This document shows, in pieces, positions 1-64,000 of a stretch of DNA of 64,000 nucleotides. The notes beneath the pieces are model-generated. The model did not search any database. It saw only the letters and a program-made list of their open reading frames with translations, and was not told where the DNA came from. The stretch is taken from the NCBI GenBank assembly GCA_963708025.1, contig CAVPSB010000031.1, positions 32,001 through 96,000 of the forward strand. The letters are read 5' to 3'. Position 1 is the stretch's first letter; each line of letters begins with the position of its first letter. A program made the translations under genes and the position numbers. The DNA comes from an uncultured Candidatus Rokubacteria bacterium (GTDB taxonomy: Bacteria > Methylomirabilota > Methylomirabilia > Rokubacteriales > DASRDR01).

Positions 1-451
1 TACGGCAGGGGGTCGGTCTCCACCAAGGAACCTGTTGGGGCGGGCGGAGCGGCGGTCGGGGCCGGTAGACCGGTCAGCCGGCGGGGGCCGGGGGGCGGCG
101 CCGGCCGGTGACCGGGGCCGACGCAGCCAGACCGGGGCGGTGGTCCCGGCCGACCGGCGCGTCCGGGCGGCCGGCCGGCAGATCCCGGCCGAGGTTCAGG
201 CTCTCCTTGACCGGCGCGGTGAACCGACCCGGTGTCGTGATCAGCCGTCGAGGCCCGAGCCGGCGATCCACCTCGCGGCGAAGCGCTCGTTTCTCATGCG
301 AGGCGATCAGCCAGCTGCGGGATTGAGCGAGCGCCAGGCAGGCCGCCTCCCCTTTCCCCTGAATCGCGCGCAGGTCTGCGTAGAGCCGCGCGGCAGAAGC
401 GCGGGAAGCAGGCGAGCGAGTTCCTGGGGGTCGGCGAGCGTGGTCTGGTGG

Positions 452-859
452 CTAGCGGACGTGGTAGCCGGAGATGATGTAATCGATCGCCTTTTGCAGG
501 ACCACGTCCCAAGCCTTCCGGGATTCCTCGGAGAACTCAGGATCTAGATCGGAGACGGCGCGGAGGAAGCTGGATTTCCAGTAGGGATACAGGGTGGGGG
601 GAATATCGAGGTTGGCCTTACTGTGGCTCTTGCGGATGCGCGCCAGCCCCTTCTTCCCGAGGGGATTCCCCTGGGCGAACATGACGGCTAGGTGGATGCC
701 ATGCTTGAGCAAGTCCTTTTGCGCCTGAAAATCCGTTCGAGCGAATCGCGGAGCGATTTGGGGGTTGCTCTTCAAGAAGATGTCGTAGAAGTGGCCGATT
801 AGGTCCTTGCCCATGCACCGCGTGAAGCTGCTTTTCACGATCTCTACGGCGTCGTTCAT
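452..859 (-). CDS. single-domain globin
   Basis: 135 aa with globin pattern FYDIFL..NPQIAPRFARTDF..QK, proximal His in KSHSKANLDI and H-helix AWDVVL; GAGGGAGAG RBS upstream. Confidence 0.85.
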   Translation of the reverse strand: MNDAVEIVKSSFTRCMGKDLIGHFYDIFLKSNPQIAPRFARTDFQAQKDLLKHGIHLAVMFAQGNPLGKKGLARIRKSHSKANLDIPPTLYPYWKSSFLRAVSDLDPEFSEESRKAWDVVLQKAIDYIISGYHVR

Positions 860-1163
860 CTCTCCCTCTGGGTACTTTTGCTCTTGAAGGATGCGACGGC
901 CCGGCTATGAAACCGCTTCAGAAGTTCGTCGCGGTTCTCGTTCATCGGGTTTCCCCTCCCTTAGTTCAGATCGGACGCTGGCCGGCCAGAACTGGGGAAA
1001 GGGCACGCCAGGGCTCCGGCCAGGTCGTCCCGGTCGGACGGCCGACAGCGGCCTGCCGCTCGTCCGGGACCGGCCGATCGCGCGGCGGTTGTCGAGGGCT
1101 GTCCCGTCTGGACGCGCCTTCGCGAGCGACAGCCGGCCGACCCGCGAGCCTTCGATTCGTCCC

Positions 1164-2855
1164 TCAGAACTCCTCGGCCTCGTCGTGCAGCCCGCCGCCA
1201 TTCCGCGGCGCGGACGCCATGGCGGGCATCCGGGGAGCCGGCGCCCGCTTGCCCCCGATGATCACCCCCGGCTCGACCGTGGCTGGCCGCCTGGTCGGCC
1301 CCTCGGCGGCGGCACCCGCGGTCCCGAGCTTGAAGCGCCCCACCAGCCGGTGCATGTCGCCGGACTGGGAGGCGAGCATCTGGGCGGTTGACGAGAGCTC
1401 CTCGGTCTGGGCCGCGTTCGACTGCACCACGTGGTCCATCTGGTTCACGGCCCGGTTGACCTGGTCGATCCCCTGGGACTGCTCCTGGCTGGCGGACGCG
1501 ATCTCGGCGATGATGTCCGTCACCCGCTTGACCGAGCTGACGATGTCCTCCAGGGCCTGCCCGGACCGGTTCACCAAGGCGGAGCCGTCGTCCACCTTCT
1601 GCACCGAGTCCCGGATCAGCGCCTTGATCTCCTTGGCGGCCGCCGCCGACCGTTGGGCCAGGTTCCGCACCTCGGCCGCCACCACCGCAAAGCCCCGGCC
1701 CTGCTCCCCCGCTCGGGCGGCCTCCACCGCCGCGTTCAGGGCCAGCAGGTTCGTCTGGAACGCGATCTCGTCGATCACCGTGATGATCTCGACGACCTTG
1801 CGCGAGGCGCGGCTGATCTCGTCCATGGCCGAGATCGCCTTGAGCACGACCTGGCCGCCCGCCGCCGCCGTGTCGCGGGCCCCCGCCGCCAGCTGGTTGG
1901 CCTGGCGGGCATTGTCCGCGTTCTGCTTGACCGTCCCCGTGATCTGCTCCAGGCTGGCGGTGGTCTCCTCCAGCGACGCGGCGTGTTCCTGGGTTCCGGA
2001 CGACAGGTGCGTGGCGGCGCCCGAGAGCTGCTGCGACGCCGTGCCGACGTGAGTCGAGGTGTCGCGGATCTCCTGGACCAGCGCGTGGAGCTTGTCGAGG
2101 AAGACGTTCAAGGAAGAGGCGAGCTGACCGACCTCGTCCCGCGCGACGACGGGGAGCCGCACCGTGAGATCAGCATCGCCCTGGGCGAGCTCGTCGAGCC
2201 GGTCGACGGCCGCCCGGAGGGGCCGCGTGATCCGACCGGACGCGTAGGCGTACGCCAGGATCCCGACGAGCAGCGAGAGAATCCCCACACCGAGGACGGT
2301 CCAGACGGCCTGCCGCGCCGCCGCTTCCACTTTCTGGGTGGAGACGCCGATCCGCACGACGCCGATCCGGCCCAGCCCCTTGTAGGTCACGGGCGCCACC
2401 ACCTCGAAGAGGCTCGGCGCGTCGGGAACGGTCGCCTGCACGAACCCGGTGGCCTGGGCCATGGTCTTGTCGAAGTCCGTCCGCAGGCCATTCAGCCGGC
2501 GGTCCGTCGTCGCGACGACCTCCCCCTTCGCACTGACGACGGCGGCGTAGGCCACGTCGGCATCGGCGGCCTTCGCCCCGTTGACGATCTGCTGCATGGC
2601 CTCGTCCTCGCCGAGCGAGAGCGGATCGGCCAGCCCGGTCGCGAGCGTCTTCACCAGGAGCTCCGCGCGCTTCGCGAGGCTCTCCGTCAGGGCGGCCTGG
2701 TTGGACCGAATGAACAGCGTGCCAAGCAGCGCGAGGGCGGTGACGAAGACCACCACGAAGGGCAGCATCAGCTTCGTGCGCAGCCCGACCCGTCTCCGGC
2801 CGTTCACCGTCGGCGCCTCCCGTCCGGCCTGATCCGGGACGTGGTCACTTGCCAC
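1164..2855 (-). CDS. methyl-accepting chemotaxis protein (2 TM, HAMP, MA domain)
   Basis: Signature [44 protein letters not shown] motif DEVGQLA; two hydrophobic segments. Confidence 0.95.
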
Positions 2856-3864
2856 TGGCGGCCTCCTTCAGCAGGCTGAGGTCGACCAGTTCGGCGGCCT
2901 TCTGGCTCGACTTGGCGATCCCCAGCGACCGCGACCAGCCGATCTCGCGGTCGAAGAACTCCATGTCCTTGTCGCTGATGGCGTAGTCGAAGCCCACCCG
3001 CTCCCGGGCCATCCGCGCGATCTCGGTCGTCACCCCGTCCTGCTTGAACGCCCGGGCGATGAGGTCGTTCGCCTCTCCCTGGCTGGTTGTGAGGAACTTC
3101 ACGGCATCGACGTGCGCCCGCAGGGCCCGGACCACGGCGTCCCGGTTCTCCTTCAGGAAGTCCGTCCGCACGACCACGACGTACCACGGGTGATGCGGCG
3201 CGGCGTCCACCGTGTTCACGATGACCTTCGTCTGTCCCCCGAGCAGGTACTGGGTGGTGAACGGCTCCACCGTCATCGCCCCGTCCACCTGCTTGTTCAT
3301 CACGACCTCGCCCTTGCCTTCCTCCGCCATCTGGATGACCTGCACATCCGTCTCGGGATCCAGCCCCCCGAGCTCGCGGAGTAGGAAGGCGCGGAGGATC
3401 ACGTCGTTACCGCTGTTCTTCCGCGACCCGGCGACCTTCTTGCCCTTGAGGTCCTTGAGGGCGTTGATCCCCGAGTCCTTCCGCACCAGGATCGAGCCGA
3501 GCCCGAAGCTCGACTTGGCGATCACGGCGACCGACAGACCGCCGCGCAGCATGTCGTGGTAGGTCGGCAGGAACCCGACGTAGGCGATGTCGAGCTCCTT
3601 GGTGGAGAGGCCGCGGGACACGGCCGGCCCGGAGGCGAACGACTTCACCTCGGCGTCGAGGCCGTGCTTCTTGAACAGACCCTTCTCTTCGGCCACGACG
3701 GCGGGCGAGTTCCCCATGTGGTAGTTCCACCCGACCTTCACCTTCTTGGCGGCTTGCCCATCACTCTGGGAGACCAGCGCGGTCGAGACCATCACGCACC
3801 CGAGGAAAAGGGCCAGCACCGGCTTGGCGAGTGTCCCTGTCATCGTTCGGTTCCTCCCAATCAC
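2845..3864 (-). CDS. SsuA/NMT1/THI5-like substrate-binding protein
   Basis: Signal peptide; motifs [21 protein letters not shown] and EPF; overlaps the MCP start by 11 nt. Confidence 0.88.
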
Positions 3865-4498
3865 GACTGACCGAGTCGCGGGCTACGGGAGCCTTCTCCC
3901 GGCGTCGACTCCGGCTCACTGGAGAAGCTGCCGCTCGCAGCGATCACGTGGCCGCGGTTCATCGTTCCGGAGCGGGCGACATGGCGATGCTGCGAGCCTC
4001 ATCAGTAGAACCGATCGACCTCGGAAACACCTTGGAAAATGTGCAGGAGCGTGCTGCGTGATCTGCCTCTCAGCGACGCTGTGCGGCGCGAACTGGCCGA
4101 AAGGAGGCTAGGGAGGCGGAAGTGGCCACGATCTGGCCAGGGGCCCCGCGCTGCCCCCGATTACAGTCTACGGCCAGTTCGAGGTCGATCCGTGCCGGCG
4201 AGCGCCGCGCCGACCCTCGGCCGCCGGCGGCCATTGGGGCGGGCCCAGGATCCCGACGCGGCGGCCGCCCTGCGTCATGGCGCCGCTCCGCTGGAGCGGG
4301 CAGACGCCGTCGACTTGAGGTCGCCCGGGCTGAGCCCCGTCCGCCCGACGTCGGCCCCAAGGTGGGGGCGCGCGCGGGCGGCAGTGAGCCCGCGGACACG
4401 AGCATTCGGGCGAGCGTCCCACGGCCAGCACAGGCGCGTGACGGGGAGCGAATCACGCCGCCACCCGACCATCGAGCGGCGGCGTGACGATCTGCCGA

Positions 4499-5256
4499 TC
4501 AGAGCGGGCAGGCCCCGAAGTGCGTCGGCCCCTGCTTGAACAGCAGCCTGTTGGCGAGGATCTCGTCGGCGATGGCCTGGCCCACGCCGATCGCGAACCC
4601 ATTGCTGAAGCTGAAGTGGAAGCCGCCGACAACGCGCGAGAGACCAGCCTCGGCCGCGGCCGCCGAGAAGCTCGGGTACGTCCGGGGTGCGTTGGGGAGG
4701 GGTTGGGGCGGAGTGGTTGGCGTCGTGTCCGCCGTGAAGGTGAACGAGATGTTGTCATTGCAGAAGAAGCCCGCCAACGCCCGCGCGGCCGATCCACTGA
4801 ACGTGCTGTGGCCGGACCAGTACTCCGGCGACCCACCGACGCTGCCGGCGCGGGCCGTCCAGGTCGCATCCCTGTCCGTGAAGGAGTTACCGTCCGTGTC
4901 GGCCTCCCGGATCGCCGTGGTCGGCCGCCAGTGCCGGAATATGAACTTCGTCATGTACGTGGGAGCCACAGTGTCGGCCATGGCCATGCTGACCAGCGTG
5001 AAGAGCCGCGTGGCGTTGACGAGCCCCAGCTCCGGGCTCGACGAGACCGCCTCCGTGACCTGGATCCACGCCCCTGGAGGCTGGCTCGTACTCGCGCCGA
5101 GGCTCCAGAACCGGAAGGTGGCGAGCTTGCCGTCATCGGCGATGCCACCGTTGCCGAGGAGCTTGACCTCGGTGAAGGCCGCCGCGTAGTCGAGGCTCGT
5201 CAGCGCGGGCGGGCCGGTGACACTCACGTAGACGCTGGAGTCGGCGATCCCGAAGG
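4499..5256 (-). pseudogene. C-terminal part of a vanadium-dependent haloperoxidase / PAP2-like protein (5' truncated)
   Basis: Motifs KFIFRHWRP, PEYWSGH and SRVVGGFH; no start codon, and the upstream sequence is unrelated. Confidence 0.75.
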
Positions 5257-5465
5257 CGCGATCGTCGGCGCGACGTCGATGTTGCCGGAGGGAGTCTGGC
5301 TCCGCAGCCCGCTCCTGAAGTGCGGTCCGGCGGCGATCAAGGTGTTCCGTACGTTGACCCGCCCGGGCGTGCCGTGGTCGCCGCGGCGCACCCACATCCC
5401 CGTGTACGTCGTGCCCTTCACGCCCTGCAGGGTGGCCTCGGGGTCGTCGTTGTAGGCCACGAACA
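5257..5465 (-). pseudogene. fragment of an alkaline-phosphatase-superfamily phosphodiesterase
   Basis: RGDHG...VRNTLIAAGPHFRSG..SGNIDVAPTIA is typical of the C-terminal region of type I phosphodiesterases. Confidence 0.6.
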
Positions 5466-5738
5466 GGCGTCATGTTGGCGAGCCCCTCAGCCCCGGCAAG
5501 GCCCGTACCCACGTCCGATGGCGGCGAGCAGGCGAGAAGCTCAACGGCTGAGGACCGCTTTCCCGCCTGGACGCAAACGGCCTTCTGGCGTGACCGTCTG
5601 GCGAAAAGCCTACCCAAAAGCAGACCGCGTTTGCACAAACCAGAAAGGCCCTGGCGCCGTCCGCCCACTGCTGGCGCGGGCCCGCCGTCTGAAATTGGCC
5701 GACCGTACCGATCCGGCTGCCGCGACGGCGGCACCCAT

Positions 5739-5754
5739 TGGCACGAAGCTCGCA
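5739..5754 (+). promoter_or_regulatory. putative sigma-54 (-24/-12) promoter upstream of the RRE operon
   Basis: TGGCACGAAGCTCGCA versus consensus TGGCACG-N4-TTGCW (one mismatch). Confidence 0.45.
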
Positions 5755-6010
5755 CTCTAGGGTCGCGCCTTTGCAGCTGAACCCTGCGATGTGGCCCTCG
5801 CACCCACGACGAATCGTCAGCGAGGGGCGAAATAGCGGAGATTGCGCGGGGGGAGGCGCCATGACCGGCCAAGTCGGGTGTCCCTGTGATCGTGGGCCTT
5901 GGGGTCACGGAGGGCGGCATGCGGATGACCGACGGAATGGTCGAGCTCCTGGAGCAGCGGCTATGAGCAGCGGGGATTGACCGTCGAGGCTTCCTGAGAG
6001 GAGGAGTGCG

Positions 6011-6472
6011 GTGGTCACTATGCAGAGTCGGTTTCGACTGAACGAGCAAGAGGCTTCGGCGAGCTTTATTGACGGCGAGGCGATCATGATGAACATTGGC
6101 ACGGGAGTCTATTACAGTACGGATGCGGTAGGCGCGCGCATTTGGGAGCTGGCAGCAGCGGCATACAGCCCCGCCGAGATCGGAGAGATACTTGCGGGCG
6201 AGTACGAAGTGGGACCCGATCAGGCGCGCGCCGACACGCTGGAGCTCGTCGGCAAGTTTGTTGACGAGGAGCTGGTGCGTCCGGCTGACCCTGTGCGCGT
6301 TCCCGAGCTTCCTCGAACCGATTCCGCTCGCGGTAAGAAGCCATACACCCACCCAACCCTCGACATTTATCGTGAGATCGGACACTTGCTCGCCCTGGAC
6401 CCGCCAATGCCCGGCCTTGAAAACATTTCGTGGGGCGACGCGCCCGCCGGTCCGACGCAGGCGGGCAGCTGA
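6011..6472 (+). CDS. PqqD-family RiPP recognition element with a C-terminal leader-like extension
   Basis: RRE fold pattern IDGEAIMMNIGTGVYYSTDAVGARIWEL..EYEV..ARADTLELV; tail KKPYTHPTL (YxxPxL); GAGGAG RBS (start at 6011 or 6020). Confidence 0.88.
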   Translation: MVTMQSRFRLNEQEASASFIDGEAIMMNIGTGVYYSTDAVGARIWELAAAAYSPAEIGEILAGEYEVGPDQARADTLELVGKFVDEELVRPADPVRVPELPRTDSARGKKPYTHPTLDIYREIGHLLALDPPMPGLENISWGDAPAGPTQAGS

Positions 6473-6489
6473 CGAAAGGCGTACCGGGC

Positions 6490-7626
6490 GTGCAAGACAC
6501 TGCCACCCTCGTCGAACCCCTGCTCGCGGCAGAGTGGTTCGCTCACGTCGGTGCGCGTTTTGATCATGCGCAAGTTGCGCATCCGCAGGCGTTCTGCGAG
6601 AGATACTATCTTGCAGCAGGCAGGCCGATCGTAATTCGATGCGTCGGCCGCCGCTTCGCGGACCACCTGTACCGTGCGTTCGCGCACCTGGCGATCGCGC
6701 CGGTCGCCGCACCCGCGCTCACCATCGAGTTGTGGGACGAGGGCGAGACCGGAATCTCGTATCCCCTTGCCACATACCCGATTGAACCCGGATTGACGCA
6801 CAACTCGGAGGGCGAAGTCTTACGTGCGGATACAACCAGTCGTTTTTTTTGGTCTGAAAAGGAGGGCGCGGTGACGTGGCTGGACCGCAAGACGAGTCGA
6901 ATTCGCGGGTGGCGCGCCAACGGCAACCCTCCGCCGACGCACGAGCGCTCCAAGCCCATGACTTTTTTATTGTCGCTGTGGCTGTACGATCGGGACATTC
7001 ACGTATTGCACGCGGGAATGACAGCACGCGGCGAAAGAGGCGTCTTGATCGCCGGGGGCAGCGGCATTGGCAAGACCACTACGGCGCTCTCTTGCCTGAT
7101 CGGCGGATTTGACTATTTGTCAGACGATCAAATTGCGGTAGAGCAAGTGTCGAGTGAATCCACCGGGGGTGCGCCCGTTCCAACCGATACGGTGATCGCG
7201 CATAGTCTCTTTCACAGCGCACGCCTCGAACCTGCCCACCTGGCCAACTTTCCTGCCCTCCAACCCCACGCCATACCGAGCACGGATGCGTTTCATCAAA
7301 AATTCCTGGTCCTCTTGGCTGAACTGTTCCCGGAACGGATCCGGCGGCGCGCCGTGATTTGTGCGCTCGTGCTGCCCCGAGTGGGATCAAGTGCGGAAAC
7401 ACGGTTCCGGCAAGCCCGGCGCGTCGAGGCGTTTACATATATGGCGCGGACGTCGCTGTTGACACCTCTCGGAGCGGGACGGCGGCGATTCGAGCGGGTA
7501 AATCAGCTCCTCGCCCGCGTACCCTGTTACTGGCTCGAGTTGGGTCACGATTTGACAACTATTCCGGCGGCGCTCGACCGGATCTTGAGCGAGAGCGTAC
7601 CGCCTGCCGGGCAAGGCGCCGAATGA
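6490..7626 (+). CDS. HPr-kinase-like P-loop serine kinase
   Basis: LHAG...GVLIAGGSGIGKTT (Walker A)...YLSDD; likely GTG start at 6490. Confidence 0.82.
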   Translation: MQDTATLVEPLLAAEWFAHVGARFDHAQVAHPQAFCERYYLAAGRPIVIRCVGRRFADHLYRAFAHLAIAPVAAPALTIELWDEGETGISYPLATYPIEPGLTHNSEGEVLRADTTSRFFWSEKEGAVTWLDRKTSRIRGWRANGNPPPTHERSKPMTFLLSLWLYDRDIHVLHAGMTARGERGVLIAGGSGIGKTTTALSCLIGGFDYLSDDQIAVEQVSSESTGGAPVPTDTVIAHSLFHSARLEPAHLANFPALQPHAIPSTDAFHQKFLVLLAELFPERIRRRAVICALVLPRVGSSAETRFRQARRVEAFTYMARTSLLTPLGAGRRRFERVNQLLARVPCYWLELGHDLTTIPAALDRILSESVPPAGQGAE

Positions 7627-8321
7627 ATCCCCTCGTCAGCTGCATCGTGGCGGTTTACAACGGCGAGCGATTCCTGGCAGAGACGCTCGAGAGCATTTTC
7701 GCTCAGACGTACGAGCCGCTGGAAGTGCTCGTCGTAGATGATGGTTCGACCGACCGTACGCGCGAGGTGGTGGAGCGGTGGGGCGCGCGCATCCGATACA
7801 TCTGGCAGGAAAATGCCGGGCCGGTCAAAGCACGCAACAAGGGAATCGCCGCCGCGCAGGGGGACTTGATCGCCTTTACAGATGCGGATGACCTTTGGCT
7901 TCCGGACAAGACGGCGCGCCAGGTAGCGCGCCTCGTCTCGCCGCCGGTCATCGGCGGGAGCGTGACGCTGATCCAGAATTTTTGGATGGATGAGCTTGAA
8001 CACGAGCGGGAGCAGCTCAAGAATCACCCGCGCGCCCAACCGCTGCCGGGGTATGTTGTTCAGACCCTCATGGTCCACCGGAGGACCTTTGACCGGCTTG
8101 GCTTGTTTGATACCACACTGATCCATGCGTCCGAATTGGACTGGTTCCTCCGCGCGGAACAAGCCGGAGAGGTTATCGAACTGCTGTCCGAGGTGCTGGT
8201 CCGCCGTCGAATGCACTTGAACAGCATGACCCGCCAGGGCGGAGACCGCAGCCGCAAGGAGCATTTGCGTGTGCTCAAGCGCCACCGGGACCGGCAGCGC
8301 GTGCGCCGGGACGAGGGATGA
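7623..8321 (+). CDS. glycosyltransferase family 2
   Basis: VSCIVAVYNGERFL, VVDDGSTD, ARNKG and FTDADD motifs; ATGA overlap with the kinase gene. Confidence 0.93.
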   Translation: MNPLVSCIVAVYNGERFLAETLESIFAQTYEPLEVLVVDDGSTDRTREVVERWGARIRYIWQENAGPVKARNKGIAAAQGDLIAFTDADDLWLPDKTARQVARLVSPPVIGGSVTLIQNFWMDELEHEREQLKNHPRAQPLPGYVVQTLMVHRRTFDRLGLFDTTLIHASELDWFLRAEQAGEVIELLSEVLVRRRMHLNSMTRQGGDRSRKEHLRVLKRHRDRQRVRRDEG

Positions 8322-9466
8322 AGGCCCTTCTCTGGACCGAAAAGTTCTACCCCGCGCTCGGCGGCGCCGAGCACGGTGCCCTTCAATTGATTCAGGCGCT
8401 GCGAGCGCGCGGTCATGTTTTCGCGGTTGTCACCACTCACTTTGACCCGAGCTTGCCCCAGGTCGAGGTCCATTCAGGAGTTCTCATTCGCCGGTTCAAT
8501 CTCCACGCTTCAATCGCCGCGGGAGATCTTTCTCAAATAGTTCGAGAGCGGCAGCGTGTGGCCGGGTTCAAGCGCGAGTTCGCCCCCGATCTCGACCACA
8601 TTTTCGGAATCAGAGCACTGGGGGTTTTTTATTTACACACCCGCGCGTCCTTTCCTGCGCCCCTACTTGTCTCGCTGCGGAACAGTATCTCGGAATTCCG
8701 GGGCGCGCTAAGCGAGGACAGTGTGCCACGCGCAGTGCTGGCAAGCGCCGATTGGGTCACCACGCTCGTGCGGCAAGATATTGATCCCCTCCTCAACCTG
8801 CTGCCGCAACTGGCCCGGCGAATTTCCTATATCACGAATGCGATCCAACCGCTCGCTCTCAACCCCGTACCTCTGCCGGAGACGCCGCGCCTGCTGTGCG
8901 TGGCGCGCTTGGCAGAGCAAAAGCGGCTCGACCTCTTGCTCCGTGCCTTTGCTGAGGTGATTCTGTCCGCTCCGCGTGCGACCCTGACGATCGCGGGCGA
9001 CGGGCCCGACCGCCCGCAGCTGGAACGGCAGGTCGCCGAGCTTGGATTAGCGAGCTCGGTCCAATTCCTCGGCTGGGTTCCTCCCCCCGAAATTCCGAAT
9101 CTCATTAACTCGGCGACTTGTCTCGTGCTGGCGTCCGATCGCGAAGGCATCCCACGGGTCGGATTGGAGGCGGCCGCGCTCGAACGGCCGTTGATCGCTA
9201 CGCGAGTGGGCGGCGTGCCGGATTTCGTTGTGGACGGGGAGACAGGGCTGTTGACGCCGCCCGGCGATGTCAGCGCGCTTGCCCGCGCGATCACTTTTAT
9301 GCTCAGTCACCCGGAGCGCGCGGCCGCGATGGGGCTTGCGGCGCGAACAAGAGCGCAAGAACATTTTCGCTTTGAGCAGGTAGCAGATGCATTTGACACG
9401 CTCTACCGGCAGCTAGCTCGAGCCGAGCCGACGAGGGAAAATGAATGTCTTGTTTTGGACCAGTAA
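8318..9466 (+). CDS. glycosyltransferase family 4
   Basis: FYPALGGAE, ARLAEQK, EGIPRVGLEAAA and TRVGGVPDFV motifs. Confidence 0.93.
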   Translation: MKALLWTEKFYPALGGAEHGALQLIQALRARGHVFAVVTTHFDPSLPQVEVHSGVLIRRFNLHASIAAGDLSQIVRERQRVAGFKREFAPDLDHIFGIRALGVFYLHTRASFPAPLLVSLRNSISEFRGALSEDSVPRAVLASADWVTTLVRQDIDPLLNLLPQLARRISYITNAIQPLALNPVPLPETPRLLCVARLAEQKRLDLLLRAFAEVILSAPRATLTIAGDGPDRPQLERQVAELGLASSVQFLGWVPPPEIPNLINSATCLVLASDREGIPRVGLEAAALERPLIATRVGGVPDFVVDGETGLLTPPGDVSALARAITFMLSHPERAAAMGLAARTRAQEHFRFEQVADAFDTLYRQLARAEPTRENECLVLDQ

Positions 9467-10553
9467 TTTTCCGCCCTCGATCGGGGGTGTGCAAACGGTC
9501 GCGGCGGAGCTGCTGCCGGCTCTGCGAGCTCGCGGCCACGAGCTGACGGTAATTACGACGCACGTCAATTACACTCTGCCCGACGAAACGACCTTTGAAG
9601 GAATTCCCGTTCACCGTTTGCACTTTTTGGCCGCGCTGAACACATGGGATGGACGATCGGTCCTCCAGGTGGGCCGTCGCGCGGCAAGCCTTGTCCGCCG
9701 GATCGCACCCGATGTGCTCCACCTGTTTGGGATCGGGGCGACCGACGTGTTCTTTATTATGGCGCGCAAGAATCTCCCCGCGCCGACGCTGGTCACTTTG
9801 CAGAATGAAAACTCGAAATTACTGCGCGAGCACAAGCATCCCTCGCACCTGTCCAGCGTACTCGCGTATGCGGACCGTGTTACGACCGTTGCCCGCGTCG
9901 AGGTAGAACGGCTCGCCCAGCTCGAGCCCCGGCTGGAAGGACGGGTCTCTTATATCTACAACACACTCAAGCCGCCTGCAGTCGAGCCGGCGCCCCTCCC
10001 GGCGGCGCCGCGCCTGCTGGCATTGGGTCGGCTTGTGCCTCAAAAGTCATTTGAGGTTGCTCTATGCGCGTTCGCGCGCGTTGCTCCAACCTATCCGGAT
10101 GCGCGTTTGATCGTCGCCGGAGACGGACCCGAGCGCACCAAGTTAGAGAACCTCGCTGCGGAATTAGGGATAGAAAATGCGATAGAGTTCAGGGGTTGGG
10201 TGCAGCCCGAGGAGGTCCCCGCCTTGATCAATCAAGTCACGGCCGTCGTCCTGCCTTCGCAGCTCGAAGGGCTGCCGCTGGTCGGGATCGAGGCTGCCCA
10301 GCTGCGGCGGGCCTTGCTTGCGACGCGCGTAGGGGGACTGCCCGAGCTGGTGCTGGATGGTGAAACGGGCTTTTTGTCAGAGCCGGGGGATGTTGCCGCG
10401 CTGGCGGCGGCAATGGACGTCGTGCTGGCGAACCCGGAGCGCGCGCGGGCCATGGGCCTGGCGGCACAACAGCACGCCCTCGAGGTCTTTTCCTTTGATG
10501 GCATGGTGGACGCGTATGATCAGCTCTACCGCGAGCTAGGCACTCGCGCGTAG
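9441..10553 (+). CDS. glycosyltransferase family 4
   Basis: FPPSIGGVQ, GRLVPQK and EGLPLVGIEAA motifs. Confidence 0.93.
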   Translation: MNVLFWTSNFPPSIGGVQTVAAELLPALRARGHELTVITTHVNYTLPDETTFEGIPVHRLHFLAALNTWDGRSVLQVGRRAASLVRRIAPDVLHLFGIGATDVFFIMARKNLPAPTLVTLQNENSKLLREHKHPSHLSSVLAYADRVTTVARVEVERLAQLEPRLEGRVSYIYNTLKPPAVEPAPLPAAPRLLALGRLVPQKSFEVALCAFARVAPTYPDARLIVAGDGPERTKLENLAAELGIENAIEFRGWVQPEEVPALINQVTAVVLPSQLEGLPLVGIEAAQLRRALLATRVGGLPELVLDGETGFLSEPGDVAALAAAMDVVLANPERARAMGLAAQQHALEVFSFDGMVDAYDQLYRELGTRA

Positions 10554-10567
10554 AACTTGTCGGTCGC

Positions 10568-11677
10568 ATGCGCATTCTATTCTGGGTGGATGCTTTCTAT
10601 CCGGGGATCGGAGGAGTGCAGGTCCTCGGGACTGCGCTCGTGCGTGCCCTGCGGCGACAGGGGCACGAACTCCTCGTCTTCGGCGGACCGTACCTGTCCG
10701 ACCGCGCCGATCCGGATGTGTTTGATGGAATTCCGCTGTATCGGTTTCCATTCGAGTACCTCGTACACCCTCATTCGCCGGAGATGATTGGGCGGATCAA
10801 GCGAGAGCTGGCCGGTTTGCTCCACGCGTTCAAGCCGGACCTGGCTCACATCTTTCACGCGTCTACGGGGTTTGTTCTTTATCTTGAATCCGCGAACGCC
10901 GCGCCTGCGCCAACACTCTTGACCCTGCACGGAAATCCCCTCAACGCGACGCCGCCGATCAACGCTGCACGCCGGCGCTTGCTTCGCGAGGTGGATTGGA
11001 TTGCATGCTGCTCCGAGGCGCTGCGCGCCGAGATGGTCCAGCTCGTCCCCGAGATCTGGGATCACTGCTCGACCGTTTTGAATTCTCTCGAGATGCCTCG
11101 GGAACGACCCGAACCTTTACCAATTGCCGAGCCGCGGATTGCCTGCATCGGACGACTGGATCCGCAAAAAGGATTTGATTTCGCGCTGGACGCCTTTGCG
11201 CTCGTCGCGTCCAAGTTCCCGCGCGCCAGACTGGTCGTCGCAGGGGACGGACCCGAACGCGCAGCGCTGGAAGCGCAAGCTGATCGGCGGGGGATTCAAG
11301 AACAGGTAGATTTCTGTGGTTGGTTCCCTCCGCCACGTGTCCCAGATCTTCTGAATCAAGCCGCGCTCGTCCTCATGCCTTCGCGATTCGAGCCGTTCGG
11401 GTTGGTCGCGCTCCAGGCGGCGCAAATGGGGCGTCCGGTAATCGCGTCCCGGGTCGGAGGGCTGCCCGAAGTAGTCGTGGACGGGGAGACGGGGCTCTTG
11501 GTAGACCCTGAAAATGTCCCCCTGCTCGCGCAGGCTATCGAGTCGCTCCTCGCGCAACCGGACCGCTCCGTCGAGATGGGGGCGCAAGCACGCGCGCACG
11601 CCGAGAGGAACTTTTCCTGGGACCGCTTTGTCGGACACTATGAGATGCTATACAAAAGGCTCACTCTCTCCCTCTGA
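10568..11677 (+). CDS. glycosyltransferase family 4
   Basis: FYPGIGGVQ, GRLDPQKG and EPFGLVALQAA motifs. Confidence 0.93.
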   Translation: MRILFWVDAFYPGIGGVQVLGTALVRALRRQGHELLVFGGPYLSDRADPDVFDGIPLYRFPFEYLVHPHSPEMIGRIKRELAGLLHAFKPDLAHIFHASTGFVLYLESANAAPAPTLLTLHGNPLNATPPINAARRRLLREVDWIACCSEALRAEMVQLVPEIWDHCSTVLNSLEMPRERPEPLPIAEPRIACIGRLDPQKGFDFALDAFALVASKFPRARLVVAGDGPERAALEAQADRRGIQEQVDFCGWFPPPRVPDLLNQAALVLMPSRFEPFGLVALQAAQMGRPVIASRVGGLPEVVVDGETGLLVDPENVPLLAQAIESLLAQPDRSVEMGAQARAHAERNFSWDRFVGHYEMLYKRLTLSL

Positions 11678-12798
11678 TGTCAACTCTTGACGGCGCGGGC
11701 GCTGTCCCTCTGGCAAATGCGCTCGCGCAGTTATTGCCCACGGCGGACGAGACTTTGTTTCTGCGGGCATGCGTTGACCGGGGCCCGGCCGGCGCGTCGG
11801 CCTGGCGCACGTGGCGCTCGCGGCACTCGCTTGCCGCTGAGCTGGAACGCGGGCGCGGCGCGTTCAAGCATCTGGTCCCTGTGTTAGCTTTTGCGCTCGA
11901 ACAGAGTCGAGCCGATCTCGAACCGTCCGATTTGCCCGTGCTCCGCGCCGCGCGCTTGCGCGAAGGGCTGCGCAGTCAGAAGTACTGCGAAATCCTACTG
12001 GAAGCGCTCGCGGGGCTCGGACCAAGTCCGGATGCACTGCTGCTCAAAGGGGAGGTACTCTCTCAAACCGTCTATCCTGCCGCGGGCTTGCGGCACTCGC
12101 ATGATATTGACGTCCTGATCCGAGGGTCAGATTTGGAACGGGCGGTTGCGGCGTTGAGGCGTTCTCGATTTCAACCGCAAGGCGAAGCATACCGGCAGAG
12201 CGCGGACGATCGCACGCTGGTCCATTCGAGCGGCCTGCCCCTTGAACTGCATACATCGCTCTTTGCGCAACCCACAGGGACATCCTTTACAGAGCAAGCG
12301 CGGGCGCGCCGCGTTCAAGCGGTTATTGAGACGGGTGGGGAGGGTCGCCGTGAGACCCGCGTGCAGACCCTCGCGCGTCCGGATGCCCTGGTGCACGTGC
12401 TTGGACACGGGTTCGATGCGGGGCCGCGCGGGTCATTGATGTGGGTGAGCGACGCGTATTTCTTGATTCACAACACGCCCGCGTTGGATTGGGGCGAGGT
12501 GTCGGCCGGCGCGGTCCGGGCGCAACGAGGACTCGCACTGTACTTGACGCTGCGCTATCTCCGGTCCGGGCTCGATGTGCCTGTGCCTGTAGAGACAATC
12601 GGACAATTACAATCCGCGGCACAGGATGCCTCGTATGTAGAGTATGGGCGGGCGTTGTCGGTGCTGCGGCGTAGTGGGCGAGGTGGATATCGCCGGCTGC
12701 TCGCGCAGACCGGCAGCGTCCGCGAAGGCGTGATTCTGGCGCGGTGGATGGTCCGGCGTCGCAACCTGGCCGCGGTCCGGGCGCGCTGGGGTTTGTAA
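11677..12798 (+). CDS. uncharacterised nucleotidyltransferase family protein (NTP_transf_5-like)
   Basis: LLKG..L...YP..GLR...DIDVL and LELH motifs. Confidence 0.82.
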   Translation: MSTLDGAGAVPLANALAQLLPTADETLFLRACVDRGPAGASAWRTWRSRHSLAAELERGRGAFKHLVPVLAFALEQSRADLEPSDLPVLRAARLREGLRSQKYCEILLEALAGLGPSPDALLLKGEVLSQTVYPAAGLRHSHDIDVLIRGSDLERAVAALRRSRFQPQGEAYRQSADDRTLVHSSGLPLELHTSLFAQPTGTSFTEQARARRVQAVIETGGEGRRETRVQTLARPDALVHVLGHGFDAGPRGSLMWVSDAYFLIHNTPALDWGEVSAGAVRAQRGLALYLTLRYLRSGLDVPVPVETIGQLQSAAQDASYVEYGRALSVLRRSGRGGYRRLLAQTGSVREGVILARWMVRRRNLAAVRARWGL

Positions 12799-12980
12799 AG
12801 ATGAGTTACCTAATGATGGTCCTGTAGGGCGCAAGAACCGCATCACGCTGCGTGCTCATAGACACAACATCGATGCTGACGGCAATCAGTTCGACTTCAC
12901 AGTGGCTCTCGGCGGGAGCACGGTCGGCTATCGCACCCCTAGCCGGACCGGCGCAGCTCACCCAGCGTGCGGGGCCTGAC

Positions 12981-13129
12981 GGGATCGGACATTCGGGCCT
13001 CCTCCGGCGCCCCGGTCGGGGGCGCTCGCCTCCATCCTACTCCACCAGTCCGGTAGAATGGCGCGCGAGGAGGCGGGGACGATGACGGCGTGGACGATCC
13101 TCGTGATGGCGAGCCTGTGCGAGGTGGTG
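12981..13129 (+). repeat. direct-repeat copy of the promoter and first 16 codons of the SMR gene at 35069-35218
   Basis: Near-identical sequence including CCACCAGTCCGGTAGAATGGCGCGCGAGGAGGCGGGGACGATGACGGCGTGGACGATCCT. Confidence 0.92.
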
Positions 13130-13287
13130 TCGACGTGCTGGCGTGCCCTCGCTGTGGCGGGCGGCTGCGCGTGATCGCCACGGTCGAGGACCCGCTCGCG
13201 GTACGCCAGATCCTCGCCGCCCGGCGTCCGGCCGAGACGCTCAGGCCTGGCCGCCGGCCCCGGCCGGGGCCCCGCCATCGCACCTGA
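13127..13287 (+). mobile_element. IS91-family-like transposase 3' remnant
   Basis: VDVLACPRCGGRLRVIATVEDPLAVRQIL resembles the C-terminal CPxCGG tail of IS91-type transposases. Confidence 0.65.
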
Positions 13288-13565
13288 CCTCCGCCGACTG
13301 AGTGCCGCCTCGTGCGACGACGGATGAGAAGTCTGCGCCGGGTTCGCTGAGCTGGCAGGCGCCCCCGGAGGGCAACGACCAGGCGGTTGAGTAAGGGACT
13401 CGAACCCGCGATCGAGCCGCGATCGCGCTGTCGCCTGGCGTCTCAGTGTGCTGCATGCGATGAAGCGTCGAAGCCGCGGGACGCCGTCCACACGTCGGAC
13501 CGGCCCGCGAGATTTCTGGCCCCGCCCTACGGCCGTTCGACATACCATGCAGGGCGGAGCTGATC

Positions 13566-15392
13566 ATGAATCCGACCACGAGGAAGACCCCTCGGGCGCT
13601 CGAACGGCAGGCCGCGGCGATCCGCCGCCTCGAGGTCCGCGCCCAGCGACCGAGCAGACGGGAGCTCCTGCGGGCGGGAGCCCTCACGGCCGGGGCCGCT
13701 CTGATGTCGCCGGCGCTCGCGGCGGCTCTGGCACCGCCCAAGACCGTGGCCCGCAACCGGACGCTGGTCGTGGTGTGGGGAGGCCGCGAAGGGCGGTGGG
13801 TGGACCACGAGCTGTGGAACCCCTACGCCGTCGGGTCCAATCACCAGAACGGACCCGGCCTCCTCTACGAGCCCCTGGCGTACTACAGCGCGTTCGCGGA
13901 CAAGCAGCACCCCTGGCTGGCCTCGAGCCACCGCTACAGCCTCGACGCCCGGGAGCTGACCATCAAGACCCGGCCCGGCATCAGGTGGAGCGACGGCGCA
14001 CCATTCGGCGCGGACGACGTGGCCTACACCCTGAACAGCCTCCGCGACCTTGGCCCCAAGGTGAGATGGGGCGTCGACGTCCAGCAGTTCATGCAGGAGG
14101 CCCGGGCCACGGATGCGAGCACGGTCGTGGTCCGGTTCAAGGTACCGGCGCCTCGGTTCTTCCACTTCCTGACTTACAAGTACGACATCGGCGTCTACGT
14201 CGTGCCGAAGCACATCTTCCAGGGCCAGGACTGGACCACGTTCAAGCACTTCGATCCGGACAAGGGCTGGCCGGTCACCACCGGCCCCTGGAAGGTGGCC
14301 TTTGCCTCGCCTCAGCAGAAGGTGCTCGACCGGCGAGACGAATGGTGGGCGGCGAAGGCCGGTCTCGCGCCGATGCCCAGGGTCGAGCGCAACGTCTGGC
14401 TCCCGTCTGCCGGCGAGCAGACGGTCGCGCAGGCGCTCATCACGAACCAGATCGACACCGCCATGTCCATGCAACCCAGCACCATCCAGACCATCTTCCG
14501 GCAGAATCCCCGGATCATCACCCACACGGGCGAGAAGCTGCCCTATGGCTACATGGATTGGTGGCCGTATTCCCTGTACGTGAACAACGAGCGGCCGCCG
14601 TTCGACGACAAGGACGTCCGGTGGGCGCTCAGCTACTTCATCGACCGGCAGCGGGTCGTCGAGGTCAGCTTTGCCGGGGCCGCGGAGCCGTCGCCCCTTC
14701 CAATGCCCTCCTACCCGGCGCTGCGTCCCTACATCGACTCGGTCAGGGATCTCCTGGCGAAGCACGACACGCTGGAGTTCAGTCCCAAGAAGGGCGAGGA
14801 GATTCTCGTCAGGAAAGGCTGGAAGAGAGACGGCGTGGGCTTCTGGGAAGACGCCCGGGGCAACCGCCTCACCCTGGATATCATCGGATTCGGGGCGAGT
14901 GGCCCCGCGACGGGGCCCGTGGTGGCGGAGCTGCTGAGGCGCCAGGGCGTTGACGCCCGGTTCAGCCTGCCGCCGGATTTCGACGACCGCTTCCAGAAGG
15001 GTCACTACGCCGGCGCGATCTACGGGCACGGCGGGAGCGTGAACGACCCGTACCACACCCTCCGGCTCTACCAGAGCTCAACCGTGGCGGTGCCGGGCGG
15101 CCACCTCGTCAACTTTTCCCGCTGGAAGAACGCAGCTTACGACAAGATCGTGGACGAGGTGTTCGTCACCAGCATGAGCGACAGGACGAAGCTCACAGAG
15201 CTGTTCCGCAGGGCCATGGAGATCTGGATTCCCGAGCTGCCCGACATCCCGCTGACGTACAACTACCACCGTATCCCGATGAATACGAGCTACTGGACGA
15301 ACTGGCCGACCGAGCAGAACCCCTACGTCAACGGCGCGTCCTGGCACTTGACGTTCGCCATGGTGCTCTGGAGTCTCCAGCCGACCCAGTAG
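13566..15392 (+). CDS. ABC transporter substrate-binding protein, family 5 (Tat-like signal), no adjacent permease
   Basis: SRRELL twin-arginine; motifs RWSDGAPFGADDVAYT and PPFDDKDVRWAL. Confidence 0.9.
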   Translation: MNPTTRKTPRALERQAAAIRRLEVRAQRPSRRELLRAGALTAGAALMSPALAAALAPPKTVARNRTLVVVWGGREGRWVDHELWNPYAVGSNHQNGPGLLYEPLAYYSAFADKQHPWLASSHRYSLDARELTIKTRPGIRWSDGAPFGADDVAYTLNSLRDLGPKVRWGVDVQQFMQEARATDASTVVVRFKVPAPRFFHFLTYKYDIGVYVVPKHIFQGQDWTTFKHFDPDKGWPVTTGPWKVAFASPQQKVLDRRDEWWAAKAGLAPMPRVERNVWLPSAGEQTVAQALITNQIDTAMSMQPSTIQTIFRQNPRIITHTGEKLPYGYMDWWPYSLYVNNERPPFDDKDVRWALSYFIDRQRVVEVSFAGAAEPSPLPMPSYPALRPYIDSVRDLLAKHDTLEFSPKKGEEILVRKGWKRDGVGFWEDARGNRLTLDIIGFGASGPATGPVVAELLRRQGVDARFSLPPDFDDRFQKGHYAGAIYGHGGSVNDPYHTLRLYQSSTVAVPGGHLVNFSRWKNAAYDKIVDEVFVTSMSDRTKLTELFRRAMEIWIPELPDIPLTYNYHRIPMNTSYWTNWPTEQNPYVNGASWHLTFAMVLWSLQPTQ

Positions 15393-15456
15393 CCGCATCG
15401 CGCAGGTCCACCCGCGCCATGCCGCACCGAAGACACGGTCACTCCGTGCCAGCCGC

Positions 15457-17125
15457 TCATCCTGCCTCCACCGGGACGCCCACCTCCACGCCGCGCGCCC
15501 GCAGCTCCCGCGTCGCGGCGACGAGGTCGGGCCACGCGCGGAGTAGCGCCCCGTAGCCGCGCACGAGCTGCTGGGCGAACACCTGCGCCTCGTCCAGGGT
15601 CCGCTGGCCGGGCGCCGCACCCGGGCCGCCGTAGTGCCGTCCCTCGGGCCCCGCGACCTGGCGGCTGACCACCAGGTCGCGGGGGACGAAGAAGGCGTCG
15701 GTCCGCAGCGCGTCGCGCACGGCGGCCACATGCTGCCGGACGTCCTGGGCCCAGTACGCGGGGGCGTCTCCGTGCTCGCGAAGCAACGCCTCCAGGTGCT
15801 CCAGGTAGCGGGCCTTCTGCGCGAGGAATCGGGTACGGACGAACGTCCGGAAGTCGGGGACCGGCAACTCGCCCAGGGACACGAGGTGGGCACCCAGCGA
15901 GCGCAAGCGTCCCTCGGCATCCGCGCCAGGCGGCGGGGCGTACGAGCGGACGCAGTGGACCATCAGCTCCCCGCTGCGGATCCACGCGGCGGTGCGGGAG
16001 ATGTCCTCGCGGGACCATCGGCGGCCCTCGTCGCTGTCGTGGAGTGCGGCCCAGGGAAGGTGGGCGAAGTAGGCGTCCTCGAAGCACGTGCGCAGCGCGA
16101 TCCGGAAGACGCCGTCCTCGTAGCGCTGGACGGGCATGAAGGGCGGCAAAGGAACGCGGTTGTCGAGGCCGAGCAGGGTGGCCTGGCAGAATCGCCCGTC
16201 GGTGATGGTAGGCCGCGGCACCACGCGCAGCACCTGGCGCGACGCGCAGGCACTCAGGTACGCGGCTTCGGTGCTGGTGAAGCGCTCCCGCGATCCGCCC
16301 GTGAGCAAAAGGAGCCACGTCGGCGAGTACCAGCCGATGTCACCGAACAGGCCGGTGAACGTGATTCGCACCTGGCCGCCGCGGGCGACCACGCGGTCCA
16401 GGAGCTCCGGCGCCCAGCGATCCAGTACGAGGGGCTCGCCCGGAGACCCCCGACAGGCACGCTCCCAGGTCGCGGCCCAGCAAGGGCTCGTGCAGGGCGA
16501 GCGCGTCCATGTCTTCGCAGTGGATCGCGCGCTCCAGCACGGCGCGGTCGCCGAAGAACCAGAAGTCGGCCGGGTTGTAGTTCCCGTAGCCGTCTCCGCG
16601 GCCGGAGAAGAGCTCCAGCCCCCGTGTGCGCGCAGGGGATGGGGCGAGCGCACAGACCACGTCGTCGTCCACGCTCAGGAACGGCTCCCCCGCGTTGGCG
16701 AGCAGGAGCGCGTTCCGGTTCGCCCCCGCCGCGAATCCGCAGCCCATCACGTCCAGCACCCCGAAGCGGGCCACGTCAGGATCGATTCCCAGGCGCGCCA
16801 GCCGGTCCACGAACGTCTCGCGCTCGCGCGGGCCCAGGTAGCGGATCTCCAGTGGGTCCGGGTCCGCCGCACGTAGCGCCGCCAACGCCTCCCGGCACGC
16901 GGCCTGCGTGGTCGGGGCCTCCGAGTTGTCCGCCACGACGAAGCGCGGGCGCCGCCCGTGCCGCCGGGCGTTCTCTCGGAAACTGGCGAGCGCGCGGGTC
17001 ACGCTCCCGACGCGATCGCGGGTGAGCAGCCCAACCACGGACAGGGGTGGCAACGGCTCCGCGGGGCCGATCTGGGCCTCCAGGCGCGTCCGGACTTCCG
17101 CCGCCGTCACCCCGCCTACCCTCAT
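15457..17125 (-). pseudogene. GT-A-fold-like hypothetical protein split by a frameshift near 16445
   Basis: N-terminal half (TRDR, VVADNS, GANRNALLL, SVDDD) continues in another frame (GLDNR..LPPFMP..RYEDGVF); the switch lies at a G5 run. Confidence 0.6.
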
Positions 17126-17427
17126 GCGATCGCCCCGGTCATGGCGTAGTCCGGACGTGTCACCGGCTCCGCTCGGACACCTTCCCGGCCGGACCCAAGG
17201 TCATGGCCTCAGGACGCTGCTCATCGAGAGCGCCAGGCGCGATCCCACTCGGCACGCGCGAGGCGAAAGAAGCGGAGCCCACCATGCACCGCATTCTACT
17301 CCGGCGCCGCGTGCAGGGTCGAGGCTGAGCCGCGCCTTCACGGGAATGGACACCGGAGCCGGCGGTGGTGTTCCAACCGCCAAGGCGCGGCGGGTTGGTA
17401 CGACAGGTGCTGTATAGTTGGGGCACG

Positions 17428-18426
17428 TTGAACAGCTACTTCCTGGGCGTCGATGTCGGCGCAACCAAGACCCACGCCTTGCTGGCGGAGGCGTCCGGAA
17501 CGGTCGTCGGCTGCGGCGAGGCCGGTCCGGGAAACCCGTTCCACGTGGGCCACGACGGCCTGCTCCGAGCGATCGCGAGCGCGGTGGAGCAGACGCTCCA
17601 GAGCGCAAGGGTCTCGAAAGCGAGGGTCCGAGGCGCCGGCTTCGGCATCGCCGGCTACAACTGGCCGTCCGAGCACCCCGCCTTGTCACGGACCGTCCAG
17701 GCTCTCGGACTCTCGGCCCCCGTGCACATCGTCAACGACGCGATCATCGGCCTGCTCGCGGGCGCTCCGGCGGGTTGGGGGATCGGACTCGTTGCGGGGA
17801 CCCATTGCAACTGTCGCGGCTGGGATCGCGAGCGGCGAGAGGGCCGTGTCATCGGCTTCAAGATGGGCGAAGCGGCCGGCGCCAAGGCCCTCGTCCAGCA
17901 GGCGGTCTATGCGGTCGCCCGACACTACACGCGCCGCGGCCCGGAGACCGGTCTCACCGCCGCCTTCGTCGGCGCCGTACGGGCTCGCGGCGTCGACGAC
18001 TTGCTCGAAGGGCTGACCTCGGGCCGCTATGCGCTGACCGCGTCCGCGGCGCCGATCGTGTTCGCCGAGGCGGAGCGCGGGGATCCGGTGGCGGGGGAGC
18101 TGATTCGGTGGGCGGGTCGGGAGCTCGGCAGCCTGGCCACCGGTGTCGTCCGACAGCTTGGTCTGGAGGCGGCGGCGTTCGACCTGGTCCTCATCGGCAG
18201 CCTCTTCAGGGGCGGCCCGCGCCTGATCCAGGCCGTCGAGAAGGCCGTTCGCCCGGTCGCCGCACACGCTCGCCTCGTCAGGCTGAAGGCCCCGCCGGTC
18301 GTGGGCGGGGTGTTGTTGGCGATGGAACAGACTGCCTTCGAGCGCGATCGCGTCCACGAAGCCCTCGTCAGCGGCAGTCTCGCATTCGCCGCGCGCGAGC
18401 CCGCGCCGCCGAGCAGCCACGGTTAG
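17428..18426 (+). CDS. BadF/BadG/BcrA/BcrD-type ATPase (N-acetylglucosamine-kinase-like)
   Basis: LGVDVGATKT, FGIAG, VNDA and LVAGT motifs; TTG start shortly after TATAGT. Confidence 0.85.
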   Translation: MNSYFLGVDVGATKTHALLAEASGTVVGCGEAGPGNPFHVGHDGLLRAIASAVEQTLQSARVSKARVRGAGFGIAGYNWPSEHPALSRTVQALGLSAPVHIVNDAIIGLLAGAPAGWGIGLVAGTHCNCRGWDRERREGRVIGFKMGEAAGAKALVQQAVYAVARHYTRRGPETGLTAAFVGAVRARGVDDLLEGLTSGRYALTASAAPIVFAEAERGDPVAGELIRWAGRELGSLATGVVRQLGLEAAAFDLVLIGSLFRGGPRLIQAVEKAVRPVAAHARLVRLKAPPVVGGVLLAMEQTAFERDRVHEALVSGSLAFAAREPAPPSSHG

Positions 18427-18436
18427 CGGTGTAAGC

Positions 18437-20212
18437 GTGACCACCCCCAGCTCTCGCGACTCCGTTCGCGTCATCGACGAGCTGGGAATCTCCTACAGTC
18501 CGTCCGTCCCCGCGCCACCTTCGCTGCGCCCCTACGTCGTCAAGCCGCTCGATTCCGGCCTCCTGGTCTTCCGGCGAGACCAGGACCACCGGGTCATCCA
18601 GTGGGTCTCGCTGACGGATGACTCGTCGACCACGCTGGACGAGGCGCACTGCGAGCCTCTTCAGGGCGCGCTCACGATCGACGCCGACCGCGAGGGGATG
18701 CTCTACGTCCTTTCAGAGCGGCTCCGGTGCCTCACCATCCTGGACGCCCGCGGCGCGACGCAGAGCGTGCTCCCGTGGCACCTGCCCGGCGACCCCATCT
18801 CGATACACTGCCTCGACAACGGATCCTTCCTGATCGGCACCTGGAAGCCGGGCGGCCTCCACCTGCTCGACCGGCGGGGCGACGTGCTCTGGAACTGGTC
18901 GCCGGGCAGCGCGATCCTGACCGAGGCCCGCGCGGCGTCGTCGGGTCCCGGCGGCACGTACTACATCGCGGACGCGGGCCTGCATCGAATCATCGCCATC
19001 ACCCACAGCGGCCAGGTGGTCCGTCAGTTCGGGATCGCCGGCTCACCGGGCTACGGGCCGTGCCGCTTCGCCAACCCGTCCATGCTCGAGGTGGATGAGG
19101 ATGGCGGGGTGCTCGTGTGTGACACGCGGAACCACCGCGTGGTGAAGATCGCTGCCGACGGCTCGATGGCCTGGGAGTGGCCGCGACGTGATGGTGCGAC
19201 TCGCCGGCCGACCCAGCTGAGCATGCCCTGGTGCGCCAGGCGACTACACGACGGCGGCCTCGTGATCGCCGACACGTACAACTTCCGCGTCCTCCAGCTC
19301 GACGAGAACCTGGAGATTCTCCGCGCACTAGGCTGCTGCCCCATCAGGGAGCGGAGCCTGTCGCTGCCTCGGTCCGTTCAGCGGGTGGGACGCGGCCGCT
19401 ACCTGATCGCCGACACGTACAACAACCGGGTCGTGGAGATGGACCGCCGCTCGCGCCTTCTCTGGCAATTCGGGAGCGGATCCTCCGAAGACCTTTTTTG
19501 GCCACGGTGCGCGTTCCGCGTCGCCGACGGCCGAACGGTGATCGCCGACAGTCGCAACAACCGGATCCTCTTCGTGGACGGGCCCGGGGGCGAGAAGGTC
19601 ATCAGTGAGGTCAGACGTGGCGCCGAGCGCTCGAACTTCAGAGATCCGCACGACGTCCTGCCGACGCCCGACGGACACCTCATCGTGGCGGACACCGGGA
19701 ACAATCGCATCGTCGAGCTCGGTACGGACGGCGCGTGGCGGTGGACCTTTCCTTCCCCCGCCGAGGCCGCAGAAGGCTGGCGATTGTCGGATCCCCACAA
19801 CGTGAGCCTCGACGACAACGGGCGCCTGCTCGTCTCCGACACCGGCAACGACCGCGTCCTGGTGCTGGAGCGCTGGTCGGGGCGGATCACCGAGCTCAGG
19901 TACCTCTTCCGGCCCGACGGCGGTGTCACGACCCTGAAAGAGCCACGGGGTTGCAGCTTCAACTTCGGCCACTACTTCATCCTGGACTCGGGCACTCCCC
20001 GGGTGATCATTGCCGATGCGCGGCATCGCATCGTGTGGTGCTGGAACGGCTCACTGGGAACGAGTCCGCTGACGCAGGTCCTCCGGCCTCCGCGCTGGAT
20101 GACCGTCCTGTCGCCACGACGGCTCCTGTTGACGGACAGCGTGAATAGTCGCGTAGTGGTTCTCAGGCTGCCCCGGTGGTGGGCATCGAGTCCCCACGCC
20201 GTCTCGGCGTGA
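18437..20212 (+). CDS. NHL-repeat beta-propeller protein
   Basis: Repeated L/F..P......G...IADTxNxRV units. Confidence 0.8.
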   Translation: MTTPSSRDSVRVIDELGISYSPSVPAPPSLRPYVVKPLDSGLLVFRRDQDHRVIQWVSLTDDSSTTLDEAHCEPLQGALTIDADREGMLYVLSERLRCLTILDARGATQSVLPWHLPGDPISIHCLDNGSFLIGTWKPGGLHLLDRRGDVLWNWSPGSAILTEARAASSGPGGTYYIADAGLHRIIAITHSGQVVRQFGIAGSPGYGPCRFANPSMLEVDEDGGVLVCDTRNHRVVKIAADGSMAWEWPRRDGATRRPTQLSMPWCARRLHDGGLVIADTYNFRVLQLDENLEILRALGCCPIRERSLSLPRSVQRVGRGRYLIADTYNNRVVEMDRRSRLLWQFGSGSSEDLFWPRCAFRVADGRTVIADSRNNRILFVDGPGGEKVISEVRRGAERSNFRDPHDVLPTPDGHLIVADTGNNRIVELGTDGAWRWTFPSPAEAAEGWRLSDPHNVSLDDNGRLLVSDTGNDRVLVLERWSGRITELRYLFRPDGGVTTLKEPRGCSFNFGHYFILDSGTPRVIIADARHRIVWCWNGSLGTSPLTQVLRPPRWMTVLSPRRLLLTDSVNSRVVVLRLPRWWASSPHAVSA

Positions 20213-20678
20213 CACAGTATCGGCCTGCGTTCCGGCATCGGTTGCTCTCGCGCGCCTGATTCTCGGGTGCGCGGCGGGGAAGACCAACACGGTCGTCACG
20301 CGGGAGCTCACGTGACGAAGCAAACCGTGGTGAAGTGGCGGAGCCGGTTTGTCCCGAAGTGACTCTTCCGGCGTACCGGCGCCCGCATGCCGGCCGCGGC
20401 GGGCGCTGCCCGTTGCCGTCTCTCCCGCCAAGTGTCGCAGCCAGGTGCCACGACCTTGACACCGCCCGCGCCGGTCGCGCAGCATCGGAGCGGAGGGGGC
20501 TTTGTCCGCCAGCCCCCCTGGGGGGACGGCCGAGAATGGGCCTTCATGTCGCCTAGCCTCACCTCAGGAAGAAGTTCGGGGCGATCTACCGGGGCGAGCG
20601 GAGGCGGATTGTCCCGGCGGCAGGCGGGAATGGACGGCGCGGCCGGTCGAGCCGGTCGAAGCGCCAGGGAGGTCGATC

Positions 20679-22229
20679 ATGACGCGAGCGGGATGGACGA
20701 GGCGGGAGATCTTGCAGGCCGGCGCCGCGCTGGCCTGCGCCACGGCGACGGCGGGATGGCCGCGGCGGGCCCCGGCCCAGGGCACCCCCGCCGGCGTCGG
20801 AACGCTGCGGCTCGGTGTCGGGGCGCTGCCGGCGACCCTGGACCCGCACCGGAACACGGCGGGCGTGTCGATGGCGACCTACTTCCAGCTCTACAACGGC
20901 CTCACCCGCATCGACGAGGCCGGCCAGCTCCAGCCGGGACTCGCCGAGTCCTGGCGCTGGGTGAACGACCGGGTCTTCCAGCTCAAGCTGCGGAAGGGCG
21001 TGTCGTTCCACAACGGCGAGGCCTTCGACGCCGACACGGTCAAGTGGAATGTCGAGCGCATCCTGAGCGCGGACACCAAGTCGCCGGTGAAGGACCGCAT
21101 CCCGACCGTCACCGGCGTCGAGGTGGTGGACGGGCTCACCGTCAACCTGGTCAACGGCGGGCCCTCGGGGCTCCTCCCCCGCGCGCTTGCCGTCGTCTTC
21201 CAGATCCCGCCCGGCTACTACCAGGCCAAGGGGGCGAACGAGTTCGTGCGCCAGCCGGTGGGCACCGGCCCGTTCCGCTTCGTCTCGGGCACGCCCGGCG
21301 ACAACCAGACGCTGGAAGCGTTCGCGGGCTACTGGGAGGGCGCGCCGAAGCTCCGGCAGGTGTTCATGCGGGTCATGAAGGAGGACGGGGCGCGGGTGGC
21401 GGCGCTGGAGGCGGGCGACGTCAACATGATCCAGAACGTGCCGCCCGACCAGGCCAAGCGCCTCGGCGCCGCCGGGTTCCCGGTCGTCTCGGAGCTGATG
21501 GCGCGCCAGCACTTCTGCATCGCCAACAGCGTGCTGGAGGGCGGCGGGCCCTTCAAGGATCCGCGGGTCCGCCAGGCACTGAACTACGCGGTCGACAAGG
21601 AGGCGATCCTCAGCCGGATCTTCTTCGGCTACGGGAAGCTCGCCGAGGGCCAGTTCGTCGACTCCCGGGCGGTCGGGTACAACAAGACGCTCCGGCGCTT
21701 CCCTCACGATCCCGCCAAGGCCAAGGGGCTCCTGGCCGCGGCCGGGGTCGGGAGCTCGCCCGTCACCTTCTGGGCGACCCAGGGCGTCTATCTCAAGGAC
21801 AAGGAGACGATCGAGGCGGTCGCCGGCTATCTGAGCGACGTCGGGTTGAACGTGCAGATCAACCAGGTCGAGTGGGCGAAGTTCACCGAGGTCGGGTATG
21901 GCTCAAAGATGACCGGGCTCAACCTGCAGGGCTGGAACTACTTCCCGGTGATGGACGCCGACTTCATCATCACCCACTACAAATCGGCGAACAAGCCGGC
22001 GTGGTACGCCAACGAGAAGTTCGACGAGCTGTACCGGAAGTCAACGGTGACCACCGACCCGGCCCAGCGGGCTCAGATCCTCGCCGAGGCCCAGCAAGTC
22101 CTGCACGACGATCCGCCGGGGATCTACCTTCTCCACCCGCCCGACATGTTCGCGCTGAGCCGGAAGGTCCAGGGGTTCAAGCCGCGCTGGGACGCCACCA
22201 TCCCGCTCCTCGGCGTCACCAAGGCCTGA
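20679..22229 (+). CDS. ABC transporter substrate-binding protein, family 5 (Tat signal)
   Basis: TRREIL; LRKGVSFHNGE, PVGTGPF and DPRVRQAL motifs. Confidence 0.93.
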   Translation: MTRAGWTRREILQAGAALACATATAGWPRRAPAQGTPAGVGTLRLGVGALPATLDPHRNTAGVSMATYFQLYNGLTRIDEAGQLQPGLAESWRWVNDRVFQLKLRKGVSFHNGEAFDADTVKWNVERILSADTKSPVKDRIPTVTGVEVVDGLTVNLVNGGPSGLLPRALAVVFQIPPGYYQAKGANEFVRQPVGTGPFRFVSGTPGDNQTLEAFAGYWEGAPKLRQVFMRVMKEDGARVAALEAGDVNMIQNVPPDQAKRLGAAGFPVVSELMARQHFCIANSVLEGGGPFKDPRVRQALNYAVDKEAILSRIFFGYGKLAEGQFVDSRAVGYNKTLRRFPHDPAKAKGLLAAAGVGSSPVTFWATQGVYLKDKETIEAVAGYLSDVGLNVQINQVEWAKFTEVGYGSKMTGLNLQGWNYFPVMDADFIITHYKSANKPAWYANEKFDELYRKSTVTTDPAQRAQILAEAQQVLHDDPPGIYLLHPPDMFALSRKVQGFKPRWDATIPLLGVTKA

Positions 22230-22232
22230 TCG

Positions 22233-22270
22233 TCGGAGGGGGCTACCGGATCGGACGGAGCCCCCTCCGA
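22233..22270. repeat. intercistronic inverted repeat with a 12-bp stem
   Basis: TCGGAGGGGGCT...AGCCCCCTCCGA. Confidence 0.8.
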
Positions 22271-22278
22271 GCCTCCCC

Positions 22279-23199
22279 GTGAGTCCCCGCTACGTTCTGC
22301 GCAAGCTCGGCCAGGGCCTCCTCATAGTGTGGGGAGTCTCGACGATCGTGTTCGTCGCGGTGCGGCTCTCCGGCGACCCGGTCACCCTGATGGTCTCCGA
22401 CACGGCGGGGGCGGCGGTGGTGGCGGCGATGCGGCAGGCCTACGGCTTCGACCGGCCGATCCCCGTCCAGTACCTGGGGTTCCTCGGGCAGGTCGCCCGC
22501 GGGGACTTCGGCGAGTCGCTGCAGTTCAACCTGCCCGCCCTCGGTGTCGCGGCCGGCCGGCTCCCGGCCACGCTCGCCCTGGCGCTGGCCTCGCTGGCGG
22601 TCGCCATCCTCGTGGGCTTCCCGGCGGGCATCCTGGCCGCGATCTACCGGAACACCTGGCTCGACCGGACGGCGATGCTCCTCGCACTCCTCGGCCAGTC
22701 CACGCCGACGTTCTGGTCCGGCCTCATCGCCATCCTCCTCTTCGCCGCCTGGTGGCGGCTCTTGCCGGCCTCGGGCGGCGAGACCTGGTCGCACCTCATC
22801 CTACCGGCCTGCACGCTGGGCTGGTTCTCGGCGGCCAAGGTGAGCCGCGTCCTCCGGTCGGCCGTCCTCGAGGCGCTGGCCGCGGACTTCGTCCGCACCG
22901 CGCGGGCCAAGGGGCTCGGGACCGCGTCCGTCTTCCTCCGCCACGTCGTCCAGAACGCCCTCATCTCGGTCACCGCGCTGCTGACGCTCGAGTTCCAACT
23001 TCTGCTCGGTGGGGCGATCGTCACCGAGACCGTCTTCGCGTACCCCGGCATGGGCCGGCTGGTGATCCAGGCGGTCGGGACCCGCGACTACCCGCTCGTC
23101 CAGGCGGTCGTGTTCCTGTTCAGCTTCCTGCTCGTGCTGACCAACGTCCTCGTCGAGCTGTGCTACCCGTGGCTGGATCCGCGCATCGCACGCCAGTGA
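22279..23199 (+). CDS. ABC permease, DppB/OppB-like
   Basis: GDFGES, RLPATL, FVRTARAKGL and ETVFAYPGMG motifs. Confidence 0.93.
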   Translation: MSPRYVLRKLGQGLLIVWGVSTIVFVAVRLSGDPVTLMVSDTAGAAVVAAMRQAYGFDRPIPVQYLGFLGQVARGDFGESLQFNLPALGVAAGRLPATLALALASLAVAILVGFPAGILAAIYRNTWLDRTAMLLALLGQSTPTFWSGLIAILLFAAWWRLLPASGGETWSHLILPACTLGWFSAAKVSRVLRSAVLEALAADFVRTARAKGLGTASVFLRHVVQNALISVTALLTLEFQLLLGGAIVTETVFAYPGMGRLVIQAVGTRDYPLVQAVVFLFSFLLVLTNVLVELCYPWLDPRIARQ

Positions 23200-24041
23200 C
23201 GCGGCGACGCCGGCTCCGGACGCCCGGCGTCCTGGCGGCGGCCGCCGTCCTGCTGCTCGTCTCGACGTGGGCGGCCGCCCCGCACCTCGTCACCTCGGCC
23301 AACCCGCTGCGCGGCCGGCTCATCGACAACTTCCAGCCGATGGCCGGGCTGGCGGGCGGGAGCCTCGCCCACCCGCTGGGCACCGACAGCCTGGGGCGCG
23401 ACGTGTTCGCGCGGATCGTCCATGGCGCCCGGCCCTCACTCGTGGTCGGGGGGACGGCGGTGCTCCTGGCCGGGTTCCTCGGAGTGGCCGCGGGCCTGCT
23501 GGCCGGCTACTTCCGGGGAGGCTGGGACGCGGTCCTCATGGGGGCGGCCGACATCCAGCTCGGCTTCCCGTTCCTGCTGATGGCCATCACGCTGGCGGCT
23601 CTCTTCGGCGCGGGGCTCCGGACGGCGGTCCTGGCCCTGGTCCTCACCGGCTGGGTGCCATATGCGCGGCTGACGCGGGCCGAGCTGCTGAGCTTGCGCG
23701 AGCAGCCGTTCGTCCAGGCTGGCCAGGCGCTCGGCGCCTCGCCGGGGCGGCTCCTGCTCCGCCACATCCTGCCCAACGTCGCGCCGACCGTCGTCGTCGT
23801 CGCCACGTTCTCGTTCGCCCAGATGATCATCCTGGAGTCCGCGCTCAGCTTCCTGGGCCTGGGGATCCAGCCGCCCCAGCCCTCGTGGGGCAGCATGCTG
23901 AGCGACGCCCGCAACTACCTGGTGACGGCGTGGTGGGCCGGCGTCTTCCCGGGGCTGGCCATCGTGGCGACCGTGCTCTCGGTCAACGTCATCGGCGAGC
24001 GGCTCCGCGAGGTGCTCGACCCCCGCCTCCGCGGCGTGTAG
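23196..24041 (+). CDS. ABC permease, DppC/OppC-like
   Basis: HPLGTDSLGRD, RHILPN and ESALSFLGLG motifs; GTGA overlap. Confidence 0.93.
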   Translation: MTRRRRLRTPGVLAAAAVLLLVSTWAAAPHLVTSANPLRGRLIDNFQPMAGLAGGSLAHPLGTDSLGRDVFARIVHGARPSLVVGGTAVLLAGFLGVAAGLLAGYFRGGWDAVLMGAADIQLGFPFLLMAITLAALFGAGLRTAVLALVLTGWVPYARLTRAELLSLREQPFVQAGQALGASPGRLLLRHILPNVAPTVVVVATFSFAQMIILESALSFLGLGIQPPQPSWGSMLSDARNYLVTAWWAGVFPGLAIVATVLSVNVIGERLREVLDPRLRGV

Positions 24042-24257
24042 CCGAGGGCCATGGGATTACGCTCGGCGGGACGTCCTTCTCAGTGAGCGCGGGTCGGGGC
24101 CGCGGATGCGGCCTGGCCGCACTCCTCCGGCAGCCGGACTCCGCGGAAGAGAAGGCCAAGCTCGAGGAGCTGCTGAACGACGAGAACATCGCCCGAGCGC
24201 TTCGCGCTGCGCCGTAGACAGGGCAGGCCTCGGCCTTCCGTCATCGCCGGGATCCGG

Positions 24258-24491
24258 TTGGGCCAGGCCTCCCACGGCCTGGGCCGCTATGCCGAGGCGG
24301 TGGAGGCGCTCCGGGCGACCGTGCGCGCGCTCCCGGGCGACCTGTCGCGCGAGACCTACGGCCTATCCGCCCCGCCCGCGGTGATCGCCCGGACCTGGCT
24401 CGCCTGGTGTCTGGCCGAGCGCGGGAAGTTCGCCGAGGGCGAGCGCCACGCCGAGGAGGGGCGCGCGATCGCCGAGCAGATGAACCAGAAG
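24258..24491 (+). pseudogene. TPR-like fragment resembling the C-terminal region of adenylate cyclase/AAA-TPR proteins
   Basis: LGQASHGLGRYAEA...ARTWLAWCLAERGKFAEG..HAEEG; lacks start and end context. Confidence 0.45.
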
Positions 24492-25592
24492 CTACGGCAT
24501 GCCCTTCATGGCCACGCGGGCGTAGTAGCGCTTGTCACCCAGCGCGTCCACGCGCGCCCAGAAATCCGGCGGCGAGGCCAGCCCTAGCTCGTTCACCCCG
24601 GCGCGCTGCCGCCAGATGCACCAGGACTCCGGGTGGAGCCGGCTCGCCTCCTGGAGCCAACGGTCGCCTTCCTCGCGCTCGCCCTGCCGGATCAGGAGCT
24701 GCCCCAGCCGGAACATCGCATGGCCCCGCACGGTGTCCTCCGTGGGCACGGCGAGGTGGCCGCGCGCGGCGTCCGCGTCGAACGCGTGCTCGCTCTCGGC
24801 GCCGTGGCGCACCCAGTCGCGGATGGCGTCGAGGTAGGTCGCTCTCGCCTGGGCGGTGAGGCGGGTCGCGTCCTCGGGCATCTCCCGGGTCTGGCGGTTC
24901 ATCTTGCGGAAGCCTTCGTAGGCGCCGGCCGGCTCCGCCGGCCGCACGATCTGCCCGCCCTCGTCGATCCAGACCGCCTGCGGCACGTTGACCATGTGGT
25001 AGAGGTCGGCGAGACGATGCTCGCGGTCGATCAGGTTGACGTAGCTGGGCCGGGCGGCCTCGATCCATTTCGACGGATCGCCGTCCCGGCTGTCCATGGC
25101 CACGGCGACGATCATGAAATTGCGGCCCTCCAGCTCCTCGTACAGCGCCTGCCACACGGGCAGGTCGCGGCGGCATCCTCACCACGAGGCCCACGTGACC
25201 AGCAAGACCTTCCTGCCGCGATAGTCGGAGAGCGAGTGCAGGCGCCCACCGGGGTCCGGCAGCGTGAAGTCGGGCGCCTGGAGGGAGCGCAGCGCGGCCG
25301 CGCGATCCCGTGCGCTCTGACCGAGCACCCAGGCATGGCCGCGCGCGCTGTGCACGACGGGTCGCCCCAGGTGGTGCCAGAGCGCGGCGATGTTCACGCG
25401 CGCGTCGCGGACGAACTCCCGCTCCCGGCCCGGCGGGAGCGGGACGCAGACAGGGCCCCGGCACAGACCCTCCGTCTTCGGCACCCAGCCCGTGGCGGCT
25501 TCGGCATCCCGCGCGGGAAGCCAGAGCGCGTCCCCGACGGCCTCGGCCTCGCGCACCACGAACTCGCCCTCGTCGGTCATCACGGTGATCAT
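24492..25592 (-). CDS. AhpC/TSA (TlpA/ResA-like) thioredoxin-fold selenoprotein, Sec at TGA 25179-25181
   Basis: APDFTLPD...SDYRGRKVLLVTWASW-TGA-GCRRDLPVWQ stays in frame across two called ORFs; SECIS-like hairpin follows; GAGGAG RBS. Confidence 0.85.
25145..25168 (-). promoter_or_regulatory. putative bacterial SECIS element
   Basis: GCG-A-CCTGCC-[CGTGT]-GGCAGG-CGC hairpin; the loop begins 20 nt after the UGA. Confidence 0.65.
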
Positions 25593-25606
25593 GTGATTCT
25601 CCTCAG

Positions 25607-26452
25607 CTATCCCCGCAGCCCCGTCGTCGAGATGCCCTGGACATAGTACCGCTGGAGCAGGAAGTAGAGCAGCAGCACGGGCAGACTGGCGGAGACGACC
25701 GCCGCCAGCAGGTAGTTCCAGAACGTCACGAACTCGGTGATGTACTTGGCGAGCGCGACCTGGACCACCGTGTACTCGGGGGAGGAGGTCGCCGCCAGCG
25801 GCCAGAAGAAGGCGTCCCACTGGCGGATAAAGGCCAGCAGGCTCGCCGTCACCAGAGCCGGCTTGACCAGGGGCAGCGCGATCCGCCAGTAGATCCCGAA
25901 CCACCCGCAGCCGTCGATCCGGGCCGCGTCGACCAGCTCCTGGGGGATCTCCTGGAAGAACTGGCGGAGCAGGAAGATCGAGAAGGCGTCGGCGACGGCG
26001 GGCACGATGAGGGCCCAGTAGGAATCGATCCAGCCGAAGTCCCGCACCACGATGTAGAGCGGAATCACGATGATCTCCAGCGGGACCATGAAGGTGACGA
26101 GCACGGCCACGAACAGGGGGTCCCGGCCCGGGAAGCGGAACCGGGCGAAGCCGAAGCCGGCCAGGGAGTTGACGAAGAGGCCCAGGGCCGTCACCGTCAG
26201 GCCCACGAAGAGGCTGTTGGCCATGTAGCGGTGGAACCGATCGGTGCCGAAGATGTAGGCGAAGCCGCCGAGCGTCGGCTCGCGCGGCACGAACGTCCAG
26301 AGCGAGAGCGGCCGGATGTCACGGAAGATCGCCGCGTTCTCCCGAAACGACGCGCCCAGCGCCCACAGGAACGGCAGCGCGGTGACCAGCGCGACGAGGA
26401 CGAGCGCGCCGTAGAGGAGGGTGGCCCGCAGCGGGCCGCGCCGGCGTTCCAT
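25607..26452 (-). CDS. carbohydrate ABC permease (MalG-like)
   Basis: EAA loop ELVDAARIDGC; WDAFFWPL. Confidence 0.93.
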   Translation of the reverse strand: MERRRGPLRATLLYGALVLVALVTALPFLWALGASFRENAAIFRDIRPLSLWTFVPREPTLGGFAYIFGTDRFHRYMANSLFVGLTVTALGLFVNSLAGFGFARFRFPGRDPLFVAVLVTFMVPLEIIVIPLYIVVRDFGWIDSYWALIVPAVADAFSIFLLRQFFQEIPQELVDAARIDGCGWFGIYWRIALPLVKPALVTASLLAFIRQWDAFFWPLAATSSPEYTVVQVALAKYITEFVTFWNYLLAAVVSASLPVLLLYFLLQRYYVQGISTTGLRG

Positions 26453-26455
26453 CGA

Positions 26456-27376
26456 TCAGTACTCGAAGCGGGCGCGCAGCACCCGGAACTGGAGGAACAC
26501 GACGATCAGCATGACCGCGAGGAGAACCGTCGAGACGGCGCTCGCGTATCCGAGCCGGAAGTAGACGAAGGCGTTGCGGTAGACCTCGAACATCAGGACC
26601 GTGGTCGTGTCGGACGGCCCGCCCTGGGTCATGATGTAGACCGGGGCGAAGAGCAGGAAGTTGATCGCCGTGTCGGCCACCACCACGAACACGATCGTCC
26701 GCGTGAGGAGCGGGAGCGTCACCCGCCAGAAGAAGGACCAGGGCGGGGCGCCGTCGAGCACGGCCGCCTCCCGGTAGACGGCCGGGATCGCCTGGAGGCC
26801 GGCCAGGAAGATGACCATCCAGTAGCCGACGCCCTTCCAGGTCACCATGGCGATCACCGCGGCCATGGCCTGCCGCGCGCTGGTGAGCAGGGGCTGGGGC
26901 GGCACCCCGAAGACCGCCAGCAGCGCGTTCACCAGCCCGTTGTCCGGGTTGTACATCAGGTCCCACACGATGCTGGCCACCACCAGCGAGATGACCGCGG
27001 GGACGAAGAAGATCGAGCGGAAGACGGCCATGCCGGGGAGCCGCCGGTTCACCAGCACGGCCAGGGCCAGGGCGAGGGCCACCTGGAGCGGCGTCACCAC
27101 CGCGTTGAAGAGGAAGGTGTTCCAGCACGCCCGCCAGAAGAGCGAGTCGCCGAACAGCTCCCGGTAGTTGCCGAGTCCGATCCAGCTCCGGCGCCCCGAG
27201 ATCGCCTCGTAGTCGAAGAAGCTGGCCGCGAGCCCGACCCCGATCGGGTAGAGCTTGAAGAGGGCCAGCCCGAGGAGGGCGGGCGCGATGAAGAGATAGG
27301 GCGCGGCGACCCGGGATATTCGAGCTGGGGGGGAGCGCCGCTCCGCCCCCAGCCCCCCCCAGCGGTCAGCCGCCAC
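26456..27376 (-). CDS. carbohydrate ABC permease (MalF-like)
   Basis: GLGNY and LAGLQAIP..YREAAVLDGA motifs. Confidence 0.92.
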   Translation of the reverse strand: MAADRWGGLGAERRSPPARISRVAAPYLFIAPALLGLALFKLYPIGVGLAASFFDYEAISGRRSWIGLGNYRELFGDSLFWRACWNTFLFNAVVTPLQVALALALAVLVNRRLPGMAVFRSIFFVPAVISLVVASIVWDLMYNPDNGLVNALLAVFGVPPQPLLTSARQAMAAVIAMVTWKGVGYWMVIFLAGLQAIPAVYREAAVLDGAPPWSFFWRVTLPLLTRTIVFVVVADTAINFLLFAPVYIMTQGGPSDTTTVLMFEVYRNAFVYFRLGYASAVSTVLLAVMLIVVFLQFRVLRARFEY

Positions 27377-27388
27377 GACCCGACACGG

Positions 27389-28672
27389 CTACTTCTTGTA
27401 GCGGCCGAGCACCGCGTCGATCCGCGCCACCGCGGTGTCCAGCTCCTTCTTCGCCTCGGCGCCGTCGATTACGTTCCGGATGGCCGCCCGCAGCAGGTCC
27501 TCGTACTCCCGCCACGCCGGCGTGCCGGGCCTTCGGATGGCCGTGTGCGTCACCTCGTAGTAGAAGAGGCTGTTCGGTGGCTGCTTGAACTCGTCGGGGA
27601 ACGCCTCGAAGGTCGACTTCCGCACCGGCGTGTAGTTCATGATCGTGAAGTTGTCTTTGGCCTGGCTCGCGTTCGCGTAGGCCAGGGCGAGCGCCGCCGC
27701 CTCTTTGGGGTGCTTCGTCTTCTTGAAGACCCCGACGTGCCAGGCCCCGGTCGGGGTCACCGGCTTCTTGAACGCGGGGTGCGGGGTGAGCGCCCACTTC
27801 GTCTGGGGGAACAGCCGCGGGATCTGCTTGACGTGCGGCGAGTTCGCCAGGAAGAGGGCGGCCTGTCCGCGGCCGAAGGCGTCGGGGATGGGCTTCTTGG
27901 GCGCCACCGCGTGCTTGTTGTAGAGGTCGCCGTAGAACTGGAGCGCCTCCACCGCCTCCGGGCTGTTCAGGAAGCCGGTCGTCTTCGAGCCGTCGGGGCT
28001 GATGGCCTGGGCGCCGTTGGACTGGAGCAGCGGCAGGATCTGGTAGGGCCGGTCGACCTGCTCGACGACGAAGCCGTAGACTTGGACCGTCCCGTCGGGC
28101 GCCTTCTTCGTGAGCTTCTTCGCCGCCTCGAGGAGCTGGGCCCACGTCCAGCGCTTGTCCGGGCTCGAGGGGGGCGTGATCCCCGCCTCCTTCACCATGT
28201 CCAGGTTGTAGAAGACGGCCTGGCTGGAGGACGACCACGGGAGCGTGAGGATCTTCCCGTTGTACGTCGCGATCTGGCGCTCCTGCTCCAGGAAGTCCTC
28301 CCAGTCCTTCTTGTCCACGTACTCGTCGAGCGGCAGGAGCACGTCCTGGTACGCGTAGCTGGCGACCAGCGGGCTGTCCACGTCGAACGCGTCGATGCCG
28401 CTCCCGGCCGCCATCGAGACCGAGACCTTCTGGAAGTACTGGTCGAAGGGGAGCTCGGACAGCTCCACCTTGATGCTCGGGTGGGCCTTCTCGAACCGCT
28501 CGACGACCTGGAGGATGGCCTGGCGGCGCGGCTCGCCGCGCGCCACCGAGAGGTACTTGAGGCTGATCTTCTCCTGGGCCGCGACCCGGGCCGGGCCGGC
28601 CAGCCCGGTCGTGGCGGCGGCGGCGACGGCGCCGCCGGCCAGGCGGGTGAACGCGCGACGGGTCATCTTCAT
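27389..28672 (-). CDS. sugar ABC substrate-binding protein, family 1 (Tat signal)
   Basis: MKMTRRAF; FEKAHPSIKV, FYNLDM and WTW motifs. Confidence 0.92.
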   Translation of the reverse strand: MKMTRRAFTRLAGGAVAAAATTGLAGPARVAAQEKISLKYLSVARGEPRRQAILQVVERFEKAHPSIKVELSELPFDQYFQKVSVSMAAGSGIDAFDVDSPLVASYAYQDVLLPLDEYVDKKDWEDFLEQERQIATYNGKILTLPWSSSSQAVFYNLDMVKEAGITPPSSPDKRWTWAQLLEAAKKLTKKAPDGTVQVYGFVVEQVDRPYQILPLLQSNGAQAISPDGSKTTGFLNSPEAVEALQFYGDLYNKHAVAPKKPIPDAFGRGQAALFLANSPHVKQIPRLFPQTKWALTPHPAFKKPVTPTGAWHVGVFKKTKHPKEAAALALAYANASQAKDNFTIMNYTPVRKSTFEAFPDEFKQPPNSLFYYEVTHTAIRRPGTPAWREYEDLLRAAIRNVIDGAEAKKELDTAVARIDAVLGRYKK

Positions 28673-29727
28673 GGCGTGTCTCTCCTTCCCTGCGAGACCA
28701 ATTGAGGGGCGCCGGGCGATGGGCTCAATGCCCGTGTCAGGGCCGGCAGGAACCGCTGCTGGAAGCGGGGCTCGTCCACCTCGAGGGCGACGTCCACCGG
28801 GCCGCCGCGCGGCGGGCGGAGCCCGCCGGCGATGCCGGCCCGGCGCCCGAGCGTCTGGCCGTAGGTCGCCTCCCCGCGCAGCTCGACGCCGACCTCCAGC
28901 CGCTCGGTGCGCACCAGGCCCGGATCGAGCGCGACGGCGACCGCCAGCGGATCGTGGAGCCAGCAGCCGGGGATCCCGCGCCGCGCCTGGACGAAGCGGA
29001 TCCAGGGCTCGGTGGTCGTGCGGACCAGCCGGGCGGCCGGCGTGTCGGCGCCGGCAGCGTCCCGGAGCTGCTCCAGCGTCAGGTGCGTCCGGGTCGTCAC
29101 GTCGAGGCCGACCATCGTGAGCGGCGCCCCCGAGCGGAGGACGACGTGGAGGGCCTCGGGGTCGTTGGCGACGTTGAACTCGATCGGCGCGATGCCCGGG
29201 TGGTGGCAGTGGAGGTTCCCGCCCATGAAGACGATTCGCCGCACCGCCTCCGCCACCCGGGGCTCGAGCAGGAGTGCTAAGGCCACGTTGGTGAGCGGGC
29301 CCACCGGCACCAGGGTGACCTCGCCGGGTGACCCCATGACGGTCTCGACGATGAACTCCGCGGCCCGCCCCGGGCGGACCGCGAGCCGCGTCGTGGGGCG
29401 CGGGACATCGCGCCACAGCTCGTGGGCCAGCGGATCGTCGCGGCGGGCGCGGAGGAAGGCGGTGACCTCGGCCCGGTCGCGGACCAGCGCCCGGGCGGCG
29501 CCGGCGTGGACGGGCACGTCGGGACGCCCGAGCGCTTCCAGGGCGGCGAGCGTCGAGGGAACGGCCTCGTCCAGCTCCACGTTCCCGTGCACCACGGTGA
29601 GACCTTCGAGGGAGAGCTCCGGGCTCCCCAGCGCGAAGGCGATGGCCAGGACGTCGTCCACGTCGGCGCCGGGGATGCCGGCGCTCGGGTCCGTGTCGAG
29701 GATCACGCGGAGCGGTGCCGCGCCCAT
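28669..29727 (-). CDS. nucleoside hydrolase (IUNH family)
   Basis: ILDTDP..DVDD, GPLTN, MGG, EFN..DPEA, GLDVT and HDP motifs. Confidence 0.92.
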   Translation of the reverse strand: MGAAPLRVILDTDPSAGIPGADVDDVLAIAFALGSPELSLEGLTVVHGNVELDEAVPSTLAALEALGRPDVPVHAGAARALVRDRAEVTAFLRARRDDPLAHELWRDVPRPTTRLAVRPGRAAEFIVETVMGSPGEVTLVPVGPLTNVALALLLEPRVAEAVRRIVFMGGNLHCHHPGIAPIEFNVANDPEALHVVLRSGAPLTMVGLDVTTRTHLTLEQLRDAAGADTPAARLVRTTTEPWIRFVQARRGIPGCWLHDPLAVAVALDPGLVRTERLEVGVELRGEATYGQTLGRRAGIAGGLRPPRGGPVDVALEVDEPRFQQRFLPALTRALSPSPGAPQLVSQGRRDTP

Positions 29728-29799
29728 GGTGTGACCGGTATGCAGGGTAGCGCGTCCTTGCCTGGGATCGCAACCCGGGGTACCGTTGACGGGCGGCAC

Positions 29800-30807
29800 A
29801 TGAAGACCATCATTACGTTCCTGGCCGTGTTCCTCCTCGTCGCATTCGGCGTGTTCGTCGTCCGTGAGACGGCCGCGGTCGTGGCATTGGCGCGCGATAT
29901 TCACCCGACGTTCGGCGACGTCACCTTGTGGGGGCTGCTCGTCGTCTACGCCGTGTGTCTCGTCGTCCCGGTGGTGCTGTTCCTACGATTGCCCAGGCCC
30001 TTGCGTCCACCGGCGGCGGGCTCCGACGGCCTCGACCGCCACCTGGGGCGCCTGGCGACCAGGCTGGCGCGCAACCCGCATCTGAGCGGGGCCGGCATCA
30101 GCGCGGATCGTCCCGGGGTCGAGCGGGCGCTCGGGCTTCTCGAGGAGCGAGCGGACCAGGAGATCAAGCGGGAGGCGTCGCTGGTCTTCCTGAGCACCGC
30201 GCTCTCGCAGTCGGGCCGACTCGATGGCCTGTTCGTGCTCATCGTCCAGATCCGGCTGATCTGGAAGATCGCGCACGTGTACCGGCAACGTCCGAGCGTC
30301 AGGGAGATGCTCCATCTCTACGCCAACGTCGGAGCGACGGTCTTCGCCGCTCAGTCCCTCGAGGATCTGGACGTCAGCGAGGTGGTGCAGCCGCTCGTCC
30401 CGCCCCTGCTGGAGGCCGCCGGCGTGGGCGCGACCGTCGTGCTGGCGCCCGTCGGCGCCGTCCTGGCGGATTGTCTGCTCCAGGGCACGGTCAACTCCCT
30501 GCTGACGTTTCGAGTCGGGTGCATCGCCAAGCGCTACAGTACCGGCATGCCGTTGCCGGCGCCGCGGCTCGTGCGCAAGGCGGCGACGCGCGAGGCCGCC
30601 AGGATGCTTGGCAGCGTGGTCGTCGAGCTCAGCCGGACCGTGAGCAAGGCCGTGTGGGATGGCGCCCTTCAGCTCCTGAGCGGGAAGGCCAGAGCCGCAA
30701 GCAGCCGGGTGATGTCCTTCGTCGCGTCGGGCCCGATCGGTGTCGCAGTCGCCGAGGCCATCAAGAAGGTGTCGTCCCGGGAACCGTCAGACAGTCCTAT
30801 CCCTTGA
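29800..30807 (+). CDS. YcjF/DUF697-like membrane protein
   Basis: Two N-terminal TM helices; TALSQSGRLD and Q.RLI..IA..Y..RP motifs. Confidence 0.7.
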   Translation: MKTIITFLAVFLLVAFGVFVVRETAAVVALARDIHPTFGDVTLWGLLVVYAVCLVVPVVLFLRLPRPLRPPAAGSDGLDRHLGRLATRLARNPHLSGAGISADRPGVERALGLLEERADQEIKREASLVFLSTALSQSGRLDGLFVLIVQIRLIWKIAHVYRQRPSVREMLHLYANVGATVFAAQSLEDLDVSEVVQPLVPPLLEAAGVGATVVLAPVGAVLADCLLQGTVNSLLTFRVGCIAKRYSTGMPLPAPRLVRKAATREAARMLGSVVVELSRTVSKAVWDGALQLLSGKARAASSRVMSFVASGPIGVAVAEAIKKVSSREPSDSPIP

Positions 30808-30855
30808 TCTCGCCGGACGCGATCCGGTCGCCGGCCTCGCCGCTCGGGCCGGTGG

Positions 30856-30966
30856 ATGCAGTGGGTGATGAGCGCCCTCAGCGTACCCTTCCTCCTGGTG
30901 TTCCTGCTCATCGTGGCGGCGGGGTTGAACATGGCGCGACGACAGCTCGGGGTCGGCGGGTCCTGA
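30856..30966 (+). CDS. possible 36-aa single-TM protein or gene remnant
   Basis: MQWVMSALSVPFLLVFLLIVAAGLNMARRQLGVGGS with GC3-biased codons; no clear RBS. Confidence 0.3.
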   Translation: MQWVMSALSVPFLLVFLLIVAAGLNMARRQLGVGGS

Positions 30967-30969
30967 TTC

Positions 30970-31026
30970 GTGCCGACGATCTCGGGCCGGGGCCTCGGCC
31001 ACACCGGCGGCATCCTCGACAAGCTT
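30970..31026 (+). pseudogene. thymidine/pyrimidine-nucleoside phosphorylase signature scrap
   Basis: VPTISGRGLGHTGGILDKL. Confidence 0.7.
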
Positions 31027-31117
31027 TTGGGCACTCGCGATTCCCTCGACTGCTCTCGATTCATCCAGTTCGCGCATCGAAAGTTCGAAAACCGCTCCCT
31101 CGCATGCCACGGGAGCC

Positions 31118-31133
31118 GGGCACGAGCCTTGCT
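31118..31133 (+). promoter_or_regulatory. putative sigma-54 promoter
   Basis: GGGCACGAGCCTTGCT, about 60 nt before the kinase start. Confidence 0.55.
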
Positions 31134-31195
31134 TGTATCGACCCGGTGCCTGGACAGCCGTGCTCCGTACTCACACCAACCGATAGGACGGCCTC

Positions 31196-33268
31196 ATGAG
31201 CGTGAACCCCGGCGGCCCGGGTCCGACCCGTGCCGGGAGCGACGAGCCGCGCGACGGTGCCGAGCCCCGGCTGCCGCGCCTGACCGGCGGGCTCCGTCCG
31301 CTGGTCGAGCTGGCGGCCAAGACCCGGGCGCGCATCCACGCCAAGCTGCTGGCCGGCTTCCTGACCGGGGCGATGCTGCTGCTGAGCCTGGGCGTGCTGG
31401 ACCTCCTGGTCATCGACCGCATGAGCCGGCGGGTGGCCGAGCTGACGCGGCTCCAGGAGAAGGTTGACCGGTCCCGCCAGATGGAGCTCCTGATCACGGC
31501 CCAGAGCCACTACCGGGCCATGGCGATCCTGACCCGGGACGAGAGCAACAACGACAAGATCGCCCGGGCCAAGCAGAGCTTCACGGCCCACCTGGACGCG
31601 GTCGAGCAGCTCAGCGGGCCGCAGAAGGCCGACTTCTTCCGCAAGGTACGGGAGGCCGACGCACGGTACGCGGCCTCGAGCGCCCACACCCTCCATCTCT
31701 ACGCGTCGGGTGACCTGGCCGGCGCCACGACAGTTCACCTGGGGCAGGAGCACCCGATCTCCCACGAGCTCGAGGCGGCGATGAGCGATCTCCAGCGCGA
31801 GGCGGTCCAGGAGATGACCGAGGCGCGCCGGGCGTTCGAGGCCGATCGGAATTTCCTGGCCTGGTCGGTGGCCGCGTTCTCGGCGCTCAGCCTCGGCCTG
31901 GCGCTGCTGTTCGGATTCGTGCTGTCGTGGTCCTTCGTGCTGCCCGTCCGCAAGATCGAGGCGGTACTCCGGGCCATCGCGGCCGGCGATTTCGCGCGCC
32001 GCGTCTCGGTGTCGAACCGCGACGAGCTGGGCGCGCTCAGCCGCAACGTCAACGCCACCAGCGGCCGGCTGACCGAGCTGTGGGACGAGCTGCGCTCGGT
32101 CAGCGACCACCTGCAAGCGGTGGTCGACAACGCCATGGATGGCATCTTGACCATCGACGAGACCCGGACGATCCGCTCGTTCAACCCGGCCGCCGAGCGC
32201 ATTTTCGGCTACGCGGCGGCCGAGGTCGTCGGCCGCCCCCTGCGGCTCCTGCTGGGCGAGACGATCACGGACACGATGGCCCTCGACCTCTTCCTGCCGC
32301 AGGCCGAGACCATGCGCGCCCACCGGGAGGCGATCGGGAGGCGCCAGGACGGCCGGACCTTCCCCATGGAAGTGGCGGTCGGCGAGATGTGGCACCGGGA
32401 TCGCCCGCTGCTCGTGGCCGTGGTCCGCGACATCACCGACCGCAAGCGGGCGGAGGAAGAGCTGGCGCTGGCCCGCGATGCCGCCCTGGACGCCAGCCGC
32501 GCCAAGAGCGCGTTCGTGGCCAACATCAGCCACGAGCTGCGCACGCCCCTGAACGCCATCATCGGCTACAGCGAGCTGCTCCAGGAGGAGGTCACCGACC
32601 TCGGGGAGGACGCGCTGATCCCCTCCCTCGAGAAGGTCAACGGGGCCGGCCGGCACCTGCTGGGATTGATCAACGCCGTGCTCGACCTGTCCAAGATCGA
32701 GGCCGGCAAGATGGACCTGTGCCTGGAAACCTTTCCCGTTCCGCAGCTGGTCCATGACGTCACCGCCATCGTCCAGCCGCTGGTGGACAAGCACCACAAC
32801 CGTCTCCACGTCCAGTGCCCGGACGACGTCGGCGAGATGCACGCCGACCAGACCAAGCTGCGCCAGGCGCTCTTCAACCTGCTGAGCAACGCCTGCAAGT
32901 TCACGGAGCGGGGCACCATCACCGTCGACGTGCAGCGCGGCATCCTGGCCGGCGTCGAGGGGCTCACCTTCCGGGTCAGCGACACCGGCATCGGGATGAC
33001 GCCCGAGCAGCTCGCCCGGCTCTTTCAGCCGTTCTCCCAGGCCGAGGCGACCACCTCCCGCAAGTACGGCGGGACCGGCCTGGGGCTGGTCCTCAGCCGC
33101 CGCTTCTGCCAGATGATGGGCGGGGACATCACGGTCGAGAGCGAGCCCGGCAAGGGCACCGCCTTCACGATCCGGCTCCCGGGCGAGGTCCGGGAGGCGG
33201 CCGAGGCGTCCCGCCCGGAGACCTCGCCCGCCCCTTTGATCGCGACAGCCACCACCCTCGCCGGCTGA
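31196..33268 (+). CDS. sensor histidine kinase (TM, HAMP, PAS, HisKA, HATPase)
   Basis: H-box FVANISHELRTPLN; NLLSNACKFT, DTGIG and GGTGLGL. Confidence 0.95.
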   Translation: MSVNPGGPGPTRAGSDEPRDGAEPRLPRLTGGLRPLVELAAKTRARIHAKLLAGFLTGAMLLLSLGVLDLLVIDRMSRRVAELTRLQEKVDRSRQMELLITAQSHYRAMAILTRDESNNDKIARAKQSFTAHLDAVEQLSGPQKADFFRKVREADARYAASSAHTLHLYASGDLAGATTVHLGQEHPISHELEAAMSDLQREAVQEMTEARRAFEADRNFLAWSVAAFSALSLGLALLFGFVLSWSFVLPVRKIEAVLRAIAAGDFARRVSVSNRDELGALSRNVNATSGRLTELWDELRSVSDHLQAVVDNAMDGILTIDETRTIRSFNPAAERIFGYAAAEVVGRPLRLLLGETITDTMALDLFLPQAETMRAHREAIGRRQDGRTFPMEVAVGEMWHRDRPLLVAVVRDITDRKRAEEELALARDAALDASRAKSAFVANISHELRTPLNAIIGYSELLQEEVTDLGEDALIPSLEKVNGAGRHLLGLINAVLDLSKIEAGKMDLCLETFPVPQLVHDVTAIVQPLVDKHHNRLHVQCPDDVGEMHADQTKLRQALFNLLSNACKFTERGTITVDVQRGILAGVEGLTFRVSDTGIGMTPEQLARLFQPFSQAEATTSRKYGGTGLGLVLSRRFCQMMGGDITVESEPGKGTAFTIRLPGEVREAAEASRPETSPAPLIATATTLAG

Positions 33269-33382
33269 CTCAGCTCCGCGGGCCTCCCGTGAGGCCCGGA
33301 CCACACTCCCCGCGGTGCCCGGGCACGGGGCGTGAGAACCGCCGTAGAATGAATGCCGTGCCGGCGCAGCCGGCACACACCC

Positions 33383-34408
33383 ATGCCCGCCAACCTGACG
33401 CCCGAATACAGGGCTGCGGAGGCCGCCTTCCGCAAGGCGCGCGACCCCGGCGAGCGCCTGGAGTGGCTGCGCGAGATGCTGCGCGTGATCCCCAAGCACA
33501 AGGGGACCGACCACCTCCAGGGCGACATCAAGCGGCGCATCAAGGAGCTGTCCGAAGAGCTCGAGCGGCCGCGCACGGGCGGGGCCCGCGGCGGCCCCGC
33601 GCTGGTGATCCGGCCCGAGGGCGCGGCGCAGATCGCGTTGATCGGGCCGCCGAACGCGGGCAAATCGGCGCTGCACGCGCGGCTCACGGGCTCCGGCGCG
33701 CAGGCCGCCCCGTATCCCTTCACGACCCAGCATCCCGAGCCCGGGATGCTGCCCCACGAGGACATTCGCTTCCAGCTCGTCGATCTTCCGGCCGTCTCGC
33801 CCGAGCACCCGCAACCGTGGCTCGGGAGCGCGCTGCAGACGGCCGACGCGGCGCTCCTGGTCGTGGATCTCGGGGAGCCCGCGTGCGTCGAGCAGGTCGA
33901 GGCCGTGCACGCCGGCCTGCGCGAGCGGCGCGTTACCCTCACCGACCGCTGGGAGCCGGCCGGCGAGTCCACCGGGGCCGCCGCGGAGGGTGACGAGGAT
34001 CCCTTCGCCCTGCGGCTTCCCGCGCTGCTCCTGGCCAACAAGGCGGACCGGCTCGCCGATGCGGACGCCGAGCTGCGGGCGTTCCTGGAAGTCACGGGGC
34101 TCCGCTACCCCGCCCTCGCCGTGTCGGCGATCACGGGGCAGGGCCTCGGCCAGATCGGCCCCTGGCTGTTCGGCCATCTCGGCATCGCCCGCGTGTACAC
34201 CAAGGCGCCGGGCCGTCCGCCCAACCGCGACCGGCCGTTCACCCTGCGCCGCGGCCAGACCGTGGAGGACGTCGCCCGGCTCGTGCACAAGGACTTCGCA
34301 CGCTCGCTCAGGTACGCGCGCGTGTGGGGCCAGTCAGGATTCGGCGGACAGCAGGTCGGGCGTGAGCACCCGGTGGCCGACGGCGACGTGGTCGAGCTGC
34401 ATGCGTGA
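33383..34408 (+). CDS. DRG/OBG-family GTPase with TGS domain
   Basis: MPANL, IPKHKGTDHL, GPPNAGKS, YPFTT, NKAD; C-terminal TGS (VHKDF...DGDVVELH). Confidence 0.88.
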   Translation: MPANLTPEYRAAEAAFRKARDPGERLEWLREMLRVIPKHKGTDHLQGDIKRRIKELSEELERPRTGGARGGPALVIRPEGAAQIALIGPPNAGKSALHARLTGSGAQAAPYPFTTQHPEPGMLPHEDIRFQLVDLPAVSPEHPQPWLGSALQTADAALLVVDLGEPACVEQVEAVHAGLRERRVTLTDRWEPAGESTGAAAEGDEDPFALRLPALLLANKADRLADADAELRAFLEVTGLRYPALAVSAITGQGLGQIGPWLFGHLGIARVYTKAPGRPPNRDRPFTLRRGQTVEDVARLVHKDFARSLRYARVWGQSGFGGQQVGREHPVADGDVVELHA

Positions 34409-34760
34409 CACGTATGCGAAAGGACGACGCTTCTACGGGACGTTCCCGCGTGTCCTCGGCCACTACGCGCGCGATCTGGGGGTGCTGTCGCTCCCCGAGG
34501 CCGTGCACAAGATGACCGGTGGGCCGGCGCGAGTGCTTCGGCTGCGTGACCGCGGGCTCTTACGCGAGGGCTATTCGGCCGACGTCACGGTCTTCGACCC
34601 CGCGACGATCGTCGACCGCGCCACGTACGAGGATCCGCACCGGTATCCGCTGGGCATCTCCACGGTGATCGTGAACGGCGTCGTCGTGGTCGACGCCGGG
34701 CGGCATACCGGCGCGCTCCCCGGGCGGGTGCTCCGTCGCGGCCCGGCCGGGGTGGCCTGA
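34401..34760 (+). pseudogene. C-terminal fragment of a D-aminoacylase
   Basis: RFYGTFPRVLGHY..EAVHKMT..DRGLLREG..ADVTVFDP..VNG; only about 115 aa. Confidence 0.75.
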
Positions 34761-34799
34761 CTCCCGAGCTTTCCTGCCGAGCGGCGGCCACCCGGCGCC

Positions 34800-34940
34800 G
34801 TACCGACGATAGCAGCCGGCGGCGTTGCCCCAGAGGAGCTTCCGTCGCGCCGCCCCGGGGATCGACGTCCACTTGAGCACGTTGTCCGCCGACTTCGGAA
34901 TCCAGCTCTCCGAGGTGCGGGTAGTCGGTCGCGAACATCG
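34800..34940 (-). pseudogene. degenerate amidohydrolase-2 C-terminal fragment
   Basis: MFATDYPH and RRKLLWGNA occur in different frames. Confidence 0.55.
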
Positions 34941-35170
34941 GCGTGTCCTCGGCGAGCGCGCGCCTCTCCCGTGTCTCCTTGCGAGTCATCCTGCCCTTCT
35001 TCCGCGCCGGAGGGTCCGGCATGGATTCGAGGTGCCGATCGAGCGCCTCGAGCGGCAGCCGGATTCGAGGGAACGGTCATTCGGCGCCTCCTCCAGCGCC
35101 CCGGTCGGGGACGCCCGCCTCCATCCCACCCCACCAGTCCGGTAGAATGGCGCGCGAGGAGGCGGGGACG

Positions 35171-35488
35171 ATGACGGCGTGGACGATCCTGGTGATGGCG
35201 AGCCTGTGCGAGGTGGTGATGGCGCTCGGCCTCAAGACGAGCCACGGCTTCACCCGGCTGGGTGGCTCCCTCGTCGCCATCCTCGGCGGCGTGGCCAGCA
35301 TGTGGCTCCTGGCCCTGGCGCTCCGCCACTTCCCGGTGGGCACCGGCTACGCGCTCTGGACGGGGCTCGGCGCCGTCTTCACCGCCGTGGTCGGCATGAT
35401 CGCGCTCGGTGAGAGCCGGGACCCCGTCCGGCTGGGCGCGATCGCGCTGATCGTGGTCGGGGTGACCGCGCTCGGCTGGCGGGAGTGA
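35171..35488 (+). CDS. sugE: SMR/DMT transporter, SugE/Gdx-like
   Basis: 105 aa, 4 TM; CEV..LK.SHGFT and PVGTGYALWTGLG motifs; GAGGAGG RBS; TAGAAT at 35143. Confidence 0.85.
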   Translation: MTAWTILVMASLCEVVMALGLKTSHGFTRLGGSLVAILGGVASMWLLALALRHFPVGTGYALWTGLGAVFTAVVGMIALGESRDPVRLGAIALIVVGVTALGWRE

Positions 35489-35715
35489 GCCTTTCCCCTT
35501 TCGAGGCGGAGCACCGCCACAGCCGGCGCGTGGAGGCCGGGCGACGAACCCCAGGCCTCCTACCGACCGCGCTCGCCGCCGGCGCCGCGGCTCGCGGCTG
35601 GATCCGGTGCCGGGGGCCACGCGGGTCTTCGAGGCGCGGATGGTGGTTGCCTGGGCCGTGCTCGAGCGTTTCTAGCGCCCCCGCGTGATCCGGTGGGTTC
35701 GGCGCCCTGGCCCAG

Positions 35716-36144
35716 CTAGGCGCTGCGCATTCGCTCGAACCAGTGGAGGAGGAGTGCCCAACCGATGCCCCAGGCGGCGTTCAGCAGGAAGCCGATGATG
35801 AAGAGGCCAAGGAAGTCCGGCGGGAGCCCGCCGCTCTTTAACGGCCAGACGACAAACATGAAGACGAGCGTCAGCACGACACCGCCCGCGACGAGCGCCG
35901 CGATCCAATAGGCCGGGCCGCTGAACCACCGCGGCAGGGTCAGCGCAAAGACGACGCCCCAGACCCCGCCCCAGAACGAGATGGAGATGATCTCGGGGAG
36001 GCCAAGCGGCTTGGTGGGCGCCATGTCGAATGGGGCGATCGGCACGATACCGGCGGCGTGCAGGATCCAGAGCAGGATCTGGTGGAAGATCGGCACGGCG
36101 AGCACGCCAGCTACGAAAGCCAGGACAAGCGAGGAAGTGCTCAT
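35716..36144 (-). CDS. hypothetical membrane protein (about 4 TM)
   Basis: Hydrophobic 142-aa ORF with GGGAGAGAG RBS. Confidence 0.7.
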   Translation of the reverse strand: MSTSSLVLAFVAGVLAVPIFHQILLWILHAAGIVPIAPFDMAPTKPLGLPEIISISFWGGVWGVVFALTLPRWFSGPAYWIAALVAGGVVLTLVFMFVVWPLKSGGLPPDFLGLFIIGFLLNAAWGIGWALLLHWFERMRSA

Positions 36145-36493
36145 TCTCTCTCTCCCCTCGGGTGCCACCGAAAAGGCGGTGGCACCCGTATCCGCCGCCA
36201 TCCTGCGCCGATGGCGTGCTTGCGCGCAATGGCTCTCAACGGTCTCGACGACGAGGAGGGTCCGTCCGAGGAGGGGCACACCGGGCATCGCCCTCACGGT
36301 GGCATGCGATGACGGGCGGGTCAACCACCCTGAGTGCACAGAGTCGCCCTCTTCGCCCGCTGGTCAGTTCGCGACCAGACCGATGGCGCGGCTCATCTGA
36401 GAGTCGTTCTCCCACGCACGTTTCCCGTCGGGCCTGCGGGTTGCACTTCCCACCCCGCCGCGATCAAGACGTCTGCATTGGGGGGAGAACGGA

Positions 36494-36595
36494 GTGGAGG
36501 TGGGCTGGCGAGCGCTCGGCGAAGTCATGGTGATTCTCGGCGGGTTCGTCCTGCTGGCGTTGCTCCTCGGCCTCAGTCTCACGGGCAGCCCATGA
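36494..36595 (+). CDS. small single-TM protein (33 aa)
   Basis: MEVGWRALGEVMVILGGFVLLALLLGLSLTGSP; GGGGGAG RBS; ATGA overlap with the next gene. Confidence 0.45.
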   Translation: MEVGWRALGEVMVILGGFVLLALLLGLSLTGSP

Positions 36596-36798
36596 AGCAG
36601 CCACGACGCCAGCCGCCGTTGCTCATCACGATGACCGAGGCCGCCCGGCGTCTGCGCGTCCACGTCACGACCGTGCGGGCGATGATCCAGCGCGGTGGCA
36701 TTCCCGTCGTGCGATTTGGTCGCAGCGTCCGCGTCTACGCCCCGGCACTCGCGACGGCGGCGCCACTGCGTCGCCACCGGAAGCGCCGATCAACCTGA
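36592..36798 (+). CDS. excisionase-like helix-turn-helix protein
   Basis: LITMTEAARRLRVHVTTVRAMIQRG.IP..RFGRSVRV. Confidence 0.72.
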   Translation: MKQPRRQPPLLITMTEAARRLRVHVTTVRAMIQRGGIPVVRFGRSVRVYAPALATAAPLRRHRKRRST

Positions 36799-37014
36799 CG
36801 GACCGACCCAGCGGAGGGCATTCGCAGTGTCACGCTACTCGGACCGGGGCCTGATGCTCGACCCCGGCATCACCGCTGTCACGCTGCGGGCGCTGCATCG
36901 GCGAGGTGGGCACTACCCGTTTCTCGAACACTTTCGGCGTGCTCGACGCTGGCCCGGGCTCTGGCGTATCGGGGAGCCGAGCGCTGGTCCCGCGCGGCAC
37001 CGGGGCTCCCTCTC

Positions 37015-37395
37015 ATGACCCCGCGGGCCCGCCTGCTGGTCGTGGACGACAACGCGGCGGTCCGTGAGGTCTGGGGCGAGATTCTCATCCTCCTCGGCTA
37101 CGACGTGACGCCTGCGAAGGACGCCGCCGAGGCCCTTGCGCTGTTCGACGCCACGCCATTCGATGCCGTGCTGACCGATTTCTTGATGCCGGGGATGAGT
37201 GGGTGCCAGCTGGCGGAAGCGATTCGGGCGCGTTCGTCCGTGCCGGTGATCATGATTACGGGCTCGACAACCGATCGCCACGTGGCACGGACCGACAGCC
37301 GCGGAATGGTCGTGCTCCACAAGCCGGTACGGCTGTCCGATCTCAGGGAAGCCGTCGAGCAGGCACTTCGAAGTCGGCAAGGCGCAACGTCGTAG
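37015..37395 (+). CDS. stand-alone response regulator receiver
   Basis: LLVVDD, TDFLMPGMSG, ITG and KP motifs. Confidence 0.88.
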   Translation: MTPRARLLVVDDNAAVREVWGEILILLGYDVTPAKDAAEALALFDATPFDAVLTDFLMPGMSGCQLAEAIRARSSVPVIMITGSTTDRHVARTDSRGMVVLHKPVRLSDLREAVEQALRSRQGATS

Positions 37396-37535
37396 CCTCG
37401 GTCGGCGGGTCCGTGCCGCCGCGTCACTCGTCCCGCCGCCGCAACGCCTCCCACGCCGCCCGCCTGAGCTTCGGCCGGTCGTCGACGCGAAGCCGCCGAG
37501 CGGGCGCGCACGAGCAGGGCGCGGGCCCGTGGTCC

Positions 37536-38555
37536 TCACTCATCGACGAGATCTTGCAACTTTCGCCCGGACAGGATGTGCTTGAGCGCGCTCACCGCCC
37601 GAGAGCCGGCCCGAAAACGGCCCGCCGTCTCGGGCGGTCCGATGTCTGCGCGCAAGGCGGCCGCCGCGTCGAATCTCGAACGCATGCGGGCCCGCGCGAG
37701 CAGGTTCATGCCGACAAGGTCTCGGTGATAGGGACTTGTCGAGGCTGCGCGCTGCACGAGTCGCATGCGCGCGACTCTGTGCAGCATCCGGCGTTCCGAC
37801 GGCGCACTGCTCGCTTTCAACGCCTCGGCGAGCATGTCGAGGCAATGCCTGCTCCAGGCCGTAATTCTGCGTTCATAGGACCAAGCGAACCATTGCATGT
37901 GCGTATTGTTCGCGTGATAGCGTTTGCGATACAGCGCTTGCGGCACGCGCACGAGGTCCCCGACGAGCGCCTGGCGCGCCATCCAGACCGTATCGGCGGC
38001 AAAATCCTCGCATGGATTGCCCGCCATCGGCAGGATGGAACGCAGCGCCGAGACGCGCGTGAGCCCACGAAAGGCGACGGCGGCGAAGTGATTGCGCAGC
38101 AGGCCGATCTGCCGCTCGAACGGCGACCCGGCGATCGTCGGCTGCCGAAACACCCCGTCGTGCGTACCGAACGATTGGATATCGGAATAGACGACGGCCG
38201 CATCGGGATTGGCCTCCGCCGCTGCCAGAAGTGCAGCGAGGTAGTCGTCCTCCAGCACATCGTCGTGCGGCTGCAGGCAAGCGTAGTCGGCGCCTTCCGC
38301 GGCCGCCGCGGCGAGGGCCGCGGACGAGTTGCCGACCCAGCCCAGGCGCCGCCGCTGCACGAGAAGACGTACGCGCGGATCGGCCAGGAACGGCCGGCAG
38401 GCCGCCTCGGACGACTGGTCGCCGCCGTCCACGGACACGACGATTGTGAGCTCCGCACCGCGTTGCCGCAGCACCGACTCGAGCGTCTCGGCCACGTAAT
38501 CGGCGCCGCGCCAGACCGGAACGGCGACGCAGATCCTGGGCGTGTGCGGCGTCAC
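37536..38555 (-). CDS. glycosyltransferase family 2
   Basis: VAVPVW, SVDGGD, GWVGN and PHDD motifs. Confidence 0.82.
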   Translation of the reverse strand: MTPHTPRICVAVPVWRGADYVAETLESVLRQRGAELTIVVSVDGGDQSSEAACRPFLADPRVRLLVQRRRLGWVGNSSAALAAAAAEGADYACLQPHDDVLEDDYLAALLAAAEANPDAAVVYSDIQSFGTHDGVFRQPTIAGSPFERQIGLLRNHFAAVAFRGLTRVSALRSILPMAGNPCEDFAADTVWMARQALVGDLVRVPQALYRKRYHANNTHMQWFAWSYERRITAWSRHCLDMLAEALKASSAPSERRMLHRVARMRLVQRAASTSPYHRDLVGMNLLARARMRSRFDAAAALRADIGPPETAGRFRAGSRAVSALKHILSGRKLQDLVDE

Positions 38556-39790
38556 GGCGTGACGATACGGTCGGCGCAGACGCCGGCGAAATACGGCGCC
38601 ATCGTCAGCTTTCCCGGGTTGACCGAATGATAGCGGCCGTTCGAGGTGACGCCGATTTCATACCGCCGGTGCAGCTCGCTCGCCGGATCGTCGATGTCGG
38701 TGTGGCCCCACGCAACGATCACGCCGCCTCGCACCGTGCATTCCCGCAGGCTTGCGGAGTCGAGGTCGCGCAGCGGAATAACGATCTCCGCCATGGCCTG
38801 TAGCGTCTCGGTCACGACCCGCGCGCGCCGCGGCTCCGCCGGGATCGGGGACCAATCGGGCGGGCTGACCTCGTGCGAGATCGCTTCAAGGCAGGTCGGA
38901 TACCAGTTCAGATAGGCCATGCCTTGACCGTAGACGACCAGGTCGCCGAACGGCCCCAGCATGATCGCGATCGTCGGCAACGGCCGCGCGCCGGGCGGTG
39001 GGCGGAAGCGGATGCCGTACTTGAAGCGGTGCATCCACGGCCGCAACGGGCGCAGGCCGAGCGTCGCGTCGATGGCGAGCCGGCCGTCCCACAGCGCGTT
39101 GACCACATGGTCGTAGGTGTCGCGCGCAGCGCCCCCGGGACCATCGCTGACCACGCGCAGAGCCGCACCGTTCTCCTCCACGGCGCACACGTTGTGTTGC
39201 AGCCGCATCTCGATTGCCGGCGTGGCGGCAACGCGCTCGCGCACGGCCGCGGCGAGAACCAGAGGGTCGATGGCGACCTCCGGCGTGTCGAAGGCGGCGA
39301 GCGCGAGCGATCCGTCGAACAGGCCATCGCGCTCGGCCGCCGACCATTTGCGCGGCGCGGGGCGAAGGTCGACCCCGAAATAGGCGTCCTTGCGCCCGCC
39401 CGCGGCTTCCCGCAGCAGCGTGTGGACCGCCCCGAGATAGCCCGCCAGCTCGTCCACCGGACGCTGACTGTCGCGATGGACCACGTAGGTCGAGGGCGGC
39501 GACAACGCGAGCCGGCTCAGCGTCAGCCCGACATGGCGCTCGACGAACGACGCGAACGCAAGCGCGCCGCGGATCATCATGCGCGCGGTGGCAAGGCCTT
39601 TGTCGGCGGCGTAGATGTAACCGAGGTGCATCCGCCCTTCGTTGGCGATGGCGGCCTGGGTCATGAGCGTATCGTTACGGTCGTAGAGCGTGACGTGCGC
39701 GCCCCGTTCGGCGAGCGCCAAGCCGATGCAGCAGCCCTGCAGACCGCCGCCGAGTACCGCGACGTGACGCCGCGGGTTGGAAAGAACCAT
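38552..39790 (-). CDS. FAD-dependent oxidoreductase (DAO-like)
   Basis: VAVLGGGLQG Rossmann motif; NEGRMHLG; GK.T. Confidence 0.82.
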   Translation of the reverse strand: MVLSNPRRHVAVLGGGLQGCCIGLALAERGAHVTLYDRNDTLMTQAAIANEGRMHLGYIYAADKGLATARMMIRGALAFASFVERHVGLTLSRLALSPPSTYVVHRDSQRPVDELAGYLGAVHTLLREAAGGRKDAYFGVDLRPAPRKWSAAERDGLFDGSLALAAFDTPEVAIDPLVLAAAVRERVAATPAIEMRLQHNVCAVEENGAALRVVSDGPGGAARDTYDHVVNALWDGRLAIDATLGLRPLRPWMHRFKYGIRFRPPPGARPLPTIAIMLGPFGDLVVYGQGMAYLNWYPTCLEAISHEVSPPDWSPIPAEPRRARVVTETLQAMAEIVIPLRDLDSASLRECTVRGGVIVAWGHTDIDDPASELHRRYEIGVTSNGRYHSVNPGKLTMAPYFAGVCADRIVTP

Positions 39791-40189
39791 GGCCCGATGA
39801 TAAGGGACCTCTGGCGAAGATCAAAGAGCGTTGAAGACATCGACACCCTTCGGCTTCTCGAGTTGAGTCTATGATGTCCTCACTCACGACCTCACTGAAC
39901 GACAGCCATGTCTGGTGGCGGCCCTACTTCACCGTCGCCTGCCGACGGGGCCCGGGCGAACGAGCTGGCCGCGCTGCGCTGGGGGACGTGGATAGCGGCT
40001 GTGGGATCGTCCGGCCGTCGATCGCACTCCGTCAGGGGCAGACGAACCGCCGAGGTTGCGCCCGGATTGCGGATCGACGGCATGCGGTGCCGTCCGCTGC
40101 CGCGCGCTGCAACCCCATATCCCGCAACCCCCATATCCCGCAACTGGCGAAGGGTCTTGCCATGCCTTGGATTCGGGTAGAATGGGCGC

Positions 40190-41461
40190 ATGTCCCTGGC
40201 CGGGATCCCGCGCGTCGAGAGCCTGCCCCGCCTGGTGCGCGTCAAGCAGCAGTTCCCCGGCCCCATGCTCGCCGACGTCGCGGGGGCTACCCGGGCGTCC
40301 CTCGCGAGCGTCGAGCTGCCGGTCCGGCCCGGGCAGGCGGTCGCGCTGACCGTCGGCAGCCGCGGCGTCGTGAACATCGACGTCATCACCCGGGCGACCG
40401 TCGACCACCTGAAGGGGCTGGGGGCCCGGCCCTTCATCATCCCGGCGATGGGGAGCCACGGGGGTGGCACCGCCGAGGGGCAGCGGACGGTGCTGGAGCA
40501 CTACGGCGTCACCGAGGCGGCCATGGGCTGTCCGATCCAGTCAACGATGGACGTCGTCCAGATCGGCGAGGTCCTGGGGCTCCCCATCTGGCTCGACCGC
40601 TACGCGGCCGAGGCGGACTGGATCGGCGTCCTCAACCGGGTCAAGCCCCACACCGGCTTCGACGGCGAGATCGGCTCCGGCCTCCTCAAGATGATGACGA
40701 TCGGCATGGGCAAGCACCGGGGCGCCATCCAGGCCCACCGGGCCAACATCCGCCTCGGCTACGAGACGATGATCGTGGCCCTCGGGCGCGAGATGCTGCG
40801 GATCGCCCCGATCGCCTTCGGGCTCGGGATCGTCGAGAACGGCTACGACGAGACGGCGCTGGTCCGCGCCTTCCTTCCCGCCGACCTCGAGGCGGGGGAG
40901 CGGGAGCTGCTGCGCTCGGCGAAGGCGTGGATGGCCAAGCTCCCGTTCGACCGCCTCGACCTCCTGATCGTGGACGAGATCGGCAAGGACGTCTCGGGGA
41001 CCGGGATGGACACCCACGTCATCGGCCGGCACGGGACGTTCTTCGAGCGGCCCTTCACGAGCCCGGCTATCACCTTCATCGTCGCCTGCGACCTGACGGC
41101 CCGGACCGCCGGCAACGGGAACGGGATCGGGCTGGCCGACTTCACGACCCGGCGGCTGGCCGACAAGATCGACTGGGCGCCGACTTACATCAACGCGCTG
41201 ACCGCCTGCTCGCCCCGGGGTCCCAAGCTGCCGCCGGTCCTGGACACCGCCCGCGACGCCATCGCGGTGGCGCTCTCCTGCCTCGGGCTGGAGCGGCCCG
41301 ACGACGCGCGGGTCGTCCGGATCAAGAACACGCTCCGGCTGGCCGAGGTGGAAGTCTCGGAGTCACTCGTCCCCGAGCTGGCCGGGCGGACCGATTTGGC
41401 GCGGCTGGGGGACCCGGCGCCGCTGGCCTTCGGCCCCGACGGCGCCCTGTTGCCCTTCTGA
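40190..41461 (+). CDS. LarA/DUF362-like protein (lactate racemase superfamily)
   Basis: VGSRG, PFIIPAMGSHGGGTAEGQ, NRVKPHT and GKDVSGTGMD motifs. Confidence 0.7.
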   Translation: MSLAGIPRVESLPRLVRVKQQFPGPMLADVAGATRASLASVELPVRPGQAVALTVGSRGVVNIDVITRATVDHLKGLGARPFIIPAMGSHGGGTAEGQRTVLEHYGVTEAAMGCPIQSTMDVVQIGEVLGLPIWLDRYAAEADWIGVLNRVKPHTGFDGEIGSGLLKMMTIGMGKHRGAIQAHRANIRLGYETMIVALGREMLRIAPIAFGLGIVENGYDETALVRAFLPADLEAGERELLRSAKAWMAKLPFDRLDLLIVDEIGKDVSGTGMDTHVIGRHGTFFERPFTSPAITFIVACDLTARTAGNGNGIGLADFTTRRLADKIDWAPTYINALTACSPRGPKLPPVLDTARDAIAVALSCLGLERPDDARVVRIKNTLRLAEVEVSESLVPELAGRTDLARLGDPAPLAFGPDGALLPF

Positions 41462-41626
41462 AACGCCGTGAAGGAATCGTCGAGGAAGCGTGAATTGGGG
41501 AAAGGCCGGAGGGGGGGTCCGGGCCCCCGGAGGGCGCGACGTCCCGAGGGCCGCAGGCCCGAGGCGTCGCGGCGATCCGGACGGAGCGCGTAGCTCCCCC
41601 CCGGCCCGATTGACCGGGAGACTCCC

Positions 41627-42706
41627 ATGGCGGATCCGAGCTGGGGGAAGCACGTGGCGGACGTCCTGCGCCGGAACGGGATCCGGCTCTTCACGACGGT
41701 GCCGGACTACATCGTGAGCCACGTCCTGGAGCACCTGTGGGCCGACCCCGAATGCACCGTGGTCACCGCGACCCGGGAGGAGGAGGGGCTCGGCATCCTC
41801 TCGGGGGCGTGGCTCGGCGGCCAGCGGGGCGCCCTCCTCATGCAGAACAGCGGGCTCGGCAACTGCGTGAACACGCTCGGCTCCCTCAACGTGGCGAGCC
41901 AGATCCCGGTGGTGCTGGTGATCAGCCATCGCGGCGACCTCGGGGAGTTCAACCCGGCCCAGGTGCCGATCGGCCAGGCCGCCGGGCGCATCCTCGACGC
42001 GCTCGACATCCGCTACGCGATGCCGGCATCGATCCCCGAGCTGGAGGCGCAGGCCGACGGCCTGATCAAGCTCGCCTACACGCGCTCGGCTGCCGGTGGC
42101 GTTCGTGCTCCCGGCCGAGCTGACCGGGGGGAAGCTCGGATGACCCGGGCGACGGCGACCCGCCTCCTCGTCGAGCGCCTGCGGAGCGAGGTGGTGGTCG
42201 CCAACCTGGGGCAGGCGACGCTCGACCTCCAGCGGCTCGGCGACCGGCCGCTCAACTGCTACACCTTCGGGTCGATGGGGCAGGCCTCGTCGATCGCGCT
42301 CGGCGTCGCGCTGGCACGGCCCGACGTCCGGGTGGTCTGCCTCGACGGCGACGGCTCGCTGCTGATGAACCTCGGCTCGCTCTGCACCATCGCCACCCTC
42401 GCGCCCCGCAACTACGCGCTGGTGGTCTGGGACAACGAGGTCCACATGACGACGGGCGGCCAGGCGACGGCGACCGCGTTCCGGTCGAGCCTGGCCGGGC
42501 TGGCGCGGGGCGCGGGGATCGAGAAGGTGCTGGAGCCGCGCGACGAGGCCGAGCTGGGGCGCGCGTTCGACCGGATCCTCGCCGAGGACGGCCCGTGGGT
42601 GGTCCCGGTGAAGGTCGAGAAGGGCCGGGCGGAGGGAACGCTCGACCGCGACGTGATCGGCTACCCCCGCCGGTTCAAGGCGGCGCTGGCCGCCGTCCCG
42701 CAGTAG
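41627..42706 (+). CDS. comDE: sulfopyruvate/phosphonopyruvate-decarboxylase-like TPP enzyme; alpha (41627) and beta (42140) subunits fused by a 1-nt insertion
   Basis: TREEEG and MQNSGLGN (alpha); GSMG and DGDGSLLMNLG...DN (beta). Confidence 0.8.
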   Translation: MADPSWGKHVADVLRRNGIRLFTTVPDYIVSHVLEHLWADPECTVVTATREEEGLGILSGAWLGGQRGALLMQNSGLGNCVNTLGSLNVASQIPVVLVISHRGDLGEFNPAQVPIGQAAGRILDALDIRYAMPASIPELEAQADGLIKLAYTRSAAGGVRAPGRADRGEARMTRATATRLLVERLRSEVVVANLGQATLDLQRLGDRPLNCYTFGSMGQASSIALGVALARPDVRVVCLDGDGSLLMNLGSLCTIATLAPRNYALVVWDNEVHMTTGGQATATAFRSSLAGLARGAGIEKVLEPRDEAELGRAFDRILAEDGPWVVPVKVEKGRAEGTLDRDVIGYPRRFKAALAAVPQ

Positions 42707-42896
42707 CCGCGCGGCGGCTCGATCCGCCGCCGGCCCCGCTCGCCGGCGGCTTCCCGCCCGCGGCGAACATGAACCCCACCACCACGGGGCGAGCGTCGGG
42801 AGCCGGGGAGCCGGGAGTAGCACGATCCGTTGGACCGTGCTACGATGCCCGGGCCTATCCAGGGCGTTCCCGTACCACTCGGGTCGGAGGGAGACG

Positions 42897-44510
42897 ATGT
42901 CGCGCCGCCGTTCCATCCTCGTCCTGACGGTCGCCCTGGCGCTCGCCGTCGCCGTCGTGATGACCCACCCGGGCGCCCAGCCGGCCTCCCCGGGCGGCGT
43001 GCTCCGCATCGCCGTCCTGACCGACGAGGGGACCCTCCAGCCGTACTCCTACAAGACGGGCTACCCGGGGTGGAACCTGCTCCTGCTGGTCTTCGACACG
43101 GTGCTGCAGCTCGACGCGGACAACGTCCCGCGCCCGCACCTCGCGCGGGAGGTGCAGGTGGCGCCGGACGGCCTCACGTACACCGTCGGTCTCCGCCCCG
43201 GTGTCCGGTGGCACGACGGCCGGCCGCTCACGGCGGACGACGTCAAGTTCACCTACGAGTACTTCCTGAAGAATCCCCACAGCCGCTTCACCGCGCCGCT
43301 GCGCACCGTCGACGCGGTCATGGTCGCCGGGCCGGGCGCGCTGACGATCCGACTGAAGGCGCCGAATCCGTCGTTTCCCGTCCGGGCGCTCGCCGACGTC
43401 CCGATCCTCCCCCGTCACGTCTGGGAGCCCCTGGACCCGGCGAAGCTGAAGGAGCTGCAGGTCCCGATCGGCTCCGGCCCCTACCGCCTGCGGGAGGCCG
43501 ACCCGTCCGCGGTCTACCGGCTGGCGGCGAACCCCGATTACTTCCTGGGCCCGCCGCAGGTGGCCGAGCTGGTCTTCCCCATCCTCCGGGACCTGACGAC
43601 GGCGCTCCAGGCCCTCCGTACCGGGGAGCTCGAGGGCCTCACCCGCGAGCTCCCGCCGGAGCAGGTGCCGCTCTTCAGCCAGCCGCCGTTCAAGGTGGCC
43701 CGGGGCCCGAGCTTCGCCAGCACGCTCCTGCAGCTCAACGCCGAGCGAGCCCCGTTCACGCGGCGCGAGATCCGGCAGGCCATCGACCTCGCCATCGACA
43801 AGCGCCGGCTGGTCGACACGCTCCTCCTGGGCCAGGGCACGGTGGCCTCACCGGGATTCATCCACCCGGGTTCGCCGTCCCACGATCCGACCGTGACCCC
43901 GCGCTTCGACCCGGCCCGGGCCCGCCAGCTCCTCGACCAGCTCGGCGCGGCCCCCGGTCCCGACGGCGTCCGGGTCCTCGACGGCCAGCGCCTGGCCTTC
44001 ACCGTCGTCGTCAACGCGGCCCAGCCGATCCGGATGCGGGCCGCCGAGCTGATCGCGGGGATGCTCCGCGAGCTCGGCCTGTCGCTGACGGTGCGCTCGC
44101 TCGACGCCAACGCGGTCGACGCGCTCGTCTGGCCCGAGTTCGACGTCGCCAAGGGCCGGAACTACGATCTGGCCCTGTGGGGGTGGTCGCCGCCCGTCCA
44201 GGTCGATCCGGGTCGACTCGTCGAGCTGGTCCACTCGGACCCGAAGGTGGGCCGTCTCAACATCGGGGCCTACCGCAGCACTGAGGCGGATCGGCTCGGC
44301 ACCGAGCTCCTCACGGCGCCCGACGAGGCGGCCCGGAAGCGGCTGATCCAGGGGCTCCAGCGCCAGATCGCGGCGGACGTCCCGTTCGTCATGCTCTACT
44401 TCGCCGACGGCAACTACGGCTACCGGGCCGCCGGTCACGACGCGTGGGTGTACCAGAAGGGCCAGGGCATCTACACGAAGCTCTCCTTCCTCCGGCCGGG
44501 CGCGCGGTAG
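42897..44510 (+). CDS. ABC substrate-binding protein, family 5
   Basis: LRPGVRWHDGRPLTADDVKFT and PIGSGPY motifs. Confidence 0.93.
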   Translation: MSRRRSILVLTVALALAVAVVMTHPGAQPASPGGVLRIAVLTDEGTLQPYSYKTGYPGWNLLLLVFDTVLQLDADNVPRPHLAREVQVAPDGLTYTVGLRPGVRWHDGRPLTADDVKFTYEYFLKNPHSRFTAPLRTVDAVMVAGPGALTIRLKAPNPSFPVRALADVPILPRHVWEPLDPAKLKELQVPIGSGPYRLREADPSAVYRLAANPDYFLGPPQVAELVFPILRDLTTALQALRTGELEGLTRELPPEQVPLFSQPPFKVARGPSFASTLLQLNAERAPFTRREIRQAIDLAIDKRRLVDTLLLGQGTVASPGFIHPGSPSHDPTVTPRFDPARARQLLDQLGAAPGPDGVRVLDGQRLAFTVVVNAAQPIRMRAAELIAGMLRELGLSLTVRSLDANAVDALVWPEFDVAKGRNYDLALWGWSPPVQVDPGRLVELVHSDPKVGRLNIGAYRSTEADRLGTELLTAPDEAARKRLIQGLQRQIAADVPFVMLYFADGNYGYRAAGHDAWVYQKGQGIYTKLSFLRPGAR

Positions 44511-44545
44511 CGCGGCACCCCGGGGCGCGAGCCCCGGTCCGATCC

Positions 44546-44633
44546 GAGAGCGTGTGAAGGAGTCGGGTTTTCCGGCTCCCCCTCCCGCCGGTGGGTGGGG
44601 GAGGGGGGTTGGGGGGTAGGCGGGAGGTTCCGA
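44546..44633 (+). repeat. G-tract repeat family A, copy 1
   Basis: GAGAGCGTGTGAAG...CTCCCCCTCCC..GGGTGGGGGAGGGGGGTTGGGGGG..GGAGGTTCCGA. Confidence 0.85.
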
Positions 44634-44638
44634 TCAGC

Positions 44639-45619
44639 ATGGGCCGCCGGCGTGGAGTCGGCGCGGCCGCGGCGCAGGCCGGCCTGGTCCTCGCCGTGGC
44701 CGTCACGCTGAACTTCCTCCTCCCGCGCCTGATGCCGGGGAACCCGCTCCGCTTCCTCGCGGGCGAGGACGCGGCGCTCCTCTCGGCCGAGGACCGGGCA
44801 CGGGTGCTCCGGGAGGCCGGGCTCGACCAGCCGCTCGGCGTCCAGTACGGCCGCCATCTCCTGCAGCTCGTCCGGGGCGACCTCGGGCGGTCCTTCCAGC
44901 ACCGGCGCGCCGTCACCGGGCTGCTTCTCGAGCGGCTTCCGTGGACGCTCCTCCTCACCGGCACGAGCCTGGCCCTGGCGGCCGCCGCCGGACTCGGGCT
45001 GGGGGCGCTGGCGGCGTGGCGTCGCGGCAGTCGCTTCGAGCGCGCCGCCCTCGGCGTGAGCCTCGCGCTCGAGGCCGTCCCGGCATTCTGGCTCGGCATG
45101 ATCCTGATCGCCCTCCTGGCCGTCCAGCTCGGCTGGTTTCCCGCCTTCGGCGCGCGTGACGTCTTCCCGATCCGCCGCGGCGTCGCCGCCGCCCTGGACG
45201 CCGCCTGGCATCTCGCTCTGCCCGTCGCCACGCTCACGGCCGTCACCGCCCCCTCGATCTTCCTGGCCATGCGAGCGGGCCTGGTCGGGGTGCTCGGCGA
45301 GGAGTACATCCGCGGCGCCCGCGCCCGGGGCCTGTCCGAGCGGGCCGTGCTCTGGCGCCACGCGGTGCCGAACGCCCTCCTGCCCGTGGTCACCGTCCTC
45401 ATGCTGACCCTCGGCCAGGCGGTGGCGGGAGCGACCGTCGTGGAGACCGTCTTCTCGTATCCCGGCGTGGGTCGCCTCATGTACGAGGCGGCGCTGGCGC
45501 GCGATTACCCGCTGCTCCAGGGCGGGTTCCTTCTTGCCACGGTGAGCGTGCTCGCCGCCAACGGCGCCGCGGACGCCCTCTACCGGGTGCTCGATCCCCG
45601 GGTCGACGCCGATGGCTGA
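44639..45619 (+). CDS. ABC permease, DppB-like
   Basis: LPRLMPGNP, GDLGRS, ARARGL and ETVFSYPG motifs. Confidence 0.92.
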   Translation: MGRRRGVGAAAAQAGLVLAVAVTLNFLLPRLMPGNPLRFLAGEDAALLSAEDRARVLREAGLDQPLGVQYGRHLLQLVRGDLGRSFQHRRAVTGLLLERLPWTLLLTGTSLALAAAAGLGLGALAAWRRGSRFERAALGVSLALEAVPAFWLGMILIALLAVQLGWFPAFGARDVFPIRRGVAAALDAAWHLALPVATLTAVTAPSIFLAMRAGLVGVLGEEYIRGARARGLSERAVLWRHAVPNALLPVVTVLMLTLGQAVAGATVVETVFSYPGVGRLMYEAALARDYPLLQGGFLLATVSVLAANGAADALYRVLDPRVDADG

Positions 45620-46508
45620 GGCGGCGCCCCCCGCCCGCGGCTGGTCGCCACGGTCGGTGGTGGCGGGGAGGTGGCCCGCCATGCGTGGGGCCTGGCTGCC
45701 GCTGGCGAGCCTGGCGGGGATCGCCCTCGCGGCTCTCCTGGCCCCCTGGGTCGCCCCTTACGACCCTCGCCTCCCGGTGGGTGCCCCCTTCCAGCCCCCG
45801 TCGTCCTCGCACTGGCTCGGCACCAACGACATCGGCCAGGATCTGCTGTCCGAGCTCCTGTGGGGCGGCCGGGTGTCACTCGGAATCGGGCTGGGCGCCG
45901 CGGTCCTGGGAACCAGCCTCGGCACCGCGGCGGGTGTCCTCGGGGCATGGGGCCGCGGTCCGGTCGGGGCGGCGGTGATGCGCGCGGCGGACGTCGCCCT
46001 CGTCGTCCCCTTCCTGCCTCTGGCGATCGTGCTGGCCGCCTTCGTGGGTCCCGGCGCGACGACGCTGGTAGGGGTGATCACGGCGCTCGCCTGGGCTCGG
46101 CCGGCGCGCGTGGTGCGGGCCGCCGTCCTCGGCCAGCGGGCGAGCGAAGCCGTCACCGCGTCGCGCGCGCTCGGCGCGGGCGAGGGGCGGATCGTGGCCC
46201 GGCACGTGCTCCCGGCGGTGCTTCCTGTCGTGGTCGCCGAGTTCGTCCAGCTCGCCGGCCGGGCCCTCCTGCTCGAGGCGTCGCTCGCCTTCCTCGGCCT
46301 CGGCGACCCCGTGCGGAAGTCCTGGGGCGCAACGCTCTTCTACGCGCAGGCGCGCGGGGCCTTCCTCTCCGGGGCATGGCTCTGGTGGGCCGTCCCCCCC
46401 GGCTTGCTGACGACCACGACCGTGCTCGGCCTGGCCGTGATCGGACTCCGGCTGGAGCCGCTCGCGAATCCCCGGCTCGGCCCCGCCCGCGTCCGGCCGG
46501 ACTCCTGA
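45612..46508 (+). CDS. ABC permease, DppC-like
   Basis: HWLGTNDIGQD, RHVLP and EASLAFLGLG motifs. Confidence 0.92.
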   Translation: MAEAAPPARGWSPRSVVAGRWPAMRGAWLPLASLAGIALAALLAPWVAPYDPRLPVGAPFQPPSSSHWLGTNDIGQDLLSELLWGGRVSLGIGLGAAVLGTSLGTAAGVLGAWGRGPVGAAVMRAADVALVVPFLPLAIVLAAFVGPGATTLVGVITALAWARPARVVRAAVLGQRASEAVTASRALGAGEGRIVARHVLPAVLPVVVAEFVQLAGRALLLEASLAFLGLGDPVRKSWGATLFYAQARGAFLSGAWLWWAVPPGLLTTTTVLGLAVIGLRLEPLANPRLGPARVRPDS

Positions 46509-46535
46509 GTCGCTCGAGGGAATCGGCGCTGGCGG

Positions 46536-47165
46536 CTACTCCCGCGCGCGCTCCGCCATCAGGGCCGCCACCGCGGCCGCCAGGGGATCGCCGGCGGCGG
46601 TGAGCGCGTCCCGGACGCGGGCCTGGTCGGCGGCACTGCGGTTCTGGCTGAGCTTCGCCTTCCCCTCCAGCCGGTCGATCGGGATCTCGAAGGCCACGAT
46701 GCCGCGCAGCATGCCGGCGAGGTACTCGGCCGGCAGCGAATCCATGGCCCACGGATCCGATCGGCCCGCCTCGTGGGTCTGGACGAGTCGGGCCAGGAGC
46801 GCCGTCACGCGCGCCGGCTCCTCGATCACCGCCGGCACGCCGGAGGCGTGGACGGCGACGTAGTTCCACGTGGGGACGCTCGGGTGCACCGCGTACCACG
46901 CGGGGGAGACGTAGGCATGCGGGCCGGTGAAGATGGCCAGCACCGGCCGGCCGTCGGCGAAGGAGCGCCACTGGGGATTGGGGCGGGCGACGTGGCCGAG
47001 GAGGGTGCCGAGCGGGCCGCGGTCCGTGTCGAGGAGGAAGGGCAGGTGGGTCGCGAACGGCGCCCCGGCGGGATCGGCGCCGATCAGCGTCCCGAAGCTC
47101 TCGGCCTCGATGAGCCGGTGGCACCAGGCCCGGTCCGGGGCTTCGAAGTGCTGCGGAACGTACAC
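46536..47165 (-). CDS. FMN-binding PaiB-family protein
   Basis: YVPQHF, GHVARPNPQ, HAYVSPAWY, VPTWNY and KLSQNR motifs. Confidence 0.92.
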   Translation of the reverse strand: MYVPQHFEAPDRAWCHRLIEAESFGTLIGADPAGAPFATHLPFLLDTDRGPLGTLLGHVARPNPQWRSFADGRPVLAIFTGPHAYVSPAWYAVHPSVPTWNYVAVHASGVPAVIEEPARVTALLARLVQTHEAGRSDPWAMDSLPAEYLAGMLRGIVAFEIPIDRLEGKAKLSQNRSAADQARVRDALTAAGDPLAAAVAALMAERARE

Positions 47166-47167
47166 GG

Positions 47168-48070
47168 CTACCGGGTCGAGATGAGCCGGCCGATGCGCTT
47201 CTCGATGACGTGGGTGACGGCCGAGAAGTCCTGCAGGCCCCAGCCGGCGGCCAGCGCTTCCTCGTAGGTCCGCCGGGTCTCCTCCAGGAGCGGCGTCGGC
47301 ACGCCGACCTTCGCCGCGTGCTCCAGGGCGAGGCGGGCGTCCTTCGCCATGTGCTGGAGCACGAACGTCGGCGCGAAGTCGCCGTCGAGCAGTCGCCGGG
47401 CGCGGCGCTCCCAGTAGGTGCCGTAGGCCATGCCCCCGCCCTTCCGCACCACCTCGTCGAAGACGTACGGGTCGACGCCGGCCTTGACACACGTGCCCAG
47501 CGCCTCGGCCACCGCGACCGAGACGACCGCGCCCAGCCCGTTGTGCATGAGCTTGATCCGGTTACCGGTGGCGATGGGGCCCACGTGGAGGTGGAGCTTG
47601 CCCATGGCCCTGAGGTACGGCTCGATGCGCGGGAGGCTCGCGGCGTCGCCCCCCACGATGAAGAAGATCTCGCCGGACACCGCCTGGGGCTGGGAGCCGA
47701 GCATCGGCGTGTCCATGTGAGCGATGCCCCGGGCGGCGAGGGCGGCGTGGACCTCCAGCGTGGCCTCGGGGCTGACCGTCGAGCAGTCGCAGGTGACGAG
47801 GCCGGGCCGGCCGCCGCTGGCGACGCCGTCGGGGCCGAGGTAGGCCTGGCGGACGACGTCGTCGTTCGGCAGGCAGGTGAAGACGACCGCCGACCGTTCC
47901 GCCACCGCCCTCGCCGACTCCGCGGCCTCGAGGTCCGGGAGTGCCCGCGCTGCCTGCCGGGCGGCGGGGCTGACGTCGTAGGCCACGACCGGGTGACCGG
48001 CCCTGGCGAGATTCGTGACCATGGGCAGCCCCATGGTGCCCAGCCCGATGAACCCGACTCTGTCCGCCAC
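47168..48070 (-). CDS. beta-hydroxyacid dehydrogenase (3-hydroxyisobutyrate dehydrogenase family)
   Basis: GFIGLGTMG, DCSTVSP, KL.HN and F....MAKD motifs. Confidence 0.9.
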   Translation of the reverse strand: MADRVGFIGLGTMGLPMVTNLARAGHPVVAYDVSPAARQAARALPDLEAAESARAVAERSAVVFTCLPNDDVVRQAYLGPDGVASGGRPGLVTCDCSTVSPEATLEVHAALAARGIAHMDTPMLGSQPQAVSGEIFFIVGGDAASLPRIEPYLRAMGKLHLHVGPIATGNRIKLMHNGLGAVVSVAVAEALGTCVKAGVDPYVFDEVVRKGGGMAYGTYWERRARRLLDGDFAPTFVLQHMAKDARLALEHAAKVGVPTPLLEETRRTYEEALAAGWGLQDFSAVTHVIEKRIGRLISTR

Positions 48071-48095
48071 GTTGACCTCCTCGGCTCCGAGTTGG

Positions 48096-48869
48096 TCACA
48101 TCCTACCCCGAATGCCGGTCAGCGGGCGGCGCGCCGCAGCAGGTAGAAGCCCCCCCGATGTTCCCAGAGCGTGTGAAGGAATCGGGCCTCCGGCTCCCCC
48201 CTCCCCCCAGTGGGTGGGGGAGGGGGGCTGGGGGGGTGGGAGGGAGGTCCCGAAAATCTCGAGCGGTAGGATCGGGCCTCCGGCTCCCCCCCCCCCAGTG
48301 GGGGGGGGGGCGGGGGGGGGGGGCCCGCGGGTGCCGGGCGTGTAGGGGATGGGCCCCGCGTAGTCGGCCTTGAGCGGCGCCCAGCGGTCGGCCCAGAGCC
48401 GCGCCAGCGTGCCGGTGAGCTGGCGCAGGTGGAGCCGGTCGTGGGCGACCCACGCCGCGACGAGGTCGGCGCCGGAGAGGGGGCCGAGACGCGGGTGCTC
48501 GACGGCGACGCTCAGGCGGTCGGCCGACAGTGTTCCGAGGAACCGGAGGCTCGTCGCCCGCAGCGTCCGGAGCGCGGCCAGGGCCTCGCGCGGGTCGGCG
48601 TCGCGGTAGCGCCGCTCGTCGGCCCAGCGCTCGGGATCGACCGGCGTGAACTGCTGGCCGCCGGTCACCACGACGCGCAACCGGGCCGAGAAGTCCTCCG
48701 CCTCCTCGTCGCGCAGGTGGCACACGATCTCGATCGGCGACCACTCGGCCTCCGCCGGCCGCGCTCGCCAGGTGGCGCCGTCGAGATCCCCCGTCAGCAG
48801 GTCGAGCACCGGCAGCAGCCGGGCCAGCTCGCGACGGGCCTCGCTCAGCAGCATCCCCGGATCGGGCAT
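48096..48869 (-). CDS. DinB-family protein with a repeat-derived C-terminal tail
   Basis: WSPIEIVCHLRDEE, HDRLHLRQ and YAG motifs; the last ~80 codons read through the repeats. Confidence 0.8.
   Translation of the reverse strand: MPDPGMLLSEARRELARLLPVLDLLTGDLDGATWRARPAEAEWSPIEIVCHLRDEEAEDFSARLRVVVTGGQQFTPVDPERWADERRYRDADPREALAALRTLRATSLRFLGTLSADRLSVAVEHPRLGPLSGADLVAAWVAHDRLHLRQLTGTLARLWADRWAPLKADYAGPIPYTPGTRGPPPPAPPPTGGGGAGGPILPLEIFGTSLPPPQPPSPTHWGEGGAGGPIPSHALGTSGGLLPAAARRPLTGIRGRM
48166..48323 (+). repeat. G-tract repeat family A, copy 2 (48166-48253) plus a partial tandem copy (48270-48323)
   Basis: AGAGCGTGTGAAG..., with ATCGGGCCTCCGGCTCCCCC present twice. Confidence 0.85.
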
Positions 48870-49041
48870 GTGGCTCCTTCCGGCCCCTCCCGCGCGGGCT
48901 GCGGCTCGACCGGGCCTAAGGCGTCGTCAGAGAATAAGTGATCGGTTCCAGGGGTTGAGCGGATAAGCTGCAACGTGGCGATTCTCGGTCTCCTTGGAAA
49001 CGCCGGACCCAGATGATTCGTTCACTTGTTCCTGACACTGC

Positions 49042-50580
49042 CTAAGGACGGGGCGAGGGGATAGACGACAACGCAGCGACCCGGAGGACGGCCGGATCGG
49101 ATGCCGGGAACCGGAGCGTGAAGATCGTCCCGGCGCCCGGGCGACTGTCCACCTCGATGCGCCCGCCGTGTCGCGTGATGAGCGAGTGCGCCACGCTGAG
49201 GCCGAGCCCGATTCCCCGCTCACCCTTGGTGGTGAAGAACGGCTCGAAGATCCGGCGGCGGACCGTTTCGGGCATGCCGGGGCCGGTATCCGCGATGACG
49301 CAACAGACCGCCTGCGCGTCGCCCGCCGTGCTGACCAACAGCTCGCCCCCTTCGGGCATGGCGTCGAACGCGTTGAGGACGATGTTCAGCAAGGCCTCGC
49401 GTAGCTCCGATGGATCGGCGGCGATCGGGGGCAGCGGCCCCGTCTCCAGCCGGATCGTGTAGCGGCGGCCGTTGGGGCGCCCGGCATCGTCCCAGCGCGG
49501 CCGGCTGATCTCGAGCACGTCCTCCACCAGGCTGTTGAGATCGACCGGCGACGCGGGCACCACCCGGGGGGGCTGGGTGAATTCCAGGAGTCTCCGGACC
49601 GACCGGGCGCCGTCCTGGGTGACCTTCTCGATGACTTCCAGGTATCGGGCCAGCTCGGCGTTGTCCTCTCGCTGGAGCCGCTGGCGGAGGAGCTGCGTAC
49701 GACCCTGAATCGACGCCAGGACGTTGTTGACGTCGTGAATGACGCCGCCCGCCACCTCGCCGAGCCTCTGGAATCGCTCGGCCGTGGCTGCTCGCTCCCC
49801 GGGATCGTCGCCCGCCGCCATGCCGGCCCGGCCGTGGTCCCCGGGCTGGGGATTCGCCGGGGGCGCGACGTCGGACCGGGAGCGGCCCGCCTGCTGATCC
49901 CGCCGGCCGGAGCGGCCGACCAGCAGGCGAACGCCGGCGTAGAGGACGAGGCCGCTCGCCAGCGCAAGCGGCCAGACCGCCATCCAGAGCCACTGTTGAC
50001 TGCGGCGCAAGCGCCCCGGAGCCTTCGCCAGCTCCAGAACGCCGATCTGCTCCGCGCCGTCTTCGCACAGGATCGGAAGGTAGGCGACGGCCTGCGCGGC
50101 GAGGAGGTGACCGCCGTCGCGCGTCGGCGGCGAGCTTCCCTGCGTGAGCTGGAGCACCACCCTCCCGGCCAGGGCGTCCCGCAGCTCGCGGCTCTCCGGC
50201 AGGATCTGGCGGGGCTCCTCTCGCTCGCTCGACCAGAGGATCCGCGCATCCTGGCCGCGGACTCGGACCCGCGCGATTGCCGGAAGCCCCACGAACCGCC
50301 GGCCGATGTCGCCTGCCCACCCCGGGTGACTCTCGGCGTCGGGGAACTCGGTGACCAGCGGCTCCAGGCCACTCAGCTCGAGATGATTCTCGATCGCGGC
50401 GGGACTCGCCTCCCAGTACCACTCGGGCACCAGGTGAACGGACAGGGCCGAGAAGAAAACGCCGAGAGCGGTGGTCAATGTAACCACCGCGAGGAAATCC
50501 CGAACGAGAAATCGCCGAAGCACGGGTTCCCGACCTTCCCCTGTCCCGCCACTTTCAAGGAGGGACGGAACGAGTGTCAA
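49042..50580 (-). CDS. membrane sensor histidine kinase
   Basis: GVIHDVNN, NIVLNAFDAM, DTGPG and FEPFFTTK..GIGLGL motifs. Confidence 0.9.
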   Translation of the reverse strand: MTLVPSLLESGGTGEGREPVLRRFLVRDFLAVVTLTTALGVFFSALSVHLVPEWYWEASPAAIENHLELSGLEPLVTEFPDAESHPGWAGDIGRRFVGLPAIARVRVRGQDARILWSSEREEPRQILPESRELRDALAGRVVLQLTQGSSPPTRDGGHLLAAQAVAYLPILCEDGAEQIGVLELAKAPGRLRRSQQWLWMAVWPLALASGLVLYAGVRLLVGRSGRRDQQAGRSRSDVAPPANPQPGDHGRAGMAAGDDPGERAATAERFQRLGEVAGGVIHDVNNVLASIQGRTQLLRQRLQREDNAELARYLEVIEKVTQDGARSVRRLLEFTQPPRVVPASPVDLNSLVEDVLEISRPRWDDAGRPNGRRYTIRLETGPLPPIAADPSELREALLNIVLNAFDAMPEGGELLVSTAGDAQAVCCVIADTGPGMPETVRRRIFEPFFTTKGERGIGLGLSVAHSLITRHGGRIEVDSRPGAGTIFTLRFPASDPAVLRVAALSSIPSPRP

Positions 50581-50896
50581 GCACGAACTGCGGCGGCGTA
50601 CGCGATTCGCTCCACGACGGTCACCGGAAGGACGGCCTTCGAGGGCGAATCGGTGGCCGGTATATTTCGTGCACCATTTCTAGCGCCGCACTCTATGCAT
50701 GAACACACAGCAGCTGAGGCCCGCGGAAGGGATTGCCCGATGGTTCCGGAATCCCGCACCAGCTCGACACTCCCTCGAAGTGGCGGTCGCGGCTCTCAGA
50801 TGAGACTGCGCTAACGGGGTGACCGCAGAGCGCGCGCGGTGTTCGCCGGGCGACGCGCAGCGTTCAATCCGTGACGCGGAGGTCGGGGAGAGATTC

Positions 50897-51097
50897 ATGG
50901 GACTGATGGGATCGAACGGGCCGATTCGATCGTCAGGTGAGGGTCGGGGGTATGTCGCACGGCAGGACCCGGAGCCGCTCGTCGAGCAGGAGCTCGAAGC
51001 GCTGACTGCGTCGATTCGGGCGATCCGGGATGCGGTGCGGACACTCCTGGACGAGATCGACCCAGATTCCGCGAGCGCCGGCAGGTCGGGTGACTGA
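50897..51097 (+). CDS. small hypothetical protein
   Basis: GGGGAG RBS; amphipathic helix ELEALTASIRAIRDAVRTLLDEI. Confidence 0.35.
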   Translation: MGLMGSNGPIRSSGEGRGYVARQDPEPLVEQELEALTASIRAIRDAVRTLLDEIDPDSASAGRSGD

Positions 51098-51123
51098 CTG
51101 CGTCGGCTGAGGGAGGTGTACCG

Positions 51124-51840
51124 ATGAACAGGCGATTTGTCGCGGTCTCCGTGCTGGCAGCCGTGGGCATGATGAGCGCGGGCTGCCTGGCGACCCGGAA
51201 CTTCGTCCGGGAGAATGTCCAGCAGAGCGAGACGAAGACGGGGCAGGAGCTGACCCGGGTCGAGGGCCAGGTCACCCAGGCACGGGGCGTCGCCGATGCG
51301 GCGACCAAGCAGGCGACGGAGGCCACCCAGCTCGCCGGCCAGGCCGGCACCAAGGCCGACGAGGCGGCCCAGGCGGCGGGCCGCGCGGCGAACCGGGCGG
51401 AGGAAGGGTTCGGCGTCGCCACCCAGGCCCAGGCGAAGGCCGACCAGACCGACACCCGGCTGACCCGGCTGTGGACTAGCCGCCACAAGTACGCCATCGT
51501 CGATACACTCGTGATCTCGTTCGGCTTCAACAAGTGGCGGCTGGACGACCGGGCGGAGACGTCGCTGCTCGACGTGGTCCGGCAGCTCAACGACAACCCG
51601 GGCCTCTCCGTGAACGTCGAGGGCTACACCGATGACGTCGGGACGGCCGACTACAACCTGGAGCTGAGCCGGCGCCGGGCCGAGTCCGTCCGCCGCTTCA
51701 TCGTGGAGAAGGGGATCGACCTCCACCGCATCCAGACCATCGGCCTCGGCCAGGCCCGCCCCGCCGCCGCCAACGCCACGAAGCAGGGCCGGGATCAGAA
51801 CCGGCGCGTCGCCATCCGGCTCGTCACCCCGAGCGAGTAA
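51124..51840 (+). CDS. OmpA-family lipoprotein with a coiled-coil/alanine-zipper region
   Basis: Lipobox SAGC; VEGYTD..G..YNLELS.RRA and NRRV motifs. Confidence 0.92.
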   Translation: MNRRFVAVSVLAAVGMMSAGCLATRNFVRENVQQSETKTGQELTRVEGQVTQARGVADAATKQATEATQLAGQAGTKADEAAQAAGRAANRAEEGFGVATQAQAKADQTDTRLTRLWTSRHKYAIVDTLVISFGFNKWRLDDRAETSLLDVVRQLNDNPGLSVNVEGYTDDVGTADYNLELSRRRAESVRRFIVEKGIDLHRIQTIGLGQARPAAANATKQGRDQNRRVAIRLVTPSE

Positions 51841-51868
51841 GGCGCCCGCAACCGGTCGGCGTCCGGGG

Positions 51869-53176
51869 TCAGCCCGGCGCCGACCGGACCCGCCCCGCCA
51901 CCCGGCGCACCTTGCGCGGCGCGGCCAGCCAGATCGCGCCCACCGACGCCACGCTGCCGGCCATCGCCAGCCAGAACGCGGCGGCATAGCTCCCCGTTCG
52001 GTCGTGGAGCAGCCCGGCCACCCACGGCCCCAGCCCGGCGCCGGCACCCGCGGCCAGGTTGAGGGTGCCGAAGATGGTGCCGAAGTGCCGCCCCTGGAAC
52101 AGCTCGACCGGGATCGGGCCGAAGACCGAGGCCAGGCCGTAGCCGAGCATGCCCTGGGCCGCCACCATCAGGTAGACGAGCGATCGCACCGGGTACGCCG
52201 GGAGCAGCAGGAGCGCCGCGTAGCACACCACGTAGCCGATGCCGGAGAGCGTCCACGCCCACTCACGGCCCACGCGGTCCGACAGGTGGCCGAGCCCGAT
52301 CTGCCCCACGATCCCGGTGAGCCCGACCAGCCCCAGGGCGTAGGCCGCCAGCTGCGGTGAGAAGCCGAGCTCGGTGAGGTACTTCGTCTGGTGAACCTGC
52401 ACCGCGTACCAGGCGAACAGCCCCCCGAAGTAGGCCAGCGCGAGCCACCAGAACCGCGAGGTCCGGATGGCCCGGCCGAGCGTCCAGTCGACCGCGGCCC
52501 ACTCGGGGTCGACCACGTCTTCGGCCGGCCGGCGTCCGGCGCCGTCGCCGGGCGACGCGGTCTCGCCGTCCGGGCGCAGGCCCAGCTCCTCCGGGCGCTG
52601 CCGCGGTACGAGCAGGTTGAGCGGGAAGAGTACGGCCAGCAGGAGCCCGGCGAGCGCCCAGCAGGCCGCGCGCCACCCGGCGCGCTCGATGATTCCCTGC
52701 ACGACGGGCAGCATCGTGATGGAGCCGAGCCCGACGCCCGAGAAGGCGACGCCGATGGCCAGCCCTCGCCGCCGCACGAACCAGTTCGGCAGCACCAGCG
52801 AATGGCCGATGTAGCTGATGGCCATGCTCCCGCTGGCGACCAGCACGCCCAGGGTCAGGTAGAGATGCCAGGGAACGCGGACCGCCGGCGCCAGAGCCAG
52901 GCCCGTGCTCATCACGAGGATCCCCAGCGGGAACACGACGCGCGGCCCCCAGCGGTCCATCAGCAGGCCGATGAAGGGCGTGTAGAGCGTGGCGGCCAGG
53001 AAGCCGACCGCGAAGGTGGCCGCCGTGACGCCGCGGGACCAGCCGAACTCGTCGAGGATCGCCGGGAAGAGGAGGGAGAAGGCGGTCCGGGCGTTGACGC
53101 CGATCCCCATCGTGACGAAGGCGGTCGCCACGATCACCCAGCCGTAGAAGAAGGGGAGCGGACGGCGTGCGGGCAT
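51869..53176 (-). CDS. MFS transporter
   Basis: FYGWVIV, GLLMDRWGPR, WFVRRRGLA and GHLSDRVGRE motifs. Confidence 0.92.
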   Translation of the reverse strand: MPARRPLPFFYGWVIVATAFVTMGIGVNARTAFSLLFPAILDEFGWSRGVTAATFAVGFLAATLYTPFIGLLMDRWGPRVVFPLGILVMSTGLALAPAVRVPWHLYLTLGVLVASGSMAISYIGHSLVLPNWFVRRRGLAIGVAFSGVGLGSITMLPVVQGIIERAGWRAACWALAGLLLAVLFPLNLLVPRQRPEELGLRPDGETASPGDGAGRRPAEDVVDPEWAAVDWTLGRAIRTSRFWWLALAYFGGLFAWYAVQVHQTKYLTELGFSPQLAAYALGLVGLTGIVGQIGLGHLSDRVGREWAWTLSGIGYVVCYAALLLLPAYPVRSLVYLMVAAQGMLGYGLASVFGPIPVELFQGRHFGTIFGTLNLAAGAGAGLGPWVAGLLHDRTGSYAAAFWLAMAGSVASVGAIWLAAPRKVRRVAGRVRSAPG

Positions 53177-53245
53177 AGGCGCCCACCATGCCACACGGTT
53201 GCCGCGCCGGGCAACCGTCTCTACGATGGGGTAGTGGGTCGAGCC

Positions 53246-54835
53246 GTGATCCGTCTCGGCGTCCTGGGTGTCCTCCTCCTGGCGGCTGTCCCCGCGGCGG
53301 CCCAGACCTTCGTCTTCGGCCTCCCGGCCGAGCCCGTCCAGCTCGATCCGGCCGTGGCGACGGACAGCGCATCCCTCACCGTGACCTACCAGCTCTTCGA
53401 GGGGCTGGTGCGCCTCCGGGGCGCGACCACGGAGATCGAGCCGGCGCTGGCGGAGCGCTGGGAGGCGGCCGCCGACGGCACGGTGTGGACCTTTCACCTC
53501 CGGCCGGGCGTCCGGTTCCACGACGGCGGGCCCCTCGACGCGGCGGCCGTCGTGTGGAACTTCGAGCGGTGGTCGCGCGCCGCCCACCCGCAACACGCCG
53601 ACCAGGTGAAGGCCGGCCAGACCTTCGAGTACTGGGAAAGCCTGTTCGACGGCTTCGACGACCAGTCGGTCCTCGCCCGGGCCGAGGCCGTCGGCTCCCA
53701 CACCGTCCGCCTGACGCTCCGGCGGCCGCACGCGCCGCTCCTGGCCAGCCTGGCCGTCGCCGGGCTCGGCATCGCGAGCCCGCGGGCCGTCACCCGCGCG
53801 GGCACCGGGTTCGGCAAGCAGCCGGTCGGCACCGGGCCCTTCCGGTTCGTGGAGTGGCGGGCCGGGCAGGAGGTGGTGCTCGAGGCCAATCCCGGCTACT
53901 GGGGCCCTAAGGCGAAGGTCACGCGGGTCATTGCGCGCGCCATCAAGGACGGCGCCAGGCGGCTGGCCGCGCTGAAGGCGGGCGAGATTCACGGGATGGA
54001 GGGCCTGAACCCCGACGACATCGCCGTCGTCCGGCGCGATCCGAGCCTCGCCCTCCTCCTGCGGCCCGCCAGCACGACGGGGTACCTGGCGTTCAACTAC
54101 CGGGTGCGCGAGTTCCAGGACCGCCGGGTCCGGCAGGCGTTCGCCCGGGCGATCGACCGGACGGCGATCGTGGGCGCGCTCTATGGCGGGACCGGGCTCG
54201 TCGCCACCCAGCTCCAGCCCCCATCCTTCTGGGGCGCGGCGCCCGGCCTTCGCGACGAGCCGCACGATCCGGGCGCCGCGCGCGATCTTCTCCGGCAGGC
54301 CGGGTTTCCCGGCGGGCTGGCGACGCTCTCCTGGGAGGACGGTCGCCGCGAGCCGCTGGTTCTCTGGTACATGCCGGTCGCTCGCCCCTACTTCCCGAGT
54401 CCCAAGGAGGTCGCGGAGGCGATCGGCACGGACCTCGCCCGGGCCGGGATCACGGCGCGGCTCGAGACCATCGACTGGGCGGTCTACCTCGAGCGGGCGA
54501 AGTTCGGCCGCCTGCCGCTCTACATGCTGGGCTGGATCGCCGATCACGGCGACCCCGACGGTGCCCTCTGCTACGTCTTCTGCGCCCCCGGCGCCCCGGG
54601 CCAGGGCTTCTACGCGAACCGGGAGGTGAGCGACCTCCTGCGTCGCGCCCGCCGCGTGACGGCGCAGGCGGAGCGCGCCGGCCTCTACCGTCGTGCCGCC
54701 GAGCTGCTCCACGCGGACGTGGCGCGCCTGTACATCGCCCACAGCCGGACCCCGCTCGCGTTCTCGACGCGGGTCCGCGGCTACGTCCCGAACCCGACCG
54801 GCGCCGAGTCCTTCGGCACGGTCGAGCTCCGCTGA
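53246..54835 (+). CDS. DppA-like substrate-binding protein, no adjacent permease
   Basis: LRPGVRFHDG, PVGTGPF, MPVARPY.P and GWIADHGDPD motifs. Confidence 0.92.
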   Translation: MIRLGVLGVLLLAAVPAAAQTFVFGLPAEPVQLDPAVATDSASLTVTYQLFEGLVRLRGATTEIEPALAERWEAAADGTVWTFHLRPGVRFHDGGPLDAAAVVWNFERWSRAAHPQHADQVKAGQTFEYWESLFDGFDDQSVLARAEAVGSHTVRLTLRRPHAPLLASLAVAGLGIASPRAVTRAGTGFGKQPVGTGPFRFVEWRAGQEVVLEANPGYWGPKAKVTRVIARAIKDGARRLAALKAGEIHGMEGLNPDDIAVVRRDPSLALLLRPASTTGYLAFNYRVREFQDRRVRQAFARAIDRTAIVGALYGGTGLVATQLQPPSFWGAAPGLRDEPHDPGAARDLLRQAGFPGGLATLSWEDGRREPLVLWYMPVARPYFPSPKEVAEAIGTDLARAGITARLETIDWAVYLERAKFGRLPLYMLGWIADHGDPDGALCYVFCAPGAPGQGFYANREVSDLLRRARRVTAQAERAGLYRRAAELLHADVARLYIAHSRTPLAFSTRVRGYVPNPTGAESFGTVELR

Positions 54836-54879
54836 GGGATTTCGGGGGGTCTCGGAAGAGCCCCCCGGATGCCCCCCCT
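54835..54879 (+). repeat. repeat family B (inverted copy at about 57787-57828)
   Basis: TTCGGGGGGTCTCGGAAGAGCCCCCCGGATGCCCCC versus the reverse complement of the second copy, TTCGGGGGATCTCGGAAGGCCTCCCCGATGCCCCC. Confidence 0.7.
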
Positions 54880-55034
54880 CGGAGGCCGCCCTCGAGGGTG
54901 GCCGGGCCGGCTGCTCAGATTCGTGCCATGACCCGAGTCGGGCTGACCAGGGACGGGCCACCCGTCCGGCCGGTCCGATTGACCCTTGCCCCCTAACCCG
55001 TCGTCTTACCGAGCAGGGCGGGACTCTCCCCCGG

Positions 55035-55050
55035 TGGCCCTGTGCTTGCA
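55035..55050 (+). promoter_or_regulatory. putative sigma-54 promoter
   Basis: TGGCCCTGTGCTTGCA (TGGC-N7-TTGCA). Confidence 0.5.
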
Positions 55051-55124
55051 GCCACCACCGGCAGTGATCGATGGCCGCGTGAGGGCCGGGCCAGCAGGTG
55101 GATACCTGCCAGGGAGGCTGTTCG

Positions 55125-55556
55125 ATGGCGGATGGATTCCCCCTCCGCGCGCTCGTCGTCGATGACGAGCCGCACGTCCGTGACCTGTGGTGCGAGTTCC
55201 TGAAGCTCGCGGGGTGTGACTCGGATCAGGTGGGAACCGGGATGGAGGCGCTGACCTGCTTCGACGCGGGACGCTACGATCTCCTGGTGACCGACCTGTT
55301 GATGTCGGGTCTGACCGGCTGGGACGTGGCCTGGACGGTGCGCCGCCGGGACCCGTCCATCGCCGTGATCCTGATCAGCGGCTCCCCCACCCACATCGAC
55401 GTCGATCTCCTCCGGGAGCCGGGAGTCACCCTCCTGGAGAAGCCGATCCACCTGAAAACCTTCCTCGCGGCCGTGGAGGAAGCCCTGGCAATGCGGGCTC
55501 GAGTCCTCGACCGGACCGCGCTGTCCGCCGGGGTCGCGGCGAGCGCTGCCGGGTAG
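55125..55556 (+). CDS. stand-alone response regulator receiver
   Basis: LVVDDE, TDLLM, ISG and EKP motifs; GGGAGG RBS. Confidence 0.88.
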   Translation: MADGFPLRALVVDDEPHVRDLWCEFLKLAGCDSDQVGTGMEALTCFDAGRYDLLVTDLLMSGLTGWDVAWTVRRRDPSIAVILISGSPTHIDVDLLREPGVTLLEKPIHLKTFLAAVEEALAMRARVLDRTALSAGVAASAAG

Positions 55557-55565
55557 GAGCTCCGC

Positions 55566-56264
55566 CTAGATCTCGTCGAGGAAGGTCAGCTTGACCGGCC
55601 CCAGCTCGATCCGGTCGTTGCTCTTCAGGGTGGCGCTCGGCATCACCTGACCGTTGACCTTCATCCGGTGCCAGAGCGAGAGGTTCCGCGCCTCGAACCC
55701 GCGGTCACCCCGGATGACCAGCAGGTGCTGCTTCGGCCCACCGGCCGGGAGCCGGAGGTCGCACAGCCGGGACCGGCCCACCAGCGCTCCGCCGCCCTTG
55801 ACGACGTGGGTCCCGCGCATCCCCGCCACCTCCCACTCGATCTGGGGCTGGCGCTTCGCCGCGATCGACTGGTGGAGCCGATCGAGGTCCTCGATGTTCA
55901 TGTAATACGTCCCGGCCGGGTTGGCCCGTCCAGTGGCGGGGGTGACGTCGGTCTCGGTGACCTGCTCCCGGAAGACACGCTCGAAGAAGAGGGAGAACTT
56001 GCCGAACGAGATCTCGTCGCCGGGCCGGAGCGGTAGCGCGGCGGGCCCCAGGCGCTCGCCGTTCAGGAAGGTGCCGTTGGCGGAGTCCAGGTCCCGCACG
56101 GTCCAGAACTTCCCCTCCTGGCGAAGCTCGGCCTGCTGACGCGACACCGAGACGTTGTCGATGACGATCTCCATGCCCTCGACGCGCCCGATCTTCAGGA
56201 CGGGCCGGTCGAGGGTGTAGACCTGCACCGGCGTGCGCTCCATCACGAGGGTCACCTGGGCCAT
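55566..56264 (-). CDS. tandem FHA-domain protein
   Basis: IGR..VSRQQA..DLDSANGTFLNG; a second, degenerate FHA (VGRS..VNG). Confidence 0.88.
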   Translation of the reverse strand: MAQVTLVMERTPVQVYTLDRPVLKIGRVEGMEIVIDNVSVSRQQAELRQEGKFWTVRDLDSANGTFLNGERLGPAALPLRPGDEISFGKFSLFFERVFREQVTETDVTPATGRANPAGTYYMNIEDLDRLHQSIAAKRQPQIEWEVAGMRGTHVVKGGGALVGRSRLCDLRLPAGGPKQHLLVIRGDRGFEARNLSLWHRMKVNGQVMPSATLKSNDRIELGPVKLTFLDEI

Positions 56265-56294
56265 GTGTGCCGTCGGTCGGCGATCGCGGCGCCG

Positions 56295-57650
56295 CTACTG
56301 CGACTTGAAAAGCTTCTCGATCGTCCCGCGGAACTGCTCGAACGCCTCGCGGGGCTTGTCGAGCGCGTCCTTGATCTTGCCCGCCGCGTCCCGCCGCGAC
56401 TCCGGGCTGCCGGCGGCGGGCCTGGTCGGGGCCTCGCGCGGCCGGGCCACGGCCGGGCGCTCCTCCGGGAAGCGGTAGCTGAGGGCCAGCGGCTCGTCGC
56501 GCCGAACCGGGCCGGAGTGCTCCCACTGGCGAGGGCCGAGCCGCAGGGTCACGACCCGCTGGCCGACGCTCACGTCCGGGAGGACGAGCGGCCCGTCACC
56601 GGTCCGCCCCTTGAAGTCGCCATCGACGAACACCTCGACCGCGGGATTGCTGTTCACCACGATCGAGCCGAACCGCTGGTACCACCACCAGTCCCAGGCG
56701 GCCGCCGTCCCGACCCCGAGGGCGACCAGGGCGGCCGCGGCGACCAGCGCTACCCGGAGCCAGCGGCGCGGGGGCCGGGCCCCGGCCGGGATCCCGGGGC
56801 CCGGGCCGACCTCGCCGGGCCGCTCCAGCGCCCGGGCCAGCGCGTCGGCGAGCGCCTGGGCATTCTCGTATCGCCCGGTCGGGTGCTTGGCCATGCCCCG
56901 AGCGAGGACGGCGTCCAGGGCCGGCGAGACCGCCGGGTTCCGCTCCCGCGCGGGCGCCGGCGTGGCGGTCGCGATCCGCGCGAGCACGGCCACGATGTCG
57001 TCGGCCTTGAACGGGTTGACGCCGGTCACCGCCTCGTAGAGCGCGACGGTCAGCGAGAAGAGATCGCTGCGGCCGTCGACCACGCGGCCATTGAGTTGCT
57101 CCGGCGACATGTAGGCCGGGGTCCCGAGCAGGGCGCCAGTCTGGGTGACGTCGCTGCCCGAGATCCGGGCGATGCCGAAGTCGCTGACCTTGGCCTGCCC
57201 GCTCCCGTCCACCAGGATGTTGCCGGGCTTGATGTCGCGATGGACCACCCCGCGGGCGTGGGCGTAGTGGAGGGCGCGGCAGACCTGGACGATCAGCGAG
57301 ACGGCGCGCTCGGGCGACAGGGACCCCTCGGCGGCGATCAGGTGGGCCAGGGTCTGGCCCTCGACGTACTCCATGACCATGTACGGGACGTCGTCGAGCT
57401 CCACCACGTCGTGAACGGCGACGAGGTTGGGGTGGTTCAGGCGACCGGCGGCGGTGGCCTCCTGGTAGAACCGCCTCTTCAGGTCGGCGTACTGCTCGGG
57501 GGAAAGGGCGAGGTCGCGCCGGAGGGTCTTGAGGGCGACGGTGCGGCCGAGCTGGGGGTCGTGGGCTCGGTAGACGACGCCCATCGCCCCCTGGCCCAGC
57601 TCGGCCAGGAGCTCGTAGCGACCGACGCGCTCGACCTGGGATTCGGGCAC
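56295..57650 (-). CDS. Hanks-type Ser/Thr protein kinase with TM and PEGA-like domain
   Basis: LGQGAMG, VALK, HRDIKPGN, DFGIA and GTPAYMSPEQ motifs. Confidence 0.93.
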   Translation of the reverse strand: MPESQVERVGRYELLAELGQGAMGVVYRAHDPQLGRTVALKTLRRDLALSPEQYADLKRRFYQEATAAGRLNHPNLVAVHDVVELDDVPYMVMEYVEGQTLAHLIAAEGSLSPERAVSLIVQVCRALHYAHARGVVHRDIKPGNILVDGSGQAKVSDFGIARISGSDVTQTGALLGTPAYMSPEQLNGRVVDGRSDLFSLTVALYEAVTGVNPFKADDIVAVLARIATATPAPARERNPAVSPALDAVLARGMAKHPTGRYENAQALADALARALERPGEVGPGPGIPAGARPPRRWLRVALVAAAALVALGVGTAAAWDWWWYQRFGSIVVNSNPAVEVFVDGDFKGRTGDGPLVLPDVSVGQRVVTLRLGPRQWEHSGPVRRDEPLALSYRFPEERPAVARPREAPTRPAAGSPESRRDAAGKIKDALDKPREAFEQFRGTIEKLFKSQ

Positions 57651-57831
57651 GACCCCAACCTGTCGCGGATGTCCAGCACGGAGGCTCTGCCGGTTGCGGA
57701 CCAGGATACATCGGGGCCAGCCGGCGGACCTAGGAACTTCACCGGCCGCGCGGCAGTGGCGTTCCACTTCGAGCCGCGGCGTCCGACGGGGGCATCGGGG
57801 AGGCCTTCCGAGATCCCCCGAAGCACTCAGT

Positions 57832-57921
57832 TCGGGACCTCCCTCCTACCCCCCAACCCCCCTCCCCCACCCCCACCGGGGGGAGGGGGGAGTCGGAGGA
57901 CCCATTGCTTCACACGCTCTC
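57832..57921 (-). repeat. G-tract repeat family A, copy 3 (inverted)
   Basis: Ends in CTTCACACGCTCTC, the reverse complement of GAGAGCGTGTGAAG. Confidence 0.85.
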
Positions 57922-58582
57922 AGTCGCGCAACGCGGCCTCGGTCGCCAGCGTGTCGGCGCGGGCGTTGTAGACGGCGAAGTCGTCGCGGCCGGCGAAGGT
58001 CAACTGGTGGCCCCGCTGGTGCCGGAACGTGACGGAGAGCCGGCGGTCGGCGATGCGGGCGCGGCAGGCCGCCACGATCTCGGCCACGACCGGATCCTTC
58101 GTCCGCCAGCGCCCCTCCAGCCAGGCCCCGACCCCCTCGTAGTCGTGCACGACCGTGAGCGCGGTGCCTGGCGGCGCCAGCCCGAGCGCGGCGTAGAGGC
58201 CGCCCAGCTCGGCGACGATGTTCCGGAGGCGGTTCACCTCGGCCGTGATCTTCGGCCGGGTGTCGAGGGACGGGATGCCCGCGTCCCGGAACACCTCGTA
58301 GACGGTGGTGGCCACCTCGCGCACGGCGGGAGGGCCGGTCTCGCCTTGCTCGACCATGACCACGCCGATGCCGCCCATGTGGTTCCCGTCGGCGAAGGCG
58401 TAGCGCCCGGGGGGAAGGACGACCGCCTCGCCGCGGAGCATGGCCTCGGCTTGCGCGCGGCTCCCGACGGCCTGGAAGCGGGCACCGCGGACCCCCGAGA
58501 CGGCGGCCCGACATTCGGGCCAGGTCGCGTAGACGCCGCGGATGGAGTCGGGGTGCGTGACGACGTAGACCTTCATCGCCAC
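57920..58582 (-). CDS. rnhA: RNase HI with an N-terminal viroplasmin/hybrid-binding domain
   Basis: [15 protein letters not shown]; catalytic ADG, AEL, DY.G, GH and N..AD motifs. Confidence 0.78.
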
Positions 58583-58607
58583 GCCCCCCGGCTCCGGCGG
58601 GATCGGG

Positions 58608-59054
58608 CTATTGCCCGACGATGTCGGGCTTCATCGAGGCGAGCGCGGTCAGCAGCTCGTTCTTCTCCTTGGCCGGGACCTTGAACTTGTCGAGGCTCTT
58701 CACGAGGTCCTCGACCAGCGCGTTGAAGTCGCCGTCGGTGATCTTCATCCCCTTGTGGGCGGTCTTCATGTCGAGGCCGGTGTACTTGCAGGGGCCGCCG
58801 GTCGCCTGGCAGACCTGGTCGACCAGGTTCTTCTTGAGCCGCGGGATGTCGGTCTGGGCGAACTGCTTGTTGATGCGCGCATCCGCGGCGACGTTGGCGA
58901 CGAAGTCGTCGATGACCGCCTGGATGGCCGGGAGCCCGCCGAGCCGCTCGTAGAGGGGCTTCTCCTTCATCGCCTGCTGCTGGGCGCAGCCGGCCACGGC
59001 CAGCGCCAGGGCGCCCGCCGCCAGGCCCTTCACGATCGAGTGCCACGGGGTCAT
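58608..59054 (-). CDS. glbN: group I truncated haemoglobin, predicted lipoprotein
   Basis: [23 protein letters not shown]...F motifs; lipobox AVAGC. Confidence 0.9.
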
Positions 59055-59546
59055 GATGCCTCCTTTGTCTGGGTTGCCGCGCGGAATCCACCGGGGCGGA
59101 CACTGGCCCGCGGGTCCGACGGCCGCCAGGTTCCGGACCGGACGTCGGCAAGCCCCGCCCACCGCTTCCGGGAGCTTCTACGCCCCGCCGGGGCCGATCG
59201 GATGGGAGGACCGACCGTCGAGCGCGCCCGAAGGGGTCCCTCGCATCCGGAGGGACCGGGGTCCGGCCGCGCGTGCAAGCCGCCTGGCCATCGGCCAGCG
59301 GCGCTCGGCAGACCCGGCAGGCGCGCGTCGATCCCATCGCGGGCTCTCGAGGCATCTTAGCGAGTTGGTGGCCGGCCCACGAAATCCTGGCTCCGGCCCT
59401 CGCGCTCTCGTTCGAGAGGCATCCGAGCCTCCCGGCGGCGCGGGGACGGTGCTGCGGGAACCGGCGGGACGGAGCCGGGTCGCGACTTGACGGCCCTCCG
59501 ATTGGGGCGCACACTCCTGCCATCGCTTGACCGGGAGAGGATCGGC

Positions 59547-60269
59547 ATGAAGAAGGATCGGCTGGTCGTCCGGACCGCCTTCCTGGCGCTCGTGGCGGGG
59601 CTCCTGCTGGTGCCGGCCGCCGCGCTCGCCGATCGATCCCACGGCCGGCCCGCCCCCGGTGGCCACCGGGGCGGCCACCACGTCGGCACGGGCTCCTTCG
59701 CCCCGCACCGGGGCGGACCGCTGCGGTTCGGCCCTCACCGGTTCGCTCCGCACCGCTTCCACCATCGGAACTCCACTCCCTTTGCATACGGTTACGCGGT
59801 GTCCCCGTTCGTCACGTACGCGTCGCCGCCCGTCTACTACACCCCCTCGGTTCTCTCCGACCCTCCGGTCGTCTACGACCCGCCGGTCTACGGTCCACCG
59901 CCGGTCTACAGCGCGCCGCCCGCGTACGTCCCGTCGATGAGCGGGGTCGTGTCGGTCGCGCCGGTGGCGCCGCCGGCCCCACCGACGCCCACGGTCATCG
60001 AGTATCCGACCGGGCGGTACGAGCTCCGGGGCGACGGGACGACGACGGCCTACACCTGGGTGTGGATCCCGAATCCGCCGCCGGCGCCCCCGGCCGGCCC
60101 GCCCGCGCCATCCGTGGCCCCCTCGGGGTATTCAACGGGTGAGCCGCCGCCGCGCCGCAGCCAGCTCTATCGCTGGACGGACGACGAGGGTGTGACGCAC
60201 TTCACCGATCGCGCGGAGATCGTCCCGGAGAAGTATCGCGTCCAGACGAAGCGGTCCCCGTCGTCCTGA
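59547..60269 (+). CDS. secreted Pro/His-rich protein with a C-terminal DUF4124-like motif
   Basis: Signal peptide; LYRWTDDEGVTHFTD..VPEKYR. Confidence 0.72.
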   Translation: MKKDRLVVRTAFLALVAGLLLVPAAALADRSHGRPAPGGHRGGHHVGTGSFAPHRGGPLRFGPHRFAPHRFHHRNSTPFAYGYAVSPFVTYASPPVYYTPSVLSDPPVVYDPPVYGPPPVYSAPPAYVPSMSGVVSVAPVAPPAPPTPTVIEYPTGRYELRGDGTTTAYTWVWIPNPPPAPPAGPPAPSVAPSGYSTGEPPPRRSQLYRWTDDEGVTHFTDRAEIVPEKYRVQTKRSPSS

Positions 60270-60362
60270 TCGCTCGTTCCGCCCACGATTGCTTGCCCGC
60301 GCCACGACGGCCAGCGACACCGACAGCCCCGCACTCTTCGCGGATCAGCCCGTCACATCCAC

Positions 60363-61151
60363 TCAGGCGCCGAGGAAGTCGGCGAGCGCGGCCACGACGG
60401 CGGCCGGACGGTCGAGGACGACGTGGTGGTACGCGTCCGGGATCTCGACCAGGGTGGCCGCCGGGATCGCCGCGCGCAGGCGCTGGGCCATCTCGCGCGG
60501 CAGGACGGGGCTGTGGCCGCCGCGGACGATGAGGGTCGGAGCGGTGATCCGGCCCAGGAGTGACCAGCCGTCCACCGGCTGCCGGGCGGCGTAGGCCGCG
60601 GGATCGAAGCGCGGGACGTAGCCCCCGTCCGCCGGGACGACACCCGCCTCCGCGAGGTGACCGAGGAGGGCAGGGTCGGCGACCGTGTCGGGGGGCAGGA
60701 GGCGGAACGCGGCCACCGCCGCCTCCCGCGTCGAGTGGCGGCGGCGCGGTCGCTGGCCCCGCTCCCGCATGCGGAGGAGGCGCTCCTCGGGAATCGCGGG
60801 CCGGGCGTCGACGATCACCAGGGCCCGGACGCGGTCGGGGTGCCAGGCGGCGAGCCCGATGGCGTTGTGGCCGCCCATCGAGTGACCGACGACGGTGGCC
60901 CGGTCCCAGCCGAGCCGATCCAGCACCGCCACCAGGTCCGCCACGAAGTCCTCGGTCGCGTAGGCCGGCGGCGAGGGCCAGGCGCTCTCCCCGTGACCAC
61001 GCTGGTCGAGTGCTACCAGGTGGTATCGATCGGCGAGCGCCGGCGTGACGGCGTCCCACCAGTGGGCGTGGGCCGCTCCCCCGTGGAGGAGTAGGACCCC
61101 GGGGTGCCCCGGTGTCCCGGACTCGAGGGCGTGTAGCGCGAGACCGCGCAC
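60363..61151 (-). CDS. alpha/beta hydrolase (true start uncertain)
   Basis: LLHG, DQRGHGES, GHSMGG and HH motifs. Confidence 0.9.
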   Translation of the reverse strand: MRGLALHALESGTPGHPGVLLLHGGAAHAHWWDAVTPALADRYHLVALDQRGHGESAWPSPPAYATEDFVADLVAVLDRLGWDRATVVGHSMGGHNAIGLAAWHPDRVRALVIVDARPAIPEERLLRMRERGQRPRRRHSTREAAVAAFRLLPPDTVADPALLGHLAEAGVVPADGGYVPRFDPAAYAARQPVDGWSLLGRITAPTLIVRGGHSPVLPREMAQRLRAAIPAATLVEIPDAYHHVVLDRPAAVVAALADFLGA

Positions 61152-61355
61152 CTCGATCGTGCGCCGGCGCGCCGTCTCGCAGCCGAAGCACGCCGGGCAT
61201 CAGCTCATCGACCATCGTGGATCGTCCATTCGATCTGCATCATGGTGCGCGGAGACGCCGCCGAGCGCAAGGCGTGAGCACGGGTGGTACAGTTCCCAGG
61301 GAGCCGCGGGTCGCGCCGGCGGACGCGGCGACGTCACCGCGACGGGAGGACGACG

Positions 61356-62352
61356 ATGCGGGTTCTGAGTCTCGGCAAGCTTCGCGGGATGACCCAGATG
61401 GCGAGCGCGGCTGGCGTGATCGCCGTGGCGGCGATCGACCATCGCGGATCGCTCCAGGCCATGCTGGAGCGCGGCGGCCGGCCGGCCGGTCGGATTCGAC
61501 GAGCTGGTGGTCGAGAAGCTCCGCATGACGCGACGGCTGGCGCCGCTCGCCACCGCGGTGTTGCTCGATCCGCTGTATGGGGCGCCGGCGGTCGCCACCG
61601 GGGCGGTGCCGGGGCACGTCGGCCTGGTGATGTGCCTGGAGGAGTTCGGCTACGAGGGGAGCGCCGAGGGCCGCCTGACCACCGTCATCAAGGGCTGGAG
61701 TGTCGCCAAGATCAAGCGGATGGGAGCCGCCGCGGTCAAGCTCCTGCTCTTCTATCACCCCCGGGCGGCGGTGGCCTCCCGCCAGGAGGACTTCGTCGGG
61801 CGCGTCGCCGACGAGTGCCGGCGCCACGACATCGCGTTCCTGCTCGAGCCGATGTCCTACCCCATCGAGCCGGGACGCCGGAAGGAGACGGCCGGGTTCG
61901 CCCGCGAGAAGCCGGAGGTCGTGATCGAGTCGGCGCGACGGCTGGGCAGCCTGGGGATCGATCTCCTCAAGGCGGAGTTCCCCGACGACCCCCGCTTCGA
62001 GACGGATGAAGGCCGGATGCGCGGCCACTGTCGGGCGCTCACCGAGGCCTCGCCGGTGCCCTGGGTGCTGCTGTCGGCGGGGGAAACGTTCGACACATTC
62101 CAGCGCCTCACGGCGATCGCCTGCCAGGAAGGCGCTTCGGGGTTCATGGCCGGCCGCGCCATCTGGCAGGAGGGGATGCTCCTCGCCGACCCGGCCGCGC
62201 GGGAGCGGTTCCTGGCCACGACCGCCGTCAGCCGCCTCCGGATCCTCTCCGCCATCGCCGACGCCTACGCGGCGCCGTGGACGGCGCGGTTCGGGGACCC
62301 GAGCGGCGGGCCGGCGACGCGGGAGGGCTGGCACCTCGAGTACGCCGAGTGA
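61356..62352 (+). pseudogene. lacD: tagatose-1,6-bisphosphate aldolase (LacD-like), frameshifted near 61485
   Basis: N-terminal AAIDHRGSL in one frame; VLLDPLYG, KLLLFYHP, LKAEFP, LLSAG and GFMAGRAIW in another. Confidence 0.8.
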
Positions 62353-62374
62353 CGGCCACGGCCGCCGCACCGCC

Positions 62375-62403
62375 TTGACACTCTCCGTTCCCACCGCGAG
62401 AAT
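62375..62403 (+). promoter_or_regulatory. sigma-70-like promoter
   Basis: TTGACA-N17-GAGAAT. Confidence 0.6.
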
Positions 62404-62449
62404 GGCCGCGCACGAACCACCGGTCACCCGCCATCGAAGGAGGCTCGTC

Positions 62450-63730
62450 GTGATTCACGGACACACCGTTCGACTCCGGGTCCTCGCCGTTCTCGTGGCC
62501 GGCGTCCTGACGCTGCTCGCCAGCCAGGGCCACGCCAAGACGGAGGTGCGATGGCTCCAGTGGAAGACGTCCGAGGTCGGCGAGAAGCACATGAGCGATC
62601 TCAAGGCCGCGTTCGAGCGGGACAACCCGGACGTGACCCTGACGCTCGTCGACTCGCCGTTCACCGGCTTCCACGACAAGGCCATCACGCTCTTCCAGGC
62701 GCAGAAGCTGGCGGACGTGCTGATGATCCAGGTGGACTGGGTGGCCGAGTACGCCGACTTCGGCATGCTGGAGCCGCTGGACGAGTGGCTCGTCAAGGAG
62801 CCGAAGGCGTTCATGGACGGTATCTTCCCCACCTTCCACAAGAAGTGGCTGGGGAAGCAATACTATCTCCCGCTGCACGCCGGGTGCGTGGCGCTCTACT
62901 GGAACACCGAGATCTTCCGGAAGGCCGGTCTGGCGGGGCCGCCGAAGACGTGGGACGAGTACGTGGCGGCGGCCAAGAAGGTGACGAACCTGGAGGCCAA
63001 GGTCTTCGCGACCACCGGCACCCTGGCGGTGGAGCCGCCCACGAACCTGACCTACGACATCTACCCGCTGATCTACCAGGCCGGGGGTGACGTGATCGAC
63101 GAGAAGACCAACAAGGCCGTGTTCAACAGCCCGGCCGGGGTGAAGGCCGTCCAGTGGTACGTCGATCTGGTCAACGTGCACAAGGCCTCGGTGCCCGGGG
63201 TCCTGTCGAACGGCGAGAAGGAGAAGCGCGGCAACTTCGGTGCCGGCAACGTGGCCATGATGTTCGAGGGGCCGTGGGGGATCGCCATCCAGAAGCGGCT
63301 CAACCCCAACCTCCAGTACGACATCGCCACCCTCCCCAAGGGCGCGACGACGGGGACCGTGGTGAGGGGCTCGCTGAACACCATGACCACGCAGGCCAAG
63401 GACAAGGAGGCGGCCTGGAAGTTCCTGCGCTGGATCTCGGGGCCGGTCGGCAACGAGCTCTGGGCCCGGGGCACCGGCGACTTCCCCGCCCGGAAGGAAG
63501 TGGCGGAGCAGCCCTTCTTCAAGGAGAACAAGCTGGTGCAGGCCTTCGTCCAGCAGATGCTGCTGCCGAACGCCAAGTCGCCGAACCTCGGGATGCCGCA
63601 GGCCGTCCAGCTCAACAAGGTCCTGACCGCCGAGATCCAGAACGCCGTGCAGGGCAAGAAGCCGGTCAAGCAGGCCCTGGACGACGCGGCGGTGGAGTGG
63701 AACAAGGTCCTGGCCAAGTACCAGAAGTAG
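62450..63730 (+). CDS. sugar ABC substrate-binding protein, family 1
   Basis: Signal peptide; FERDNPD, LYWN..F..AG..PPKTWDE and AWKFL motifs. Confidence 0.92.
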   Translation: MIHGHTVRLRVLAVLVAGVLTLLASQGHAKTEVRWLQWKTSEVGEKHMSDLKAAFERDNPDVTLTLVDSPFTGFHDKAITLFQAQKLADVLMIQVDWVAEYADFGMLEPLDEWLVKEPKAFMDGIFPTFHKKWLGKQYYLPLHAGCVALYWNTEIFRKAGLAGPPKTWDEYVAAAKKVTNLEAKVFATTGTLAVEPPTNLTYDIYPLIYQAGGDVIDEKTNKAVFNSPAGVKAVQWYVDLVNVHKASVPGVLSNGEKEKRGNFGAGNVAMMFEGPWGIAIQKRLNPNLQYDIATLPKGATTGTVVRGSLNTMTTQAKDKEAAWKFLRWISGPVGNELWARGTGDFPARKEVAEQPFFKENKLVQAFVQQMLLPNAKSPNLGMPQAVQLNKVLTAEIQNAVQGKKPVKQALDDAAVEWNKVLAKYQK

Positions 63731-63741
63731 AGACACCATCC

Positions 63742-63780
63742 GGCGCCGCTCCGTCCCGCACCCGGGATCGGGGCGGCGCC
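63742..63780. repeat. intercistronic GC-rich hairpin
   Basis: GGCGCCGCTCCG...CGGGGCGGCGCC. Confidence 0.7.
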
Positions 63781-63790
63781 GAGCTCCACG

Positions 63791-64000
63791 ATGGCCACGG
63801 TCCCCTTCCGGCGCCGCTACGGCGAGGAACTCCAGGCCTACGCGTTTCTCGCTCCGGCTCTCCTGCTGCTCCTCATCCTGCTGGTGTATCCGGTGGGGCA
63901 GGTCGTCCGGATGAGCTTCTTCGAGGTCACGCCGCGCGTCCAGCGCTGGGTCGGTCTCGAGAACTACCGGGTGCTCGCCGGCAACCCGGCCTTCTGGGGG
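63791..64000 (+). CDS. carbohydrate ABC permease (partial, runs off the window)
   Basis: YAFLAPAL..YP..MSF..WVGLENY..FW. Confidence 0.88.
   Translation, partial: MATVPFRRRYGEELQAYAFLAPALLLLLILLVYPVGQVVRMSFFEVTPRVQRWVGLENYRVLAGNPAFWG

What the first reader, a model, noticed from the sequence alone, without database searches (positions are those of the whole stretch)
6011..6472. RRE carrying its own lasso-type leader motif (possible RRE-precursor fusion)
Seen: after a ~90-aa RRE and a Pro-rich linker comes KKPYTHPTLDIYREIGHLLALDPPMPGLENISWGDAPAGPTQAGS, with YxxPxL at 6344-6361. Known: YxxPxL is the motif that lasso B1/RRE proteins bind in leader peptides. Inference: the tail folds back into its own RRE cleft, making the protein both chaperone and precursor, or a self-occupied scaffold that recruits the kinase. 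This would explain the absence of a separate precursor gene.
Basis: partly seen in the sequence, partly recalled or inferred. Interest (0 to 1): 0.8.

Follow-up and report, generated by a model that had tools for sequence, protein, structure and literature searches.

The report
RRE protein carrying its own leader
This small protein joins a peptide-binding chaperone domain to a tail that looks like the peptide it should bind, and it heads a widespread, unstudied operon of a kinase and sugar-adding enzymes.

Summary
ORF 6011-6472 (+, 153 aa) is a PqqD/RRE domain (aa 23-89), a Pro-rich linker, and a tail with YTHPTL at 6344-6361.

- **Conservation.** The tail is the best-conserved part of a large family: 666 hits at 90% clustering, 365 representatives for the tail alone, many phyla. 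Of 178 distinct tails, 174 have Tyr, 176 have Pro, and all have Asp/Glu exactly 18 residues after the aromatic.
- **Docking.** AlphaFold2 places residues 111-120 with pLDDT 96 on an RRE whose nearest solved relatives are lasso B1 proteins bound to leader peptides.
- **Kinase binding.** A controlled complex prediction supports binding of the neighbouring HprK-like kinase to the RRE sheet plus the docked tail (0.64 against 0.00 for controls).
- **Operon.** It is RRE-tail, kinase, GT2, three GT4 genes and an NTP_transf_5 gene. I found no lasso cyclase, B2 peptidase or signal-peptidase-like protease nearby, and no separate precursor in 78 related loci or in the genome.
- **Closest known.** The Bacillota LPP system of 2026, which uses a separate precursor.
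- **Limit.** A conventional fused precursor is not supported. There is no conserved Ser/Thr acceptor, and Asp130 occupies the position of the LPP phospho-serine.

Best reading: a self-liganded RRE adaptor, a new variant of a known kind.

The parts
6011..6472 (+). RRE-tail protein (153 aa, GTG start, stop included)
   Evidence: The N-terminus matches the family consensus.
6077..6277 (+). PqqD/RRE winged-helix domain, aa 23-89. The folded domain spans about aa 8-91.
   Evidence: Pfam PF05402 51.4 bits. AF2 pLDDT at least 92 for aa 1-90. Foldseek top hits are TbiB1 and TfuB1 leader complexes.
6278..6340 (+). Variable Pro-rich linker, aa 90-110
   Evidence: Unconserved in A1 and A2. pLDDT about 72-74.
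6344..6361 (+). YTHPTL, the leader-type YxxPxL motif (Y112, P115, L117)
   Evidence: Y in 174 of 178 and P in 176 of 178 distinct tails. Residues 111-120 have pLDDT 96.
6362..6418 (+). Most conserved block, aa 118-136 (DIYREIGHLLALDPPMPGL). It includes strand 118-120 and predicted helix 123-129.
   Evidence: Invariant L126-P132 and P134. Residues 118, 120, 122, 123 and 126 lie in the predicted kinase interface.
6398..6400 (+). Asp130 codon. An acidic residue is always found 18 residues after the motif aromatic.
   Evidence: D in 174 and E in 4 of 178. The offset equals Tyr(-16) to phospho-Ser3 in LppA (PMC13381572 sections 6 and 7).
6419..6469 (+). Variable, disordered C-terminus, aa 137-153 (W141 conserved only in the close family)
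   Evidence: pLDDT 52 or less. Length after DPP is 6-28 residues, with no conserved residue.
6490..7626 (+). HprK-like P-loop kinase (378 aa from GTG 6490; the longest ORF starts at 6430)
   Evidence: Hpr_kinase_C 28 bits, HprK_rel_A 37 bits, both below cut-off. H174, G189, G194, K195 and D213 are invariant in 46 homologues. Predicted to bind the RRE-tail protein.
7623..8321 (+). GT2 glycosyltransferase. Its ATG overlaps the kinase stop (ATGA).
   Evidence: Glycos_transf_2 119 bits. Start. Found in 43 of 44 related loci with at least 6 kb on both sides.
8318..9466 (+). GT4 glycosyltransferase 1. Its ATG overlaps the GT2 stop.
9441..10553 (+). GT4 glycosyltransferase 2
10568..11677 (+). GT4 glycosyltransferase 3
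11677..12798 (+). NTP_transf_5 protein (PsmN/LppN type). Its ATG overlaps the GT4 stop.
   Evidence: PF14907 87.8 bits. Overlap. Found in 38 of 44 loci.

Best explanation
The protein is a self-liganded RRE adaptor. Its C-terminal tail carries a lasso/LPP-type leader motif (YxxPxL). This motif folds back, in cis or possibly in trans between copies, into the protein's own leader-binding cleft and adds a strand to the RRE sheet. The resulting RRE-plus-leader surface recruits the HprK-like kinase encoded next door. It probably also recruits the NTP_transf_5 and GT2 enzymes of the same tightly coupled operon. The invariant block that follows (DMGDLLALDPPxPGL) is not needed for RRE docking. I infer that it is the part presented to those enzymes.

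The cassette is a relative of the lasso-tailoring and LPP 'RRE + kinase + NTP-transferase' module that has dispensed with a separate precursor gene and a leader peptidase.

What is shown:
- the domain content
- conservation of the tail
- the fixed Tyr-to-Asp spacing
- the gene neighbourhood
- no separate precursor found

What is predicted:
- docking of the tail
- binding of the kinase

What is inferred:
- what is finally phosphorylated or glycosylated: the protein's own tail or linker, or a substrate encoded elsewhere
For: 1. Anatomy: PqqD aa 23-89 plus tail.
2. The tail is the most conserved part of the family.
3. The family is large: 666 hits of 811 candidates, mostly 144-157 aa, covering 83-100% of the query.
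4. AF2 with 121 sequences gives pLDDT 96 for residues 111-120 and a strand at 118-120. The linker is at 72-74 and the end is below 52.
5. The nearest solved structures are lasso B1 proteins in complex with leaders: 5v1v/5v1u at E 6e-6 and 6jx3 at 3e-4. By sequence they are TbiB1 4.9e-17, PbaB1 5.4e-13, LppB 3.7e-8 and TfuB1 9.3e-6.
6. In that alignment D75, Y65 and D38 sit at LppB D70, Y60 and N33. The paper shows that D70 and N33 capture the leader Tyr and Pro (PMC13381572 sections 8 and 10, read). D75 together with Y112 occurs in 289 of 306 distinct sequences.
7. Complex prediction of kinase plus ATP plus RRE-tail protein: scores 0.63, 0.69 and 0.64, best of 3 controls 0.00.
   - The mark was reached by 116 of 157 solved complexes and 2 of 215 mismatched pairs. 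These counts hold only roughly, because my own alignments and a riding ligand were used.
   - The runs agree in at least 39% of contacts, and the partner's pLDDT is at least 74.
   - The interface joins kinase residues 310-342 to RRE residues 16-38 and tail residues 118, 120, 122, 123 and 126.
   - I know of no solved RRE-kinase complex (recalled).
8. Fusion is the rule. In 78 loci plus the window, 81 ORFs carry both RRE and tail, 1 significant tail-only hit looks like a broken copy, and 1 is RRE-only.
9. In the whole 8.17-Mb genome the tail HMM finds only the 3 fused copies.
10. No conserved small-ORF family exists in the loci.
11. Neighbourhood in the 44 loci with at least 6 kb on both sides: GT2 43, NTP_transf_5 38, HprK-like 37, GT4 29, ABC exporter 10.
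12. Precedent for the partners:
   - BsfB1 strongly boosts BsfK (PMC10368454, passages).
   - LppK needs the LPP context, and LppB is insoluble without its leader (PMC13381572 sections 7 and 8).
   - PsmN adds hexose to the kinase-made phosphate (PMC6993621, passages).
Against: - I could not see model coordinates. Docking in the cleft rests on pLDDT, DSSP and the interface list, not on measured Tyr112-Asp75 contacts.
- The most conserved block (LLALDPPxP) has only pLDDT 64 or lower and is not explained by RRE docking.
- The confident kinase interface names neither the P-loop nor Asp130.
- The kinase is missing within 9 kb in 6 of 40 loci. It is missing altogether in L009 and in the genome's second copy, so kinase recruitment cannot be the only role.
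- The two tails with Trp instead of Tyr keep Asp75, so there is no compensatory signal.
- 41 of the best 150 tail-profile hits show no RRE. They look like N-truncated calls or chimeras, but I could not inspect their contigs.
Confidence: 0.55

Rival explanations
1. True RRE-precursor fusion. The protein is itself the substrate. After self-docking, its tail, linker or variable C-terminus is phosphorylated by the kinase, receives sugar through NTP_transf_5, and is extended by the GT2 and GT4 enzymes. The result is a self-chaperoned phosphoglycosylated protein or peptide.
For: - No separate precursor was found in 78 loci or in the genome.
- The layout of a conserved leader-like block followed by a variable C-terminus is the pattern described for LppA precursors (PMC13381572 section 6).
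- L009 carries three copies with identical tails, each followed by its own GT2. This resembles multi-copy precursors.
- None of the gene families shared by 4 or more loci that I annotated is a priming phosphoglycosyltransferase, flippase or polymerase, so the sugars may need a non-lipid acceptor.
- The island in the window holds 4 GTs and nothing else.
Against: - No Ser/Thr is conserved anywhere in the tail.
- 23 of 178 tails have no Ser/Thr after DPP, and the C-terminal residue is Ser in only 23 of 178.
- LppK did not accept Thr or Tyr in place of Ser (PMC13381572 section 7).
- No leader peptidase is present.
- The invariance of LLALDPPxP across phyla is unlike a typical RiPP core.
Confidence: 0.3
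2. The tail is a docking motif for a partner enzyme (GT2, NTP_transf_5 or kinase) and does not occupy the RRE cleft. The RRE then binds a different peptide encoded elsewhere.
For: - The strongest conservation lies downstream of YxxPxL.
- GT2 is the most constant neighbour, in 43 of 44 loci.
- Residues 121-136 are modelled with low confidence in the monomer.
Against: - pLDDT is 96 for residues 111-120 in a monomer model.
- Tyr and Pro are conserved with lasso/LPP leader spacing, and the Tyr-binding Asp75 is conserved.
- No other YxxP peptide family was found.
Confidence: 0.1
3. Canonical split lasso B1 whose partner genes lie elsewhere, or an assembly or frameshift artefact that fuses B1 to a precursor gene.
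For: - The best NCBIfam hit is lasso_PqqD_Bac.
- The closest structures are lasso B1 proteins.
Against: - The score of 49.1 bits is below the cut-off of 80.
- The only Transglut_core3 match in the genome is on another contig, and none of 5 Asn_synthase matches is on this contig.
- The same fusion is seen in 81 ORFs from many phyla, which rules out an artefact.
Confidence: 0.03

Closest known systems
LPP (linear polyphosphorylated peptide) clusters of Bacillota: LppB RRE, LppK HprK-like kinase, LppN NTP-transferase, LppS, LppD, LppA (PMC13381572, Nat Commun 2026; sections 6, 7, 8 and 12 and passages read)
   Same: - A discrete lasso-type RRE with an HprK-like kinase and an uncharacterised NTP-transferase.
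- No lasso cyclase.
- Embedded among glycosyltransferase genes.
- A Tyr-type YxxPx[L/V] recognition motif.
- The RRE keeps the Tyr-holding Asp (LppB D70 corresponds to D75 here).
- An MsbA-like exporter is present in some related loci (10 of 44).
   Different: - Here the motif is the C-terminal tail of the RRE itself, not a separate precursor.
- There is no SpI-like leader peptidase.
- Asp/Glu replaces the phosphorylated Ser at Tyr+18.
- The block after the motif is different and far more conserved.
- The family lives in Gram-negative and candidate phyla, not Bacillota.
- By sequence the RRE is closer to TbiB1 than to LppB.
Lasso peptide B1 proteins bound to leader peptides (TbiB1 5v1v/5v1u, TfuB1 6jx3, PbaB1 9x90)
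   Same: - Same fold, at 26-29% identity.
- The same YxxPxL ligand motif, which is known to be read by B1 proteins (PMC10368454 passages).
   Different: - The ligand is in cis.
- There is no B2 peptidase, no cyclase and no core peptide with a ring-forming Asp/Glu context.
- The NCBIfam lasso B1 models score below their cut-offs.
Phosphorylating and glycosylating lasso tailoring pairs (PadeK/BsfK/PsmK kinases, PsmN/BsfN NTP-transferases)
   Same: - The same two enzyme families stand next to an RRE.
- The RRE stimulates the kinase (PMC10368454).
- The NTP-transferase adds hexose to the phosphate (PMC6993621).
   Different: - Those enzymes act on a C-terminal Ser of a separate precursor.
- Here no conserved Ser exists, and up to four classical GTs are added.
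Engineered leader-fused RiPP enzymes
   Same: A leader supplied in cis occupies the recognition site and makes the machinery independent of a leader on the substrate.
   Different: Those are laboratory constructs. This would be a natural, ancient and widespread case, and on a stand-alone RRE.

Membership tests
PqqD / RiPP recognition element (Pfam PF05402) | Domain model scored above the gathering threshold | tested here: met
   51.4 bits against 23.4, aa 23-89
PqqD / RiPP recognition element (Pfam PF05402) | Winged-helix fold with a three-stranded sheet and three helices, as in solved RRE-leader complexes | tested here: met
   AF2 pLDDT at least 92 for aa 1-90. Foldseek TMt 0.83-0.88 to 5v1v, 5v1u and 6jx3.
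PqqD / RiPP recognition element (Pfam PF05402) | Leader-capturing residues (LppB D70, Y60, N33 equivalents) | tested here: met
   D75, Y65 and D38 align to them. Their roles are taken from PMC13381572 sections 8 and 10. D38 is Asp, as in TbiB1, rather than Asn.
Lasso peptide B1 chaperone (NCBIfam NF033536 / NF033530) | Model score above the curated cut-off | tested here: not met
   49.1 against 80, and 22.5 against 70
Lasso peptide B1 chaperone (NCBIfam NF033536 / NF033530) | B2 transglutaminase-like leader peptidase in the cluster | tested here: not met
   The genome's single PF13471 match is on contig C25, not on the window's contig.
Lasso peptide B1 chaperone (NCBIfam NF033536 / NF033530) | Asn-synthetase-like lasso cyclase in the cluster | tested here: not met
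   5 PF00733 matches in the genome, none on C31. In 6 related loci an AsnB with a full GATase domain occurs.
Lasso peptide B1 chaperone (NCBIfam NF033536 / NF033530) | Separate precursor peptide with leader and core | tested here: not met
   None found with the tail HMM, by motif, or by small-ORF clustering. A fast-evolving peptide could escape these searches.
LPP clusters (PMC13381572) | Discrete RRE + HprK-like kinase + NTP-transferase without a cyclase | tested here: met
LPP clusters (PMC13381572) | Archaeal-type signal peptidase I (LppS) as leader peptidase | tested here: not met
   TIGR02228 gives one sub-threshold match in the genome, on contig C38. Among the gene families shared by 4 or more related loci I annotated 12, and none is a peptidase. 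The rest I left unannotated as antisense or alternative-frame shadows of known genes.
LPP clusters (PMC13381572) | Separate precursor with YxxPxVLxHQxIxFETxxS and a phosphorylated Ser at Tyr+18 | tested here: not met
   The motif is fused to the RRE. Position Tyr+18 is Asp in 174 and Glu in 4 of 178 tails.
LPP clusters (PMC13381572) | Polyphosphorylation of the peptide by the kinase | not testable with these tools
   Needs mass spectrometry.
HPr-rel-A system (NCBIfam TIGR04352 kinase, TIGR04353 PqqD) | Both models above their cut-offs | tested here: not met
   Kinase 37 bits against 200. TIGR04353 gives no hit at E up to 1 for the window protein.

The most novel reading that the evidence does not exclude
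The RRE protein is a self-priming carrier. Its own docked pseudo-leader places the invariant Asp130 where LPP precursors place the Ser that LppK polyphosphorylates, exactly 18 residues after the Tyr. The kinase is known in relatives to add phosphate onto phosphate. Here it would make an acyl-phosphate on Asp130, or the Asp would mimic a phospho-Ser. NTP_transf_5 and the GT2 and GT4 enzymes would then build a glycan on the protein, without a lipid carrier or a separate precursor. That would be a protein-anchored phosphoglycan made by RiPP-type recognition.
Probability: 0.1. Interest if true: 0.85.

Novelty: new variant of a known kind. Interest (0 to 1): 0.62.

Why it matters
RREs are the common handle by which RiPP enzymes find their substrates, and they are always described as binding a separate precursor. 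A natural, ancient and widespread family with the recognition motif built into the RRE itself would be new. It spans Gemmatimonadota, Acidobacteriota, Planctomycetota, Chloroflexota, Thermotogota, NC10 and others. It would be either the first natural RRE-precursor fusion or a natural 'leader in cis' switch that frees the enzymes from leader-bearing substrates.

It also extends the kinase and NTP-transferase chemistry just described for Bacillota LPPs to glycosyltransferase islands of many uncultured Gram-negative lineages. Finally, it gives a small soluble protein on which that chemistry, whose end products are still unknown, could be tested directly.

Tried and rejected
- **C-terminal Ser as acceptor.** I first thought the tail ended in a kinase-acceptor Ser, as in paeninodin and pseudomycoidin, because the window protein ends in Ser. 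I rejected this: only 23 of 178 tails end in Ser.
- **Separate precursor.** I looked four ways and found none:
  - The tail HMM over six frames of 78 loci plus the window gave 1 significant tail-only hit, apparently a broken copy in L009.
  - The tail HMM over the whole genome gave only the 3 fused copies.
  - A motif scan around the operon found nothing. The same scan around the tail-less PqqD on C25 found nothing convincing.
  - Clustering 12,423 small frames outside conserved genes gave a largest cross-locus cluster (8 loci) that is the antisense shadow of the RRE gene.
- **Stand-alone tail peptides in 1.84 billion representatives.** Of the best 150 hits, 84 are full fusions, 25 are N-truncated fusions, and 41 have no detectable RRE. 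Of those 41, those I read start inside helix 3 or the linker, or are chimeras (tally for all 150).
- **Tyr/Trp against Asp75 covariation.** There is no signal, with only 2 Trp cases and both keeping Asp.
- **Anti-phage defence.** PADLOC gave 0 hits for 7 proteins.
- **Curated NCBIfam families.** None is reached.
- **IS91-like remnant at 13090-13287.** This was a recalled resemblance; Pfam finds nothing.
- **Literature.** Full-text searches turned up no description of an RRE with a built-in leader motif. In the LPP paper the 12 shown of the places holding its 18 uses of 'fused' or 'fusion' all concern laboratory tags or cloning. Its supplementary data were not opened and might list related clusters.

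Full report
**The sequence**

- Pfam places a PqqD/RRE domain at aa 23-89, at 51.4 bits against a cut-off of 23.4.
- A Pro-rich linker (aa 90-110) follows, and then the tail.
- Y112 to L117 lies at 6344-6361.

The gene opens a tightly coupled operon:

| Gene | Coordinates | Note |
|---|---|---|
| HprK-like kinase | probably 6490-7626 | |
| GT2 | 7623-8321 | ATGA overlap with the kinase stop |
| GT4 (three genes) | 8318-11677 | |
| NTP_transf_5 | 11677-12798 | |

The operon is an island of 62% G+C in a 70% G+C genome, with third-position G+C of 0.68-0.71 against about 0.9 in the flanking genes.

**Is the motif more than chance?**

Alone, it is not. The loose pattern occurs 15 times in six frames of the surrounding 8.6 kb. 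Conservation decides the matter.
- A protein search returned 666 relatives among 811 candidates. The listed ones are mostly 144-157 aa and cover 83-100% of the query, so nearly all have the tail.
- In alignments of 33 and 121 members the tail is the best-conserved part. L126, L127, A128, L129, D130, P131, P132 and P134 are invariant. Y112, P115, L117, Y120, R121, M123, G135, L136 and W141 are at least 90% conserved.
- A scan of one genome per species gave 78 loci, all from metagenome-assembled genomes. They include Gemmatimonadota, Acidobacteriota, Planctomycetota, Chloroflexota, Bacteroidota, Thermotogota, Bipolaricaulota, Methylomirabilis, Binatia and several proteobacterial classes.
- Over 178 distinct tails from both sets, the aromatic is Y in 174, F in 2 and W in 2. 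The Pro is kept in 176. An acidic residue (D 174, E 4) always stands exactly 18 residues after the aromatic.
- What follows DPP is 6-28 residues of variable sequence.

**Does the tail dock?**

- AlphaFold2 with the 121-sequence alignment gives a mean pLDDT of 82.4. By segment: at least 92 for residues 1-90, 72-74 for the linker, 96 for residues 111-120, 64 for 121-130 (a short helix at 123-129), and below 52 afterwards. DSSP assigns a strand at 118-120.
- Such confidence for ten residues beyond a floppy linker means the model packs them on the domain.
- The closest solved structures are lasso B1 proteins crystallised with their leader peptides: TbiB1 (5v1v/5v1u, E 6e-6, 26-29% identity) and TfuB1 (6jx3).
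- By sequence profile the order is TbiB1 4.9e-17, PbaB1 (9x90) 5.4e-13, LppB (9x8z) 3.7e-8 and TfuB1 9.3e-6.
- In that alignment the family's Y65, D75 and D38 fall on LppB Y60, D70 and N33.
- The 2026 paper on these structures shows that D70 hydrogen-bonds the leader Tyr and N33 fixes the kink at the leader Pro, and that mutating either weakens binding (PMC13381572, sections 8 and 10, read).
- D75 together with Y112 occurs in 289 of 306 distinct family sequences.

So the cleft is intact, and the only conserved YxxP ligand in sight is the protein's own tail. I could not read coordinates, so the Tyr-in-pocket geometry is inferred.

**Is there a separate precursor?**

I found none.
- A tail HMM over all six frames of the 78 loci and the window finds 81 ORFs with both RRE and tail. 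One significant tail-only hit lies just upstream of a full copy in L009 and looks broken. One ORF is RRE-only.
- Over the whole 8.17-Mb genome the tail HMM finds only three fused copies: the window's and two on contig C49. These are 38-40% identical to each other.
- Clustering 12,423 short frames outside conserved genes gave no cross-locus family other than antisense shadows.
- A tail-only profile run against 1.84 billion representatives found 365 proteins at E up to 0.001.
  - Of the best 150, 84 are full fusions and 25 are fusions truncated at the N-terminus. The other 41 show no RRE.
  - The ones I read begin inside the last RRE helix or the linker, or are chimeras with a neighbouring GT or an adaptor artefact.
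  - The continuous series of lengths points to fragmentary gene calls, but I could not inspect the contigs.

**The neighbourhood**

| Gene family | Of 78 loci, many cut short | Of 44 loci with at least 6 kb on both sides |
|---|---|---|
| GT2 | 70 | 43 |
| HprK-like kinase | 60 | 37 |
| NTP_transf_5 | 57 | 38 |
| GT4 | 47 | 29 |
| MsbA-type ABC exporter | not counted | 10 |

- Occasional extras are an AsnB with a complete glutamine-amidotransferase domain, epimerases, an HD protein, a sulfotransferase, a GT10, a GlcNAc 2-epimerase and an ABC-2 transporter.
- In the window's genome the only lasso-B2-type domain is on another contig. None of the five Asn-synthase matches is on this contig. No archaeal-type signal peptidase passes its cut-off.
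- No curated NCBIfam model is reached. The best are lasso_PqqD_Bac at 49 bits against 80 and HprK_rel_A at 37 bits against 200.

**The kinase**

- In 46 homologues of the kinase, H174, G189, G194, K195 and D213 are invariant. This is the pattern of active HprK-like peptide kinases (motif as described for BsfK in PMC10368454).
- I folded the kinase with ATP and the RRE-tail protein as partner. Scores were 0.63, 0.69 and 0.64 (median 0.64), against 0.00 for the best of three controls.
- That mark was reached by 116 of 157 solved complexes and 2 of 215 mismatched pairs in the tool's calibration. The calibration holds only roughly here, because my own alignments and a ligand were used.
- The runs agree in at least 39% of contacts, and the partner's pLDDT is at least 74.
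- The confident interface joins kinase residues 310-342 to the RRE sheet (residues 16-38) and to tail residues 118, 120, 122, 123 and 126. The kinase is therefore modelled on the composite surface formed by the RRE and its docked tail.
- I know of no solved RRE-kinase complex (recalled), so a pass from memory seems unlikely.
- The interface names neither the P-loop nor Asp130.

**What is known**

- YxxPxL at positions -17 to -12 is the B1-binding motif of lasso leaders, and the RRE BsfB1 greatly accelerates the kinase BsfK (PMC10368454, passages).
- PsmK phosphorylates the C-terminal Ser of pseudomycoidin, and the NTP-transferase-fold PsmN adds hexose to that phosphate (PMC6993621, passages).
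- Most relevant is Popov et al. 2026, which described LPPs in Bacillota (PMC13381572, sections 6, 7, 8 and 12).
  - These clusters hold an RRE (LppB), an HprK-like kinase, an NTP-transferase, an archaeal-type signal peptidase and an MsbA-like pump.
  - They often lie inside capsule loci rich in glycosyltransferases.
  - They act on a separate precursor with the motif YxxPxVLxHQxIxFETxxS.
  - The kinase polyphosphorylates Ser3 of the core, which is 18 residues after Tyr(-16).
  - The final product and the biological role are unknown.
  - LppB is insoluble without its leader.
  - The C-terminal half of the leader does not touch the RRE and is proposed to address the enzymes.

**Reading**

The window's operon is the same kind of module, but without the peptidase and the separate precursor and with the recognition motif moved onto the RRE.

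The best-supported mechanism is a self-liganded RRE adaptor. The tail's YxxPxL fills the cleft, and the composite surface binds the kinase. The invariant DMGDLLALDPPxPGL block, which docking does not need, is offered to the kinase, the NTP-transferase or the GTs.

- No hydroxyl residue is conserved in the tail.
- 23 of 178 tails have no Ser/Thr after DPP.
- Only 23 of 178 end in Ser.

The invariant acidic residue stands at precisely the offset of the LPP phospho-Ser. This could mean a phosphomimic, an acyl-phosphate acceptor, or a coincidence of spacing. I mark it as an observation with speculative meaning.

Against kinase recruitment as the whole story:
- The kinase is missing within 9 kb in 6 of 40 loci.
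- It is missing in L009, which has three copies each followed by a GT2.
- It is missing in the genome's second copy.
- GT2 is the most faithful neighbour.

**Verdict**

The 'lasso' label does not hold. Self-docking and kinase recruitment are supported by controlled predictions, and the precursor role is unproven. Seven full-text searches found no description of an RRE with a built-in leader motif. The supplements of the LPP paper were not opened. I file it as a new variant of a known kind.

Noticed in passing
window 6000-12800: The seven-gene operon is a low-G+C island: 61-64% against about 70% in the flanks, and third-position G+C of 0.68-0.71 against about 0.9 in neighbouring genes. This suggests horizontal acquisition.
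   Followed up: partly
own genome, contig C25 about 15200-23800 (L085): A tail-less PqqD (106 aa) sits with a Gluconate_2-dh3 subunit, a GMC oxidoreductase, an HprK-like kinase, an NTP_transf_5 gene and the genome's only lasso-B2-type Transglut_core3 domain. There is no lasso cyclase nearby. GT2 and GT4 genes run divergently. No precursor was found by motif scan.
   Followed up: partly
own genome, contig C49 about 221200-226600 (L084): The third RRE-tail copy lies in GT2, RRE-tail, GT2, GT4, HprK-like, then a small radical SAM/SPASM protein (297 aa). The last is a typical peptide maturase.
   Followed up: no
own genome, contig C49 about 201300-208000 (L083): The second RRE-tail copy is flanked by two NTP_transf_5 genes, two GT4 genes and a GT2 gene. 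No HprK-like kinase was among the neighbours scanned.
   Followed up: no
L009:4560-13033: Three RRE-tail genes with identical tails lie within 8.5 kb, each followed by a GT2 (two of them also by a GT4). A fourth, broken tail remnant lies at 9595-9924. No kinase or NTP_transf_5 is present in the 20 kb held.
   Followed up: partly
L030, L048, L053 (Bipolaricaulota and Thermotogota loci; L032, Bipolaricaulis, shares the Glu but its short contig holds none of these genes): These versions have Glu instead of Asp at position 130 (LLALEPP). They also carry two HprK-like genes in tandem and an 807-aa protein with two NTP_transf_5 domains.
   Followed up: no
window 8318-11677: The three GT4 proteins also pass Pfam PF20706, 'GT4 in conflict systems' (33-77 bits against a cut-off of 26). 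PADLOC finds no defence family in any of the seven operon proteins.
   Followed up: yes
window 13090-13287 (+): A 65-aa ORF with a CPRCGG motif sits at the island's right edge. It reminded me of the C-terminal end of IS91-type transposases (recalled). Pfam gives no hit, so this is unconfirmed.
   Followed up: partly
window 4499-6712 (-): A 737-aa ORF runs antisense across the RRE gene. Only its C-terminal part (about 4499-5200) looks real, as a PAP2 phosphatase at 33 bits. The rest is a high-G+C shadow frame.
   Followed up: partly

Follow-up and report, generated by a model that had tools for sequence, protein, structure and literature searches.

The window, a 64,000-nucleotide stretch of a Candidatus Rokubacteria contig, carries a seven-gene cassette whose probable function is to assemble, along an undescribed route, a sugar chain linked through phosphate to a protein or peptide. 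The most informative feature of the locus, and its distinctive trait, is a leader recognition motif fused in cis to the C terminus of the RRE protein. We regard the cassette as undescribed among the RRE/HPrK/NTP-transferase systems. With a confidence that falls a little short of even, we read it as a unit that is self-contained and horizontally mobile and serves cytoplasmic, RRE-guided phosphorylation and glycosylation, distantly related, as a non-lasso system, to the tailoring sets of linear polyphosphorylated peptides (LPP) and paeninodin. The interpretation given in the initial annotation, in which lasso-derived machinery builds an oligosaccharide on a phosphorylated carrier, was partly supported.

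Gene content and recurrence of the cassette

An ORF check of the window confirmed all seven ORFs, which lie on the plus strand between positions 6011 and 12798, and 7/7 carry the expected Pfam domains (PqqD, HPrK-like, GT2, three GT4 and NTP_transf_5); no model reached its curated NCBIfam cut-off for any of the seven proteins. The first gene (6011..6472) encodes the RRE-tail protein of 153 aa, and the second (6490..7626) a ScmC-type HPrK-like P-loop phosphotransferase of 378 aa, here called the kinase. They are followed by a GT2 (GT-A) glycosyltransferase (7623..8321, 232 aa; Glycos_transf_2, 119 bits, 1.9e-34), three GT4 glycosyltransferases (Glycos_transf_1, 125-143 bits) and an NTP_transf_5 nucleotidyltransferase-fold protein (11677..12798, 373 aa; PF14907, 87.8 bits, 1.1e-24) in which D143/D145 belong to an HDIDV motif of the metal-binding type. 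GT4a (8318..9466, 382 aa; 2.9e-37) is 47% identical to GT4b (9441..10553, 370 aa; 4e-36). The best matches of GT4b and GT4c (10568..11677, 369 aa; 1.3e-41) in the related locus L011 are at 11774-12859 (45% identity) and 12907-13998 (47% identity, E 1e-104), respectively. Catalytic-type motifs were seen in the kinase, the NTP_transf_5 protein and GT2.

The seven genes are intact and close-packed, with junctions of 18, -4, -4, -26, +14 and -1 nt in order. Two of the initially proposed gene starts were corrected. The kinase ORF is open from 6430, and because a database protein 99% identical to it has the 378 aa that fit GTG 6490, this codon is most likely the start; for GT2 the start is ATG 7623, which overlaps the stop codon of the kinase as ATGA. 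A membrane helix was predicted in none of the seven proteins (top 19-residue Kyte-Doolittle mean, 1.55). The cassette is a low-GC3 compositional island: its genes have a GC of 0.61-0.65 and a GC3 of 0.68-0.77, against a GC3 of mostly ~0.9 (0.73-0.97) in neighboring ORFs picked by a GC3 filter, 0.90 in the downstream SBP_bac_5 gene and a GC of 0.69 in the flanking sequence. Decayed-looking gene fragments lie in the 2.1 kb upstream of it.

The absence of a B2 peptidase, cyclase, radical SAM or YcaO enzyme and nearby exporter, as claimed initially, was borne out by a scan of 61 window ORFs (7 + 20 + 34), none of which matched Asn_synthase, Transglut_core3, Radical_SAM, YcaO or ABC_membrane; the ORFs outside the cassette were picked by the GC3 filter, through which a gene could have slipped. 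The identical scan of a genuine paeninodin-type cluster detected Asn_synthase, Transglut_core3 and ABC_membrane. Apart from ABC permeases of the importer type, the scanned window ORFs encode as transporters only an SMR protein at ~35 kb and an MFS protein at ~52-55 kb, and all of these are distant from the operon.

The genes form a unit and not a chance neighborhood, since their co-occurrence recurs in 12 further loci. Eleven of these are genome loci from a kinase-seeded scan and span Binatia, Alpha- and Gammaproteobacteria, Thermotogota, Chloroflexota and others; the twelfth, on a cyanobacterial plasmid, came from a separate search. Linkage is therefore counted in the direction from kinase to RRE, not from RRE to kinase. 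Among the genome loci, GT2 is present in 10/11, and GT4, NTP_transf_5 and the tail-bearing RRE are each present in 9/11; the latter is missing in L001 and L002, contigs that end beside the cassette. The plasmid has two copies of NTP_transf_5. Gene order is shuffled between loci, and their flanks are unrelated. In line with the view of a non-lasso system, a B2 peptidase was found in 0/12 loci, and a divergent Asn-synthase-like ORF lies within the cassette in only 1/12; a radical SAM gene is present in 1/12 (L002). Furthermore, 115 flanking ORFs contained no Transglut_core3, priming glycosyl-phosphate transferase, Wzx/Wzy or S24/S26 peptidase. An SMP-30/gluconolactonase together with an SDR or epimerase was found near 3/12 loci and a 2-epimerase near 2/12. 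We are confident that the cassette is one functional unit.

The RRE-tail protein and its kinase

In the RRE-tail protein, which has 666 homologues at E<=1e-3, a PqqD-type RRE (aa 23-89) is joined by a variable linker (aa 92-111) to a conserved tail at the C terminus. Its RRE scored 51.4 bits with Pfam PqqD (cut-off 23.4). In a profile search against the PDB, TbiB1 was the best match (E 4.9e-18) and 9x90_B and 9x8z_B were also matched; the AF2 model (mean pLDDT 84) gave the TbiB1 and TfuB1 leader complexes as top Foldseek matches. We conclude that the RRE belongs to the lasso type. D75, an Asp in 96% of the family, aligns with LppB D70, the Asp that hydrogen bonds the leader Tyr (PMC13381572, here cited from partial text), and Y65, conserved in 94%, aligns with LppB Y60. 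Judged from these residues, the peptide groove looks functional.

The initial annotation correctly stated that there is no free-standing precursor, but had missed the leader-like motif fused to the RRE. This motif (aa 112-141, 6344..6433, plus strand; YTHPTLDIYREIGHLLALDPPMPGLENISW) is conserved at least as strongly as the RRE domain, with the consensus YxxPxLxIYRDMGxLLALDPPxPGL..W. It starts with the lasso/LPP leader motif YxxPxL, which is followed by the invariant LLALDPPxPGL..W segment. The pattern [YFW]..P.[LVIFAM]..[YFW] was found beyond residue 80 in 118/120 best homologues. In the family alignment (n=122), L126, L127, L129, D130 and P131 reach a column conservation of 1.00, and Y112 (.98), P115 (.99), L117 (.95), Y120 (.95) and W141 (.98) come close. 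A tail-only profile retrieved 2038 protein clusters at E<=1e-3. No free-standing tail of 30-83 aa was found in a search for one, and the sole conserved small ORF among the loci is the RRE-tail gene itself.

In the AF2 model, tail residues 111-120 reach a pLDDT of 96. Immediately behind PxL, residues 117-120 are modeled as a strand, in the position by which leaders of the lasso and LPP types extend the sheet of the RRE (PMC13381572, partial text). The model, of high confidence in this region, suggests that the tail motif probably docks in cis on its own RRE.

The view that the RRE protein is itself the phospho-carrier was not well supported. None of the tail positions is an invariant Ser or Thr (n=122), and beyond W141 both residues are absent altogether from 20/122 family sequences. 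The best hydroxyl candidates in the tail are Y112 (98%) and Y120 (95%), both of which are Phe in the plasmid copy. Moreover, the tail shows stronger conservation than would normally be expected of a RiPP core, which weighs against the reading that we favor.

The kinase scored 28.1 bits with Hpr_kinase_C, under the cut-off of 33.3, and 36.9 and 31.8 bits with HprK_rel_A and HprK_rel_B, for which the cut-offs are 200. Its homologues conserve the Walker A motif GGSGIGKTT, a His and DD residues; their profile matched the HPrK/P P-loop in the PDB (E 5e-8), and PF27840, named ScmC, is precomputed on 22/25 of them. The best Foldseek matches of the AF2 model (pLDDT 87) are PEP carboxykinases, across both domains (E 3.7e-10; query-normalized TM-score 0.47). 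Similarity to a lasso-type kinase from a Priestia paeninodin-family cluster is 38% identity over 68 aa only, in the P-loop core. Since the kinase shares only this core and PF27840 marks most homologues, the designation of the machinery as lasso-derived presupposes a direction of descent and is no result.

Complex prediction for the kinase and the RRE-tail protein gave a median ipSAE of 0.68, compared with 0.00 for the best of three controls; the benchmark mark, reached by 116/157 solved complexes and 2/215 mismatched pairs, is only a rough guide for our runs, for which we supplied our own alignments. The runs share at least 40% of contacts, with a partner pLDDT of at least 75. The predicted interface lies between residues 330-362 of the kinase and, on the partner, residues 16-38 of the RRE and 118-141 of the tail. 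The listed kinase contacts exclude the P-loop (residues 209-217) and D232/D233, and the model therefore shows docking and no substrate pose. On the strength of these predictions, it is reasonably likely that the two proteins form a complex. The kinase tree has two clades (100/99 support) matching two tail variants, which fits co-inheritance and is no proof of co-evolution. All structural evidence on the cassette proteins comes from predicted models.

Proposed route and alternative readings

We propose the following route. The tail YxxPxL would fold back into the groove of its own RRE and add a fourth strand to the sheet. The sheet face and the invariant LLALDPPxPGL..W segment would then dock on the C-terminal helices of the kinase. 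Going by the enzyme set, the kinase would phosphorylate a hydroxyl of a nearby flexible segment, the NTP_transf_5 protein would cap the phosphate with a sugar, by analogy to PsmN in pseudomycoidin, and GT2 and the three GT4 enzymes would lengthen a short glycan. The weakest step is the acceptor: the most likely candidate would be the RRE-tail protein, serving as a protein primer via its linker or variable C-terminal end, and even this assignment we consider rather unlikely to be correct. As the unit has no peptidase or exporter, the product would remain in the cell, attached to protein. The kinase fold as a whole resembles that of PEP carboxykinase, an enzyme with small-molecule substrates, and this, like the limited similarity to a lasso-type kinase, weighs against the route.

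The two-domain, PEP carboxykinase-like fold of the kinase is also compatible with a different role, in which the RRE-tail protein would serve the kinase as a regulatory or scaffold subunit that is permanently loaded. A cytoplasmic phospho-glycoconjugate would then be built elsewhere by the kinase, the NTP_transf_5 protein and the glycosyltransferases, on an unlinked peptide or protein or on a non-peptide such as a sugar, glycan primer or small acid. The lack of an invariant Ser/Thr in a tail conserved in the manner of an interaction motif, the predicted contacts away from the P-loop and the sugar-metabolism genes recurring near 3/12 and 2/12 loci all agree with such an adaptor. Since LppB needs its leader to be soluble (PMC13381572, partial text), a cis leader could merely stabilize the RRE and complete an enzyme-binding surface. 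However, all characterized RREs deliver a motif-carrying peptide, which here is the tail; a cis-filled groove cannot recruit a further leader, no second conserved small ORF was found in the loci, and a lipid-priming transferase was found in 0/115 flanking ORFs. We hold this adaptor role to be a possibility to be taken seriously, if short of probable.

Conserved precursors are known for PQQ and mycofactocin, in contrast to the cores of antibiotic RiPPs. The conserved tail could accordingly be raw material for a small-molecule or cofactor-type RiPP, as PqqA or MftA are, with a residue of LLALDPP..W phosphorylated or glycosylated and then freed by a peptidase encoded elsewhere. PQQ leaders bear the same RRE-binding motif (PMC13381572, partial text), and GT2 weakly matches a mycofactocin glycosyltransferase model (72.8 bits, cut-off 280). 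By simple count, and as a lead only, the spacing of the LPP phospho-Ser (motif Tyr +18; same source) falls here on the invariant Asp130. The conserved set, however, has no oxidative enzyme (radical SAM being limited to 1/12 loci) and no linked peptidase, and the missing free-standing tail also argues against this improbable reading. Still less probable, and already disfavored, is an ordinary EPS/LPS glycosyltransferase island adjoining an unrelated or decayed lasso/LPP remnant made up of the RRE, kinase and nucleotidyltransferase. It would agree with the top NCBIfam matches of GT2 and GT4, which are EPS, teichuronic-acid and PEP-CTERM glycosyltransferases, all under cut-offs, with the decayed-looking upstream fragments, and with the frequent embedding of LPP and paeninodin clusters in capsule loci (PMC13381572, partial text). 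Yet GT2 and GT4 co-travel with the RRE and kinase across phyla, in shuffled order and with unrelated flanks; all seven genes are undamaged and tightly spaced; the 115 flanking and 61 window ORFs scanned include no priming transferase, flippase, polymerase or gene for outer-membrane export; and 2038 tail-bearing clusters are far too many for a remnant.

Comparison with known systems

Among known systems, the cassette comes closest to the LPP family, clusters of Bacillota encoding LppA/K/B/S/D/N (Popov et al., Nat Commun 2026, PMC13381572, partial text). With its publication in May 2026, the idea of a non-lasso system of RRE, HPrK-like kinase and NTP transferase is not new as such. Both systems have a discrete lasso-type RRE, a kinase similar to HPrK, an NTP transferase (uncharacterized in LPP clusters), an RRE-binding YxxPx[V/L] motif and glycosyltransferase-rich DNA. 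The cassette is nevertheless no LPP member. It lacks the SipW-like signal peptidase, the MsbA-like pump and the free precursors of 35-200 aa of LPP clusters, and has GT2 and GT4 as core members, unlike LPP. The motif lies at the precursor N terminus in LPP and is fused to the RRE C terminus in the cassette; a fixed Ser is polyphosphorylated in LPP, whereas the cassette tail has none. LPP is reported from Bacillota only, in contrast to cassette loci in Proteobacteria, Chloroflexota, Thermotogota, Binatia, Cyanobacteria and other phyla.

In support of the initial interpretation, the kinase and NTP_transf_5 protein have characterized counterparts, for Ser phosphorylation and for hexose addition to phosphate. 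PsmK and LppK phosphorylate a Ser, and the +162 Da additions on phosphate in pseudomycoidin require PsmN (PMC6993621 and PMC13381572, both in partial text). When the target Ser of LppK was exchanged for Thr or Tyr, LppK no longer phosphorylated it, which weighs against the proposed route, and because LppN was inactive in the published heterologous system, the role of the NTP_transf_5 protein is drawn from PsmN alone (PMC13381572). The paeninodin/pseudomycoidin set (PadeK/PsmK, PsmN and the B1 RRE; PMC6993621) is thus the precedent for Ser phosphate-to-hexose chemistry and resembles the cassette in RRE type, HPrK-like P-loop kinase, with similarity confined to the P-loop, and nucleotidyltransferase fold. 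Unlike these clusters, as described in the same partial text, the cassette lacks a cyclase, a B2 peptidase, a precursor and an ABC exporter.

The kinase shares the P-loop, His and DD core with HPr kinase/phosphorylase and the two-domain fold with PEPCK, but has no sequence similarity to either beyond the P-loop and no HPr partner. A pairing of PqqD-family and HPrK-like proteins also occurs in the SynChlorMet (SCM), HPr-rel-A and GAK systems of TIGRFAMs, which we take to be uncharacterized; SCM is presumably defined by two radical SAM/SPASM enzymes that the cassette lacks. By sequence and by fold, the RRE is matched best by the RRE-leader complexes TbiB1-TbiA (5V1U/5V1V), TfuB1 (6JX3), LppB-LppA (9X8Z) and PbaB1-PbaA (9X90). 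The cassette RRE keeps their Tyr-anchoring Asp, and its post-PxL residues are modeled as the added strand. In those complexes a separate peptide binds in trans, whereas the motif of the cassette is part of the RRE chain itself, set off by a linker of ~20 residues.

The cassette as a conserved unit, probably acquired horizontally

Seven ORFs on the + strand occupy positions 6011-12798, and the tightly packed operon described by the initial annotation was borne out by Pfam. The RRE gene scored 51.4 bits with PqqD (cutoff 23.4), the GT2 gene 119 bits with Glycos_transf_2, the three GT4 genes 125 to 143 bits with Glycos_transf_1, and the nucleotidyltransferase gene 87.8 bits with NTP_transf_5; the kinase gene reached 28.1 bits with Hpr_kinase_C, under the cutoff of 33.3. 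None of the seven proteins reached a curated NCBIfam cutoff. The top scores were 49 bits with lasso_PqqD_Bac (cutoff 80) and 37 bits with HprK_rel_A (cutoff 200), and the nucleotidyltransferase had no NCBIfam match whatsoever. The most likely kinase start is the GTG at 6490, because a 99% identical database protein has 378 aa, fitting that start. According to the junction, the GT2 gene starts at 7623 with an ATG that shares the sequence ATGA with the kinase stop codon. Intergenic distances within the cassette range from -26 to +18 nt.

The seven genes have a GC content of 0.61 to 0.65 and a GC3 of 0.68 to 0.77, while the flanking DNA has a GC content of 0.69 and the neighboring ORFs, which were picked by a GC3 filter, have a GC3 of mostly about 0.9 (range, 0.73 to 0.97). 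The cassette is a compositional island and was therefore probably acquired horizontally. No tRNA genes were found in the 64-kb window, and a scan of positions 5400-13600 for promoters and terminators gave nothing over the shuffled expectation. Hydrophobic stretches of the kind expected for membrane helices are lacking in all seven proteins. Furthermore, a PADLOC scan of the seven proteins returned no matches, and thus a defense system is not indicated.

Within the 2.1 kb upstream of the cassette (3865-6010), no gene is clearly intact; this edge of the island may consist of decayed DNA. A long ORF of 737 aa (4499-6712, - strand) overlaps the RRE and kinase genes in antisense and in that part surely does not represent a real gene. 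At 4499-5350 it encodes a C-terminal fragment resembling PAP2/vanadium haloperoxidases (PAP2, 32.5 bits; VCPO_2nd, weak), for which a convincing N-terminal part is missing. Two further gene pairs of the window are unlinked to the cassette: an FHA-domain protein adjoining a Ser/Thr protein kinase (55566-57767, - strand) and a second GT2 adjoining an FAD oxidoreductase (37536-39790, - strand).

Across 23 kinase sequences, His194, the Walker A motif and D232/D233 do not vary, and the profile match to HPrK/P is confined to the surroundings of the P-loop. The AlphaFold2 (AF2) model of the window kinase (pLDDT 87) resembles PEP carboxykinases over both domains (E = 3.7e-10; query-normalized TM-score, 0.47). 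With the kinase of a Priestia paeninodin-family cluster (L013) the window kinase shares 38% identity over 68 aa, and at the sequence level it is only distantly related to the lasso-type kinases. NTP_transf_5 carries an HDIDV motif at D143/D145, and GT2 carries DDG and DADD motifs. GT4a and GT4b are 47% identical to each other, and GT4c is 35 to 39% identical to each of them.

Close relatives of the kinase were few, with just 25 of 8000 scored candidates reaching E ≤ 1e-3, and nearly all of them are metagenomic; PF27840, named ScmC, is precomputed on 22 of the 25. With a 10-row kinase alignment, 11 loci were retrieved from species-representative genomes of Binatia, Alphaproteobacteria, Sphingomonadales, Arenicellales, Thermotogota, Chloroflexota and unclassified MAGs. 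A Crinalium plasmid locus (L012) was added by tblastn of plasmids with the kinase, and hence all 12 loci are kinase seeded. By tblastn with the seven window proteins and by Pfam scans, GT2 was detected in 10 of the 11 genome loci, GT4 in 9, NTP_transf_5 in 9 (with two copies in L003, L005, L006 and L007), and a PqqD protein of about 150 aa in 9; the latter was absent from L001 and L002, which are contigs ending beside the cassette. The annotation of the plasmid locus lists a PqqD family protein, an HPr kinase, two nucleotidyltransferases and two GT-A enzymes; further products annotated there are a methyltransferase, an ABC ATPase, an SDR and an SMP-30/gluconolactonase protein. The order of the cassette genes varies between the loci, and the flanks consist of unrelated housekeeping genes; the 115 flanking ORFs include radical SAM in one locus (L002) and Asn synthases in one (L011).

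L011 is the closest locus, with nearly the window gene order and the highest identities (43 to 48%). Its upstream flank encodes a typical AsnB, the protein starting with MCG. Within its cassette, between the last GT4 and NTP_transf_5 genes, lies an extra ORF of 604 aa (14149-15963, + strand) with weak Asn-synthase similarity (TIGR01536, 37 bits; GATase_7, E = 0.0055; lasso cyclase model, 12 bits). Judged by these matches, it could encode a very divergent amidotransferase or cyclase; it has no counterpart in the window.

Some loci carry additional genes. In 3 of the 12, an SMP-30/gluconolactonase/LRE protein and an SDR or NAD-dependent epimerase are encoded beside the cassette (L006, 8026-9744; L008, 14538-16474; L012, 10372-12810), which hints at an accessory sugar-modifying pair. 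A PF01663 type I phosphodiesterase/nucleotide pyrophosphatase gene adjoins NTP_transf_5 in two alphaproteobacterial loci (L003, 14637-16283, - strand; L005, 7159-8676, + strand); the two proteins are 48% identical, and in L003 a sulfotransferase and an N-acylglucosamine 2-epimerase are encoded next to this gene. A decayed phosphodiesterase gene considered in the window at 5224-5460 (- strand) was supported neither by Pfam nor by tblastn with these two enzymes. The Thermotogota locus L007 contains two tandem kinase paralogues (8448-10609 and 10593-13016) and an 807-aa ORF with two NTP_transf_5-like matches, representing a fusion or two genes read through.

The kinase tree was split into two clades (100/99 support), which coincide with two variants of the RRE protein tail and do not follow MAG taxonomy. 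This fits co-inheritance of cassette parts and horizontal spread but is no proof of co-evolution.

A leader-like tail on the RRE protein

The initial annotation stated that there was no free-standing precursor. Indeed, no free leader plus core with a ring-forming Asp or Glu was found, and none is conserved between the loci, the RRE gene being the only small ORF that is; the search covered conserved small ORFs and leaves room for short unconserved ones. What had been overlooked is a leader-like tail on the RRE protein itself. In this 153-aa protein (6011-6472), the PqqD domain ends near residue 90 and is followed by a variable linker, in which Pro, Ala, Ser and acidic residues are abundant, and then by a C-terminal segment (residues 112-141) that is conserved in 10 of 10 RRE homologues from the loci.

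When the complete protein served as the query, 666 of 811 candidates had E ≤ 1e-3. The top 120 of these are almost all 131 to 167 aa long (one has 268 aa), with a query coverage of 83 to 100%. The pattern [YFW]..P.[LVIFAM]..[YFW] was present beyond residue 80 in 118 of these 120, and the remaining two deviate at one position. Column conservation (n = 122 sequences) was 0.98 for Y112, 0.99 for P115, 0.95 for L117 and Y120, 0.94 for R121, 0.96 for M123, 1.00 for L126, L127, L129, D130 and P131, 0.99 for A128, P132 and P134, and 0.98 for W141; the tail is at least as conserved as the RRE core. After YxxPxL it reads xIYRDMGxLLALDPPxPGL..W, with no fixed Ser. The second variant, found in L008, L009, L010 and L012, reads FxxPxL..[Y/F]xDMxxLLLLDPIH[D/E]VD..GWP. 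On sequence grounds, the first six residues of the tail correspond to the motif [Y/W]xxPx[L/V/I/F/A], described as the one by which leaders of lasso peptides, PQQ and the linear polyphosphorylated peptides (LPP) of Bacillota bind discrete RREs (PMC6784204, PMC13381572).

A tail-only profile matched 2038 clusters (50% identity) at E ≤ 1e-3 and 59 at E ≤ 1e-10. In a subset of 144 matches, 60 have at most 120 aa, most of them beginning within the last RRE helices; most of these short matches look like truncated gene calls. A stand-alone tail peptide was not detected, as no database protein of 30 to 83 aa has words in common with the tail. In a few matches (P0172, P0199 and P0236) the tail motif stands behind unrelated N termini (a lipoprotein-like signal, a signal-like segment and a GT2 start); these may be frameshifts or assembly chimeras, or real alternative fusions. 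When plasmids were searched by tblastn with the RRE, the matches were all ordinary RREs (lasso or PqqD), aligned over residues 1-95.

The closest PDB sequence to the RRE is TbiB1 (E = 4.9e-18), followed by 9X90_B, 9X8Z_B and TfuB1. The alignment with 9X8Z_B was put in register with the numbering of PMC13381572, and more than 10 of the residues named there agree. D70 of LppB, the residue reported to hydrogen-bond the leader Tyr (PMC13381572), aligns with D75, which is Asp in 96% of the family; Y60 aligns with Y65 (conserved in 94%), and N33 aligns with D38 (Asp in 92%). Asp130 (window 6398-6400) is invariant in 122 of 122 family members and is Glu in L007. It lies at +18 from the motif Tyr, the spacing given for the LPP phospho-Ser (PMC13381572); this may be a coincidence of spacing and is noted as a lead only.

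The AF2 model of the RRE-tail protein, based on a 62-row alignment, had a mean pLDDT of 84. The linker had a pLDDT of 76 to 77, and residues 111-120 had one of 96, with a strand (117-120) directly after PxL and a helix (123-129) behind it. The modeled strand sits where bound leaders extend the RRE sheet, and the best Foldseek matches were the TbiB1-leader and TfuB1-leader complexes. From the confidence pattern and the secondary structure we infer that the tail docks in cis in the RRE groove.

Prediction of a complex between kinase residues 21-398 and the RRE-tail protein, with our own alignments supplied, resulted in a median ipSAE of 0.68; the best of three controls gave 0.00. A value of 0.68 is reached by 116 of 157 solved complexes and by 2 of 215 mismatched pairs, counts that are rough because our own alignments were used. 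At least 40% of the contacts agreed between runs, and the partner pLDDT was at least 75. On the kinase side, the predicted interface comprises residues 330-362 plus 30, 131-138, 153-154 and 183-187. On the RRE side, it comprises alternate residues of strands 16-38 and the tail residues 118, 120, 122-123, 126-127, 132-139 and 141. In the model, the interface is thus a composite of sheet face and tail. The listed contacts do not include the kinase P-loop (209-217) or D232/D233. We know of no solved RRE-kinase complex.

Proposed mechanism and the question of the acceptor

Tentatively, we regard the cassette as a distant, non-lasso relative of LPP and paeninodin systems in which the leader is fused to the RRE; as an overall mechanism, this may well be correct but falls short of being probable. 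Being in cis, the leader would hold the RRE in its folded state and make the surface recognized by the partner enzymes permanently complete, a reading that the predicted kinase complex fits. By analogy, one would expect the kinase to phosphorylate a hydroxyl group, NTP_transf_5 to attach a sugar to the phosphate as a cap, and the GT2 and GT4 enzymes to lengthen the sugar chain. In pseudomycoidin, the C-terminal Ser is phosphorylated by the kinase PsmK, and the NTP-transferase PsmN is needed for +162-Da additions that shield the phosphate from phosphatase (PMC6993621).

The readings differ in what is modified. The RRE-tail protein could be its own acceptor, which within the overall mechanism we consider rather doubtful. 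In favor of this, in every system known to us the motif-bearing peptide is the substrate; moreover, the loci share no further conserved small ORF, and the unit has neither a lipid-priming enzyme nor an exporter. On the other hand, Ser or Thr is nowhere invariant in the tail, and 20 of 122 members lack both residues beyond W141. The plasmid copy has Phe in place of Y112 as well as of Y120. The conservation of the tail resembles that of an interaction motif, and the modeled contacts avoid the kinase active site. S36, a position with Ser or Thr in 97% of the family, was rejected as an acceptor: it is modeled on the sheet face packing against the kinase helices, and L008 and L010 have Asn or Ala there. 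According to the model, a role in the interface is more likely. That the RRE-tail protein serves solely as an adaptor and is not itself the acceptor is conceivable, though less likely than not. A fully self-priming carrier with glycogenin-like logic, on which the cis-bound leader would recruit the dedicated kinase, nucleotidyltransferase and glycosyltransferases and a phosphate-linked oligosaccharide would be assembled on the RRE protein itself, we deem unlikely.

The tail might give rise to a cofactor-like RiPP, which is improbable. It is very improbable that the cassette is a chance neighborhood of polysaccharide glycosyltransferases or a decayed lasso cluster. No priming phosphoglycosyl transferase, flippase, polymerase, Wzm/Wzt or export protein was found among the 61 window ORFs and 115 flanking ORFs scanned. 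Decay of a lasso cluster was rejected on the grounds of the size of the RRE-tail family and the intact genes.

If the RRE-tail protein is a self-priming carrier, it would represent a widespread class of cytoplasmic protein phosphoglycosylation (>2000 sequence clusters in many phyla) and the first natural RRE fused to its own recognition sequence. In the current understanding, an RRE is an adaptor, and the leader peptide it captures is a separate molecule. The RRE-tail family is large and spans many phyla, with the 2038 clusters at 50% identity matched by the tail profile, and an RRE family with a built-in leader would alter how genome mining reads "orphan" RREs without a precursor. LPP/paeninodin chemistry, from Ser phosphate to sugar, would extend from Bacillota to Proteobacteria, Chloroflexota, Cyanobacteria and others. 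The compact seven-gene operon of soluble proteins also offers a setting to work out the activity of NTP_transf_5, whose counterpart was inactive in the published LPP system, and the fused design may sidestep a difficulty met in the LPP study, namely that RREs without ligand are insoluble (PMC13381572).

Comparison with lasso, SCM and LPP systems

The absence of partner genes was assessed in the 64-kb window and the related loci. In the window, 61 ORFs were scanned, a set that may be incomplete because ORFs in high-GC loci were chosen by a GC3 filter. Asn_synthase, Transglut_core3, radical SAM, YcaO and ABC_membrane had no Pfam matches among them, and the cassette neighbors in the window are a chemoreceptor, solute-binding proteins and ABC importers. 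In a genuine paeninodin-type control cluster (L014), the identical scan detected Asn_synthase, Transglut_core3, ABC_membrane and PqqD, plus a kinase with a similarly weak Hpr_kinase_C match; therefore, the absences are meaningful for the ORFs scanned. The earlier claim that the window has no B2 peptidase, cyclase, radical SAM or YcaO enzyme thus held for these 61 ORFs.

The cassette shares with lasso systems a PqqD-type RRE of the kind that binds [Y/W]xxPx[L/V/I/F/A] leaders, according to its PqqD score, its similarity to TbiB1 and the Foldseek matches. An Asn-synthetase-like lasso cyclase (C) was found in none of the 61 window ORFs, and among the 12 related loci only L011 has an Asn-synthase-like ORF inside the cassette, the very divergent one of 604 aa. 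A transglutaminase-like leader peptidase (B2 or fused B) is likewise missing from the window ORFs. In the related loci, Transglut_core3 occurred in 0 of the 115 flanking ORFs of the 11 genome loci, and the annotation of L012 lists no such peptidase.

The SynChlorMet (SCM) cassette consists of two radical SAM/SPASM enzymes, a PqqD protein and ScmC. Its ScmC family, PF27840, is the one assigned to 22 of the 25 kinase homologues, but its two radical SAM/SPASM enzymes are absent from the window, and among the 12 related loci radical SAM was present in L002 alone. There, a radical SAM/SPASM gene (2531-3397, + strand) lies 3' of GT2 on a 3.7-kb contig. It is the sole link seen to the radical-SAM cassettes after which PF27840 was named.

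The proposal of repurposed lasso machinery stood insofar as the cassette is a conserved non-lasso unit; its novelty did not, since the concept of a non-lasso system of RRE, HPrK-like kinase and NTP transferase has already been published as LPP (Popov et al., PMC13381572). Apart from that paper, our literature search found no description of a cassette of RRE, HPrK-like kinase and glycosyltransferases, and the main text of PMC13381572 contains no mention of a natural RRE-leader fusion. As reported there, LPP free precursors start with YxxPxVLxHQxIxFETxxS, LppK polyphosphorylates core Ser3 (Thr or Tyr substitutes were not phosphorylated), deletion of LppN caused no change in the authors' host, LppB without leader is insoluble, the final product is unknown, and LPP and paeninodins are, per the authors, confined to Bacillota (PMC13381572).

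By Pfam, the window cassette has all three of the shared components, HPrK-like kinase, NTP transferase and discrete RRE, a likeness judged by domain content. LPP systems include a SipW-like peptidase, an MsbA-like pump and a free precursor, whereas the window cassette has none of the three. In the Pfam tables of the 61 window ORFs and 115 flanking ORFs, no S24/S26 peptidase match pointing to a SipW-like signal peptidase I (LppS type) was present. No ABC_membrane match pointing to an MsbA-like exporter (LppD type) was obtained among the 61 window ORFs; ABC ATPase genes occur near the cassette in L009 and L012, and in L003 one lies about 8 kb off, beside an FtsX/MacB-type permease. A precursor of the LPP type, with its N-terminal motif and phosphorylated Ser, was not found, and just the YxxPxL part is common to both. 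In LPP, this motif is N-terminal on a free precursor with a fixed Ser; in the window, YxxPxL is fused to the C terminus of the RRE and there is no fixed Ser. Compared to LPP, the window cassette has two additions: the leader is built into the RRE, and glycosyltransferases belong to the core set.
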